A stretch of DNA of 64,000 nt from Phyllobates terribilis (Eukaryota), in the NCBI RefSeq assembly GCF_046119375.1, contig NW_027362761.1, positions 986,234,001 through 986,298,000 on the forward strand. The letters are read 5' to 3'. Below are positions 1-64,000 of this stretch, in pieces (positions within the stretch are counted from its first letter, which is position 1; each line of letters begins with the position of its first letter). The notes under the pieces are model-generated. The model was not told where the DNA came from. It did not search any database and was given only the letters and a program-made list of their open reading frames with translations. The translations under genes and the position numbers were made by a program.

Positions 1-1232
1 GTAATATAAAGACAAACTATAACCCATTGGGTCCTTCCTTTTAAATTGCTATAATTGTATTTTTTGAAAAAATTGTAATATATAATGCTAAGTGATATAA
101 ATAAAGAGGATACTTTCATTATAGTAAACATATAATTAATTGAATTAACTACTGACAACTGATTTTTTTCTATGTTATTGTTGTTATTGATTATATTAAA
201 ATATCTAATTTGTCATAGGTTTTTCTTTATCTGAAGTAGTACTATATTATATTCCATGACAGCATTTAAGCTTAGTTTTCCTTACATTTATTACTATATG
301 TAATATTCATTGTAGAATTCATTATATGTTGGAAAACATTGTTGAAGATATGGGATTAGTTAATGAACATTTCTGTAAAGTAATTTGTATGTAATCAAAG
401 TGACTGTATCACAAGGACATTTCATGTTCTTTTTTCAGTTGTCTGTTTTTTATTACTTTCTAACAAAGAAACTTACAACAGAGTAGCCAATTACAAATGA
501 AAATAAAGACATGCATAACAATATCAGTTAACATAACTTAATTACTAACTTATAGTCTACACATTAGAATATACATAGGAGCATAAAAAAATAGTAACAA
601 CGCTACCTTACAATGATGAGAAGTGAAGGAACAGCTTCTGAAGACCATTATGGAAAGACCTTCAAAAACACAATGAAAAGGTTCTCATCATAATTGTGAC
701 AGTGAACTGTGTAGAAATCAGACCGTTTGAATATAATCATGCATAATACAAGTAGATTAAAAACCATATAGAAAGGAAAGTTAGTTTAGGTGAGAAGGAA
801 AATTCAACTTACTCGATACATCAATAATTCAGAAGACAATGTTAAGCCGCGTTTAGATGTTCAGTGTTTGGTCAGTATTTACATCAGACTTTGTAAGCTA
901 AAATCAGGAGTGGAACAATCAGAGGAAAAGTATAATAGAAGCATGAGGACAACTTCTGCATTTTTCACCCACTCCTGATTTTGGTTACAAATAATAATGT
1001 ACAATACTGCCAAAATACTGAACGTGTGAATGTAGCCTTAGACCCTTGGATCAAATCTATGGGACTCAGGAATTTCCCAAATAGCCCAATATGCAAATCA
1101 CCTCTTCAGAGAAAAAGAGAACTTGAACTCTACAGCTCCACCTATTGGAAGCAGCAATCCTACAAAGTCACAATCAACCCTTTAACAAGACGTGCAATAT
1201 GACTTAGGATGAAAGCCAAATCACAATGTCAA

Positions 1233-1277
1233 TTTGCTCGCACAGTGTTTCGAGCTGTTGGCTCTCATCAGCGGAAA
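1233..1277 (-). ncRNA. Type I hammerhead ribozyme, degenerate copy
   Basis: Minus strand reads TTTCCG-CTGATGA-GAGC-CAACA-GCTC-GAAA-CAC-T-GTG-CG-AGCAAA. Core and stem II are intact; the cleavage dinucleotide and stem I are mutated. Confidence 0.75.
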
Positions 1278-1506
1278 GTATGAGAATTGATTTGGTTAGG
1301 TGAGAGGCTCTGGACTGAGGTCTAAGGGGTAACGTTTCTCCTTATAGAGAGTGACACACTAGCCCTGGCATGTCAAGGTAAGGAGGCTTATTCACCGTGC
1401 AATGTGACTTCTAGGATTGCTGCTTTCAATAGGTGGAGCTGCAGAGTTCAAGTCTTCCAATAGGTGGCACTGTAGAGTTCAAGTCCTCTTTTTCTCTGAA
1501 GAGGTA

Positions 1507-1514
1507 ATTTGCAT
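1507..1514 (+). promoter_or_regulatory. Octamer motif ATTTGCAT in the retrozyme monomer (also 1839-1846 on + and 1091-1098 on -)
   Basis: Exact octamer at the same monomer position in all three partial copies. A regulatory role is inferred. Confidence 0.5.
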
Positions 1515-1660
1515 ATTAAATTTCCCAGAGGAGCATTGCATGGCGAATAAGTCTCCTTACCTTGACCTGCCAGAGCCAGTATGTCACTCTCCAGAAGGAG
1601 AAACGTTACCCCTTAGACCTCAGTCCAGAGCCTCTCACCTAGCCAAATTAATGCTCATAC

Positions 1661-1705
1661 TTTGCACTGATGAGGGCCAACAGCCCGAAGCACCGTGTCT
1701 GCAAA
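1661..1705 (+). ncRNA. Type I hammerhead ribozyme (GAAA changed to GAAG)
   Basis: TTTGCA-CTGATGA-GGGC-CAACA-GCCC-GAAG-CAC-C-GTG-TC-TGCAAA: perfect 6-bp stem I, 4-bp stem II, near-palindromic stem III and a GUC cleavage triplet ending at 1699. Confidence 0.85.
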
Positions 1706-2224
1706 TTGAGATTCTGATTTGGCATTTATCCTAAGTCATATTGTAAGACACGTTAAAGGGTCGATTATGATTTGTAGGATTGCTGCTTCCAATAGGTGGT
1801 GCTGAGGAGTTCAAGTCCTCTTTTTCTCTGAAGAGGCAATTTGCATATTACAGTTCCCGGAGGAGCATTGCACGGCGAATAAGCCTCCTTACCTTGACAT
1901 GCCAGAGCTAGTCACGTCACTCTCCACAAAGAGAAACGTGACCCAAATAGACCAAAAAATCAATTGTTGTATACAACTATCTACTGGTGATACCCCTTAT
2001 GTAAAATGAAATATAGCCCATATGGATATGTATGATAAAATTTATTAAAATAACACATTTCAATTAAGCCTTTATCTGATGATGTTTCCCCAGTGGATAG
2101 ATGTCTGTGGCAACTGATTGTTTTTTTCTTGAAATGATGACTTTGTTACATGATGTCACGGATAAGTGGATAACAGCTGCTTGAAGCTCCAGAAATATAT
2201 TCAACTCAATTATATACAAGGATT

Positions 2225-2464
2225 TTATTTAGGGGTAAAAGACTTCAGGGGGCTGATTACAATTGAAAGTCACAATTTTCAGATTTATATTTTTTAAATA
2301 TTTAGAAAACCATGTATCATTTATTTCCTTTACACTTCACATATATATGCTACTTTTTTTGATATATCACATAAAATCCAAATAAAAAAATATATAAGTT
2401 TGTGGGTGTAACATGAAAAAATGTGGAAAAGTTCACCAGGTAATAATACTTTTTCAAGGCACTA
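2225..2464 (+). mobile_element. Degenerate right end of a Tc1-like transposon
   Basis: Ends in GAAAAGTTCACCAGGTAATAATACTTTTTCAAGGCACTA followed by TA, resembling the Tc1-type terminus ...GAATACTTTTGCAAGGCACTG+TA. Inner GGGGGCTGATTAC repeat near 2247. Confidence 0.6.
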
Positions 2465-2699
2465 TATGTGACCTTGTTATAGTCAGGGTGTAGTCATTTG
2501 TATGCAAAATTTTGCAATCTTGAATCATGGCTGGAAGATACCGAAATGAAGGTCTGATCAGATGGATAAGACAAAAGAAAAAGATTCAGATGAGATGTCA
2601 CTGGAAAGTCATAGGTTGTAAATAATTATTCTGCATCCATACTGTATTGAATGCAAAGAGTTGATGGGAGTAAATCAACCTATCTGATTATTTGTTGCT

Positions 2700-3050
2700 C
2701 CATCCCTTATTAGATACTGACTCTCCCTTGTTATGAATAGCACCATCTCTTTATGTCTCACTATGTCCTTTATTGCATTTTGTCCTCTTTTTATTATATA
2801 TAGTGCAGTCCCTTAATAATTTGTGTCCTCTCTTTTTATGCATAGTGTCATCCCTTCTTTTTTAGTTTTCTCTCTTATTTTGTATAATGCTGCCCCATTA
2901 TCATATTGAATCCTCTCTTATGAGTCATCATATTATTTAATAGCATCATATCTTATTATGTATCATGCCATCCCATCATTGCATAATGTCCTCTATTATT
3001 ATGTACAGATTTATCTCTTATTACAAAATTTCCTCCCTTATTATGCATAG
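2700..3050. repeat. Old degenerate pyrimidine-rich minisatellite / low-complexity tract
   Basis: Recurrent TGTCCTCT...TTAT...ATAGTG/ATAGCA...CCC motifs at roughly 45-bp spacing. Confidence 0.35.
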
Positions 3051-3965
3051 CACTCTATGTGGAAAGGTGTGGATTAGTGATGGCCGAGCACTAAAATGCT
3101 CGGGTACTCGTTACTCGGGTGAAGCAAATCGTAATGCTTGGGTGCTCGACCCAATAAAGAGTATAATGGAAGGTCTGGAGAGGGTCTAATCTAAAAATGG
3201 GTCAAATCAATGGAAACAGGCTGAAATAGCATGGAAACAGCATGGGGAAGTCCGCTGGAAGCATCTCTGAATCCTAGGTCGCTGCTGTTAGTTAGTTATT
3301 AGTGTTGAGCGAGCATGCTCGACACTGCTCGTTACTCGCCTGAGCATCACGCTACTCGGGATATTAGGCGAGCACCGAGCATTTCCGGGTTACTAGGGCG
3401 GGAGCTTGGGTCTCCGCCCTGCACGTTTGGAGCTCTTTACTGAGCCAATGAACATGCAGGGATTGCCAGCCAATCACTGTAATGGCACAGCCATGTTGTT
3501 TGTGGGCATTACAGTGAATGGCTGGCCGCACAGCGTCACCTCGAGTATTTAAAACCGGGCGCCGCCATCTTGGACACATTCACTCCGGATCAGATGGTGT
3601 AGGGAGAGTGCTGCTGAGTTAGGGAGAGATATATAGTGCGAAATAGGTAGTGTAGGGTCTCTAAAGCCTGCCAAATCAAACAAACAGTCCTTCTCAGGAC
3701 TAATATCCATCCCAGATATCAGTCAGGCAGGCAGGCGGGCTGTATAGGAGATGGAGTGGTTATACCAGCAAACGCTGCATTATAGTCCTGTGTGCTCCTG
3801 TTGTTCAAATTGCAAGACTTATCACCCCCGTCTCTGGGGCCAGGAAAAATTATTTTTTTTTCATCTAAATCCTGTATTTTTTTTTTCCTCAGTCAGACTG
3901 TCCAAATACGCGTCTTATTAACCTTTTGTTATTTCCCCCACCCCCCCCCCACAAAAAAAAAATTG

Positions 3966-6400
3966 AGTGTGTCTGTGACTGTTCAGACACCAATATATCT
4001 GTTTAAAAGAGTCTGGTGTAGGCCAGAAAAATAGAACTGTGGTTTTGCAGTTCCACGGGTCAAATCTCTGTATTATCCTGTTTTTGGCATTTTTTGCCAT
4101 AAAAGAAAAACTGTAATAGTGTCTGTCTGACTGGTCAGACACCAATATATCTACTTAAAAGAGTCTGGTGTATGCCACATAACTATAACTTTGGTTTTGC
4201 AGTTCCATGGGTCAAATCTCTGTATTATACTATTTTTGGCATTTTTTGTCATAAAAAAAACTGTAATAGTGTCTCCCTGACTGGTCAGACACCAATATAT
4301 CTGTTTAAAAGAGTCTGGTGTAGGCCAGAAAAATAGAGCTGTGGTTTTGCAGTTCCACGGGTCAAATCTCTGTATTATCCTGCTTTTGGCATTTTTTGCA
4401 ATAAAAAAAACTGTAATAGTGTCTCCCTGACTGGTCAGACACCAATATATCTGTTTAAAAAAGTCTGGTGTACGCCACATAACTATAACTGTGGTTTTGC
4501 AGTTCCACGGATCAAATCTCTGAATTATCCTGCTTTTTGTATTTTTGCCATAAAAAAAACAGTAATAGTGTCTTAGTGTCTCCCTGACTGTTCAGACACC
4601 AATATATCTGTTTAAAAGAGTCTGGTGTAGGCCAGAAAAATATAACTGTGGTTTTGCAGTTCCACTGGTCAAATCTCTGCATTATCCTGCTTTTGGCATT
4701 TTTTGCTGTAAAAAGAAACAGTAATAGTGTCTCCCTGACTGGTCAGACACCAATATATCTGTTTAAAAGATTCTGGTGTAGACCAGAAAAATATAACTGT
4801 GGTTTTGCACGGGTCAAATGTCTGTATTATCCTGTTTTTGGCATTGTTTGCCGTAAAAAAAAACTGTAATAGTGTCTCCCTGACTGGTCAGACACCAATA
4901 TATCTGTTTAAAAGAGTCTGGTGTACGCCACATAACTATAACTGTGGTTTTGCAGTTCCTTATGTAATTTATACATGTTATTTCATTGCTATTATGGGCT
5001 TACTTGTTGCCGGCATACTATGTCATTATTTGGTATGTAGATTCAATTCATTTGTTTTTGTATTGAACACTCTGGGGATTGCTCCCTATTTTTCTGAAGT
5101 TGGGTTTTTTATTTTGTTTTAATTTTATCTCAATAAAATTTAATATTTTAATATATCTCTAATACTCTTCAGTTTTGTGTGTTACACAAAATACAAATGT
5201 TGGATATATTGCACTCGAGTTGGATATGATACTTTATAAACCCATGGATACCATTGGGACTTTTTGTGGTTGTCACCAGTATATCTGTTTAAAAGAGTCT
5301 GGTATACGCCACATAACTATAACTGTGGTTTTGCAGTTCCACGGGTCAAACCTCTGTATTATCCTACTTTTGGCATTTTTTGCCGTAAAAAAACTGTAAT
5401 AGTGTCTCCCTGACTGGTCAGACACCAATATATCTGATTAAAAGAGTCTGGTGTATGCCACATAACTATAACTGTGGTTTTGCAGTTCCATGGGTCAAAT
5501 CTCTCTATTATCCTGCTTTTTGAGTTTTTTTGCCGCATAAAAAAACAGTAATAGTGTCTCCCTGACTGTTCAGACACCAATATATCTGTTTAAAAGAGTC
5601 TGGTGTAGGCCAGAAAAATAGAACTGTGGTTTTGCAGTTCCACGGGTCAAATCTCTGTATTATCCTTTTTTTCGCATGTTTTGCCGTAAAAAAAAACTGT
5701 AATAGTGTCTCCCTGACTGGTCAGACACCAATATATCTGTTTAAAAGAGTCTGGTGTGGCCAGAAAAATAGAACTGTGGTTTTGCAGTTCCACGGGTCAA
5801 ATCTCTGTATTATCCTGTTTTTGGCATTCTTTGCCGTAAAAAAGACAGATATAGTGTCTCCCTGACTCGTCAGACACCAATATATCTATTTAAAAGAGTC
5901 TGGTGTAGGCCAGCAAAAAAGAACTGTGGTTTTGCAGTTCCACGGTTCAAATCTCTGTATTATCCAGCTTTTGGTATTTTTTCCGTAAAGAAAAACAGTA
6001 ATAGTGTCTCACTGATTGTTCAGACACAAATATATCTGTTTGAAAGATTCTGGTGTAAGCCACATAACTATAACTGTGGTTTTGCAGTTGCACGGTTCAA
6101 ATCTCTGTATTATCCACTTTTGGGCCTTTTTTACATAAAAAAAAACAGTTTGAGTGTGTCGCTGACTGTTCAGCCCCAAATATATCTATTTAAAAAAGTC
6201 TGGTATACGCCAGTAAATTAGAACTGTGGTTTTGCAGTTCCACTGTTCACAACTCTGCATTATCCAGCTTTTGGCCTGTTTTACGTTAAAAAAAACAGTA
6301 ATAGTGTCTCCCTGTCTATTCAGTCACAAATATATCTGTTTAAAAGATTCTTGTATAGACCAGAGAAATAGAACTGTGGTTTTCCTCTTCCACGGTTCTA
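3966..6400. repeat. About 150-bp tandem array (about 15-16 units) upstream of the hAT transposase
   Basis: Unit TAGTGTCTCCCTGACTGGTCAGACACCAATATATCTGTTTAAAAGAGTCTGG... recurs at about 4116, 4265, 4416, 4724, 4869, 5399, 5549, 5701 and 5851; interrupted by unrelated DNA at about 4959-5272. Confidence 0.95.
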
Positions 6401-6467
6401 ATCTCATTTTAATTATTACCCTTTTTCCATTGATAGTGCGAGTGTAAGTTATTTTACATCATTTTCA

Positions 6468-9400
6468 ATGGGCAAGGCGCGTGGCAAGGGACATGGAACT
6501 GGACGTTCTGGTGATGGTGCGTGTAGAGGACGGGGCCGTGGTCAAGGTGAAAATGTGCCACAACCAACAGCCACATCTTCTCGCTCCCACTTCTTGACCG
6601 AATTACTAGGGAAGCACACTACAACACCAATATTGCAAACTGATCAGTGTGAACAGGTTATTAATTGGATAGCAGATAATACTTCCAGTTACCTGGCGAC
6701 CACCACCTCTGGTCTGTCTTCCACACAGTCAAATTTTAGTAGCCGTGAGTCTCGACCGCATACTCCTCTTCACCCTGATGCTCCTTCCTCCCACCATGCC
6801 GAGGGTCGTCAGACAGCAACTGATCCCACACTTGGACACTCTGAAGAGCTGTTCACTGGTCCATTTCCAGATTTGTGCCCCTCGCCTGCTCCGCTTGAAG
6901 TGATGGAAGAGGAGATCCCATGTAGCGATGCCCAAATATTTGAACAGCCACGGCCTGAGGAAGTCGACGCTGGCAATTTGTCACAAGAGGTGGACGATGA
7001 TGAGAAACAACAGCCAGGAAGTAAGGAGGAGGATCGTGGTGCGCAAGTGGAAGAGGTGGAAGTGGTTGATGATCTAGTAACTGACCCAACGTGGCAGGAG
7101 GGCATACAGAGTGAGGACAGCAGCACACAGGGGGAGGGAGGCAAAGTACCCCAGCAGGCAGGAAGAAGCAGTGAGGTGGCCACACACAGAAGGCGGGAAA
7201 CAGTTCCCCGTAACACCGACACGAGGGACATTGCAAGTACTACCGGTAGGTCTTCCAGAGTCTGGAATTTTTTTAAAGACTCTGCTGATAACCCCAAAAA
7301 GGCCATTTAGTACCACCTGCCATGCCAGCATCAGCAGGGATGACAAAACTACCAGCCTGACCACCACCAGCATGATCAGGCACATGGCAACAAAGCACCC
7401 GACTTTGTGGGGCGAACCCCAGGGTCCACGACCAGTGTCAGCGGGTGTCACCACTGCTTCTTCCACTGTTGTGCGTGTAATATAACCCCCTGTTGTGCGT
7501 GCAAGGCAATCCCCTGTCCACACTGCATCCAAAGATGCCCCCTCCTCTCAGTCTTCACTTGTTATGGCAGTCTCTCAAGAAACAGCATCATTGTCCACGT
7601 CCACGTCCCACCGCAGCGTTCAATTGTCCATATCCCAGAGCTTTGAACGAAAGCGCAAATTCGCAGCCAACGCCCCACAGGCCACAGTCCTAAATTCGCA
7701 CATTTCACGACTGCTTGCGTTGGAATTGCTGCCTTTTAGGCTGGTGGAGACGGAATGCTTCCGCAACCTTATGGTGGTGGCCATCCGTCGGTACTCGGTC
7801 CCCAGCTGACACTATTTTGCCCGGTGTGCCATCTCTGCACTACACAAGCACTTGTCCCAAAACATCTGCCATGCCCTCAACAACGCAGTTACTGGGAGAG
7901 TCCACCTGACAACGGACACGTGGACAAGTGCTTGTGGCCAGGGATGGTATATCTCCCTGACGGCACACTGGGTAAACATAGTGGAAGCCAGGACCCAGTC
8001 GGACCTTGGTACGGGACACATTCTCCCCACACCGAGGATTGCAGGCCCTATGTCAGTCAGAGTTGACCCCACAGTGTACAGCTCCTGCGCATCATCCTCT
8101 TCCTCCACCTCATGTTCAGCCTACATTTCAGATATCACCACATCAGTTACAAGCTTGAAGCACTGCAGTACTGCCTCAGCCAAGCGGCAACAGGCTGTGC
8201 TGAAACTCATAAGCTTAGGTGATAAACCTCACACTGCTTGTGAGTTGTGGACAGCTGTGAAAGAGCAGGCAGATCTGTGGCTGAGACCGCTGAACGTACA
8301 TCCAGGCATGGTCGTGTGTGACAATGGCCGTAACCTGGTGGCGTCTCTGAGGCGAGGCGAGATCACACACGTACCATGCCTGGCTCATGTGCTTAACCTT
8401 GTGGTTCAGCGGTTTCTTAAATCGTACCCCGAGTTGCCACATCGGCTCGTCAAAGTACGCCATTTTCGCAAGTCGGCTACAGCTTCCGCCGCCCTTGCTG
8501 TGTTGCAGTAGCATTTGCAGCTTCTGGCACACCGACTGGTCCCCACACGTTGGAACTCTACCCTCCACACGTTGCAAAGTATTTGTGAGCAGAAAAAAGC
8601 AGTTGTGGAGTACCAGCTGCAACAAGGCCGTCGATATTCAGGTCAGACTCCACACATAAGACCTCAGGAGTGGACCTGGATGTCTGACATATGTACCATC
8701 CTGACAAAGTTTGAGGCGTTCACCAAGATGGTGAGTGGCGATGAAGCCATCATAAGCATCAGCATCCCACTTGTCAGTATTTTGCAACGCTCTCTGCAGA
8801 GAATTAAAGAGGAGGCATTGCAGCTAGAGTATGATGAGATGGATCAAGAACCCGCAATGGGCGATTACACTCAGCCCAGCCTCATCTCATCCCAACGTGC
8901 ATTGGGGGACAATGAAGGAGAGGAGGAGGAGGAGGAAGAAAAGGAGCTGGTATCATGCACTGTAGACGGTAGTACCTGTACAACTGTCATACAGTCGGTT
9001 CAGCGTGGGTGGCCTGAGGACAGGGAGGAGGAGGAGAGCCTGGTCAGTCGTCATCTTGGTGAGGACACGGAAGTCTTGCCCGTTACCAGTCTGGCATGCA
9101 TGGCTGACTTTATGTTACGCTGCCTTAACCGTGACCCTCGCGTTGCCAAAATGTTGGGTGACAGTCATTACTGGTTGGTGACACTTTTAGACCCCCGCTA
9201 CAAGGAGAACTTTCACTCTCTTATTCCTGAGGTGGAGAGGTCTGCAAAAATGGTTCAGTACCAGAAGGCCCTTGCTGCAGAACTGTTAAAAAAATTCCCA
9301 TCTGAACACGCTAACGGCAGAGGTCACAGTTCATTGACCAACCAAGGTGTACAGGCGAGAGAGACGCAACTCCAATCCAGCAGAGGCAGGGGAACACTGT

Positions 9401-9783
9401 CAACATTCTGGGACAGTTTTCTGAGACCCAAACAGCTTACAGGCCCTGAAGCGCGGGGTACTCTCACAAGGAGTGGAAAGTTTCAAAAGATGGTGAGGGA
9501 GTACCTTGAGACAGTACCAGTGTCCTCCGTGATTCCTCTGTGCCTTTTAATTATTAGGTATCCAAGCTGGAATGGACTCGATCTGTATGCCTTGGAGGTC
9601 CTGGCTTGCCCTGCCGCTAGCATGTTATCGGAACGTGTTTTTAGTGCCGCTGGGGAAATTATAACTGATAAGCGCACTCGCCTGTCAACTGACAATGCTG
9701 ACAAGCTGACCCTTATCAAAATGAACAAGGGCTGGATTGGGCCAGACTTCTCATCACCACCAAATGACAGCAGAGTAACATAA
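6468..9783 (+). pseudogene. hAT transposase pseudogene (BED zinc finger, DDE core, C-terminal dimerisation domain), about 1100 codons
   Basis: BED-like VWNFF...C..CH...MIRHMATKH; HLTTDTW, VCDNGRN, CLAHVLNLVV, TRWNST, CPAASMLSERVFSAAG. One +1 frameshift near 7309 and in-frame stops at 7483, 7807 and 8509. Confidence 0.95.
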
Positions 9784-10064
9784 AGACAAATCCACTGTAT
9801 TATATCGGGAGGTGTATTCCCATGCACCGCTTCACACCCACACATGTTTATACGCTATCTCAATTCAGCTTTTTTTTGCTCTTCTCCTTATCCTCAGCCT
9901 CCACCACTATACCACCAGGGTGACCATGGTCCGTGTTGCCAGTATTGCAAGTTCCTCCGTCCTAACTTTTGGAAGCTTTTGCTTGGAAGGCATAGGCAAA
10001 GACTATGGGAGACCCACTCCTCAATAACGGGAATAATGTTTTCAATATGCTGTACTGCATGGCT

Positions 10065-11995
10065 CTTGTAAGGGGCATTAAAACCGTCTTGTTAAACCAC
10101 TCTGACCTCCACGTCTCTTCCAAGGGGCATTTAAAGTATCTTGTTAAGCTTCTGCCACCTCCACGTCTCTTCCAAGGGGCATTAAAACTGTCTTATTAAG
10201 CTAATGCGACATCCACCACTTTTCCAAGGGGCATTAAAGCTGTCTTGTTAAGCTACTGCGACCTCCACCACTTTTCCAAGGGGCATTAAAGACATCTTGT
10301 TAAGCTACTGCGACCTCCACCGCTCTTCCAAGGGGCATTAAAACCATCTTATTAAACCACTCTGACCTCCACTTCTCTTCCAAGGGGCATTAAAACCGTC
10401 TTCTTAAGCTACTGTAACCTCCACAACTCTTCCAAGGGGCATTTTTACTGTCTTGTTAAGCTACTGCAACCTCCTCATCTCTTCCAAGGGGCATTAAAAC
10501 CATCTTGTTAAGCTAATGCGACCTCCACCACTTTTCCAAGGGGCATTAAAACTGTCTTGTTAAGCTACTGCGACCTCCACCACTTTTCCAAGGGGCATTA
10601 AAGCTGTCTTGTTAAGCTACGGTGACCTCCACGTCTCTTCCAAGGGGCAATAAAACCGTCTTGTTAAGCTACTGCGACCTCCACCGCTCTTCCAAGGGGC
10701 ATTAAAACCGTCTTGTTAAGCTACTGCGGCCTCCACCACTTTTCAAAGGGGCATTGATATTGTCTTTTTATTCCACTGCGACCTCCACGTCTCTTCCAAC
10801 GGGCATTAAAACCGTCTTGTTAAGCTACTGCGACCTCCACGTCTCTTACAATGGGCATTAAAACTGTCTTGTTAAGCTACTGTGACCTCCACCATTCTTC
10901 CAAGGGGCATTAAAACCGTCTTGTTAAGCTACTGCGACCTCCACCGCTCTTCCAAGGGGCATTAAAACCGTCTTGCTAAGCTACTGCGGCCTCCACCACT
11001 TTTCAAAGGTGCATTGATATTGTCTTTTTATTCCACTGCGATCTCCACGTCTCTTCCAAGGGGCATTAAAACCGTCTTGTTAAGCTAATGCGACCTCCAC
11101 CACTTTTCCCAGGGGCATTGATATTGTCTTTTTCTTCCACTGCGTCCTCCATGTCTCTTCCATGGGGCATTAAAACCATCTTGTTAAGCTACTGTGACCT
11201 CCACCACTCTTCCAAGGGGCATTTAAACCGTCTTGTTAAGCTACTGTGACCTCCACCACTTTTCCCAGGGGCATTGATATTGCCTTTATATTCCACTGCG
11301 ACCTCCACGTCTCTTCCAAGGGGCATTAAATCCATCTTGTTAAGCTACTATGACCTCCACCAATTTTCCAAGGGGCGTTAAAGCTGTCTTGTTAAGCTAC
11401 GGTGACCTCCACCACTCTTCCAAGGGGCATTAAAACCGTCTTATTAAGCTACAGCGACCTCCACGTCTCTTACAAGGGGCATTAAAGCTGTCTTGTTAAG
11501 CTACTGTGACCTCCACCACTCTTCCAAGGGGCATTAAAACCATCTTGTTAAGCTACTTCGACCTCCACCGCTCTTCCAGGGGGCATTAAAACCGTCTTGT
11601 TAAGCTACTGCGACCTCCACCACTTTTCCAAGGGGCATTGATATTGTCTTTTTATTCCACTGCGACCTCCACGTCTCTTCCAAGGGGCATTAAAACCATC
11701 TTGTTAAGCTAATGCGACCTCCACCACTTTTCCCAGTGGCATTATTATTGCCTTTTTGTTCCACTGCGACCTCCACGTCTCTTCCAAGGGGCATTAAAAC
11801 CGTCTTGTTAAGCTACTGCGACCTCCATCACTTTTCCCAGGGGCATTGATATTGTGTTTTTATTCCACTGCTACCTCCACCACTTTTCCAAGGGGCATTA
11901 AAACCATCTTGTTAAGCTACTGCGACCTCCACCACTTTTTCAAGGGACATTGATATTGTCTTTTTATTCCACTGCGAACTCCACCATTCTTCCAA
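10065..11995. repeat. 52-bp minisatellite (about 37 units, two variant subunits) inside the hAT 3' region
   Basis: Unit AAGCTACTGCGACCTCCACCGCTCTTCCAAGGGGCATTAAAACCGTCTTGTT (AAGCT at 10666 and 10718). A variant carries GATATTGTCTTTTTATTCCA. Confidence 0.95.
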
Positions 11996-12589
11996 CGGGC
12001 ATTTCATTTCTTCCTAATTTTAGTCAGCTTTTGCTTTTCAATGCATAGGCGAACACTAAGGGAGGCCCACTCCCCGATAATGGGTAGAAGGTTTTTAGTA
12101 TGCTGTAATCCACGTCTGTTTCAAGGGGCATTGCAGTTCCTCATAATTTTTGGAAAGCCTTCCATTCACTGCTTTGGCCAACAGTGCACAGGAGACCCAG
12201 TTGCAATAAATGGAAAAAACGGTTTAGTTAAGGTCCTCTGACCCCCATGTCACTTCCAAGGGGCATTGGAGTGCCTCGAAATTTTTGATAGGCATTGCAC
12301 TCACTGCATGCCCTATAACTGTGCAGCTGAACCTCTCCTTTTGGTACAGAAACATATCCTACTAGACATGTGTGGTTGACTTGCCTGATATTGATGTGAA
12401 TGGTCCCTGTTCCTCCTGCTCTTTCTCCTTTGCCACCACCTCATCCATGATTCATCACCTGAAGCTTTGTTTTAATGGGAGTCATAGAACTGGGATAGTA
12501 GCGTAGCAGGAAAACATCCAGCAATCCTCGGAGGGGGTAGGATATGCGCCAAAACGCTGACCACCTGAGGCCTAGCCGCTACTACATAT

Positions 12590-14000
12590 ATGCGCTTGCA
12601 TTCCAAGAAAACAAAGCAGATGCTAACTTCTATCATCATCATCATGCTCCTCACCTTGGCACTCTCAACTCCCCTGATTGAGAAGGCAGGGCCCACCGGA
12701 GGAGTCTGGTTCTCTGGTGGGCTCGTCCAATGCTGCCCTAAAGCAGGCTGGGCTACGAAAAGTGTGGGGGGATGTTCCAAGGAGAAATAGGGGCGGCTGA
12801 GGACCGTTTATGGACACCTGGCCACCCCCAGGTAGCTGGGGACCATGTGTGGACACCCGGCCGCAGGGTGGCTGGAGACCGAGTATGGACACCTGGCCGC
12901 CCCCTTGCGGCTGGGGACCGAGCATGGATACCAGGCCACCAACGCAGCCATGACATGGTGACCGGTGTCTGCCTCCACATGCCTAAAAGGCTCAATTTTA
13001 AGTGGAAGCAAGCTAGCAGTATGGTATTGCAGCCTGGGGGTGGGTGGGTGGCAGGTTGCACACTTACGCTTTCATTCCATGAAAACAAAGCAGATGTTAA
13101 CTTCTATCATCATCATCATGCTCTTCACCTTGGCACTTTCAACTCCCCTGATGGAGAAGCCAGGGCCCACCGGAGGAGTTTAGTTCTCTATTGGGCTCGT
13201 CCAATGTAGCCCTAAAGCAGGCTGGGCTAAGAAAAGTGTGGGGGGATGTTCCAAGGAGAAATAGTGGTGGCTGGGGACCATTTATGGACAGCCGGCCGCC
13301 CCCAGGCGGCTGGGGACCGTGTGTGGACACCCTGCCGCCCCCTGGTGGCTGGGGACCGAGTATGGACACCCTGCCGCCCCCTGGTGGCTGGGGACCGAGC
13401 GTGGACACCCAGCCGCCGGGTGGCTGGGGACTGAGTATGGATACCAGGCCACCGACGCAGCCATGACATGGTGGCCGGCATCTGCCTCCACATGCCTAAA
13501 AGGCCCAATTTCAAGTGCAAGCAGGCTAGCTGTATGGTATTGCAGCCTGGGAGTGGGTGGGTGGCAGGTTGCACACTTACACTTGCATTCCAAGAAAACA
13601 AAGCAGATGCTAACTTCTATCATTATCATCATGCTCCTCACCTTGGCACTCTCAACTACCCTGATGGAGAAGACAGGGCCCACCGGAGGAGTCTGGTTCT
13701 CTGGTGGGCTCGTCCAATGCTGCCCTAAAGCAGGCCGGGCTAAGAAAAGTGTGGGGGGATTTTCCAAGGAGAAATAGGGGCGGCTGGGGACCGTGTGCGG
13801 ACACCCGGCCGTGGGGTGGCTGGGGAACGAGTATGGATACCTCGCTACCGAAGCAGCCATTAGGTAGTGGCCAGGTTCGGCCTCCTCCAAACTAAAAGGC
13901 CCTATTTCATGTGCAAGCAAGCTAGCAGTATGGTATTGCAGCCTGGGGGTGGGTGGGTGCCCGGCTGCATACTTGCGCTTGCAAGGAATGGGGGAGGTAC
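12590..14000. repeat. Three 474/513-bp tandem units containing GC-rich 39-bp subrepeats
   Basis: GAAAACAAAGCAGATG at 12607, 13081 and 13594 (offsets 474 and 513 = 474+39). Subunit approximately GGTGGCTGGGGACCGAGTATGGACACCCTGCCGCCCCCT. Confidence 0.9.
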
Positions 14001-15219
14001 AATTGAACACTGCCCTGGAACAAGGACTTGAACGGGGATAGTTGCAAGTCTGCATCTACTGTTGCGGAAAGGATCACTTCTGATGGGCACACTTTTAGGC
14101 AGTGACCTGGGTGTTATAGATGCTTCCATGGGTCTTCCTCATGCTGTTCCCATGTCTTTTCAGCACTGTATGCAAGATTGTAAAATGTTATAATGACATT
14201 TCCCGGTGAATGCATTTGTCACGGTTGAAAGCAATAGAAAAGTTCAAAAACGCATAAAAATGCTACTTGTGAACATAGCCCAATGTGTGGAGGAGTATTT
14301 TTGTTTTTGGTTATTTATTTTACCTTATGCACAATTCTTTACCCTGCAAGGGAACTTCCTTAACATATTTCACTGGAAAACCGTTTCAGTTTCGCTTTTG
14401 AACGTTTTATTGTGAGCCCGTTAAAGTGGCTTAATACCTCTGACCACGTTGTTGACACCAGTGACCTGGGGGTCATAAATGCTTCCTGGGGCGATCCCCA
14501 TGCTGTCCCCATGTCTTTTGAGCACTGTCACTATCGTTTTGGGGACTTTTTAGGCTTTCTACAGACTGCCGGGGGTGCCACCGCAAAAATGCTCGGGTCT
14601 CCCATAGACTAACATTGGGCTCGTTGCTCGGGTCGAGTATGAATGCGAACTCGGCCCGAGCTTCGAGCACCCGAGCATTTTAGTGCTCGCTCAACACTAT
14701 TAGTTATAATCTTGTCAGACTATTAAGCCACTTTTATGGACTGACAATAAAACATACAAAAACTAAGATAAAATGGATTTTCCTGGAAAAAAATGTTAAT
14801 AAACATTCTTTCCAGTGTATATAACGCAAAATAAATAAGAAAAAAAAAATGCTCCTTCATACCTTGGGCTATGTTCACACATAGTGTTTTTTTGCATGTT
14901 TGCATTGCTTTCAATAGTGAAAAAAACATTCACCAGTAAATATAATTTTAACATTTTAATAACTCATCTGGTCATGTTGTGTGTGAGACATGATCAGACA
15001 CATCCTGCTTAATTTATGAAGGATGGACTGTGAAGGTCCCTTTTTTTTTCAGAGCCATCATGCGGCCCTCACTATTTGTAGAGCGCCATCAGACGGCACC
15101 TTAAAATTGTTAGAGGGCCAGCAGTTGGCCCTCACTTTTGTTAAAGGGCTAGCAAGCGCCCCTCACTATTGACAGAGGGCCATTAAGTGGCCCTCATTCA
15201 AATTTTAGAGGGCCAGCTG

Positions 15220-18200
15220 TAGTGTGGAGCCACCCCCATAGTGTTCGGGTTCGGTTCGGTTCGGCAAACACCGGGATGTTCGTGGAACTGTTCGCCGAAC
15301 ACCTTAGAACACTGTCGAACACCATTAAATCAATGGCAGGCAAATAAAAACACATAGAAAACACCTTCAAAGGTGTCCAAAAGCTGACAAACTGCTCAGA
15401 AGACACTCTCTTTAAAATAGCCGGCCGGCAATTCCGCAGCGGTACCCGACAATTTAAAACAGAAAGAATAGAGCATCACACATCGATTAGATAGATAGAA
15501 ACATGTCAGTCACATATATAAGAAGTACAGTGACAGTGTTGGTTACTGTACTTGTCATATAGTGTTAAACGATTTATTAAAAAAAATAATACTGTTTTCA
15601 TGCACCGTCTCTTTAAAAAAGCCGGCCGGCAATTCAGCATCGGTATTCGACAATTTAGAATAGAAAGAATAGAGCATCACACATAGATTAGATAGATAGA
15701 AACATGTCAGTCACATATATAATAAGTACAGTGATAGTGTTGATTACTGTACTTGTCATTTAGTGTTAAAATAAAGGATTTATTTAAAAAAAAATTGGCG
15801 TGGGGTTCCCCGTAATTTTAGATCCTAGCGGAGGTTGAGCAGATGGCTGCGGCAGATATTTGAAGCCTGGGAAGGGGGTAATACCCACGGAGCTTCCCAG
15901 GCTACTAATATCAGCACCCAGCTGAATACCTAGACTTTACTAGCTATTAAAATGGGGGATCCACCCAAAAAATAACGTGGGGTGCCCCCTATTTTAATAG
16001 CTAGCAAAGGCTAGGCAGACAGCTGGGGGCTGATATTAATAGCCCAGGAAGGGTGCCATGAATATTGGCCCCCTCCGAGGCTAGAAACACCAGCCGTCAG
16101 CCGCCCTAGAAATGGCGCATCCTATGAATTTCATGAAATAATTAAAAAAAAATTGACGTTGGGCTTCGCCCTATTTTTGTGTCCTGCCAGGTACAGCAGG
16201 CAGGAACGGGCTGCCCCCAACCAGCAGCCTATTTGTACCTGGCCGGACACAGCAATATAGGAAAGCCCTTTTTTTTAATTATTTCATGAATTTCATGAAA
16301 TAATTAAAAAAAAAAAAACGTGGCGTTTCGCCCTATTTTTGTGTCCAGTCAGGTACAACTAGGCAGCTGGGGGATGGAATCCGCAGCACAGGGAGGCTCA
16401 AGCTTTCTGCCCCCCCGGCTGCAAATTGCAGTCCGCAGCCAGTACAGAAAATGGCGCGTTCATAGGAGCGCCATCTTCTGGCACTGTACCCAACTTATCC
16501 AGGGCCCTGGTGTGGTGGCTCACTGGGTAATAAAGGGGTTAGGGCCAGCTTGGTATTATCAGCTGGCCCTAAGTCCGAAATTCATTGGGTCACGCCAGTA
16601 TTAGATATGACCACCATGAATTTCTAGTAAAGTATTTAAAAAAACACAACATCCAGAATAAAGTCCTTTAATTTAAGTAAACACACAATTTTTTATTGTT
16701 CTAAATTAAACCATACTTACCATCACGCCCATTTCAGCTGAAGCCAATGTCTTCTGCAATAAAAGTAAAATAATAAACCAACATCATCCTTACCTTTCCA
16801 TGGTTCCCAGGACGTCTCCAGCTCTGCTACATTCACATGACAGGCTGGATCGCAGCTGAAAGCTGCCATCCTGCTTGCCATGCCACAGAAAATGAGAAGA
16901 TCAGGCATGCTTGCGCTCCTCAGTGTCTGGCTGTGACGGCATCCAGTTGAGCCGAGTTCATGTCCAATGAACTCAGCTCACCTCATGCACGTCACTGACA
17001 GCGTGGGAAAATTCTCCTGCGCTTGCCGTGAGCGTGAGAGAATTCTCTCAAGCTCACCGCATGCGCAGGAGAATTCTCCCATTCTGTCAGTGACGTGCAG
17101 GAGGTGAGCTGACTTCATTGGACATGAACTTGACTCATCTGTATGCCGTCACAGCCAGACACTGAGGAGCGCAAACATGCCTGCGATTCTCAGTGTCTGC
17201 GGAATGGCAAGCTGGATGGCAGCTTTCGGCTGCGATCCAGCCTGTCATGTGAATGTAGCTGAGCTGGAGCCATCCTGGGAACCATGGAAAGGTAAGGATG
17301 AGGTTGCTTTATTATTTTACTTTTATTGCAGAAGATATTGGCTTCAGCTGGAATGGGCCTGATGGTAAGTATGGTTTAATTTAGAACAATAAAGAATTGT
17401 GTGTTTATTTCAATTAAAGGACTTTATTCTGGGTGTTTGTGTTTTTTTTTTTTACTTTGACTATGGGGTTAGTAATGGGGATGTCTTATAGACGCCTCTC
17501 CATTACTAACCTGGGCTTGATGTCAGCTGGCATTATAAGCTGACATCAACCCCAGCCCTATTACCCCACTGCCACCACTGCAGGGCAGTGGGAAGAGCAA
17601 GGCTAAGTGCCAGAATTGGCGCATCCTATGGATGCGCCATTTCTGGGGCGGCTAACGGCTGGTGTTTCTAGCCTGGGAGGGGGCCAATATTCATGGCACC
17701 CTTCCTGGGCTTTTAATATCAGCCCCCAGCTGTCTGCCTAGCCTCTGCTAGCTATTAAAATAGGGGGGACCCTACATCATTTTTTTTGGGGTCCCCCATT
17801 TTAATAGCTAGTAAAGGCTAGGTATTCAGCTGGGGGCTGATATTAGTACCTGGGAAGCTCCGTGGGTATCACCCCTTTCCCAGGCTTCAAACATCTGCCC
17901 CCGCTGTCTGCTTAACCTCCGCTAGAGACTAAAATTAAGGGGAACCCCACGCCGATTTTTTTTTAATAAATCCTTTATTTTAACACTAAATGACAAGTAC
18001 AGTAATCAACACTATCACTGTACTTATTATATATGTGACTGACATGTTTATATCTATCTAATCTATGTGTGATGCTCTATTCTTTCTATTCTAAATTGTC
18101 GGGTACCGATGCTGAATTGCCGGCTGGCTTTTTTAAAGAGACGGTGCATGAAAACACTATTATTTTTTTTAATAAATCCTTTAACACTATATGACAAGTA

Positions 18201-18613
18201 CAGTAACCAACACTGTCACTGTACTTCTTATATATGTGACTGACATGTTTCTATCTATCTAATCTATGTGTGATGCTCTATTCTTTCTGTTCTAAATTGT
18301 CAGTTACCGGTGTATGGCGCTGCTGAATTGACCGCTTTTCATGTTTCACTGTGAGCACTGCTCCCATCAATTTGGGCAATCACTGTAATGCCACAACCAC
18401 CATGGCTGTGGCATTACAGTGAGTGGCAGACAATCCCTGCATGATGTGAAAAAATCCAGTTACGCTTTTGGTGCACGAACAGTTATCGAACATAACCTTG
18501 AACAGCCGAATTTTTTGCAAATCGTTCGCGTTCGTCGAACGACTCGAACACCGCCCAAAACAGCTCGAATTTGAGATTGGCGAACAGTTCGAGTTGAACA
18601 CCGCTCATCTCTA
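15220..18613. mobile_element. Non-autonomous fold-back hAT element, 3.4 kb
   Basis: TIRs TAGTGTGGAGCC...CGCTCATCTCTA; TSD GCCAGCTG / GCCAGCAG (7/8); internal inverted arms centred on GAGAGAATTCTCTC at about 17042; no coding capacity. Confidence 0.9.
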
Positions 18614-18773
18614 GCCAGCAGCCAGCCCTCACTCAACATTTTTAGAGGGCCAGCAGTCAGCCCTCACTAAGCATTTTTGGAGGGCTAGCAGCCGGCTATG
18701 CTTTGCATAGCCATATATTGCTACTGCAATATAATATATCTATCTGAGATTGTCAAATTTTCTTTTTCATATA

Positions 18774-20170
18774 CAGTACAGACCAAAAGTTTGGACACAC
18801 CTTCTCATTTAAAGTTTTTTCTGTATTTTCATGACTATGAAAATTGTATATTCACACTGAAGGCATCAAAACTATGAATTAACACATGTGGAATTATATA
18901 CTTAACAAAAAAGTGTGAAACAACTGAAAATATGTCTCATATTTTAGGTTCTTCAAAGTAGCCACCTTTTGCTTTGATGACTGCTTTGCACACTCTTGGC
19001 ATTCTCTTGATGAGCTTCAAGAGGTAGTCACCGGAAATGGTTTTCACATCACAGGTGTGCCCTGTCAGGTTTAATAAGTGGGATTTCTTGCCTTATAAAT
19101 GGGGTTGGGACCATCAGTTGTGTTGTGCAGAAGTCTGGTGGATACACAGCTGATAGTCCTACTGAATAGACTGTTAGAATTTGTATTATGGCAAGAAAAA
19201 TGCAGCTAAGTAAAGAAAAACGAGTGGCCATCATTACTTTAAGAAATGAAGGTCAGTCAGTCCGAAAAATTGGGAAAACTTTGAAAGTGTCCCCAAGTGC
19301 AGTTGCAAAAACCATCAAGCACTAGAAAGAAACTGGCTCACATGAGGACCGCCCCAGGAAAGGAAGACCAAGAGTCACCTTTTCTTCTGAGGATAAGTTT
19401 ATCCGAGTCACCAGCCTCAGAAATTGCAGGTTAACAGCAGCTCAGATTAGAGACCAGGTGAATGCCACACAGAGTTCTAGCAATAGACACATCTCTACAA
19501 CAACTGTCAAGAGGAGACTTTGTGCAGCAGGCCTTCATGGTAAAATAGCTGCTAGGAAACCACTGCTAAGGACAGGCAACAAGGAGAAGAGACTTGTTTG
19601 GGCTAAAGAACACAAGGAATGGACATTAGACCAGTGGAAATCTGTGCTTTGGTCTGATGAGTCCAAATTTGAGATCTTTGGTACCAACCACCGTTTCTTT
19701 GTGCGACGCAGAAAAGGTGAACGGATGGACTCTACATGCCTGGTTCCCACCATGAAGCATGGAGGAGGAGGTGTGATGGTGTGGGGGTGCTTTGCTGGGG
19801 ACAATGTTGGGGATTTATTCAAAATTGAAGGCATACTGAACCAGCATGGCTACCACAGCATCTTGCAGCGGCATGCTATTCCATCCGGTTTGCGTTTAGT
19901 TGGACCATCATTTAGTTTTCAACAGGACAATGACCCCAAGCACACCTCCAGGCTGTGTAAGGGCTATTTGACCAAGAAGGAGAGTGATGCGGTGCTGTGC
20001 CTGATGACCTGGCCTCCACAGTCACCAGACCTGAACCCAATCGAGATGGTTTGGGGTGAGCTGGACCGCAGAGTGAAGGCAAAAGGGTCAACAAGTGCTA
20101 AGCATCTCTGGGAACTCCTTCAAGATTGTTGGAAGACCATTTCCGGTGACTACCTCTTGAAGCTCATCAA
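18774..20170 (+). mobile_element. Tc1-superfamily DD38E (Intruder/IT-type) transposon, 3'-truncated
   Basis: TA followed by CAGTACAGACCAAAAGTTTGGACACACC (left TIR). Transposase breaks off near 20170; no right TIR seen. Confidence 0.9.
19188..20170 (+). pseudogene. DD38E transposase pseudogene
   Basis: ATG at 19188, single in-frame TAG at 19323. Motifs GRPR, WSDESKF, QQDNDPKH and WPPQSPDLNPIE; 38 residues between the second D and E. Confidence 0.92.
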
Positions 20171-21202
20171 AAGGCTCTGAAGCCTATCACTGGTATATAT
20201 TTCTCACTTCTATGTGTGATCTATCCTGAAAACTGCCTTGTACCTCCATGCAATGCTCTGCAGCCTATCACTGGTATATATTTCTCACTCCTCTACGTTG
20301 TTTAATCCATGATACTTTAAAGTCATCACACTTACTTTAACAGTTTATGATCCATGCTGAGTTGCTTGTCTGTTTTTTTTTCTGCAGTTTTATGGTCTCC
20401 TGTTGTCTTAAGCTAGTTGATTGATTGCTAACGAGTTAAATCTGTGTAGATCTAAGCAGATACGTCCCGATATATTGAGACATAGTCAAGGGGCAGCATT
20501 TATGCGGGGGCATTTATGCATACTTTATCGAAGTGCCATAATTTATCAAAGTGCTGCGGCAGTTAGATATGGCAGTTGGACAGGGCAGGAGAAAGGTAAG
20601 ACATGCAAGACAATTAAACAAACTTGCTTCCTGGTCATTTGTTTTGCAAACAGTATTCACCATTTGTATCTGTGCCATTTATATTCTGGCTGCTACAATC
20701 ATCCACATTCACCGTTCTCCCACAAATTCGGCACACTTCATCCATATTAACCCCTCTCTCCTCTCTTCTCCTATGTACAGCTGTCATGCTCTCTTCACAA
20801 TGTTATACCACGCTGATCCATTCATTCCCATCATACAACACAGGAAACGCTCTCACAAATCACTCAAACATCTGCTCACTCTCTGTATCTTCCTTCTATT
20901 AGTTGCAGTTGATATTTCTCCCAACCCAGGACCCTCCAGTAATAATAACACTAACTCTTTCCCTGTTACATTCAGAAACCCTGCTAATCTCATTAATATT
21001 CCCTGCATATCTTCTGTCTCATTCAATTGTGCCCTTTGGAATGCGCGCTCAGCTTGTAATAAACTCTCTTACATCCATGACTTTTTCCTCTCTAATTCCC
21101 TCAACCTTCTGGCTCTCACTGAAAACTGCATCCAGCAGTCGGACACCACCGCCGCTGCAGCTCTCTCCTATGGTGGCCTACATTTCTCTCATACCCCACG
21201 AC
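20171..21202 (+). mobile_element. 5' part of an L2/CR1-group LINE, cut by a hAT end
   Basis: Contains an ORF with an APE endonuclease N-terminus; short direct repeat AGCCTATCACTGGTATATATTTCTCACT at about 20181 and 20262. The 5' boundary is approximate. Confidence 0.75.
20773..21202 (+). pseudogene. LINE ORF fragment: 2A-like motif plus APE endonuclease N-terminus
   Basis: HLLTLCIFLLLVAVDISPNPGP, then CALWNARSACNK...LLALTE...HFSHTPR; truncated at the hAT TIR at 21203. Confidence 0.85.
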
Positions 21203-23739
21203 TAGTGTTGAGCCACCCCCGTAGTGTTCGGGTTCGGTTCGGTTCGTGGAACACCGGGATGTTCGAGGAACTGTTCGTGGAACTGTTCGTCGAACACCTT
21301 AGAACACCGTCGAACACCATTAAAACCAATGGCAGGCAAACAAAAACACATAGAAACACATAGAAAACACCTGCAAAGGTGTCCAAAAGCTGACAAACTG
21401 CTCAGAAGACACTCTTTAAAAAAGCCGGCCGGCAAATTCAGCAGCGGCATACACCGGTACCCGACAATTTAGACAAGAAGGAATAGAGAATCACACATAG
21501 ATTAGATAGATATAAACATGTCAGCCACATATATAAGAAGTACAGTGACAGTGTTGCTTACTGCACTTGTCATTTAGTGTAAAGGATTTATTAAAAAAAA
21601 TATTAGTGTTTTCATGCACCGTCTCTTTTAAAAAGCCGGCCGGCAATTCAGCATCTGTACCCGACAATTTAGAACAGAAATAATAGAGCTTCACACATAG
21701 ATTAGATAGATAGAAACATGTCAGTCACATATATAATAAGTACAGTGATAGTGTTGCTTACTGTACTTGTCATTTAGTGTAAAGGATTTATTTAAAAAAA
21801 TAATAGTGTTTTCATGCACTGTCTCTTTAAAAAAGCCGGCCGGCAATTCAGCAGCGGTACCCGACAATTTAGAACAGAAAGATAGAGCATCACACATAGA
21901 TTAGATAGATAGAAACATGTCAGTCACATATATATGAAGTACAGTGATAGTGTTGGTTACTGTACTTGTCATTTAGTATTAAAATAAAGGATTTATTATT
22001 AAAAAAATTGGCGTGGGGTTCCCCTTAATTTTAGGCTCTAGCGGAGGTTAAGCAGACGGCTGGGGCAGATGTTTGAAGCCTGGGAAGGGGGTAATACCCA
22101 CGGAGCTTCCCAGGCTACTAATATCAGCCCCCAGCTGAATACATAGCCTTTACTAGCTATTAAAATGGGGGACCCCCCCAAAAAAATGACGTGGGGTCCC
22201 CCCTAATTTAATAGCTAGCAAAGGCTAGGCAGACAGCTGGGGGCTGATATTAATAGCCCAGGAAGGGAGCCATGAATATTGGCCCCCTCCCAGGCTAGAA
22301 ACACCAGCCGTCAGCCGCCCCAGAAATGGCGCATCCATAGGATGCGCCAATTCTGGCACTTAGCCTCGCTCTTCCACGCTGCCCTGGTGCGGTGGCAGGG
22401 GGTAATAGGGTTGGGGTTGATGTCAGCTTATAATGCCAGCTGACATCAAGCCCAGGTTAGTAATGGAGAGGCGTCTATAAGACACCTCCATTACTAACCC
22501 CATAGTCAAAGTTAAAAAAAACACAAACACCCAGAATAAAGTCCTTTAATTGAAATAAAGACACAATCCTTTATTGTTCTAAATTAAACCATACTTACCA
22601 TCACGCCCATTCCAGCTGAAGCCAACGATCTCCTGCAATAAAAGAAAAATAATAAAGCAACCTCATCCTTACCTTTCCATGGTTCCCACGACAGCTTCAG
22701 CTCTGCTACATCGAGATGACAGGCTGGACCGCAGCAGAACGCTGCCATCCAGCCTGTCATCCCGCAGACACTGAGAAGCGCAGGCTTGCTTGCGCTGCTC
22801 AGCGTCTCTCTGTGACGACATCCAGATGAGCCGAGTTCATGTCCAATGAACTCGGCTCACCTCATGCACGTCACTGACAGCGTGGGAAAATTCTCACGCT
22901 GAAGCGCTGATTGCAGGAGAATTTTCCCACGCTGTCAGTGACGTGCAGGAGGTGAGCTGAGTTCATTGGACATGAGCTCACCTCATGCACATCACTGACA
23001 GCGTGGGAGAATTCTCCTGCACTCAGCACTTCAGCGTGAGAATTTTCCCACGCTGTCAGTGACGTGCATGAGGTGAGCCGAGTTCATTGGACATGACCTC
23101 GGCTCATCTGGATGCCGTCACAGCGAGACAGTGAGGAGCGCAAGCATGCCTGCGCTTCTCAGTGTCTGCGGGATGACAGACTGGATGGCAGCGTTCTGCT
23201 GCGGTCCAGCCAGTCATCTCGATGTAGCAGAGCTGAAGCTGTCGTGGGAACCATGGAAAGGTAAGGATGAGGTTGGTTTATTATTTTTCTTTTATTGCAG
23301 GAGATTGTTGGCTTCAGCTGGAATGGGTGTGATGGTAAGTATGGTTTAATTTAGAACAATAAAGAATTGTGTCTTTATTTCAATTAAAGGACTTTATTCT
23401 GGGTGTTGTGTTTTTTTTAAATACTTTACTAGAAATTCATGGCGGTCATGTCTAATACTGGCGTGACCCCATGAATTTTGGGCTTGGGGCCAGCTGATAA
23501 TACCAAGCTGGCCCTAACCCCTTTATTACCCAGTGAGCCACCGCACCAGGGCCCTGGATGAGTTGGGTACAGCGCCAGAAGATGGCGCTTCTATGAACGT
23601 GCCATTTTCCGGGGTGGCTGCGGACTGCAATTTGTAGCGGGGGGGGGCCCAGAAAGCTTGGGCCTCCCTGCGCTGCAGATTCCAGCCCCCAGCTGCCTAG
23701 TTGTACCTGGCTGGACACAAAAATAGGGCGAAGCCCCAC

Positions 23740-24265
23740 GTACTTTTTTTTTAATTATTTCATGAAATTCATGAAATAATTAAGAAAAAAAGGCCTTCCC
23801 TATATTGTTGTGTCCGGCCAGGTACAAATAGGCAGCTGGTGGTTGGGGGCAGCCCGTTCCTGCCTGCTGTACCTGGCTGGACACAAATATAGTGCGAAGC
23901 CCCACTTCAATTTTTTTTAATTATTTCATGAAATTCATGAAATAATTAAGAAAAAAAGGGCTTCCCTATATTGTTGTGTCCGGCCAGGTACAAATAGGCA
24001 GCTGGTGGATGGGGGCAGCCCGTTCCTGCCCGCTGTACCTGGCTGGACACAAATATAGTGCGAAGCCCCACTTCAATTTTTTTTAATTATTTCATGAAAT
24101 TCATGAAATAATTAAGAAAAAAAGGGCTTCCCTATATTGTTGTGTCCGGCCAGGTACAAATAGGCAGCTGGTGGATGGGGGCAGCCCGTTCCTGCCTGCT
24201 GTACCTGGCTGGACACAAATATAGTGCGAAGCCCCACTTGAATTTTTTTAAATTATTTCAGGAAA
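23740..24265. repeat. About 167-bp tandem repeat (3+ units), each with an AT-rich palindrome
   Basis: TTAATTATTTCATGAAATTCATGAAATAATT recurs at about 23751, 23917, 24084 and 24250. Confidence 0.9.
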
Positions 24266-25104
24266 TTCATGAAATAATTTAAAAAAAATTGACGTGGGGC
24301 TTCGCACTATATTTGTGTCCAGCCAGGTACAGCAGGCAGGAACGGGCTGCCCCCAACCACCAGCTGCCTATTTGTACCTGGCCGGACACAACAATATAGG
24401 GAAGCCCTTTTTTTCTTAATTATTTCATGAAATAATTTAAAGAAAATTGACGTGGGGCTTCGCCCTGTTTTTGTGTCCAGCCAGGTACAACTAGGCAGCT
24501 GGGGGCTGGAATCCGCAGCGCAGGGAGGCCCAAGCTTTCTGGGCCACCCCCGCTGCAAATTGCAGTCCGCAGCCACCCCGGAAAATGGCGCGTTCATAGA
24601 AGCGCCATCTTCTGGCGCTGTACCCAACTCATCCAGGGCCCTGATGCGGTGGCTCACTGGGTAATAAAGGGGTTAGGGCCAGCTTGGCATTATCAGCTGG
24701 CCCTAAGCCCGAAATTCATGGGGTCACGCCAATATTAGACATGACCACCATGAATTTCTAGTAAAGTATTTAAAAAAAACACAACACCCAGAAAAAAGTC
24801 CTTTAATTGAAATAAACACACAATTCTTTATTGTTCTAAATTAAACCATACTTACCATCACGCCCATTCCAGCTGAAGCCAACGATCTCCTGAAATAAAA
24901 GAAAAATAATAAAGCAACATCATCCTTACCTTTCCATGGTTCCCATGACAGCTTCAGCTCTGCTACATCGAGATGACAGGCTGGACCGCAGCAGAATGCT
25001 GCCATCCAGCCTGTCATCCCGCAGACACTGAGAAGCGCAGGCTTGCTTGCGCTCCACAGTGTCTCTCTGTGAGGGCATCCAGATGAGCCGAGTTAATGTC
25101 CAAT

Positions 25105-25700
25105 GAACTCGGCTCACCTCATGCACGTCACTGACAGCGTGGGAAAATTCTCCTGCACTCAGCGCTTCAGCGTGGGAGAATTCTCACACTGAAGCGCTGA
25201 GTGCAGGAGAATTCTCCCACGCTGTCAGTGACGTGCAGAAGGTGAGCTGAGTTCATTGGACATGAGCTCACCTTATGCACGTCACTGACAGCGTGGGAAA
25301 ATTCTCCTGCACTCAGCGCTTCAGCGTGGGAGAATTCTCACACTGAAGCGCTGAGTGCAGGAGAATTCTCCCACGCTGTCAGTGACGTGCAGGAGGTGAG
25401 CTGAGTTCATTGGACATGAGCTCACCTTATGCACGTCACTGACAGCGTGGGAAAATTCTCCTGCACTCAGCGCTTCAGCGTGGGAGAATTCTCACGCTGA
25501 AGCGCTGAGTGCAGGAGAATTCTCCCACGCTGTCAGTGACGTGCAGGAGGTGAGCTGAGTTCATTGGACATGAGCTCACCTTATGCACGTCACTGACAGC
25601 GTGGGAGAATTCTCCTGCACTCACCGCTTCAGCGTGAGAATCTTCCCACGCTGTCAGTGACGTGCATGAGGTGAGCCGAGATCATTGGACATGAACTCGG
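25105..25700. repeat. About 153-bp tandem repeat of self-complementary hairpin units (about 4)
   Basis: CACCT(C/T)ATGCACGTCACTGACAGCGTGGG at about 25115, 25269, 25422 and 25575; each unit folds back around GGAGAATTCTC. Confidence 0.9.
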
Positions 25701-27204
25701 CTCATCTGGATGTCGTCACAGAGAGACGCTGAGCAGCGCAAGCAAGCCTCCGCTTCTCAGTGTCTGCGGGATGAGAGGCTGGATGGCAGCGTTCTGCTGC
25801 GGTCCAGCCTGTCATCTCGATGTAGCAGAGCTGAAGCTGTCGTGGGAACCATGGAAAGGTAAGGATGAGGTTGCTTTATTATTTTTCTTTTATTGCAGGA
25901 GATCGTTGGCTTCAGCTGGAATGGGCGTGACGGTAAGTATGGTTTAATTTAGAACAATAAAGGATTGTGTCTTTATTTCAATTAAAGGACTTTATTCTGG
26001 GTGTTTGTGTTTTTTTTAACTTTGACTATGGGGTTAGTAATGGGGGTGTCTTATAGACGCCTCTCCATTACTAACCTGGGCTTGATGTCAGCTGGCATTA
26101 TAAGCTGACATCAACCCCAACCCTATTACCCCCTGCCACCGCACCAGGGCAGCGTGGAAGAGCGAGGCTAAGTGCCAGAATTGGCGCATCCTATGAATGC
26201 GCCATTTCTGGGGCGGCTGACGGCTGGTGTTTCTAGCCTGGGAGGGGGCCAATATTCATGGCTCCCTTCCTGGGCTATTAATATCAGCCCCTAGCTGTCT
26301 GCCTAGCCTTTGCTAGCTATTAAATTAGGGGGGACCCCACGTCATTTTTTTTGGGGGGTCCCCCATTTTAATAGCTAGTAAAGGCTATGTATTCAGCTGT
26401 CAGCTGGGGGCTGATATTAGTAGCCTGGGAAGCTCCGTGGGTATTACCCCCTTCCCAGGTCTCAAACATCTGCCCCAGCCGTCTGCTTAACCTCCGCTAG
26501 AGCCTAAAATTAAGGGGAACCCCACGCCAATTTTTTTAATAATAAATCCTTTATTTTAATACTAAATGACAAGTACAGTAACCAACACTATCACTGTACT
26601 TCATATATATGTGACTGACATGTTTCTATCTATCTAATCTATGTGTGAAGCTCTATTCTGTCTGTTATAAATTGTCGGGTACAGATGCTGAATTGCCGGC
26701 CGGCTTTTTTAAAGAGACGGTGCATGAAAACACTATTATTTTTTTTGATAAATCCTTTACGCTAAATGACAAGTACAGTAAGCAGCACTTTCACTGTACT
26801 TCGTATATATGTGGCTGACATGTTTATATCTATCTAATCTATGTGTGAAGCTCTATTCTTTCGGTTCTAAATTGTCGGGTACAGGTGTATGCCGCTGTTG
26901 AATTGCCGGCTTTTCATGTTTCACTGTTGGCACTGTTCCCATCGATTTGGGCAATCACTGTAATGCTACAACCACCATGGCTGTGGCATTACAGTGAGTG
27001 GCAGACAATCCCTGCATGATTGGTGCTCTAAATAGCGCCAGACATGCAGGACACGCTTTTGGTGCACGAACAGTTATCGAAGATAACCTCGAACAGCCGA
27101 ATTTTTTGCAAATCGTTCGGGTTCGTCGAACAACTCGAACACCGCCCAAAACAGCTCGAATTTGAGATTGGCGAACAGTTCTAGTCGAACACCGCTCATC
27201 TCTA

Positions 27205-29996
27205 CTCTCCACCTCAGGAATAAGAGAGTGAAAGTTCTCCTTGTAGCGGGGGTCTAAAAGTGTCACCAACCAGTAATGACTGTCACCCAACATTTTGACA
27301 ATGCGAGGGTCACAGTTAAGGCAGCATAACATAAAGTCAGCCATGCATGCCAGACTGGTAACGGGCAAGACTTCTGTGTCCTCACCAAGATAACGACTGA
27401 CCATGCTCTCCTCCTCCTCCCCCCTGTCCTCAGGCCACCCACGCTGAACCGACGGTATGACAGTTGTACAGGTACTACCGTCTACAGCGCATGATACAAG
27501 CTCCAGTTCTTCCTCCTCCTCCTCCTCCTCTCCCTCAATATCCCCCAATGCACGTTGGGATGAGATGAGGCTGGGCTGTGTGTAATCGACCGCTACGGCT
27601 TTTTGATCCATCTCATCATACTCTGGCTGCAATGCCTCCTCTTTAATTCTCTGCAGAGAGCATTGCAAAAGACAGACAAGTGGAATGCTGATGCTTATGA
27701 TGGCGTCATCGCCACTCACTATGTTGGTGGACTCCTCAAAGTTTGTCAAGATGGTACATATGTCAGACATCCAGGTCCACTCCTGAGGTCTTATGTGTGG
27801 AGTCTGACCTGAATATCGACGGCCTTGTTGCAGCTGGTACTCCACAACTGCTCTCTTCTGCTCACAAATCCTTTGCAACATGTGGAGGGTAGAGTTCCAA
27901 CATGTGGAGACATCACACACTAGTCGGTGTGAGAGAAGCTGCAAACGCTGCTGCAACACAGCAAGGGCGGCGGAAGCTGTAGCCGACTTGCGAAAATGAG
28001 CTGACAGGCGGCGTACTTTGACGAGCAGATCTGGCAACTCGGGGTACGATTTAAGAAACCACTGAACCACGAGGTTAAGCACATGAGCCAGGCATGGTAC
28101 GTGTGTGATCCCGCCTAGCCTCAGAGCCGCCACCAGGTTACGGCCATTGTCACACATGACCATGCCTGGATGTACCTTCAGCGGTCTCAGCCACAGATCT
28201 GCCTCCTCTTTCACAGCTGTCCACAACTCACAAGCAGTGTGAGGTTTCTCACCTAAGCTTATGAGTTTCAGCACAGCCTGTTACCGCTTCGCGGAGGCAG
28301 TACTGCAGTGCTTCCAGCTTGTAACTGATGTGGTGATATCTGAGATGGAGGCTGAACATGAGGAGGAGGATGATGCGCAGGAGCTGTACACTGTGGGGGC
28401 AACTCTGACTGACATAGGGCCCGCAATCCTCCGTGTGGGGAGGATGTGTTCCGTCCCAAGGTCCGACTGGGTCCCGGCTTCCACTATGTTTACCCAGTGT
28501 GCCGTCAGGGAGATGTACCGTACCTGGCCACAAGCACTTGTCCACGTGTCGGTTGCCAGGTGGACTCTCCCAGTAACTGCGTTGTTGAGGGCACGGCAGA
28601 TGTATTGGGACACGTGCTTGTGTAGTGCAGGGATGGCACACCGGGCAAAATAGTGTCGGCTGGGGACCGAGTACCGAGGGACGGCCACCGCCATAAGGTT
28701 GCGGAAGGATTCCGTCTCCACTAGCCTAAAAGGCAGCATTTCCAACGCAAGCAGTCGTGAAATGTGCGAAATTAGGACTGTGGCATGTGGGGCGTTAGCT
28801 GCGAATTTCTGCTTTCGTTCAAAGGTCTGCGATATGGACAATTGAACGCTGCGGTGGGACGTGGACGTGGACGTTGATGCTGTTTCTTGAGAAACTTACA
28901 TAACAAGTGAAGGCTGAGAGGAGGGGGCATCTTTGCATGCAGTATGTACAGGGGATTGCCTTGCACACACAACAGGGGGATCTGTTGCACGCACAACAGC
29001 GGAAGAAGCAGTGGTGACACCCGCTGACACTGGTCGTGGACCCTGGGGTTCGCCCCACAAAGTTGGGTGCTTTGCTGCCATGTGCCTGATCATGCTGGTG
29101 GTGGTCAGGCTGGTAGTTTTGTCACCCCTAATGATGCTGGCATGGCAGGTGGTACAAATGGCCTTTTTGGGGTTATCAGCAGAGTCTTTAAAAAAATTCC
29201 AGACTCTGGAAGACCTACAGGTTGTACTGGCAACAGCCCTCGTGTTGGTGTTATGGGGAACTGTTGCCTGCCTTCTGTGTGCGGCCACCACACTGCTTCT
29301 TCCTGCCTGTTTGGGTACTCTGCCTCCCTCACCCTGTGTGCAGCTGGCCTCGCTCTGCATGTCCTTCTGCCACTTTGGGTCAGTTACTAGATCATCCACC
29401 ACCTCCTCCTCTTCCACTTGCGCACCACGATCCTCCACCTCGCTTCGTGGCAATTGTGTCTCGTCATCGTCCACCTCTTGTGACAAATTGCCAGCGTCGA
29501 CTTCCTGTGGCCGTGGCTGTTCAAATATTTGGGCATCGCTACATGGGATCTCCTCTTCCACCACTTCAAGCGGAGCAGGCGAGGGGCACAAATCTGGAAA
29601 TGGACCAGTGAACTGCTCTTCAGAGTGTCCAAGTGTGGGATCAGTTGCTGTCTGACGACACTCGGCATGATGGGAGGAAGGAGCATCAGGGTGAGGAGGA
29701 GAATGCGGTCGAGACTCATGGCTACTAAGATTTGTTTGTGTGGAAGTCAGAGCGGAGGTGGTGGTGCCCAGTTAACTGGAAGTATTATCTGCTATCCAAT
29801 TAATAACCTGTTCACACTGATCAGTTCGCAATACTGGTGTTGTTCTGTGCTTCCCTAGTAATTCGGTCAAGAAGTGGGAGCGAGAAGATGTGGCTGTTGG
29901 TTGTGGCACATTTTCACCTAGGCCACGGCCCTGTCCTCTGCACGCACCATCACCAGAACGTCCAGTTCCACGTCCCTTGCCTCGCGCCTTGCCCAT
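27205..29996 (-). pseudogene. hAT transposase pseudogene, C-terminally truncated
   Basis: MGKARGKGRG start at 29996; BED finger KKAICTTCH...IRHMAAKH; HLATDTW, MCDNGRN, CLAHVLNLVV; several frameshifts; ends at ...ENFHSLIPEVE. Confidence 0.93.
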
Positions 29997-30084
29997 TGTA
30001 AAGGAAGTAAAATAGCTTACACTTCGCACTATCAATGGAAAAAGGGTAATAAAAAGTAGATTAGAACCGTGGAAGAGGAAAACC

Positions 30085-32045
30085 ACAGTTCTATTTGTCT
30101 GGCCTACACCCAACTCTTTTGAACAATCTGAACAATCAGGGAGAAACTATTACTGTTTTTCTTTACGGAAAAAATACCAAAAGCTGAATAATAGAGATTT
30201 TTTTACAGTGGAATGGCAAAACCATAGTTATTGGTTACTCGGGTATACCAGACAATTTTAAATAGATATATTTGCAGCTCAACAGTGAGCGACACACTCA
30301 AACTGTTTTTTTTCAGGTAAAAATGGCCCAAAAGTGGATAATACAGAGGTTTGAACCTTGGAATGGCAAAACCACACTTCTATTTCTCTGGCCTTCACCA
30401 GACTATTTTCAACAGATATATTTGTGTCTGAACAATCAGGAGACACTATTACTGTTTTTCTTTACGGCAAATAATGGCAAAAGCAGGTTAATACAGATAT
30501 TTGACCCATGGAACTGCAAAACCACACTTCTATTTCTCGGGTCTACACCAGACTATTTTCAACAGATATATTTGTGTCTGAACAATCAGGGCAGTGGTAT
30601 TGGAGGAAGAATAAAAGTCGGTTGCCATCTATTAAATTGTCCAGTAATCCTTTGGCGCTCCCTGAGACCGCTGCACCATTGTTTACTTGTGAAATATCTC
30701 CATATGGAGCCAAAGCGGCAGGAGCAGCCTGGTCTATTTGGATATGTGAGGACCTGAGGTTATCCAGCCACCGGGTTAAACTACTGAGGACCTGCGGTGA
30801 CGTGGTATCTGGTCCGGCAGGATCGTGTGACCACTTGAGGAGCACGGAGTTGCGAGGCAAACACCGACAGGACGGTACTACAAATAGAGGTGACCCGGAG
30901 CCTCATTAATCACACGCTTAATCTTGGTTGTGTAGACGTACACAACCATCACAGGTGAGTGTACTGGCACTTTTTTAATTATTTAAATAGCCCTGTGAGT
31001 CTACACATGCGCCCTTTCTTTTCTTTTCGCATGAACAATCAGGGAGACACTATTACAGTTTTTTTTTACGGCAAAAAATGCCAAAAGCAGGATAATAGAG
31101 ATTTTTTACCGTGGAGCGTCAAAACCACAGTTATAATTTACTGGTGTATACCAGACTCTTTTAAACAAATATATTGGTGTCTGAACAATCAAAAGACACT
31201 ATTACTGTTTTTCTTTACAGCAAAAAATGGCAAAAGCAGGATAATACAGAGATTTGACCCGTGGAACTGCAAAACCACAGTTCTATTTCTTGGGCCTACA
31301 CCAGACTATTTTCAACAGATATATTTGTGTCTGAACAATCAGGAGACACTATTACTGTTTTTCTTTACAGCAAAAATGCCAAAAGCAGGATAATAGAGAT
31401 TTTTTACCATGGAACGGCAAAACGACAGTTATAATTTACTGGTGTATACCAGACTCTTTTAAACAGATATATTGGTGTCTGAACAATCAGGAGACGCTAT
31501 TACTGTTTTTGGTTACGGAAAAAATACCAAAAGCTGAATAATAGAGATTTTTTACCGTGGAACAGCTAAACCACAGTTATAATTTACTGGTGTATGCCAG
31601 ACTTTTTAAAATATATATATTTGCGGCTGAACAGTGAGCAACACACTCAAACTTTTTTTTTTTAGGTACAAATGGCCCAAAACTGGATAATACAGAGGTT
31701 GGAACTGTGGAATTGCAAAACCACACTTCTGTTTCTCTGGCCTGCACCAGACTATTTTAACCAGATATATTTATTTGCGTCTGAACAATCAGGGAGACAA
31801 TATTACAGTTTTTCTTTTACGGCAAAAAATGCCAAAAGCAGGATAATAGAGATTTTTTACCGTGGAACAGCAAAGCCACAGTTATAATTTACTGGTGTAT
31901 ACCAGACTTTTTTCAATATATATATTTGCGGCTGAAAAGTGAGCGACACACTCAAACAGAGGTTTTAACCATGGAACTGCAAAACCACACTTCTGTTTCT
32001 CTGTCCTATACCAGACTATTTTAGACAGATATATTTGTGTCTGAG
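30085..32045. repeat. About 150-bp tandem array of hAT copy 2 (reverse complement of 3966-6400)
   Basis: Unit CCAGACTCTTTTAAACAGATATATTGGTGTCTGAACAATCAGG...GGAACTGCAAAACCACAG. Confidence 0.9.
30592..31031. other. Unassigned 440-bp insertion with a 13-bp flanking direct repeat
   Basis: TGAACAATCAGGG at 30579-30591 and 31032-31044; the interior is unrelated to the array. Confidence 0.65.
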
Positions 32046-34670
32046 CTGTCACAGAAACACTTTTTTTTTTTGGGGGGGGGGCACCAAAAGGTTAGTAAGA
32101 TGGGTATTTGTACAGTGTGAAGGAGGAAAAAAAAAAGAGGATTTAGATGAAAAAAAAGTTCAGACATTTCAGCAACAGTAGCACACAGGACTGTAATGCA
32201 GCTTTTGCTGGTATAACCACTGCGTCTCCTATACAGCCTGCCTGCCTGATATTTGGGATGGATATTAGTCCTGAGAAGGACTGTTTGTTTGATTTGGCAG
32301 CCTTTACAGACCCTACACTAACTATTTTGCAGTATAAATCTCTCCCTAGCTCAGTAGCGCTTTCCCTACACTAGCTGATCCGTAGCGACTGTGTCCAAGA
32401 TGGCGGCGCCCGGATTTAAATACTCAAGGTGACGCTGTGCGGCCAGCCAATCAATGTAATTCCCACAACCAACATGGCTGCGGCATTACAGTGACTGGAT
32501 GGCAATCCCTGCATGTTCATTTGCTCTGTAAAGAGCACCAAACATGCAGGGCGGAGACCCGAGCTCCCGCCCGAGTAACCTGGAAATGCTCGGTGCTCGC
32601 CGAATATCCCGAGTAGCGTGATGCTCGGGCGAGTACCGAGCAGTGTCGAGCTTGTTCGCTCAACACTACTCATGTGTCTTGGTGATCAAATAGCACTGCT
32701 GAGCACGGAAGTTTCACATTTCTGTTCACGCCTCTAAAGTTCCTAGTGGCTTCTAGTTTGGAGGGAACTTTTTCTTTGTCTTTGACACTATTTAAGTGCC
32801 TATGTGTGCTAAAAAAGCATAACTCCTGAGTACACCATACAAGGCTGTGCTGTATTGATTTCCTGAGCACTTGTAAAATAAATCTTATTAATTTGGTGTT
32901 CAAAAGGCAAAGAAGAGAGTGGATTTCACTCACATTGTTATAGGGCTCCAGGATTACTTTTCATACGCATTAGAATGACATAAAACATGCAAAATAGTTT
33001 CTAAGTGAAATTCCATGGAGTCATGAGAACTGAGTTGTCTCATTTCCACACAGCGCCATGCTCCCGGCCACAGAGCTAGTGTAAAGAGAAAAAAGCTTTA
33101 AATAATTTCTAGTATTGGTGAGGGTACTAAAGCTTTCACTTTATGGGATGGTAGTACCTTTTTAAAGATCATGAATTAATATTAGACTGCAGACGTGTAT
33201 CGGAATAAAAAACTGTTTCTCAAGATCAAGTCTTATTTATTGAGCTCCTTTACTATATAGTCAGGTTATGAAAAGGGGATCAATTAGCCAATCAAATGTA
33301 AGAACTTGCTGAGGCGCTAACAGTGAGACTCTCTGAATCATGCCTCACCACTATCAGCAATTTAGCTAGGAGAACATGAAAATTATAGGGATAGTGGATA
33401 CAATTTGCACCTGGTTACACATATTTATAGGTGTACTGTAGTGGGAAATTTGCTTCCTTTCCTCATGATTCTAACTCTGACAGATTCTGTCTGCTATATC
33501 TCTTAACGTTGCTTACACAATGAAAAGCCAAATCTTTTTTTTTTCATGCTTAGTAATTATAATTGATATTGTAGCCGCTCCATAACTGGAGGTAACTTGC
33601 AATGCTAGGTTCTGAAAAAGTAATAATTAATAACTGCAAGGTTCCACAACTAAACATTTATAGAAGGTTGCATTGCTTAATACTGTAATAGTGATTTTAA
33701 ATTAACATTGACAAATATAATCTATTGCTGGCCAGAATTAGTTTAGTTCATTAAGTTACTTTCAATTATAGCAAACCCTTAGTTAAAACATATTTAGTAA
33801 ATGCTCATCTAATATTCAGTAATATTGACGTCTATGGAAATTAAATAATTCATTCAGCACCCCACTGATTTCAAATTTTACATCTGATTAATTTCCAGTA
33901 ATGTTTAATTAGGGAACTATGGCTTATTAAATTACTCTGGATTATTAAAAAAAAAAATCAATAATAGGATAGACATCCTTACAGCTATCTGACAGTCTTA
34001 ATGAAGTGTTTGATTAATTGGAAAAGTTGCATGATTGAGCTGTACACTTATCATTATGCTTCATTGTGAAAGGAGGCATTTAGAAGGAAGATGACCTCTT
34101 TCTTATTTTACAATAAAATACATATTAGTAAAATGAAATGAAAAATGACTCGTTCAGTATGGAGGTTATTTTGAGTGCAAAATAAATTACGGTGAATTGA
34201 GTGAACTTTTCTGATGTGTAAATTGGATCATTCTTACACACTAGGGTTTCATAATTAAAAAGCACTTTTCACTGTGGGAAATTTGACTGAATTTCTTATT
34301 AAAAGTAAAAAAAAACCATCAATCAGGAAGAGGTAGTGATTCTCAGAGAGCTCAATCCATTAAACTTGAAGAACAAAGGCAAATGGTGAATGATTTGCTC
34401 AAGGAAAATGTAAATCTTTTAAGACTTAGTACTGTACAATCATTTATGAGCAGATTACTTGTGTGATATTCTATTTGGATATTATTTGTAGTTTTGTCAG
34501 CAGAACATCTCAGTCAGTTAAAAAATTGAAATATAGCAATAAATTAGACATACATAAATAGAAAAGCACATGTTTAATGCATCAGACAGACCATTGAAAG
34601 AGTTGTTCAACATGAAAAATAATTGCAAGCTACAGGAATGTTTTAAAAACAATAAACTTAGGCATATTAA

Positions 34671-34871
34671 CCTGTTTTTACTTCCATGGATCTAGTGCAG
34701 GCAGCAATGGTGGTCCTTACAGGGACAGGAAGTGATGATGTGCAGTCACCTATCCATTGAAGCCAATGTCATGCCTCAGCAGTCAGATGAGACAAAAAAT
34801 GAAAAAAATATTGTTTCTTGCCTTGGCAAGTGGCTGAGTAGCTTTCACTAGATCAACGGTAGAAAAAGAGG
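34671..34871. mobile_element. Old 200-bp MITE-like element
   Basis: TTAA then CCTGTTTTTACTTCCATGGATCTAGTG, versus CACTAGATCAACGGTAGAAAAAGAGG then TTCA: imperfect terminal inverted repeats. Confidence 0.4.
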
Positions 34872-35559
34872 TTCAGTATTCCTCAGCTTATTGTGTTAAA
34901 ATATTCCCATAGCTTGAATTTTTTATGACAGTAATGGTAAAAATAACTGTCTATATTGTCAATTATAGCTAGTAGTCATGAGTGAGCACTAAAATACTCG
35001 GGTGCTCGTTGCTCGAGTCAAGCAAATTGGAATGCTTGGGTGCTCGATGGAAACAGTGCTCAAATGACATGGGAAGACCCCTGGAAGCATCTCTGACTCA
35101 CAGGTCACTGCTGTCAACAATGTTGTCAGAGTATTACGCCACTTTTACAGGCTAACAATAAAACATACAAAAACAAAAACAAAATCGATTTTCCTGGGAA
35201 AAATGTTAAGGAACATCCTTTCCAGGGTAATGACTTGTATATAAGGCAAAATAAATAAACAAAAACAAAAATGATTTTCCACACCTTGGGCTATTTTCAC
35301 ACCTTGCGTTTTTCCACTATTGCATTGCTTTCAACTGTGAAAAATACATTTACCAGTCAATGTAATTTTAACATTTTACTTTCTTATCTGGCAGTGTGGT
35401 GTGTGAGACATCATTAGACACATCCTGTTTCATTTATGATAGAGGGACCCTGAAAGTCACAAAACCTAATTTTTATAGGGCCATAAGGTGGCCCTTACTA
35501 TTCTTAAATGGCCAGTAGTTGTCCCTCACTATTGTTAGAGGGCCATCAGCTGGCTATGA

Positions 35560-36070
35560 CTTCTTGTTCCCATTATTAAGGAGCGGGTCTCCTATAGTGT
35601 TATTGCAATGACTGCAATGGCTGCCTAAATTTAGGAAAAAAAACAAATACCAATTTAAAGAGACATAGAGAAGTGCCTCGGTAACAAAATGTTCCTTTAT
35701 AAAGGAGCGGTTCTGCTATACGGTTATTGTGTATGCAGTGACTGCAACGGCTGCCTAAATTTTGGAAAAACCCCAATACCAATTTAAAGTCACATAGAGG
35801 AGGGCCTCGGTAACAGAATATTCCCATTATAAAGGATCGGATCACCTATACTCTTCTTGTGTATGCAGTGACTGAAATAGCTGCTGAAATTTGGGACGCA
35901 CTCCAATGCCCCTATTATAAAGGAGCGGGTCTCCTATACTGTTCTTGCGTATGGAGTGAGTGCAAAGGCTGCCAAAAAATTGGACGCACTCAATTGCCCT
36001 TGGAAGAGACGTAGAGGAGGGCCTCAATAAGAAAACGTTCCCATTATAGAGGAGCGGGTCTCCTATACTT
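35560..36070. repeat. Degenerate 125-130-bp tandem repeats in the hAT 3' region
   Basis: Recurrent CCCATTAT(T/A)AAGGAGCGGGTCTCCTATA...GCAACGGCTGCC motifs. Confidence 0.7.
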
Positions 36071-36356
36071 GTAACACCACATGCGCTAAGTGCATGGACT
36101 AAAAAACATTTACACCTGGGTGGTATACATGAATATACTGTATAACAAACATTTCCTATGGGCATCATAAACACCATTTAAAAAAATTAGTGGGTGTGGC
36201 ATCAAGTTCACCCTGAATATATGGTGGTGGAGGATGAGGATGAGGAGAAGGAGGAGTACAACAGAAAATAGACAAAATTAGGAAGTGTATACCCATGTCT
36301 GGGTGTGAAGAGGTGCATGGAATAGACCTTGCAAAAAAAAGACCCTGGATTTGAGT

Positions 36357-39300
36357 TTATGTTATGTTACTATCATTTGGTGGTGTTGAGATGTCTTGTC
36401 AAATCCAGCCCTTGTTCATTTTTACAAGAGTCAACCTGTCAGCACTTTCAGTTTACAGGCGGATGCGCCTGTCAGTTATAATTCCCCCAGCGGCACTAAA
36501 AACCCGCTCTGACAAAACGCTGGCGGCAGGGCAGGCCAGGATCTCCCAGGCATAGAGAGCCAGTTCATTCCACGTATCCAGCTTGGATACCCAATAATTA
36601 TAAGGCAGCATCTTCGTAAAATTATCCCTCCTTGTTATAGTACCCCGCACATCAGGGCCTGTGAGATGGGAGTGTCTGAGAAAACTCTCCCAGACCTTTG
36701 ACAGTGTTCCCCTGCCTCTGCTGGATCGTATTTGTGTCTCTCTCAACTGTACTCCTTGTTTGTCCAACGAACTCTGACCTCTGCCGCCAGCGTTTTCAGA
36801 TGGGAATTTTTTTAATAGTTCCACAACAAGGACCTACTGGTACAGCACCATTTTTGCAGACCTGTCCGCTGCCGGAATGAGAGATAGAAAGTTCTCCTTG
36901 TATCGTGGGTCTAGAAGTGTTACCAACCAGTAATGAATGTTACCCTAAATTTGGAGAACGTGAGGGTCACTGGAAAGGCAGCGTACCATAAACTCAGCCA
37001 TGTGTGCCAGACTGCTAACCGGCAAGACTTCCATATCCTCACCAAGAGGATGACTGACCATGCTCTCCTCCTCATCCTTCTCGTTCTCCTACTCCGCCCA
37101 CTCCTCAGGCCATCCACGCTGAACATTAAGAATGTCAGTTGTGCACGTAGTATTGTCTGTAGCACAGGAAACTAGCTCCTGTTCTTCCTCCTCCTCTTCC
37201 TCATTGTCACCCAATCCACGTTGGGATGAGATGAGGCTGGACTATGTGGAATCACCCTGTATGGTTCCTTGCTCCATCTCCTTGTGTTCCTCCACCTCCT
37301 CATTAATTGTGAGCAATGATCATTTCAGAAGACAGAGAAGCGGGATAGTGAGACTAATTATGGCACCATCGCTGCTCACCATCTTGGTGAAGTCCTCAAA
37401 GTTTTCGAGGATGGCACAGATGTTTCATATTCATGCCCACTCCTGAGCTCTTATGTGTGAAAGCTGACCTGAATAATCATGGACGTTTTGATCCTGGTAC
37501 TCAACAACTGCCCTGTGCTGCTCACAAATCCTTCCCAACATTTGCAACGTTGAGTTCCAATGCGTGGGGACATCTAAAAGTGGAAAATGCTGCTGAAGCA
37601 TGGCAATGGCGGCGGAAGCTGTAGCTGACTTTCTAAAACACACACGCGGCATACTTGGACAAGCAGGTCCAGCAGATCCAGGTAGGTTTTGAGAAACCGC
37701 TGAACCACGAGATTGAGCACATGGGACAGGCATGGCTCGTGTGTGAGCTTGCCTTGCTTCAGAGACGCCACCAGGTTCTGGCCATTGTCACACATGACCA
37801 TGCTTGGCTGTAGGTTCAGCGGTGACAGCCACAGATCTGCATGCTCTTTCAGAGCTTTCCACAACTCTTAAGCATTGTGCCGTTTGTCACCTAAGCATAT
37901 TAGCTTCAACACAGCCTGTTGCCACTTGGCCAAGGCAGTGCTGCAGTGCTTCCAGTTTCTGACTGAGTGATATGGTCATTTCGGAGATGGAGGCTGAAGA
38001 GGAGGCTGAGGAGATGCAGGAGCTGTAGAATGTGGGGGCAACCCTGATTGACCCAGGGCCCATAATCCTCGGCATTGGGAGGACAAGTTCCGCCCCAAGG
38101 TCTGATTGGGTCCCGTCTTCAACTATATTAACCCAGTGTGCCATCAACGAGATGTACCATCTCTGCCCACAAGCGCTTATCCACGTGTCCGTGGTTAGGT
38201 GAACTTTCCCAGTAACTGCGTTGTTGAAGGCACCGCTAATGTTCTGGGACATGTGCTTTTGTAATGCGGGGACGGAAAACCGGAAGAAAAAGTGGTGGCT
38301 GGAGACTGAGTACTGTGGGATGGCTGCCGCCATCAGGTTGCGGAAAGCTTCCATCTCCATGAGCCTAAAAGGCAACATTTTGAGCTCAAGCATTCGCTAA
38401 ATGTGTGAGTTTAGTAATGTGGCCTGTGGGGCATTGGCTGCGTATTTGCCCTTGCATTCCAAGGACTGGAGTAGGGACAACTGAACTCTGCACTGGGACA
38501 AGGACGTGGACATGATTGCTGATCGTGCAAGTTGCGAGTGAGCAATGACAGGAGCAGTGTGGGAGGCATCTCCTCATGCACCATGGACAGGGGATTGGTG
38601 TACACATACAACAGTGGAAGAAGCAGTGGTGTCACCCATAGACACTGTTTCTGGACCCTGGCGTTCGGCCCACATAGTCTGGTGCCTTTCTGTCATGTGC
38701 CTGATCATTCTGGTCGTGGTCAGGCTGCTAGTTTTGCTACCCCTGCTGATGCTGGCCTGGCAGATGGTGCAAATGGCATTTTTGGGGTTATCTGCACAAT
38801 CTATAAAAAAGAACCAGACGCAGGAAGACCTAACAGTAATACTGGCAATTTCCGTCATGTTGGTGTTCCGGGGAACGGTTGGCCACCTTGTGTCTGCGTC
38901 CACCACACTGCTTCTTCCTGCCTGTTGTAGTGTTATGCCTCCCTCTCCATGTGTGCTGCTGTCCAGGCTCTGCATGTCACCTTGCCAGGTTGAGTCAGTA
39001 ACTTCACCTTCCACCACCTATTCTTTCACTTCTGCACCCTAGTCCTGCTCCTGATTTTCTGCCAATTGTGTCTCATCATCCACCTCTTGCAACAGTAATT
39101 GCACTTTCCCACCATTGCGTTCGTATGAACGTGGCTGCTCAAATATTTGGGCATCGCTACATGCGATCTCCTCTTGCCACTATTGAAGCTGGCCATGAAT
39201 AAATGGAAAAGTGAACAGCTCTTCGTAGTGTCCAAGTGTGGAATCAGTTGTCTCCGGGCACTCGGCATGGTGGAAGGAAGGAGGATTAGGGTGAGGAATA

Positions 39301-39584
39301 TGTGGTCCAGACTCTCGGCTACTGAGACTTGAACAGAGTGGTGGTGGTGGTGGCAACGTGACTTTAAGCATTATCTGCTATCCAACCAACAACTTTTTGA
39401 CATTGCTCTGGGTTCAATAGTGGTGTGCTGCGGTCCCCTAGTAATTGGGACAGGAAGGTCAGGCGACAAGATATGTGTGTCTGCTGTGGCACAATTTCAG
39501 TTTGCCCATGGCCTCGGCCTCGTCCTCTGCATGCACATCACCATCACATCCATCTCCTCATCCCTTGCCACGCGCCTTGCCCAT
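36357..39584 (-). pseudogene. Highly decayed hAT transposase pseudogene (divergent subfamily)
   Basis: ATG at 39584; fragments NAICTICQ...MIRHMTERH, HLTTDTW, MCDNGQN, CLSHVLNLVV, CPAASVLSERVFSAAGG spread over many frames. Confidence 0.9.
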
Positions 39585-40490
39585 TTTAAATGGAGGCTAA
39601 TATTTTGCATGGTCGCTACAAATGGCTGGATTTGTACCGCTTCTATATGTGATATGTTTGACGGACGCCCACGGTTTTAAATAGTGGACTTGTAGTTTCC
39701 TATTATTCACAGCGACCATGTGTGAATAGCGTCACTGACACACTGATGCTAAACTGTAAATGGAGGACAATATTTTCCACGTTCACTACAAATTTCTGGA
39801 TTTTTATCACTGTAATATGGGATAACGTCTGTTGATGGAAAAGATCTGGGTGTATTGTGCTGTGCTAAAAAGCAAATGGAGCAGTAAAATAATGGACTCT
39901 ATTACTATTTTAGAAAATAATCAGGATTAAGTTAAAAAAAAATTAACCCTGGCTCCTGATATCTGGGGTTATGTCTACGGATATCTGTAACAGCAGGAGC
40001 AGACAGAACGTGCAATGGACAGTATTGTGCTGTATAGTGTTCACAATCTTTGCCTGCCTAACTCCTGCTATTGCCACTAAATATATGTAGCTGGATTACT
40101 CCTCAGAAGGACTGTAAGTTCAGATGGATGGTGTGGAATACCTATGCCTAACTTTTACACCATTAATTCTGTCCCTCATACAGCAGTACCTCTCCTTACT
40201 CTGCCTGTCTGAAGGTTAGACTGTGACAAGCATTGCGTCACCAGGTCTTATTTAGACCCGATGGCGCTATGCGGACAGCCAATCACTGTAATGCCACAAC
40301 CAAGATGGCTATGGCATTACAGTGAGTGGCAGACAATCTCTGCATGTTCATTGGCTCTCTAAATCGTCATCGGCATCTTCATTGGCTCCCGCCCGAGCAT
40401 CCCGGAGATATTCTCTGAGCGCCGAGCATCTCGAGCAGTGAGATGCTCGGGCGAGTACCAAGCAGTAGCGAGCATGCTCATCACTAATAA

Positions 40491-40790
40491 CTACCTGTCT
40501 GTTGTACCCAGCGCCGGTCATTGACCACTTCTGCCAGAGATTCAGCTGTTCCCAGTCAACACAGCAGCAGTTTTTCCTCATTTTGAAAGGGCAAGACTAC
40601 TGGCATCATACTGATTGTCAGCTGGCTTCCCCCAATTAGGCAGCGGAGAGCTAGCTGTCATTCAGCAAGACACCAGTAGTTCTTCCTTGTCAACAGGAAC
40701 ACAAATTGTCGCTCTGTTGATGTGATGTCAGCAGAAGCCTTTGACGCTCTGTGCTGGCAGAGAATGGCACCGGGCACAATAGACAGGTAG
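40491..40790. mobile_element. Old palindromic MITE-like remnant
   Basis: CTACCTGTCTGTTGTACCCAGCGCC at 40491 matches the reverse complement of GGCACCGGGCACAATAGACAGGTAG at about 40766-40790. Confidence 0.5.
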
Positions 40791-42731
40791 GTAGCAACTA
40801 CCTGCTTGTTAGCTCTTAGGCACACTTTTTTTTAAAGTCCCAAATATCACCTTTAAGAAGAATTTTGTGTGGAATCATTCTTTAATAAGAGTGGGCTTTT
40901 TGTTAAATTTGTATATTTCACACCTGTACTATTAAATTCCACTAGACTGCTGGTCATTTACAACACATTTAGTGGCAAAAAGACGAAGCAGTTGGTGCTG
41001 TTCAAAATTACAGAAACCTTGGCATAACCTAAAAGGAGCAAACTATAGGCTAAACTGTTCCATCTGTATCATTTAGGTTACTTTAAACGACATATCTGAA
41101 ATGGAAGCCATATCACAAATGTGAATAAATTCTAAAGGCACTAGCTTTTGAGACTTTGAATGAATTTTGTTCCCAAGAAAAGCAGTTAATGAGAGTTTAT
41201 TAAATATAAGAAGGGCTTAAACAGTGGTTGTTATACAGTAAGTTAGCCTATAGAATGATCCATCTAAGGCAGAAGCAACTTTGCCAAATAGAAAAACTAA
41301 ATATAAGTAGAAAAGTGATTTTCTTTTATTGAGTAAACTATTTAAATACACCAATCACTATTTAATGGTCTGTAAACAATAAGGAGAACTTGATGGGTCT
41401 TTATTTGCAATTAAATTGTGCAATTACCACATAGTAAATCTTATCCCGTATAAAACAAGGCATGAATCTTTCTCCTGTGAAGGAAGTAGTGCAGCATAAT
41501 CAGGTCATGAATTTAGGAAAAGTCAATACCTTATTTTGTACTTGGAAACACAATCTCAAAATAATTTGAACTTGACAGAATGCTCCTAAAGTAATTTATA
41601 ATAAATGAAATCAATAGGAACTTTTAATGTTTTGTTGGAAACAATTTTTTGTTATCCTTTGTCAGTGACTAAGAGAAATCCATTTTTAATATTGCTATCT
41701 ATTGTCAAATCAGCTGACTAAATATACTGAATGAAACAATATCTGACAGAAATTTCCCGTTGATTTTGTGAATGAAACATACAGTTAAAATAGTTTTTGT
41801 CTTCCTAAAAAAAACAGATACTTAGCTATATGTGAAAAGCAGAGAATAATGGGTTGTTATTTGCAATTAATTTATATAATTATGCAGTCATTTAATTTTA
41901 ATTAAGACACGTTCAGACTTTCAGTATTTGGCTTACAATGAGAACGTGGCCTTAACCTCAGAGTATCTATGTCCTATTGAAATGGATACAAGAATCAGAT
42001 ATTAAACTTCTAGTTAACCCCTTCCTGACATTTGTCGTAAATGTATGTCGTAATGCATATGGAGTTCCTACTTTATAACATACATTTCCATTATAGTAAT
42101 TATGCAGATACAGGAGCTGTACCCGCATAATCACTACTAGGAGCTCAGCTTAACTGAAAGCTGTGCTCCTGCAGAAGATGCTAGTGGTAGTGTCAGTACC
42201 CTCCATCACTGTTTAATTACATAGATGCCATAATCAATAGCAATTGTGGAATTTAGAAGGTTGCGAGAGGGTGTGGGCTCCCTCTTTCATCCCATTGGAC
42301 CTCCGCGATGAAATCGTGGGGTGGCAATGATTTTCATAGCACCTGAAAATCTAAGAATAAAAAGTAAAAATACACCACTCTCATATGTTCTTGACTATTT
42401 ATGGAATCCAAGTGATTTTTAAAATTTTTGATTCTAAAAACCCCTAGGATTCAATAAAAAGCAAAGAACACATGAGAATGCTGTAATTTTACTTTTAGTG
42501 ATATTCTCTTACAAGCACCTCACCATATGTACTGCCGACCTTCTTTTCTGCTCATTTTGGAAATCTAAGAATGACCTTTGGGTCTGTTAAGTGCGGTAAC
42601 AGGAGTCCTAACAGGACTCCTTTCAGTCTAATACCCTGCAATACATGAAAGTATTGCAGGCTATTAACTCAACGATCAGACAAATGAAAGTTAAAATCCC
42701 ATACAGGGTACAGGGACCAAGTAAAAAATGG

Positions 42732-42741
<10 letters not shown>

Positions 42742-42780
<39 letters not shown>

Positions 42781-43964
42781 AAAAAAACTGACCAGCACAT
42801 CCCAAATGTGAACAGGTGCAAGCTGCAGAAACTGCATAAGATATATAAAAAGAAAGCGCAGCAGCACTCCATTATGGCCAAGATACATAAAGACAATAAA
42901 ACCATTTAATTTAAACTGTGTTATTACTCAATAAGCTTTACTTACAAAAAATGGAGGTTCTTAGCGCATAAATTGGCCAATTCATGTGAGCCCATCAACC
43001 GCTGCAAGGTGACCTCCCATCTGATGGGTACTACTCTGCCTACATGCCTCTCTTGGGCTACAAGCCTAGAACTCTGGACAGAACATGTCACTTCTGGGCT
43101 AAAACACCTACAATTTAAATGGGCTGGTAGAATAGAATATACATCACCTGCTGGTCAGTTTTTTTGACATATTACTATAGGAGGTGGGAACTGCCTCCTG
43201 TTTGACCTTGCACTCCCCCCATTTAACCAGCAGGTGATGTATATTCTATTCTACCAGTCCATTTAAACTGTAGGTGTTTTAGCCCAGAAGTGACATGTTC
43301 TGTCCAGAGTTATAGGCTTGTAGCCCAAGAGAGGCATGCAGGCAGAGTAGTACCCATCAGATGGGAGGTCACCTTGCAGCGGTTGATGGGCACACATGAA
43401 TTGGCCAATTTATGCGCTAAGAACCTCCATTTTTTGTAAGTAAAGCTCATTGAGTAATAACACAGTTTAAATTAAATGGTTTTATTGTCTTTATGTATCT
43501 TGGCCATAATGGAGTGCTGCTGCGCTTTCTTTTTATATATCTTATACAGTTTCTGCAGCTTGCACCTGTTCACATTTGGGATGTGCTGGTCAGTTTTTTT
43601 GACATATTACTATAGGAGGTGGAAACTGCCTCCTGTTTGACCTTGCACTCCCCCCATTTAACCAGCAGGTGATGTATATTCTATTCTACCAGCCCATTTA
43701 AATTGTAGGTGTTTTAGCCCAGAAGTGACATGTTCTGTCCAGAGTTATAGGCTTGTAGCCCAAGAGAGGCATGTAGGCAGAGTAGTACAAATCAGATGGG
43801 AGGTCACCTTGCAGCGGTTGATGGGCACACATGAATTGGCCAATTTATGCGCTAAGAACCTCCATTTTTTGTAAGTAAAGCTTATTGAGTAATAACACAG
43901 TTTAAATTAAATGGTTTTATTGTCTTTATGTATCTTGGCCATAATGGAGTGCTGCTGCGCTTTC

Positions 43965-44017
<53 letters not shown>

Positions 44018-44030
44018 ATTTATATATATA
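42742..44030. repeat. 435-bp direct tandem pair plus inverted copy, embedded in (TA)n; possible Penelope-type pseudo-LTR remnant
   Basis: CTGGTCAGTTTTTTGACAT at 43151 and 43586; 42778-43154 is the reverse complement of the tandem; (TA)n at 42742-42777 and 43969-44030. Confidence 0.8.
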
Positions 44031-44916
44031 GTGTTTAAGAATTTTTTAAGGAAAAATAAAGGTAAGAAGAAGTAGAGGTATTTCTTAATGTCAATTTTGG
44101 GATTTTGGGTAAAAGCCAGATCTATAAAACTGTAAAGATATGTAACCCAGAAGTGAACAAAAATAAATAAAAAGAACATTTTTTCTTAATTTCATTGTAC
44201 AAAAAAACAGAATAAAATGTGATCAAAAATTCATATTCAAATAAATGTGATATCACCAAAAACATAATCCTGTCTTGTAAAAATTAAGTCCTAATTCATT
44301 TCTGTAAGGGTAAAAATAAAAAAAATAAAGTTCTTAAATCATGTTGATGTATAAACTTTTTTTTTCAAAATTTTTCTTTGTTTGTAAAAGTAGAAAAGCA
44401 TAAAAAATCTATAGAAATCTGGTATCACTGTAATCGCACTGACCTAAAGAATGAAGCTGTTTATTACTAATACCGCATGTGTAAAAAGATAACTATTACT
44501 GTATGGCTGTTTTTTGTTCATTCTGCATTATGCAAATTGGTATAGAAGTGATTAAAAACTGCAATGCAAACTTTAACTTATACCACAAAAAAGCAAGCCC
44601 TCATTCATCTCTGTCAGCAAAAAATAGTAATATTATTGCTCTCAAAATGTGACATTGCAATTTTTTTTGCTGAATAAAAAAAGTTTTTTTAGCGTGCAAA
44701 AGTAGCAAAACAAAAAAAAACTATTTAATTCTGTAATCGTACTGACACAATGAATAAAGTTGCTTTATATATGTAAGGTGAATGGTGTAAAAAAAAATAT
44801 AAACAATTCTTGAACTGCTATTGATTTGTTCATTCCGCCACCAAAAATTATAATAAGGCTCAGCTCACATTTATCCTGTGGCCATATTGAACACTGACCT
44901 CAGTGTTTCTGTTTAA

Positions 44917-46191
44917 CCCTTTCGCAACCTTGGGTTTTGTCGTTTTTGCTTTTTCGTTTTTTGCTCCCGTTGTTCCCAGAGGAATAGCGTTTTTATTTTT
45001 TGGTCAATATGGCCGTGTGAGGGCTTATTTTTTGCGGGACGAGTTGTAATTTTCAATGCCATTACAAGTTTTACCATATCGTATACGGGAAAACGGGAAA
45101 AAATTCCAAGTGCACTAAAATTGCAAAAAAAGTGCAATACCACAGTTGTTTTTTATTTATTTTTTTTACCACGTTCACTGAATGCTAAAACTGACCTGCC
45201 ATTCTTATTCTCCAGGTCATTACGAGTTCGTAGACAGCAAACATGTATAGGTTCTTTTATATTTAAGTGGTGAAAAAAAATTCCAAAATTTGGTAAAAAA
45301 ATAAAAATAGCCCCATTTTCCGAGACCTGTAGCATCTCCATTTTTCGTGATCTGGGGCTGGGTTAGGTCTTATTTTTTGAGCGCCGGGCTGACGTTTTTA
45401 TTGATAACATTTTGGGGTAGATCCAATGTTTTGATCGCCTGTTATTGCATTTTATTGCAATTTTGCGGTGACCAAAAAACGTAATTCTGGCGTTTAGAAT
45501 TTTTTTCTCGTTACACCGTTTACCGATCGGATTAATTCTTTTTTTATATTGATAGATGGGGTGATTCTAAACGCGACTATACCAAATATGTTTATGTAAG
45601 TTTTTTTTTTATATATTTTATTTTGAATGGGGTGAAAAGGGGGTGATTTAAACTTTTATATTTTTTTAATTTTTTTTATATTTTTAAAAACTTTTTTTTT
45701 TCACTTACTGCATGCTTCAATAGTCTCCATAGGAGACTAGAAGCAGCACTTGTCTGATCGGCTCTGCTACATACAGGGGACCAGCAGATCCCCTGCATGC
45801 AGCAGAAATGGTCCTGTGCTATGAGCGCCGACCACTAGGTGGCGCTCATAGCGACCAGATCATGACAACCACAGGCGTCTGCTGCAGACCCTGGGTTGTC
45901 ATGCCCACCCATCGGTGACCCGCGATCACGTGACGGGGTTGCCGATGGGCGGGGCTTATGACGCGCAACCCGGAAGCGCGCGTTAAATGCCGCTGTCAGA
46001 GATTGACAGCGGCATTTAACATGGTAACAGCCATGGGTGGATCGCGATTCCACCTGCGGCTGTTGCGGGCACATGTCAGCTGTAAGAATCAGCTGACATG
46101 TGCTCGGCTCAGTGAGGGCTCAGCGCAGCAGCCCTCACTGAACGGGGGGTACGCAAATGTGCGTACTAAGACTTCATGGGTTGTAAAGGGG
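44917..46191. mobile_element. piggyBac-type non-autonomous element (1.27 kb)
   Basis: TTAA (44913-44916) + CCCTTTCGCAACC ... GGGTTGTAAAGGGG + TTAA (46192-46195). Confidence 0.8.
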
Positions 46192-47655
46192 TTAAATCTC
46201 CAAAAAAAAGTATTCAGTTGAAATGCCCTATGGAATATTTAACTGTAATGATGGAGTCACTTTAGACTCCATCAGACCTCTTTCCCAGAAGTGTCCCATC
46301 TTTTTTGGCATGTACAAAAGTATTGCAATAGGTGTAATTTTCAATATGCGGGTCACATGATAAGGGTTTCTGCTGATCTTTCACTTTGGGGTTCTGCAAA
46401 TGGTGCCCGAAAACTATTCTGGGAAAATTTGTAATCCAAAAGTCAAATAGGGCAATTACTTTAGGAGTAACAGTACTGTATGACCACATATGGCATATTG
46501 TCATTTTTGCAATATATAGCATAACAAATTATAGAGTCCGTTTTATCTATTACCTCCTGTGAAAATGAAAAATCTGGGTTTAAAACAACATTTTAGTGGT
46601 AAAAACCTAATATTTTTTCTTTAAAGTCCTCTGGTATAAAATTCTGTGAAACACCTGTAGTGTCAACATGCTCACGAGTCATTAAAGCTCAAGATGAATT
46701 CATTGAGGGGTGTAAATTTGGATAATTTTGAGAGGTCCTGCTGTTCTGGCAATTCAGGGGCTCTATTAATGTGACATGGCATATGTACACCATTCCAGCA
46801 AAATCTGAACTCAAAAATGGTGCTGTTTCCTTATTGAGCTTTGCAGTGTACCCGAACAGTCGTTTCTGATCATTCTATCCTACTACACTCTTTAAAAATG
46901 AAAAATATCAGGCTTGAGCATTATTTAAGTGGAAAAAATATATTTTTTATGGATCAGTTATAAAAGTCATAAATCACCTGTGCTATCAAAATACTCAATT
47001 TTTAATGAATTTTTTGAGGAATGTAGTTCTCGAAATAGGGTAATTTTGTAGTGGGTTTTCTGTTATTTGTGCATGTCAAGGTCCTTGCAAATTGAAATGG
47101 CATCCGCAATCTATTCTAGCCGAAATTGCTCTTCAAATGTCAAGCTTATGTAGTAGTACCTGGCCACATATGGGGTATTGGCGTACTCCTGAGTAATTGA
47201 TCAACAAATTATATATTTTTGTCTTTTTCTGTTAATCTTGTGAAAATAAAAAAAATGAGACAAAACAACATAGTAGTGGAAAAAAAAATATTTTTTTCTT
47301 TTTCATGGCCCACTGATATAAAATTGTGTGAAGCACCCGTTGATTCAAGGTGTTCACCACACCCCAACATGAATTGCTTGAGGGGTGTCTCTTCCAAAAT
47401 GAGTTCACTTTTGGGGGATTTCTGCTATTTTGGCACCTACAAATATGGCCTTACAAATATGACATGGAATTCAATATCCATTCCATGCAAAATTTTGTTC
47501 CAAAAGGTAAATAGCACTTCTTCACTCCTGAGCCCTGGAGTATGCTCAAACAGTAGTTTCCAAACATATATGGAAAAATGACATACTCAAAATGAATTCT
47601 ACAACATAGTGAGGTGGTTGGTTTCCTATTACCACTTGTGAAAATTGAATATTAA

Positions 47656-50481
47656 AGGGGTATTCCCATCACCAAGGTCCTATCCCAATATGTACTAGGT
47701 GTAACAATAAAAATATTAGCAAATACCTCCAATTAGAAATGTAGTATAGTTTTTCTGATTTGCCTCTTTCCTCATGTGCAGGCATTGCAGGACCTTAGGA
47801 ATCCATGGGTACGACCACTGATATAGTGATATTTAGCTAGTTGCTAGTGGTCGTATCCATGGATACCTTAGATCCTGAAATGCCTGCACATGAGGAAAGA
47901 GACATATCGAATCAGAATAAACTATACTACATTTATAACTGGAGATATTTGATAATATTATTAATACATCTATATTATAACCGGGGATGCATGTCTCTGT
48001 CTGAAGCCTTTATAGACTGCGCATGCGCGACGCGCAGTCTGGCTCCAGACAGAAGCACGCATCCAGCCATTACAGGAAAGAGGAGTGTATGGTGCCGGAG
48101 ATTGCGGTATGCGTAGACACTGATCACATACCGCGATCTCTGGCGCCATACTTAGATACTTACCTGACTGGGAGGAGCGTTGCTGCGGTGCCTCTCTTCG
48201 CCAGAGACCGGGGCAGGAGAGAGTCATTGGATCGGTGCATGCGCATAATGTGCATTGTGTCCTCAGCAAAATGGCGCCAGACAGCGCGGTGCTCCAGTGC
48301 TGCACTCCTCCCCCGGCAGAACAGGACACCGCAGCGCTGGAGCACAGGGAAGAAAGGTGAGTATAAGTGTTTATTTTTTGTATGTGTGTACAGCATGAAA
48401 GGGATGAGGGGGCCACACATACCAGGATTGTGGGCTGAGGGGTGCCACACATACCAGGATTGGAGGTGAGGGGTACCATGCATACCAGGATTGGGGGGTG
48501 AGGGACCATGCATACCAGGATTGGGCGGTGAGAGGACCATGCATACCAGGATTGAGGGGTGAGGGGTACAACACACACCAGGATTGGGGGGTAAGGGGAC
48601 CATGCATACCAGGATGAGGGGTACCATTCATACCAGGATTGGGGGGTGAGGGGACCGTGCATACCAGGATTGGGGGGTGAGGGGACCATGCACACCAGGA
48701 TTGGGGGATGAGGGGACCATGCACACCAGGATTGGGCGGTGAGGGGACCATGCACACCAGGATTGGGGGTGAGGGGTACCATGCATACCAGAATAGGGAT
48801 GAGGCGAACCATACATACCAGAATAGGAATGCGGGGCACCATGCATACCATGTTGAGGGATGGGGTGCCATGCATACCTGGATGAGGGGTACCATGCATA
48901 GCAGGATAAGGATGAGGGGTGTCATGCATACTAGGATGAGGGATGGGGTGCCATGCATACCAGGTTTCTGGGATGAGGAGGTCATACATACCAGAATTGG
49001 GATGAGGGGTGCCATGCATACTAGGATGAGGGGTACCATACATACCAGGATAGGGATGAGGGGTACCATGTATACCAGGATTGGGGATGAGGTGCCCATG
49101 CATACGAGGATAGGGATGAGGAGTGCCATGCATACCAGGATGAGGGTGAGGGAGCCATACATACCAGGATTGGGGATGACGGAGCAATGCATACCAGGAT
49201 TGGGGATGAGGGGTGCCATGCATACCAGGATTGAGGATGAAGGGTGCCATGCATACCAGAATAGGGATGAGGCGAACCATACATACCAGAATAGGAATGC
49301 GGGGCACCATGCATACCATGTTGAGGGATGGGGTGCCATGCATACCTGGATGAGGGGTACCATGCATAGCAGGATAAGGATGAGGGGTGTCATGCATACT
49401 AGGATGAGGGATGGGGTGCCATGCATACCAGGTTTCTGGGATGAGGAGGTCATACATACCAGAATTGGGATGAGGGGTGCCATGCATACTAGGATGAGGG
49501 GTACCATACATACCAGGATAGGGATGAGGGGTACCATGTATACCAGGATTGGGGATGAGGTGCCCATGCATACGAGGATAGGGATGAGGAGTGCCATGCA
49601 TGCCAGGATGAGGGTGAGGGAGCCATACATACCAGGATTGGGGATGACGGAGCAATGCATACCAGGATTGGGGATGAGGGGTGCCATGCATACCAGGATT
49701 GAGGATGAAGGGTGCCATGCATACCATGATTGGGGATGAAGGATGCCATACATACAAGGATTGGGAATGAGGGAGCCATGCATACCAGGATTGGGGATGA
49801 GGGGTGCCATGCATACCAGGATTGGGGGTGAGGGGTGCCATGCATACCAGGATTGGGGATGAAGGGTGCCTTGCATACCAGGATTGTGGGTGAGGGAGCC
49901 ATGCATACCAGGATTGGGGATGAGGGAGCTATGCATACCAGGATTCGGGATGAGGGAGCCATGCAGACCGGGATTGGGGATGAGGGGTACCATGCATACC
50001 GGGATTGGGGATGAGGGGTGCCATGCATACCGGGGTTGGGGATGAGGGGTGCCATACATACCAGGATTGGGGATGAGGGGTGCCATGCATACCAGGATTG
50101 GGGATGAGGGGTGCCATGCATACTGGTATTGGGAATGAGGGGAGCCATGCTTAGTGGGATTGGGGATGAGGGGTGCCATGCCTTCCGGGATTGGGGTTGA
50201 GGGGTGCCATGCATACCAGGATTGGGGTTGAGGGGTGCCATACATACCAGGATTGGGGGTGAGGAGTGCCATGCATACCAGGATAGGGATGAGGGGTGCC
50301 ATGCATACCAAGATAGGATGGTGGGGACAGGATGGGGGCTGCACAAATACCAGGAGGGGGCAGCACATACCAGCATGGGAGACCATATACCAATAAAAAT
50401 GCTCGCCACCCGGGCGTAGAACGAGTTCAATAGCTAGTCTACTACATATTGGAATAGGATATTGGAGATGGGAATACCCCT
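47656..50481. mobile_element. T2/Kolobok-type MITE (2.8 kb)
   Basis: TTAA TSD at 47652-47655 and 50482-50485; TIR AGGGGTATTCCCATC extending imperfectly to about 40 bp; AGGRR terminus; internal hairpin at about 47745-47925. Confidence 0.92.
48400..50320. repeat. About 31-bp G-rich minisatellite with a 468-bp higher-order duplication
   Basis: Unit ATGCATACCAGGATTGGGGATGAGGGGTGCC; 48781-49248 is repeated almost exactly at 49249-49716. Confidence 0.95.
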
Positions 50482-50838
50482 TTAAGTCTGGTATGACTAG
50501 TGAAAGTGAAAATTTTCTGCAAACGTTAAAGCTTTCTAAACACCCTAATAAAAAAAGACATTTCAAAAGTGACGCTGACAAAAAGTAGACATATATAAAC
50601 TGTTATATATTAACTATTTTGTGTTTTATGAATATCTGTTTTAAGTGTATAAAAATTCATTTGATATTGTCATAAGTAAACACAAATTTTATTTCCAGAA
50701 ATATACTACTAATATAATGTACAATATGTCATAATAAAATAATTTTCACTGGGATATGTAGAAGCATTGCAAATTTATCACCACGTATAAGTGACATGTC
50801 TGTTTTTAAAAATTTGGCCTTGCCAGGGAGGTAAAAAC

Positions 50839-53800
50839 TAGTGTTGAGCCACCCCCGTAGTGTTCGGGTTCGGTTCGGTTCGCAAAACACCGGGATGTTC
50901 GTGGAATTGTTCGTCGAACACCTTAGAATACTGTCGAACACCGTCGAACACCGTTAAAACCAATGGCAGGCAAATAAAAACACATAGAAAACACATTCAA
51001 AGGTGTCCAAAAGCTGACAAACTGCTCAGAAGACACTCTCTTTAAAAAAGCAGGCCGGCAATTCAGCAGCGGTACCCGACAATTTAGAACAGAAAGAATA
51101 GAGCAACACACATCGATTAGATAGATAGAAACATGTCAGTCACATATATAAGAAGTTCAGTGACAGTGTTGGTTACTGTACTTGTCATATAGTGTTAAAT
51201 GATTTATTAAAAAAAATAATAGTGTTTTCATGCAACGTCTCTTTAAAAAAACCGGCCGGCAATTCAGCATCGGTACCCGACAATTTAGAATCGAAAGAAT
51301 AGAGCATCACAAATCGATTAGATAGATAGAAACATGTCAGTCACAATATATATAATAAGTACAGTGATAGTGTTGATTACTGTACTTGCCATTTAGTGTT
51401 AAAATAAAGGATTTATAAAAAAAAAAAAATGGCGTTGGTTTCCCCATAATTTTAGTCTCTAGCGGAGGTTAAGCAGACAGCTGGGGCAGATGTTTGAAGC
51501 CTGGGAAGGGGGTAATACCCACGGAGCTTCCCAGGCTACTAATATAAGCCCCAAGCTGAATACCTAGCCTTTACTAGCTATTAAAATGGGGGACCCCCCA
51601 AAAAAATTAAGTGGGGTCCCCCCTAATTTAATAGCTAGCAAAGGCTAGGCAGACAGCTGGGGGCTGATATTAATAGCCCAGGAAGGGTGCCATGAATATT
51701 GGCCCCCTCCCAGGCTAGAAACACCAGCCGTCAGCCACCCCAGAAATGGCGCATCCATAGGATGCGCCAATTCCTCCACTTAGCCTCGCTCTTCCCACTG
51801 CGCTGTAGCTGTGGCAGTGGGGTAATAGGGCTGGGGTTGATGTCAGCTTATAATGCCAGCTGACATCAAGCCCAGGTTAGTAATGGAGAGGCGTCTATAA
51901 GACACCCCCATTACTAACCACATAGTCAAAGTTAAAAAAAAAAACACAAACACCCAGAATAAAGTCCTTTAATTGAAATAAACACACAATTCTTTAATGT
52001 TCTAAATTAAACCATACTTACCATCACGCCCATTCAAGCTGAAGCCAATGTCTTCTGCAATAAAAGTAAAATAATAAACCAACATCATCCTTACCTTTCC
52101 ATGGTTCCCAGGACAGCTCCAGCTCTGCTACATTCACATGACAGGCTGGATCGCAGCCGAAAGCTGCCATCCAGCTTGCAATGCCGCAGACATTGAGATG
52201 CGCAGGCATGCTTGTGCTCCTCAGTGTCTGGCTGTGACGGCATCCAGATGAGCCAAGTTCATGTCCAATGAACTCAGCTCACCTCATGCATGTCACTGAC
52301 AGCGTGGGAAAATTCTTCTCTGCTTGCCGTGAGCATGAGAGAATTCTCCTGCGCTCACGCCAAGCGCAGGAGAATTTTCCCACTCTGTCAGTGACGTGCA
52401 TTAGGTGAGCTGAGTTCATTGGACATGAACTTGACTCATCTGGATGCCGTCACAGCCAGACACTGAGGAGCGCAAACATGCCTGCGCTTCTCAGTGTCTG
52501 CGGCATGACAAGCTGGATGGCAGCTTTCGGCTGCGATCCAGCCTGTCATGTGAATGTAGCAGAGCTGGAGCCATCCTGGGAACCATGGAAAGGTAAGGAT
52601 GAGGTTGCTTTATTATTTTACTTTTATTGCAGTAGACATTGGCCTCAGCTGGAATGGGCGTGATGGTAAGTATGGTTTAATTTAGAACAATAAAGAATTG
52701 TGTGTTTATTTCAATTAAAGGACTTTATTCTGGGTGTTTGTGGGTTTTTTTTAACTTTGACTATGGGGTTAGTAATGGGCTTGATGTCAGCTGGCATTAT
52801 AAGTAACCAGTAACCTGGGCTTGATGTCAGCTGGCATTATAAGCTGACATCAACCCCAGCCCTATTACCCCACTGCCACTGCTACAGGGCAGTGGTAAGA
52901 GCAAGGCTAAGTGCCAGAATTGGTGCATCCTATGCATGCGCCATTTCTGGGGCGGCTGACGGCTGGTGTTTCTATCTGGGGGGGCAATATTCATGGCACC
53001 CTTCTTGGCTATTAATATCAGCCCCCAGCTGTCTGCCTAGCCTTTGCTAGCTATTAAAATAGGGGGGACCCCACATCTTTTTTTTTAGGTCCCCCATTTA
53101 ATAGCTAGTAAAGGCTAGGTATTCAGCTGGGGGCTGATATTAGCAGCCTGGGAAGCTCCGTGGGTATTACCTCTTTCCCAGGCTTCAAACATCTGCCCCA
53201 GCTGTCTGCTTAACCTCCGCTAGAGACTAAAATTACGGGGAACCCCACACCAATTTTTTTTTTTATTAATCCTTTATTTTAACACTAAATGACAAGTACA
53301 GTAATTAACACTATCACTGTGCTTATTATATATGTGACTGACATGTTTCTATCTATCTAATCTATGTGTGATGCTCTATTCTTTCGATTCTAAATTGTCG
53401 GGTACCGATGCTGAATTGCCGGCCGTTTTTTTTAAAGAGACGGTGCATGAAAACGCTATTATTTTTTTTAATAAATCATTTAACACTATATGACAAGTAC
53501 AGTAACCAACACTGTCACTGTACTTCTTATATATGTGACTGACATGTTTCTATCTATCTAATCTATTTTTGATGCTCTATTCTTTCTGTTCTAAATTGTC
53601 GAGTACCAGTGTATGCCGCTGCTGAATTGCCGGCTTTTCATTTTTCACTGTGAGCACTGTTCCCATCGATTTGGGCAATCACTGTAATGCCACAACCACC
53701 ATAGCTGTGGCATTACAATTTGTGGCAGACAATCCCTGCATGATGTGAAAAAATCCAGTTACGCTTTCGGTGCGCGAACAGTTATCGAACATAACCTCGA

Positions 53801-53912
53801 ATAGCCAATTTTTTTGCAAATCGTTCGCTTTCGTCGAACGACTCGAACACCGCCCAAAACAGCTCAAATTTGAGTTTGGCGAACAGTTCGAGTCGAACAC
53901 TGCTCATCTCTA
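50839..53912. mobile_element. Non-autonomous fold-back hAT element, 3.07 kb
   Basis: TIRs TAGTGTTGAGCC...TGCTCATCTCTA; perfect TSD GTAAAAAC (50831-50838, 53913-53920); about 1.3-kb inverted arms centred near 52360. Confidence 0.95.
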
Positions 53913-54484
53913 GTAAAAACTTGCTCTGGTGTAAAGGTGTTAAATTTAAAACAATCATTAAAGCATTCTGTACAATCATGCACTTTTTTATAAAATTTTT
54001 TATAATATGCTTTCATCTAATTCAATTTCTTGTAATCTCTTGCTTGTGTGCTTTTGTATGGGAGTTTCATACAGTCTATTAAATCTATTGAATCTATTGA
54101 ACTTCTGTCAGTGACGCCGGTGGGTATGACTTATTCGGAGGGGTAAGGCTAAGTGACTACCTGGTTTTCATTAAAACCTCTGATGGTGAGGATAGGTTTG
54201 CCACACGTGTGCACTGTGGTGGTCCGTCGACTGTTGCTCCATAAGGGCATATGGGGTCTATATTTTCTTCCCCCCAGTGAATACGCTGTTGCTGGGCTTA
54301 ATTGTCCATAGATTGTTTATGTATATGATGTAACTCCCATTGTTACTAATGGAGCATGTCATGTTTCCACTGTGGAATTTATTAATGTATTTGTCAGCAT
54401 ACGTTCCACTGCTATGTGCACATATTATTGTTGGTTATAGCATGTACATTTGCCCATAGCATTTCTCTCATCTATCCTGTCTAT

Positions 54485-54712
54485 TTATATTACCGATAAA
54501 GTTTTGCTTCTTACTTTTTCAATATGACCTGTTGTGTCATCCTTAATGACCTCGTGGTAATTTTCCCATCTAGTCTTCTTTGACGATTGGTATTTATCGG
54601 CCCATGTATTTGCAGCAATATGAATATCTATGTGATATTTATTTATGTGTTCCAATTGCTGCTGTGTTCTCAAAACCCAATAATATAGAATCTTATCAGT
54701 ATCAATTGCCAT
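54485..54712 (-). pseudogene. Possible C-terminal remnant of an L1/Tx1-type ORF2
   Basis: Isolated ORF LYYWVLRT...KKTRWENY with W...W spacing reminiscent of L1 ORF2 tails; no catalytic motif, so support is weak. Confidence 0.25.
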
Positions 54713-56019
54713 TTCATATTTCTGTAATGTAAAAATCTGTCTTCACTGAATACAGGTTTTACCCAAGTACTGAGAATTTTGCCATTAAATGTTTGTCCAA
54801 GAGGAGAAAGAATTGGATTTCACTAATAAGATCTATTACAAAGTTGCTTTTTTTCACACATAATATTGATTTATGAAATAAAAATTAAAATAATGGTTAC
54901 TCTTAAAGTGAGATAAATTTTTGTAACAAGTTATAAAGATGGTCCATTGTGAATCATGATTACCTTTGTTTAATCTGTATTGTGCCATTCTAATATACTG
55001 TCTATTAGAATCCTATGTGCTTGCTAAATCTGTATGTGCTATTGAATCGAATACACAACTTATTAATGGCTGGCACTAAAAATCAGTTGAATTTCATTTT
55101 TTTCCTATATTATTGCACTAGACTGTACATAAGCAGCACACTCTATTGACTTCCAAATGAACTGTAAACTGTAGCTTCCAGTTTTCCTAAATTGCCCAGC
55201 ATGTCTATCAGGTATTCAATGCAAAACTATAAGAGACTTTCCTTCTATTATTCATTGTGCGCTTTCAAAGGATGCATGCATTATTTATTTTACATATAAT
55301 TAATAGTGATGAGCGAGCATTAAAATGCTTGGGTACTCGTTGTTCGAGTCAAGCAAATTGGAATGCTCGAGTGCTTGGATCGAGTAACGAGCCCAATGTA
55401 AGTCTATGGGAAACTCAAGCATTTTTCCAGCGGCTCCCCCCGGGGGTCTGTAGAGGGCCTAAAAATTACCCAAATCAATGGGAACAGTGCTTAAATTACA
55501 TGGGAACAGGATAGGGTACACGCCTGTAAGCACTTCTGACTCCCGGGTAGCTGCTGTCAACAATGTTGTCAGAGGTATTGCGCCACTTTTATGGACTCAC
55601 AATAAAACATACAAAAACGAAACCAAAATGGATTTTCCAAGGAAATATGTTAAGGAACATGCTTTCCAGAGTAATGACTTGTATATAAGGCAAAATAAAT
55701 ATACAAAAACAAAAATGCTCCTCCACACCTTGCGCTATGTTCACACGTAGCGTTTTTGATGCGTTTTTGCACTTTTGCATTGCTTTCAACCAAGACAAAT
55801 GCATTCACCAGGAAATGTAATTTTAACATTTTACAACCTTATCTGGCCATGTGGTGTGTGACACATTATCAGACACATCCTGTTTAACTTATGATGGAGG
55901 GACTATGAATATAAGAAAGCCTATTTTTATAGGGCCATCAGGCAGCCCTTACTATTCTTAAAAGGCCAGCAGTCGGTCCTCGCTATTGTTAGAGAGCCAT
56001 CAGCCGGCTATGCTTTGTT

Positions 56020-56640
56020 GTTCCCATTATTAACGAGTTGGTTACTTATACCGTTATTGCATATGAAGTGACTGCAACGGCTGCCAAAAATTTGGAGGAA
56101 CTCCAATGCCCCTTGTAAGAGACGTAGAGGTCGGAGGGCCTCCTGCAAAAAATGCTCCCATTATTAGGCAGTGTGTCTCCCATACTGTTTGCCTATGTAG
56201 TGAAGCAACGGTGCCAAAAATTTGGAGGAACTCCAGTGTCCCTTACAAGAGACATAGAGGTCGGAGGGCCTCCTGCAATAAATGCTCCCATTATTAGGAA
56301 GTGGTTCTCCCATACTGTTTGCCTATGCAGTGAAGCAATGGCTGCCAAAACTTTGGAGGAACTTCAATCCCCTTTGCAAGAGACGTAGACGTCGGAGGGC
56401 CTCCTGAAAACAATTTTCCCATTATTAAGAAATGGGTCTTCCATACTGTATGCCTATGCAGTGAAGCAATGGCTGCCAAAACTTTGGAGGAACTTCAATC
56501 CCCTTTGCAAGAGATGTAGACGTTGGAGGGCCTCCTGAAAACAATTTTCCCATTATTAAGAAATGGGTCTCCCATACTGTATGCCTATGCAGTGAAGCAA
56601 TGGCTGCCAAAAATTTGGAGGAACTCCAAAGTCCCTGGCA
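56020..56640. repeat. About 131-bp tandem repeat (about 5 units)
   Basis: CCCATTATT at about 56023, 56157, 56287, 56418 and 56549. Confidence 0.88.
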
Positions 56641-56821
56641 AGAGATGTAGATATGTTGATATGGTACCCATGGTGGTGATATGGTGGTGGAGGATGAGCA
56701 TGCGAAGGAGGAGGACAAGAGCAAATAGACAACATCAGGAAACGTATACCCATGTCTGGGTGTGAAGACAGAGGTGCATAGGAATAGAGTTAGACCTCCC
56801 AAAAAAAGACACCATTTGAGT

Positions 56822-57352
56822 TTATGCTATGCTGCTATCATTCGGTGGTGTTGAGAAGTCTGGCCCAATCCAGCCCTTGTTCAGTTTTCTAATAGTCAGC
56901 CTGTCAGCATTTTCAGTTGACAGGCAGATGCACTTGTCAGTTATAATTCCACCAGCGGCACTAAAAACCCGCTCTGACAAAATGCTAGCGGCAGGGCAGG
57001 CCAGGACCTGCAAGGCATAGAGAGCCAGTTCATGCCATGTGTCCAGCTCGGATACAAAATAATTATAAGGCACAGAGAAATCATGGAGGACGTTGGTACA
57101 GTTGGCAAGGTACTCACTCACCATCTTCTGAAACTTTTCATTCCTTGAGAGTACCCCACACATCAGGGCTTGTGTGATGGGAGGGTCTGAGAAAACTGTC
57201 CCAGAGCTTTGAGTGTTCCTCTGCCTCTGCTCGATTGCATTTGTGTCTCTTTCGCCTGTACTCCATGGTTGTCCAACGAACTGTGACCTCTGCCGCCAGC
57301 GTTTTCAGATGGGAATTTTTTTAATAATTCCGCAACAAGGGCCTTCTGGTAC
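56822..57352 (-). pseudogene. hAT transposase C-terminal fragment
   Basis: YQKALVAELLKKFPS...; LYALQVLACPAASILSERVFSAAGGIITDK. Confidence 0.9.
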
Positions 57353-57902
57353 TTCAAAAACCACAGAGAACATAGTATACACCTTAAGATATAACTTTTA
57401 ATAGATATTTTAAAAGATAATAGCAATATTTCAGGACAAAAATTCAGATAAAAGTATGGGGAAGGAAAGGCAATGGGGCAGCACAAAATGCTATGCAGAC
57501 TTACCCTATAGGCCCTAAGGGAGGAATGCCCTACTTAACAGCGGAGTAATCACCCTAATGTGTCGGCGTGGGGTCCCCGCTCCACGGAGGCTGTCCCTTG
57601 CCTGTCCCTAGCACATCGCTATACAGACATACAAACATAAAAACAAAAAACAGGAACAAAAAATAAACCGGTGTCCCAAAATTGGGGGACTTGACAGTCA
57701 TATCAAAAGTTGATATGCTGTAAGAGTAAAGAACCATGCATCAGTTATGATAAGATGTGTAAGAAGTGTCAACAAGATAACTTATTCTATTGAAATGACC
57801 ACAAACAATCAATGTCAATGCCCCAAAAACATTAGGGTTATAGTTGTAAAAAATTGAAGAGACCATGTGTCCCTATCAATAAATATAGAATTAGAATAGC
57901 TA

Positions 57903-58425
57903 TTTGCGTCTCAGTTAACCCACAAAATGGCCGAAAAAAAGGTATCTGCAGACCACTTTAGTAATCATATAATAACAACAGTGTTACTCAAATATTCTCA
58001 TTGAGGTAATATAACAGTAGTCAAAAATAGAAAAGAAAAAGACTGCTAGATAACAGAGACATCTGATGTTCAAAAATTCATGGTAATGATGTACACTACA
58101 CTCCCAATACTTAGAGCAATGTGCTAAATAAATTTACATCACAACCGTTATAATAAGATGGGTAAGGAGTGTCAATAAGATAACTTATTTTTTGTGTCTC
58201 AGTTAACCCACATAATGGCCAAAAAAGGTATCTGCAGACCACTTTAATAATTATATAATAACAACAGTGTTAGTCAAATGTTCTCATTGAGGTAATGTTA
58301 CAGCAGTCAAAAAAAAAAGAGACTGATGGATAACAGACATGTGATGCTCAATAATTCATGGTAATGATGTGTGCTATACTCCCAGTAGTTAGTGCAATGT
58401 GCTAAATAAATTCACATCACAGCAA
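57903..58425. repeat. About 288-bp tandem duplication in the PLE 3' region
   Basis: TTTG(C/T)GTCTCAGTTAACCCACA at 57903 and 58191 with collinear continuation. Confidence 0.85.
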
Positions 58426-58505
58426 TCACGTAATAACAAACTGTTAGATTGCAGACTTATCTGATGCTGATTGCTTCATTATCACTATATAAAGATGAGG
58501 TCCCA

Positions 58506-58552
58506 GTCCCAACGCATTTCGCCCCCTCCTAGGTCAGGGCTCATCAGGGGAC
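58506..58552 (-). ncRNA. Minimal type I hammerhead ribozyme of the PLE
   Basis: Minus strand reads GTCCC-CTGATGA-GCCC-TGACCTAGGAGG-GGGC-GAAA-TGCG-TT-GGGAC: perfect stem I, stem II and intact core. Confidence 0.88.
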
Positions 58553-59342
58553 AATCACAGAAGTACACCATAATAGGTAGGGCTGGATGGAGAAGTAAAT
58601 ATATCCCATCAATTGAATCACCAAGCCAAAAGAGTCAGTGACCCATCAGGCTTAAATACACCCCCTGCAGTACTTGTACAGGAAACACCTGTCAGCCGTA
58701 TCTAGCGCGGTAGAGCAATCACCACCATGAGGCACTGCTGGAACGCTGAGTGCGTGCCAACGGCGATTTGTTTCTTCCGCCTGTGGCAATGTAAGTCACA
58801 TCCACCACGCGAGCTCAATGGAACGCATATGCGTGTCACCAGTACTTCCACCCGCGACAGACACATGACGCCACTTCGGCCGCACGATCATGGTGGAACG
58901 CAGATGCATCTCACCAGCGCTTAGAAAAAGCAGAAAACATCAATTCTATAAGTTATAACAAGCGCAAGATCAGGAAGTTATAGACATCAAATAAGACACA
59001 AATAAGATCCTAACACTAGGCATAGAGGATTTGTTGATGAAAAAAAAACGGTATAATAATGTACAAATCAGTACCGGTCATTAGAAGAGGGGGAAATATA
59101 GAGGTGTAATAATAAAGAGTTATAAGCCCACTAAACTGTATGTCCTAAGGGTCTAAATACAGAGACTAGCAGGAAATACCAGTAGTCTGATTGTCCAAAC
59201 TTTCATGGACCAGGATACCGACCATGAGACAGTAAATGTATATATAAGTCCAAATGACATAATGCCAGTATTGATTCTTATGAGTGGGTATGCTAATAAA
59301 ACGAGTAGACTTAGACAAAGCTAGAGAAGTTTAGTTGTTCAT

Positions 59343-62300
59343 TTATACCTCCTGGGTTTTGGGATTCCAGCCAGAAAATCCATCTACATTCCCTCGCAGT
59401 TTCACTTTATCCCAATCGCCCTGGCGGGCTCGAGGGCTAATCACTTCAACAGAGCGAAACGAAATAGAGTCTAGATTACCACCATGATAAGTGTTTACAT
59501 GTTTCGCTAGGGGTGTCTCCCTTTTGTGTCTGATGTCACCTAAATGTTCCCCAATACGGATTTTGAACTGCCTTTTAGTTTTTCCGACATAATCTTTTGG
59601 GCATCTGCAAGTACAGAGATATATTACACCTGTAATTGTACAATTGGCGAAGTGTCTGTTCTTATAAATACGCTTAGTTACTGCATTAGAGAAGGTTGTA
59701 GATGGTGAAACAAACTTACAGAAGCTGCAATGGCCACATCTAAAGGTGCCAACTGATCTTCTATCCAACCAGGTACCCTCCTTCCTAGGAGGGGTATGTA
59801 CTAGGTGATCCCTGATCGATTTACCCCTCCTAAAAGTGACTGAGGGTGAATGTGAAATCCACTTCTTAATGTCGGGGTCAGTTTGCCATATATGTTGGTC
59901 GTCAAAAGTACCAATCAGTCTTGTCATGGATTCAGGTTCTGGTCTGGTATGAGGTAACAATAGTTTGGACCTATCTTGTCCAAGCGCATTCTTATATGCC
60001 GCCTTGACTATGTTGGCTGGGTAGTCCCAGCATAAAAACCTTTCTTTGAGATCTACAGCCTTCTTACAGAAGTCAGAGGTTGAGGAACAGTTCCTTCTTA
60101 ATCTTAAAAACTGACCCTTCGGGATCCCTCATTTTTGTGGGGTTGGATGATAACTCCCCCATTTAAGTAGACTGTTAGCTGCCGTAGGTTTACGATAATT
60201 TGAGGATCTCAAAAGGCCCAACTCATCAATTGAAATCATCACATCAAGGAAAGCAATCTTCTTATCACTTATTTCATAGGTCAATTTTAAACCTAGGTTA
60301 TTAGCATTCAAGTATTGCATGAGATCAATGAAAGATGACTTATCACCAGTCCAAAGGATGAGGATGTCATCTATATAACGGCCCCAAATTTGAATAAAGG
60401 GGCCCCAGATGATATCCCCATCCTGAAAAAGAACCGTGTCCTCCCACCAGCCCAGGAGCAAGTTAGCATACGTGGGAGCACAAGGGCTCCCCATTGCTGT
60501 GCCCCTGAGCTGGTGGTAAAACCTGCCATGAAAAAGAAAATAATTGTGTCTCAACACATGGTCAAGAAGTTGAATAACAAATCTGTTATGCGAGATAAAA
60601 TGATTGCCTCTCGTACTTAAAAATGACTCCACTGCCTGCAGGCCTGCTGTATGATGGATACTAGAATATAATGCATCCACATCAATAGATATTAGCATGG
60701 TGCCTGGATCAACAGTGATACCATCTAATTTAGTTAGAAGATCGGTTGTGTCCCTAAGATAGGAGGTCTAAGAATCTGGTCCAGGTAGATGCTACAGTTT
60801 TGACTTAAGGCATCAATACCCGACACAATCTGTCTCCCTTTCAAAGGTGGATAACCCTTATGAATCTTTGGGAGCGCATAGAACGTTGCAATCATTGGAT
60901 ATTTTTGGAGCAGAAATAAAAATTCAGTTTTGGAGATCAGCCCATCAGTTTTGGCTTGTTGAAGTATTTTCGACAGAGTCCTAATAAAGTCCATCGTTAC
61001 ATAATGTTTGGTAAGTTGTGGCATCTGCTAGAATGTCCATACACATTGTCACATAACTATCACAGTCAAGGATAACTACATTATCCCCCTCGTCGGAGGG
61101 TTTGATCAACAGAGAGGTATCCTTATTCAGATCTTGTAAGGCTCTACGTTCTTCAAAAGTAAGATTAGAATTGATTTTATGTAATCTAGGGTTGATCTTT
61201 TCAATCTCCTCAGTGACTAATGTTGAAAAAATATATCAATACTACTGACTTCACCCAGGGGTGGCAATTTAGAGCTTTTTAGCTTCAAATCTGAGAAGGG
61301 GCCTTGTCCTACATCATGGGCACTTTCATCTGCCAGATGTGTTAATAAATAGACATCAGAGTGCTCATCCATCCCAATCCCCAATTGTTGACATTTGGCT
61401 TTGTCATTCAGAGTAAAGAATTTTTTCCATCTGAGGTTCCTCAAAAAAAGATTTTAGTCTTTTACCCAGGTAAAGGGATCAAACCGAGTAGTCGGTACAA
61501 AGGACAGGCCTGCCTTTAATACTTTCCTTTCAGTGTCAGTAAGGACATGTGATGATAAATTAATAATAGTACTATCGGAGTTATCCACCTTTTGGTTAAG
61601 TCTCCATTGACCCTTGGTTGCTGATGATCTCCCAGAGTGCCCTATCTGTTTTAGGCTGCAGTCCAATCTCGTAAAAAATATCTAAAAAAGAAGTCGTACC
61701 TGAGGTAGATGCTAATGAGGAAGAGGAGGAATACGAGGGTACCTGACCCAAACGCTCTCGACTTAGCCATCTCCTATTCTGGCCTCTTCTCCCATGACCT
61801 CTAGATCTAGCTACAGACCTGAACACTTCCCTCCTTGAATGTTAAGTGTCAGAAGATTCTAGATCCAAGGATGAAATATCAGTTGGGCCACCCGGTTTAT
61901 TGGAGAGAGCAGGATAAGCTTGTTTATCCTTAAAGTGGGCAAGATCTCTTAAACATCGTTTGTGCTTACGATCTTTCAAAGTAAGCTGATATTTTTCAAC
62001 TGATACCTTTGGGTTCTCTTCTCTAGTGCAGAATTCCGAGGAAGTTTTAAACTTCAGAGCACGCTCAATATGCTCTTTAAGGTTAGTTGAGGAGTTATCA
62101 AAGGTTACTTTTTCCTCCTCAAGGAGAATCTGCATAAATCATAATGAGGAGGCTGCTGATTCTTTCTCCCACCTTAAGAGAAGATTATCATATCTACTCC
62201 TGGGTGCAGGTACTAAATTAATCCTGAGTCCCTGTGGTACTATTCCTTGTTTGATATACTTTTCTAAAGATTGGATTTCCCACCACGACTTAATGTTATT

Positions 62301-62408
62301 CCTATATGCCTCCAAAAGATCCACAAAAATATTCTTCAAATTTGGTTCAACTGAAGTGGTGCTATCGTGTTCATTACCAGAAAAACCTCTCTAGCCTCAT
62401 CTAGCCAT
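59343..62408 (-). pseudogene. PLE reverse transcriptase / GIY-YIG endonuclease pseudogene
   Basis: N-terminal YIKQGIVPQGLRI; FYALPKIHK; IDVDALYSSI; QLRGTAMGSPCAPTYANL; RYIDDILILW; RCGHCSFC; GVIYLCTCRCPKDYVGKTKR...RIGEH. Multiple stops and frameshifts. Confidence 0.93.
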
Positions 62409-62432
62409 TTACTCGTATAAATAAGTCCCGAT

Positions 62433-62755
62433 TAGTGTTGAGCCACCCCCGTAGTATTCGAGTTCGGTTCGGTTCGTCGAACATCCGTGTGTTCGCCGAA
62501 CTGTTCGTCGAACTGTTCGTCGAACACCTTCGAACACCGTTAAAACCAATGGCAGGCAAACAAAAACACATAGAAACACATAGAAAACACCTTCAAAGGT
62601 GTCCAAAAGCTGACAAACTGCTCAGAAGACACAACTAACACATGGAAAAGTGACAAGTACATATAGTCATGCGAAAAGAAAAGAGGTGGAGGAGTAAAAG
62701 GAGGGGGAGACACAGATATAGGCATGTCATGCCCTTCTAAAATCCAAAAAGTGAG
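62433..62755. mobile_element. Orphan hAT terminus (related subfamily)
   Basis: TAGTGTTGAGCCACCCCCGTAGT...GTTCGG array as at 21203 and 50839; diverges after ...CAGAAGACAC; no partner end in the window. Confidence 0.8.
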
Positions 62756-62937
62756 AAGCCGACACGTTCAGTCCGCTCCTGCCCGTGCCACCTCCGCGTC
62801 GCCGGGTTTGTGCCAGAGCCGCGGTGAACCCTGACGGCCAGCCCCCCTCTCCCAATACTGGTGCCTGTCCGCTGGTGGGTCGAGCGAGCCCCCCTGTGGT
62901 GGAGGCAGCTCTAAGCTTTTTAATTTAAATTGTCTCT

Positions 62938-63240
62938 CTAATTTGAATGAATACACTTTAAATCCATTTACAAGGATCTATTGGAGGGCAAGTCTCATGC
63001 CAGCAGCCGCGTAATTCCAGCTCCAGTAGCGTCCACTAAAGCTGCTGCAGTTAAAAAGCTTTTATAAGGATCGAGCTCGGCTGTCCACCACATGGCATCC
63101 TACTGCCAGTCCCAGCCCCTATGCCTTGGGGTGCCTCCTGATGCTCTTCACTGAGTATCCCGTGGTCCCGAAGCATTTCCTTTGAAAAAATTAAGTGTCC
63201 AAACTACAGGTGGTGTAGCTTGCTTAACAGCCGGGATAAT
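62938..63240 (+). pseudogene. 18S rRNA: Decayed 18S rRNA fragment (about 300 bp, V3-V4 region)
   Basis: TTGGAGGGCAAGTCT.ATGCCAGCAGCCGCG.TAATTCCAGCTCCA, GCTGCAGTTAAAAAGCT, GATGCTCTT..CTGAGT.TCCCG and CTTTGAAAAAATTA.GTGT are collinear with vertebrate 18S but carry many substitutions and small deletions. Confidence 0.9.
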
Positions 63241-63474
63241 CCGCTGACTAGCAGACACTGCTACTAGGCACAAAGTATTTCCTGGGCTAGATGCAGTTAA
63301 AAATTTGTAATTAGATACTCTCGTTGGATGCTGAGAAAGCATTCCATAGAGTCTCCTGGCACGCCATATATGATTCTCTTAAAAAGCTTGGGGTAGGGGT
63401 CTAGGGGACCCTTTTATAGCCAAAATCACGGCCCTGTATCGCAATACGTCACCTAGGCTGAAGATAAATGGAAC

Positions 63475-64000
63475 TGTAGCACCCTGAGGGCTCGGTTGCT
63501 ACAGAGGTATTGCACCTCACCCAGAGGTGTGATATCTCACTCTCAGGTAAGGATGTAGTGTGGATCAGGACCCGACACCTGCATGCATTACACCACATTG
63601 CCGTGGGGCAGGGCGACCAATATGCCCCTGAGATGGGCACGACAGTCCCTGTCCCTGGCTGGAGTGGGGGGAGGGAACACTGAGGAAGGGGAACCCTGTA
63701 GTGCAGGAGCAGGGAGGAAGCAGTTCCTGGGTGCATTGAGAAGGGAGTATAAAAGGTGGGCACCATCTTAGTTCAGTGCAGAGAAGTCTGAGCAGAAGTG
63801 GCAGGGTGCAGGGGCTCTGCATGAGCTCTGCTCCGGAGGCGGGCCTAGTAACAGAGGCCCAGGCCTGGAAGAGGGAGAAGGAAGGAAGAGGAGCGGAGAA
63901 GGCTCCAGGAACGAGGAACGAAGGGATCCCAGGGGTGCGGACGAGCGAGTCGCCACCGCACGCCCGAATCCACCTGCGTGGAGGGGTCAGGCCAAAGGGG
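63475..64000 (+). mobile_element. Probable LTR (5' end), running off the window
   Basis: Abrupt TG start (TGTAGCACCC), GC-richer non-coding sequence, TATAAAAG at about 63748 followed by CCATCTT. No internal genes visible. Confidence 0.45.

Follow-up and report, generated by a model that had tools for sequence, protein, structure and literature searches.

A dead retrozyme-like hammerhead element in a frog genome, with an inverted insertion scar of the PLE type

Near the beginning of a 64-kb stretch of the Phyllobates terribilis genome (64,000 nucleotides, called the window here) lies an insertion built from a 332-bp unit, with a hammerhead ribozyme motif on each strand, which raises the question of what the element is and which machinery placed it there. 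A sequence-only reading had filed it as a tandem, retrozyme or satellite-2-like RNA system, and this filing agrees with the unit size, the GC content of 44%, the canonical type I architecture, the lack of ORFs, and the frog host. The element is a member of an established class, the animal non-LTR retrozymes, and this copy is dead. The reading preferred here, with a probability of roughly 0.55, is that the locus is a dead copy of a non-coding, satellite-2-like hammerhead unit pasted in by the machinery of a Penelope-like element (PLE); that it is, irrespective of the helper, a retrotransposed and now dead member of a retrozyme-like family we consider likely. The informative part of the locus is its insertion scar, which the first observation had left undescribed.

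One insertion in head-to-head arrangement

Positions 1090 to 1941 are one insertion between target-site duplications. The left duplication (1076-1089) and its right copy (1942-1955), both given on the plus strand, are 14 bp long and identical at 13 of 14 positions, a match equaled by 11 of 20,000 random position pairs. The last 2 nt of the left copy and the first 3 nt of the right copy double as element sequence (microhomology), and allowing for this, the duplication is 9 to 14 bp long, with an unambiguous core of 9 bp. Inside, the locus is a head-to-head composite of an inverted arm and 1.6 direct units, with no array. When the unit is numbered from u1 at position 1454, the inverted arm, M (1088-1404, minus strand; 317 nt, 88% identical to 1534-1849), spans u81 to u332 and then u1 to u64, with u65-80 missing. 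It meets the direct part at an inversion junction (1396-1410) that has a 2-nt overlap at 1403-1404 and repeats arm M (1191-1205) at 14 of 15 positions. The direct part, on the plus strand, opens with junction piece A (1403-1453, about u314 to u33), which duplicates 31 bp of unit B, and continues with one full 332-bp unit, B (1454-1785; ORF-less, GC 44%), and 158 nt of another, the partial unit C (1786-1944; u1 to u158, 90% identical to unit B). There is no poly(A) at the 3' end of unit C and of the insertion (1944) and no LTR in the unit. ORFs of at least 120 aa are absent between the direct copies and everywhere below position 4151, and no further copy of the unit was found within the 64-kb window. 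Just left of the insertion, 859-913 and 969-1023 form an imperfect inverted repeat (82%), possibly a small MITE remnant.

The octamer-to-octamer length of 332 bp given by the sequence-only reading is borne out by exact octamers (Oct-1 sites) in unit B (1507-1514, plus) and unit C (1839-1846, plus), which are spaced 332 bp apart, and a third octamer, identified by sequence match, lies on the minus strand in arm M (1091-1098). Its description as a tandem element does not hold, as the direct part amounts to a single full unit and 158 nt of the next, and the two hammerheads are head to head on opposite strands. It follows that no transcript of the locus holds two hammerheads in tandem, and two consecutive units with complete hammerheads are absent, there being one per strand, both damaged. 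A simple tandem array was rejected, with Tandem Repeats Finder giving only the 31-bp duplication here (1423-1485), and two independent insertions are unlikely, since a single duplication brackets both arms and the arms are equidistant.

Units B and C differ at 16 of 158 sites, B and M at 36 of 316, and C and M at 14 of 142, and piece A differs from M at 4 of 49 sites, from B at 6 of 49, and from C at 4 of 31. At the 142 sites common to B, C, and M, private changes number 5, 6, and 6, respectively. The arms are equidistant, 8 to 13% apart, which indicates that they decayed in place, and unit B contains 6 CpG against 16 expected. These sequences are consistent with a single insertion event whose templates were nearly identical, after which the copy decayed neutrally. 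Piece A has variants in common with arm M and not with the direct units; at u15-16, piece A has the same state as arm M, and B and C carry the two CpG-decay products of another, and it is mainly on this one dinucleotide that the shared state rests.

The sequence-only reading had taken a compensatory pair in stem II of the hammerhead as expected under selection on the fold. The change is real, but the selection argument falls. In a comparison of only two copies, 1 of 26 pairs is compensatory and 5 of 26 are disrupted, every one of these in the minus copy; equal covariation is seen in 359 of 500 shuffles, a control that two rows make weak. At 11.4% divergence, one or more compensatory pairs among 17 would arise by chance with a probability of about 0.10, and divergence is higher in the hammerhead region than in the remainder (12 of 62 sites versus 24 of 254; Fisher P = 0.04). 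On the chance rate, the equidistant arms, and the higher divergence of the ribozyme region, covariation was rejected as a sign of selection, and given neutral decay after one insertion, the change of the stem II pair is no evidence of it.

The insertion scar and its helper

PLEs are proposed helpers of animal retrozymes (PMC7229834; bioRxiv 10.64898/2026.07.22.740005), and their insertions typically include an inverted, 5'-truncated copy beside a partial tandem (PMC8557442). Head-to-head structures, palindromes at the junction, and 8- to 10-bp duplications have been described for them, with self-priming on an antisense template given as their origin (PMC3846280). The locus resembles these insertions, known from Penelope/Poseidon and Neptune elements, in its head-to-head, inverted, 5'-truncated arm, its partial tandem, and its self-complementary junction, and its duplication of 9 to 14 bp stands beside their 8 to 10 bp. 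In addition, PLE repeats carry a type I hammerhead, as does the 332-bp unit. The inversion junction falls in the stem of a self-complementary hairpin 3' of the ribozyme (1728-1780, plus), which is predicted in both copies and whose stem supplies the junction homology; 3,282 of 94,249 random junctions repeat arm M as well as the observed 14 of 15 (P of about 0.035), so the junction lends modest support. The locus differs from a PLE in being ORF-less, with the RT plus GIY-YIG ORF absent from the insertion, and in lacking the optional 30- to 40-bp PLE tail, its ends differing by 94 nt. A PLE protein purified from anole can nick and extend each of the two target strands, and it starts at a fixed position within the RNA that lacks homology to the target (PMC11167929), whereas short microhomology accompanies both presumed priming sites of the locus. 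No claim is made for a longer match of the target to the RNA at the 3' end, as 7 to 28 of the 332 unit positions match as well. The hammerhead of the unit is canonical, with a helix I of 6 bp and a helix II of 4 bp as that architecture is defined in PMC4209133, whereas the hammerheads of PLE ends are mostly minimal (PMC4209133). From this single locus, we lean toward a PLE as the helper.

With a PLE as the helper, the insertion could have arisen as follows. Transcription of master arrays elsewhere, possibly driven by a Pol II promoter of the snRNA type inside the unit, as its motifs suggest, would yield multimers that self-cleave and monomers that circularize, as described in the literature on the class, for which a model of rolling reverse transcription of circles has been proposed (PMC7229834). 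The earlier suggestion that the copies here are dead and that active masters lie elsewhere is supported. A staggered cut 9 to 14 bp apart in AT-rich DNA would open the target, as the observed ends and duplication suggest, and PLE reverse transcriptase/GIY-YIG machinery would make the insertion. Both 3' ends would prime reverse transcription inside the unit, at u158 and u64, with 3-nt and 2-nt microhomology, respectively, and by the map, both cDNAs would pass the cleavage site and one would exceed the unit length. The insertion ends lie at u64 and u158, 94 nt apart in the unit; the cleavage site lies within each arm and at neither end, and the direct arm is longer than one unit, so that the template was a circle or an uncleaved multimer and cannot have been a cleaved linear monomer. 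The shorter, first cDNA may then have slipped, folded back via the unit's own hairpin, and copied about 51 nt of itself, and its joining to the other cDNA with a 31-nt overlap would yield the head-to-head structure, both steps being suggested by this one locus. The copy would thereafter have decayed neutrally, largely at CpG, with both ribozymes presumably lost, as core requirements imply.

A decayed Neptune-type PLE lies in the same window, 57 kb from the insertion (58505-60767, minus strand, probably reaching about 62400). RT and GIY-YIG ORF pieces with an in-frame stop occupy 59343-60767, and the broken ORF contains an RT domain (Pfam RVT_1, E = 6e-7), a GIY-YIG region, and a CX2CxxC linker, a hallmark of Neptune and Nematis PLEs. 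A hammerhead (58553-58505, minus) with a fully intact core and a minimal stem III follows this ORF about 800 bp downstream, matched by 0 of 200 shuffles under the descriptor used for the unit and not detected by Rfam. Neptune is one of two PLE groups in vertebrates (bioRxiv 10.64898/2026.07.22.740005), and the protein has 15 matches, of which the 10 that are named are all from frogs, hyloids at 41 to 50% identity and Rana and Hyperolius at 32 to 34%, so that this one transposon protein by itself points to a probable hyloid frog host. The terminal region of the PLE shows no relationship to the 332-bp unit (83 of 100 shuffles score as high), and the element was rejected as a parent, with no similarity in either orientation or at either end (83, 59, 99, and 50 of 100 shuffles as high). 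It therefore shows that the helper class is present, not that the Neptune family was the helper. Just downstream of the PLE hammerhead, 57903-58143 and 58191-58421 are 86%-identical direct copies of about 240 bp, and a degenerate, internally deleted 18S rRNA fragment lies at 62880-63243 (plus; 69.8 bits).

The main rival to a PLE helper is LINE twin priming, in which the hammerhead element would have been mobilized SINE-fashion by an L1/Tx1, L2, CR1, or RTE element and the inversion would result from twin priming. Head-to-head 5' inversions, microhomology at both new junctions, and duplications of such length are typical of L1 twin priming, and the inversion, the microhomology at both insertion ends, and the duplication length of the locus are alike in this respect. 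However, the L1 target consensus is T-rich and the target here does not have it, and at 1944 the end falls inside the unit with no poly(A) or simple-repeat tail. LINEs are also named as possible helpers of retrozymes (PMC7229834). A LINE ORF is absent among the 30 of 51 window ORFs that were scanned with Pfam, which says little of the genome, and taken together, a LINE helper seems unlikely.

It is quite unlikely that the insertion is a heavily 5'-truncated autonomous PLE, of which only the terminal pseudo-LTR of 332-bp hammerhead repeats was copied. Such an origin would suit a structure typical of PLE insertions (PMC8557442; PMC3846280), the resemblance of 24 of 57 Xenopus retrozyme families to annotated TEs, nearly all of them PLE ends (bioRxiv 10.64898/2026.07.22.740005), and the tandem hammerheads borne by axolotl PLEs (PMC7229834), but here unit adjoins unit with no ORF between them, and the hammerhead is canonical with loop-loop elements, whereas PLE ends, including that of the PLE at 58 kb, mostly have minimal ones (PMC4209133). 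In addition, the unit contains snRNA-promoter-like motifs and has no similarity to the local PLE end.

A DNA-level origin, from a foldback- or MITE-type transposon or from a satellite fragment reinserted and inverted in repair, is very unlikely. Foldback and Mutator elements have long inverted arms and a similar duplication of 9 to 14 bp, which the locus recalls, and hAT and Tc1 remains are plentiful in the window; however, the inverted repeats here are not terminal, with 1 of 10 and 9 of 50 end positions matching, the right arm overhangs by 95 nt, and DNA transposition has no use for a ribozyme. The lack of terminal inverted repeats (9 of 50 end positions match) led to the rejection of a MITE or foldback element. 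Across the window, hAT (dimerization domain, BED finger) and Tc1-type transposase remains occur at 8512-9783, 19326-20180, 28896-29771, 36453-36833, 38574-39017, and 56822-57304, and minisatellite arrays occur at 3976-6405, 30131-31957, 10063-12003, and 48401-50314; they include arrays with a 52-bp and a 31-bp unit, as well as 150-bp units that adjoin hAT remains and occur in both orientations.

Ribozymes and promoter-like motifs of the unit

The extended type I hammerhead of unit B (1642-1723, plus), with 26 of 26 pairs formed, comprises a 9-bp stalk, a distal stem I of 4 bp, an internal loop, a 6-bp stem I (1661-1666/1700-1705), the core (1667-1673), a 4-bp stem II with a 5-nt loop (1674-1686), and a 3-bp stem III with a triloop. 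Its predicted cut lies after C1699 (1699/1700), where the sequence-only reading had placed it. The second hammerhead, in arm M (1228-1284, minus), lies at 1277-1233 in the same register as the plus copy, in agreement with the type I hammerheads previously reported at 1661-1705 and 1233-1277. In the plus copy, G replaces the conserved A15.1 at 1690; the minus copy has lost the cleavage triplet and has 5 of 26 pairs broken, with GAAA intact. The G at A15.1 and the lost triplet are the two lesions noted earlier, and the damage to the minus copy also extends to two broken inner stem I pairs. Each copy retains core bases lost from the other, and the core lesions, set against known core requirements, suggest that both ribozymes are inactive. 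Stem III, previously called palindromic, is a palindrome with an odd center and consists of 3 bp and a triloop, not of 1 bp and a tetraloop; it is self-complementary between molecules (-8.0 kcal/mol).

With at most one core mismatch and a perfect 6-bp stem I required, a type I descriptor has its only match in the 64-kb window at 1667 (the plus copy) and matches 1 of 200 dinucleotide shuffles of the window. The best Rfam family is Hammerhead_HH9 (RF02275), at 21.1 bits (E = 0.025) for the plus copy and 15.2 bits (E = 2) for the minus copy, both below its gathering score of 52, and no hammerhead family reaches Rfam gathering in the whole 64-kb window. The HH9 alignment is full length (1-77), with the core, stem II, and internal-loop positions in register, and HH9 comprises isolated, conserved amniote ribozymes, not repeat units (PMC6155905). 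The extended helix (1640-1730) has a fold z score of -2.45 (3 of 200 shuffles), the 65-nt hammerhead core folds no better than shuffles (z = -0.41), and within the whole monomer the hammerhead fold is a minor state (p = 0.007). Retrozyme monomers are typically highly self-paired; as a circle, the monomer here is 61 to 63% paired, no better than shuffles (z = +0.25, -1.47, and -0.46), for copies that have decayed. A resemblance by chance, which the scores under Rfam gathering, the core fold, and the lack of an intact core in either copy would allow, is extremely improbable, given the single match in 200 shuffled windows, the complementary sets of core bases kept by the two copies, the alignment of the internal loop and loop 2 with HH9, the extended helix, and a unit size like those of newt and axolotl, and the hammerhead is almost certainly genuine. 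With a loose descriptor only, hammerhead-core-like matches also appear at 2076 (plus) and 5172 (minus), at chance level (55 of 200 shuffles).

The promoter-like motifs adjacent to the octamer are, like the target-site duplication at 1076-1089/1942-1955, additional to the first observation. The octamer is exact and has been retained in each of the three copies that extend over it (about 0.015 per unit by chance). Six nucleotides after it lies a Staf/ZNF143 (SPH)-like motif (1521-1540, plus), which matches the Staf/ZNF143 consensus at 16 of 18 positions provided that one additional base is allowed (2 of 500 shuffles, where this and the following counts are single-pattern figures and five patterns were tried); the ungapped match is at chance level (385 of 500). 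A PSE-like motif (1556-1574, plus) matches the human U6 PSE (PMC1790723) at 13 of 19 positions (16 of 500 shuffles, P of about 0.03, one of two motifs tried), and an H1-type PSE was rejected as being at chance level (388 of 500). In unit C, the corresponding motifs follow its octamer at 1853-1872 (Staf-like) and 1888-1906 (PSE-like), both plus. The PSE-like motif would imply that transcription starts around 1616-1621. The insertion terminates 3' at 1941-1944 (equivalent to 1608-1611), 5 to 13 nt before this implied start (chance of about 8%), which could be a matter of chance or could mark the end of a promoter-to-promoter transcript. The snRNA 3' box has matches only with 3 substitutions, none of them near the 3' end of the insertion. 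Together, the octamer, Staf-like, and PSE-like motifs are suggestive of the snRNA promoter of newt satellite 2, which includes an octamer. In the newt, Pol II transcribes satellite 2 from an snRNA-type promoter (PMC2220036). The enhancer of snRNA genes usually consists of an octamer beside a Staf site (PMC3499247; PMC2235858), normally about 150 bp further from the PSE than in the unit.

Place among retrozymes and wider meaning

Animal non-LTR retrozymes have a non-coding unit of 150 to 450 bp, a GC content under 45 to 50%, no LTR, PBS, or PPT, and a target duplication longer than 4 bp, and the element has an ORF-less unit of 332 bp, a GC content of 0.44, likewise no LTR, PBS, or PPT, and a duplication of 9 to 14 bp. 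The canonical type I hammerhead of the class is present in architecture, with core lesions in each copy, and the co-occurrence of these retrozymes with PLEs is matched by the Neptune-type PLE in the window. Animal retrozymes are tandem, as dimers or more, whereas the locus has 1.6 direct units and an inverted arm; the 1.6 direct units imply a tandem or circular template. An active retrozyme is defined by two consecutive intact hammerheads (bioRxiv 10.64898/2026.07.22.740005), which this locus does not have. Retrozymes seem to be without promoters (PMC7761336), whereas the 332-bp unit has promoter-like motifs.

The suggestion that the family is uncharacterized in this lineage overstated its novelty, since retrozymes have been reported from all seven amphibian genomes surveyed, with an average unit of 316 bp, and dispersed monomer copies are common in Xenopus (bioRxiv 10.64898/2026.07.22.740005). 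In the same study, one of nine Xenopus dimers was cleaved in vitro and eight were not, so an intact-looking family need not be active. Newt satellite 2 and axolotl Rtz_331 and Rtz_353 have a unit of about 330 bp and an extended helix I with an internal loop, as here, and the extended form has been reported for salamander ribozymes (PMC6155905). Stem III differs, with 3 bp and a triloop here, 1 bp and a palindromic tetraloop in axolotl Amex1, and 2 bp and a tetraloop in Amex2 (PMC7229834). The snRNA-type Pol II promoter of satellite 2 (PMC2220036) may have a counterpart in the octamer and PSE-like motifs of the unit, and the comparison with satellite 2 is made on architecture and motifs. Relatives of the 332-bp unit were absent from bacterial and archaeal genomes (searched with two patterns), plasmids, and phages. 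The consulted portions of the retrozyme papers (PMC7229834; bioRxiv 10.64898/2026.07.22.740005) make no mention of inverted insertions; in that of the latter, a reference title is the sole place with the word "inverted", and the word "promoter" is absent. The part of the literature covered yielded no description of inverted scars of the PLE type on retrozymes and none of a frog retrozyme with an octamer promoter; the supplements of these two key papers may already hold the 332-bp family or such insertions.

As a dead copy of a known class, the element alone matters little. The helper of retrozymes has so far been argued from co-occurrence and sequence similarity, and insertion scars are an independent test; the scar at the present locus is of the PLE type, and each of its arms runs across the cleavage site, and counting scars in one frog genome would be a cheap and direct test of the helper. 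A wider picture, which we offer tentatively and regard as doubtful, is that of a frog hammerhead-RNA family with its own compact snRNA-type promoter, self-transcribing and common to frogs and salamanders by descent or transfer, whose circular RNA is copied by a PLE enzyme priming both strands and whose insertions are closed by fold-back of the first cDNA. If this is true, such scars would be direct genomic evidence for the PLE-retrozyme partnership, which has so far been inferred, and also evidence for a self-priming origin of PLE inverted repeats. A frog family with a promoter module of the satellite 2 type would bear on high RNA levels and on the age of the family. The scar and the promoter motifs turn the questions of helper enzyme and promoter into simple genome-wide tests.

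Follow-up and report, generated by a model that had tools for sequence, protein, structure and literature searches.

A conserved minimal hammerhead in the pseudo-LTR of a Neptune-like Penelope-like element and insertion junctions at its predicted cut site

Penelope-like elements (PLEs) are known to harbor minimal hammerheads in their pseudo-LTRs (pLTRs), and dimers of these PLE hammerheads are reportedly the subject of a study by Lunse et al. The minimal hammerhead itself is ordinary, with thousands of copies per amphibian genome, and about 9,000 have been reported for Xenopus tropicalis (PMC4209133); the question is whether such weak motifs cut in vivo. Their activity in vitro was found to be low even as dimers, and the same report states that it has no in vivo evidence (PMC4209133; Cervera and de la Pena, 2014). 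The function of PLE hammerheads has been called unclear (PMC8557442; Craig et al., 2021). In the case of the anole element PAc, a member of Poseidon, the cut coincided with neither the start nor the end of any RNA-seq read, and cleavage was unnecessary for insertion in vitro (PMC11167929; Frangieh et al., 2024).

The window treated here (the whole stretch of DNA that was analysed, 64 kb in length) contains a new example of these already published PLE pseudo-LTR hammerheads (Table 1). On the minus strand, read from 58552 to 58506, the motif combines a 5-bp stem I (GUCCC/GGGAC), the core segments CUGAUGA and GAAA, a 5-bp stem II that includes a U-G pair (GCCCU/GGGGC) with a loop II of 10 nt, a stem III of two pairs (A-U and U-G, in the sequence AUGCGU), and the triplet GUU; the cut is predicted at 58511/58510. 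A sequence-only reading of the window had described a minimal type I PLE hammerhead in the pseudo-LTR, about 800 nt downstream of the ORF, and this description stands: stem I, core, the GCCC/GGGC pairs of stem II, GAAA, the two-pair stem III, and GUU are all present, and the last ORF stop (59345-59343) is located ~790 nt upstream of the motif. Only the length of stem II had to be corrected, its fifth pair (U-G) having been missed. The assignment to the hammerheads is based on a core of the form CUGANGA...GAAA...UH, on helices I and II, and on a very short palindromic helix III, and the location in the pseudo-LTR and the conservation with the element mark it as a PLE motif. It is the sole descriptor match on both strands of the 64 kb, and 40 Markov shuffles yielded 0.175 matches per shuffle with the loose and 0 with the strict descriptor. 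None of the 32 matches of the Rfam scan at E<=1 was to a hammerhead model, and the fold stability is not unusual (z -1.11; the minimum-energy fold has stems I and II), as would be the case for any motif this small. Neither the window nor the 18 kb beyond it contains another hammerhead in cis. Loop II contains a 6-nt palindrome (window 58526-58535, minus strand) that could pair between molecules at -10.2 kcal/mol; as an intermolecular pairing element it was set aside, being missing from several sister families.

Table 1. Coordinates and strands of the features described for the window
Feature	Position	Strand	Remarks
Decayed Penelope-like element, Neptune-like	57355..62432	-	just under one unit long
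Broken ORF	59343..62432	-	RT, CxxCxxC linker, GIY-YIG-type endonuclease remnant
3' non-coding region (pseudo-LTR)	57355..59342	-	internal ~280-nt duplication, 58421-58189 and 58143-57903
Conserved block	57496..57625	-	acceptor-like (T-rich, TAG) and donor-like (GT/GC variants, 57504) flanks
Minimal type I hammerhead	58506..58552	-	complete core; descriptor scan and family alignment
5'-junction pile-up at predicted cut	58507..58512	-	L106, L108, L109, L110
Second 5'-junction pile-up	58615..58631	-	~30 nt after TATA box
TATA-like box	58652..58658	-	148 nt upstream of cut; two sister families have comparable boxes
Non-LTR retrozyme copy, 332-nt unit	1088..1944	.	inverted piece 1088-1404, forward piece 1454-1944
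Retrozyme hammerhead	1661-1705	+	A15.1 changed
Retrozyme hammerhead	1277-1233	-	U16.1 changed

The host genome comprises 10.6 Gb, and the closest named proteins come from poison frogs and tree frogs. Within the ORF of the element, an RT domain was recognised by Pfam (PF00078, 60132-60767, E 6e-7), and the CxxCxxC linker was located in the frame 59343-60128. The endonuclease frame of the window gave no Pfam match; it can be aligned (46%) to P0007, for which a weak GIY-YIG match was obtained, and a GIY-YIG-type motif is visible in the translation of the ORF C-terminus. A single ORF with RT and, at the C-terminus, GIY-YIG, together with partial tandems, a pLTR, inverted 5' pieces, and a tail (L093, L096, L097, and others), gives the family the make-up of an EN+ Penelope-like element, the partial tandems and inverted 5' pieces being present in copies other than that of the window. 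A CX2-5CxxC linker between RT and EN is described as defining Neptune and as absent in Penelope and Poseidon (PMC8557442), and a 2026 preprint found only Neptune and Poseidon among the PLEs of vertebrates (10.64898/2026.07.22.740005); judged by the linker and by this distribution, the element is probably Neptune-like. The 3' ends of the family cluster at 57355 and at a second site some 60 nt beyond, i.e. ~68 and ~8 nt before the ATG of the next unit. Young sister families form head-to-tail arrays with a spacing of ~5.0 kb, so that several hammerheads would sit on one transcript.

The copy in the window is a fossil, with a broken ORF, a single hammerhead, and a weakened stem III. Its ORF is damaged by several in-frame stops, frameshifts, a mutated start codon, and a deletion at 59892 that is private to this copy. 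The first ~55 nt of the element are found outside the window (L092:3560-3617), beyond a ~13-kb insertion that is flanked by an 8-bp duplication. Since this detached 5' end begins just 35 nt before the ATG, the copy never had an upstream pLTR and holds one hammerhead. The element had previously been termed autonomous, a designation that must be withdrawn for the copy in the window, as it shows neither an intact ORF nor an upstream pLTR promoter and carries only one hammerhead. The insertion itself (window 62433-64000, L091, and L092:1-3559) splits off the PLE 5' end, has short terminal inverted repeats besides the 8-bp duplication, and contains hAT-like ORF remnants. It also includes a degraded 18S rRNA fragment (window 62880-63243, plus strand; RF01960, E 1.7e-16); near-identical 18S stretches in L059 and L082 indicate that this fragment travels in a mobile element. 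The PLE, in turn, sits inside an older hAT-like ORF, the halves of which flank it (window 57354 downward and L092:3614-4513). Tandem arrays with units of 52, 150, and 31 nt are present elsewhere in the window (9967-11800, 3953-6437, and 48000-50600, respectively), as are many large MITE-like inverted repeats. One further copy of the family (L130:1854-3001) has a 75-nt pLTR segment (window 58917-58843) amplified to a tandem array of ~15 units.

Stem III of the window copy had been noted to be one transition away from the palindrome ACGCGU, and the consensus base agrees with this. Of 25 exact 33-nt genomic matches (G000), 24 carry a C at position 58516, with the window providing the sole T, and among 32 aligned rows C occurs 29 times, T twice, and a gap once. 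The family majority of stem III is thus the palindrome ACGCGU, and the motif belongs to the family consensus instead of being absent from it. The U at 58516 in the window would be copy-specific decay, most simply CpG decay. In a dimer, AUGCGU would still form six pairs, at a predicted -3.9 kcal/mol versus -7.5 kcal/mol for ACGCGU. When the ~2 kb pLTR is compared with those of three sister families fetched via ORF homology, alignment is confined almost entirely to the hammerhead and the block 57625-57496. Across 13 sequences from several families, both sides have changed at 3 of the 5 pairs of stem I, and the covariation score was reached by none of 500 shuffles, in a set with some circularity, since a pairing descriptor had served to find part of its members. 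One copy (L029:1601-1726) has a 5-nt deletion whose end coincides with the exact predicted cut. The conserved block, ~130 nt in length (57496..57625, minus strand), matches the hammerhead in its degree of conservation across 10 sister-family pLTRs. Searches of this block (57625-57496) gave no Rfam match, and neither a consistent fold nor covariation was seen; a small exon of the 5' UTR, a part of the promoter, or an RT-binding RNA element are possible identities.

The predicted cut is independently marked by genomic 5' junctions. A family anchor just 3' of the cut was found at 41 places, and the start of each piece was mapped. Ten of the 41 pieces are censored, namely nine that end at 59892, where the window copy has its private deletion, and the window itself. 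Five of the 31 uncensored pieces start at 58507-58512, at four loci on four chromosomes. With 0.39-0.50 starts expected per 10 nt, the excess at the cut site has a Poisson p of 0.0007-0.002. This pile-up was first noticed after the fact, though the site had been predicted beforehand, and two sister families, S and T, then served as tests. Five further pieces start at 58615-58629, and additional copies at 58626-58631; this second pile-up likely represents the transcript start of a pLTR promoter. The junctions at the cut read TT and then GGGAC, and as TT is also native, their position is ambiguous by 2 nt. On the 3' side, 3 of 54 contexts end at the cut or at most 4 nt from it (L112, L118, and L004), and the L112 piece (58624-58512) spans the stretch from start to cut. 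The L108 junction is also contained in contigs of the public runs X1 and X4 and is, therefore, not solely a feature of the assembly; the search for RNA listed no RNA holder, and its four weak holders, all contigs of a single study, cannot show RNA ends, strand, or expression.

In the sister families, an A occupies the cleavage position, which removes the 2-nt ambiguity of the junctions. Family S (L105), with the native triplet GUA, has 139 anchor matches, 100 of which were listed, and at least seven loci among these ~139 matches start 0-2 nt from the cut. On the basis of 47 sampled pieces, 0.49-0.86 starts are expected (p 8e-7 to 3e-5). An identically designed control, which covered 14 nt downstream and was thus twice as wide, gave two independent events as compared with six in 7 nt at the cut (binomial p 0.02). 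In these counts, L168 and L169 were dropped as a local duplication devoid of a junction and L171/L172 were counted once; in the control, L174 was dropped as a point variant and L176-L179, which share the same flank, were counted once. Family T (L162) has 191 anchor matches, again with 100 listed, and at least three loci start at the cut, a count that comes with no formal control. No sampled piece of family T starts 3-42 nt upstream of the cut, and ~20 pieces start 43-55 nt upstream, around TATA+31 at -53; ends near -105 and -430 were excluded, as the alignment stops there in poly-T. Family S has two ends at -115 and -120, with its TATA at -145. Pile-ups at TATA+30 were thereby recovered in all three families, providing an internal check on the junction method. 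The counts are small throughout: background rates derive from the first ~47-50 pieces listed, on chromosomes C1-C3, pieces of the same locus cannot count as independent, and a filter that misses some junctions provided the only coverage for 39 of the 139 S matches and 91 of the 191 T matches. Among nine non-palindromic cut junctions of S and T, seven lack the native A at -1, which places the break at the cut itself, and five carry a T at this position. The T would fit either T-rich targets or a run-off with an A added to the cDNA. [quoted passage not shown]

It is supposed that these junctions record cleavage. The conserved, Neptune-like pLTR hammerhead likely cuts a minority of the transcripts of active members, and the cut RNA is then likely copied into insertions that begin at the cut. 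On the sequence evidence available, self-cleaved RNA would likely be a minor template of reverse transcription in vivo. Transcription would start near 58628, from the pLTR promoter, and the hammerhead 118 nt downstream of this start would cleave as a dimer through pairing of ACGCGU, the partner being either a tandem unit or a second molecule in trans, possibly with the help of proteins. By analogy, dimer action of the window-family motif would fit what has been described for PLE hammerheads in general (PMC4209133). Reverse transcription would begin near the 3' end of the element and run off at whichever RNA 5' end is met, which would yield the two pile-ups. Often, the RT would extend the cDNA by one or two A, and the cDNA would then be joined to the target or fold back. 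The majority of the templates would stay uncut, and cleavage is probably not needed for transposition. A more far-reaching version, which we hold to be somewhat better than an even bet, regards the junctions as a fossil record of germ-line cleavage in which the RT makes use of both products: the 3' product would serve as a template that is shortened and lacks the promoter, and the ~118-nt piece from start to cut as an acceptor for template switching.

The main rival predicts a similar position. It accepts the conserved fold as real and ascribes the pile-up to stalling or template switching of the RT at the folded or dimerised core, with the backbone remaining uncut, an explanation we consider unlikely. 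From the structure, an RT that has passed the 3' strand of stem I would meet the core and stem III exactly here, hairpin-type and inverted junctions do occur at the cut (L106, L109, L110, and L171/L172), and the substrate used in vitro was predominantly uncut RNA (PMC11167929). A stall should, however, show up at the 3' foot of stem I before any other place, and just one of the 41 window-family pieces, the fold-back of L106, starts in the 3' strand of stem I. The S and T junctions are base-precise and have an added T of the kind that run-off would leave, on the 3' side, too, some pieces stop at the cut, and the stem III duplex amounts to only about -7.5 kcal/mol, all of which speaks against stalling. 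Less probable again is that the pile-up is an artefact at the DNA level or of sampling, produced by microhomology (TT or G-runs), by rearrangement of the palindrome, or by small numbers, with the hammerhead as an ordinary, known passenger for which in vivo activity could not be demonstrated. The low counts and a family S control that reaches only p 0.02 agree with this explanation, as does the retrozyme of the window, which has a stronger hammerhead and for which none of 40 5' ends lies 5 nt or less from the cut; the possibility that PLEs are merely parasitised by hammerheads has been raised before (PMC8557442). Such an artefact would, on the other hand, have to arise in three families with differing downstream sequence and cleavage triplet, on different chromosomes and with different flanks, while the same analysis yields the ends at TATA+30 and one junction recurs in public run contigs.

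A further proposal concerns the retrozyme and treats the PLE family of the window as its specific mobiliser or parent, which is very unlikely. The retrozyme had been placed at 1090-1941, and a real copy does exist at about 1088-1944, though both of its hammerheads carry changes in the core. Its family provided 5065 first-look candidates and occurs as tandem copies; a non-coding unit within 170-400 nt and a type I hammerhead assign it to the retrozymes. This hammerhead is of canonical size, with a 6-bp stem I, a 4-bp stem II, and a stem III region of 9 nt. In favor of the proposal, the insertions look PLE-like: their 3' ends fall into two fixed clusters (unit positions 179-188 and 274-291), the 5' ends are scattered, and 5' inversions occur. 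In addition, frog retrozymes are stated to be related to pLTRs in general (10.64898/2026.07.22.740005). Yet a comparison of the retrozyme with the window PLE detected no sequence similarity (best blastn E 1.9), so that a derivation from this pLTR is not indicated, the hammerhead differs, and the 3' ends are spaced by ~100 nt in the retrozyme versus ~60 nt in the window PLE. The link between the two elements suggested by the sequence-only reading is, hence, not borne out by similarity, architecture, or 3'-end spacing. At one locus (L126), the ORF of another, distantly related PLE is followed after ~90 nt by a retrozyme copy; none of 29 relatives of the L126 ORF has a retrozyme beside it, so that this search yielded no parent. 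Near a PLE start (L055/L127), a retrozyme-like piece (71%) is also found, in opposite orientation. The general link between retrozymes and PLEs has already been published (PMC7229834; 10.64898/2026.07.22.740005), and at such copy numbers the presence of both elements in one 64-kb window would be unremarkable.

If cleavage is indeed recorded in new insertions, the mapping of junctions would constitute a genome-wide assay of in vivo ribozyme activity that requires sequence only and is applicable to any PLE family. Cleavage could then also act as a brake on the element by stripping the transcript start from new copies. The base-precise junctions at the predicted bond, seen in three families, amount to an inexpensive readout for which any assembled genome would be suitable, and the young families S and T, with the exact bond, represent targets for bench tests. 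Within the literature covered, to which most subscription papers do not belong, no report of PLE 5' junctions at a hammerhead cut was found, and the junctions are regarded as new evidence.

With the minimal hammerheads of metazoan PLEs, the window family has in common the type I topology, a 5-bp helix I, a complete core, a palindrome at 15.2-16.2, and the site in the pLTR (PMC4209133). It differs in helix II, which has 5 bp and no unpaired base before it as compared with 7-8 bp in Schistosoma, in the majority triplet GUU, and in the genomic ends at the cut (PMC4209133). The tail measures about 60 nt as opposed to 30-40 in the Neptune clade (PMC8557442), in which the family is tentatively placed. 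The 332-nt retrozyme fits the amphibian non-LTR retrozymes, with a tandem unit and a type I hammerhead of canonical size (PMC7229834; 10.64898/2026.07.22.740005). PAc resembles the window family in having a pLTR hammerhead, two 3' ends that match two RT starts, and mostly uncut templates (PMC11167929). In PAc, however, the hammerhead overlaps the start codon and the RT starts inside the ORF, whereas in the window family a distance of ~1.2 kb separates the hammerhead from the next ATG downstream, and the 3' ends lie just before this ATG; genomic 5' junctions are seen at the cut in the window family, whereas no reads ending there were seen for PAc (PMC11167929). A parallel for the junctions is the HDV-like ribozyme of R2, whose cut sets the template's 5' end and is recorded in 5' junctions with non-templated additions, as would likewise be the case here (PMC3774820; Eickbush et al., 2013). 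Ribozyme class and element are different, and the R2 cut defines the full-length 5' end (PMC3774820), whereas the cut of the window type marks just ~2-10% of the pieces, a share that is in line with uncut RNA as the main template.
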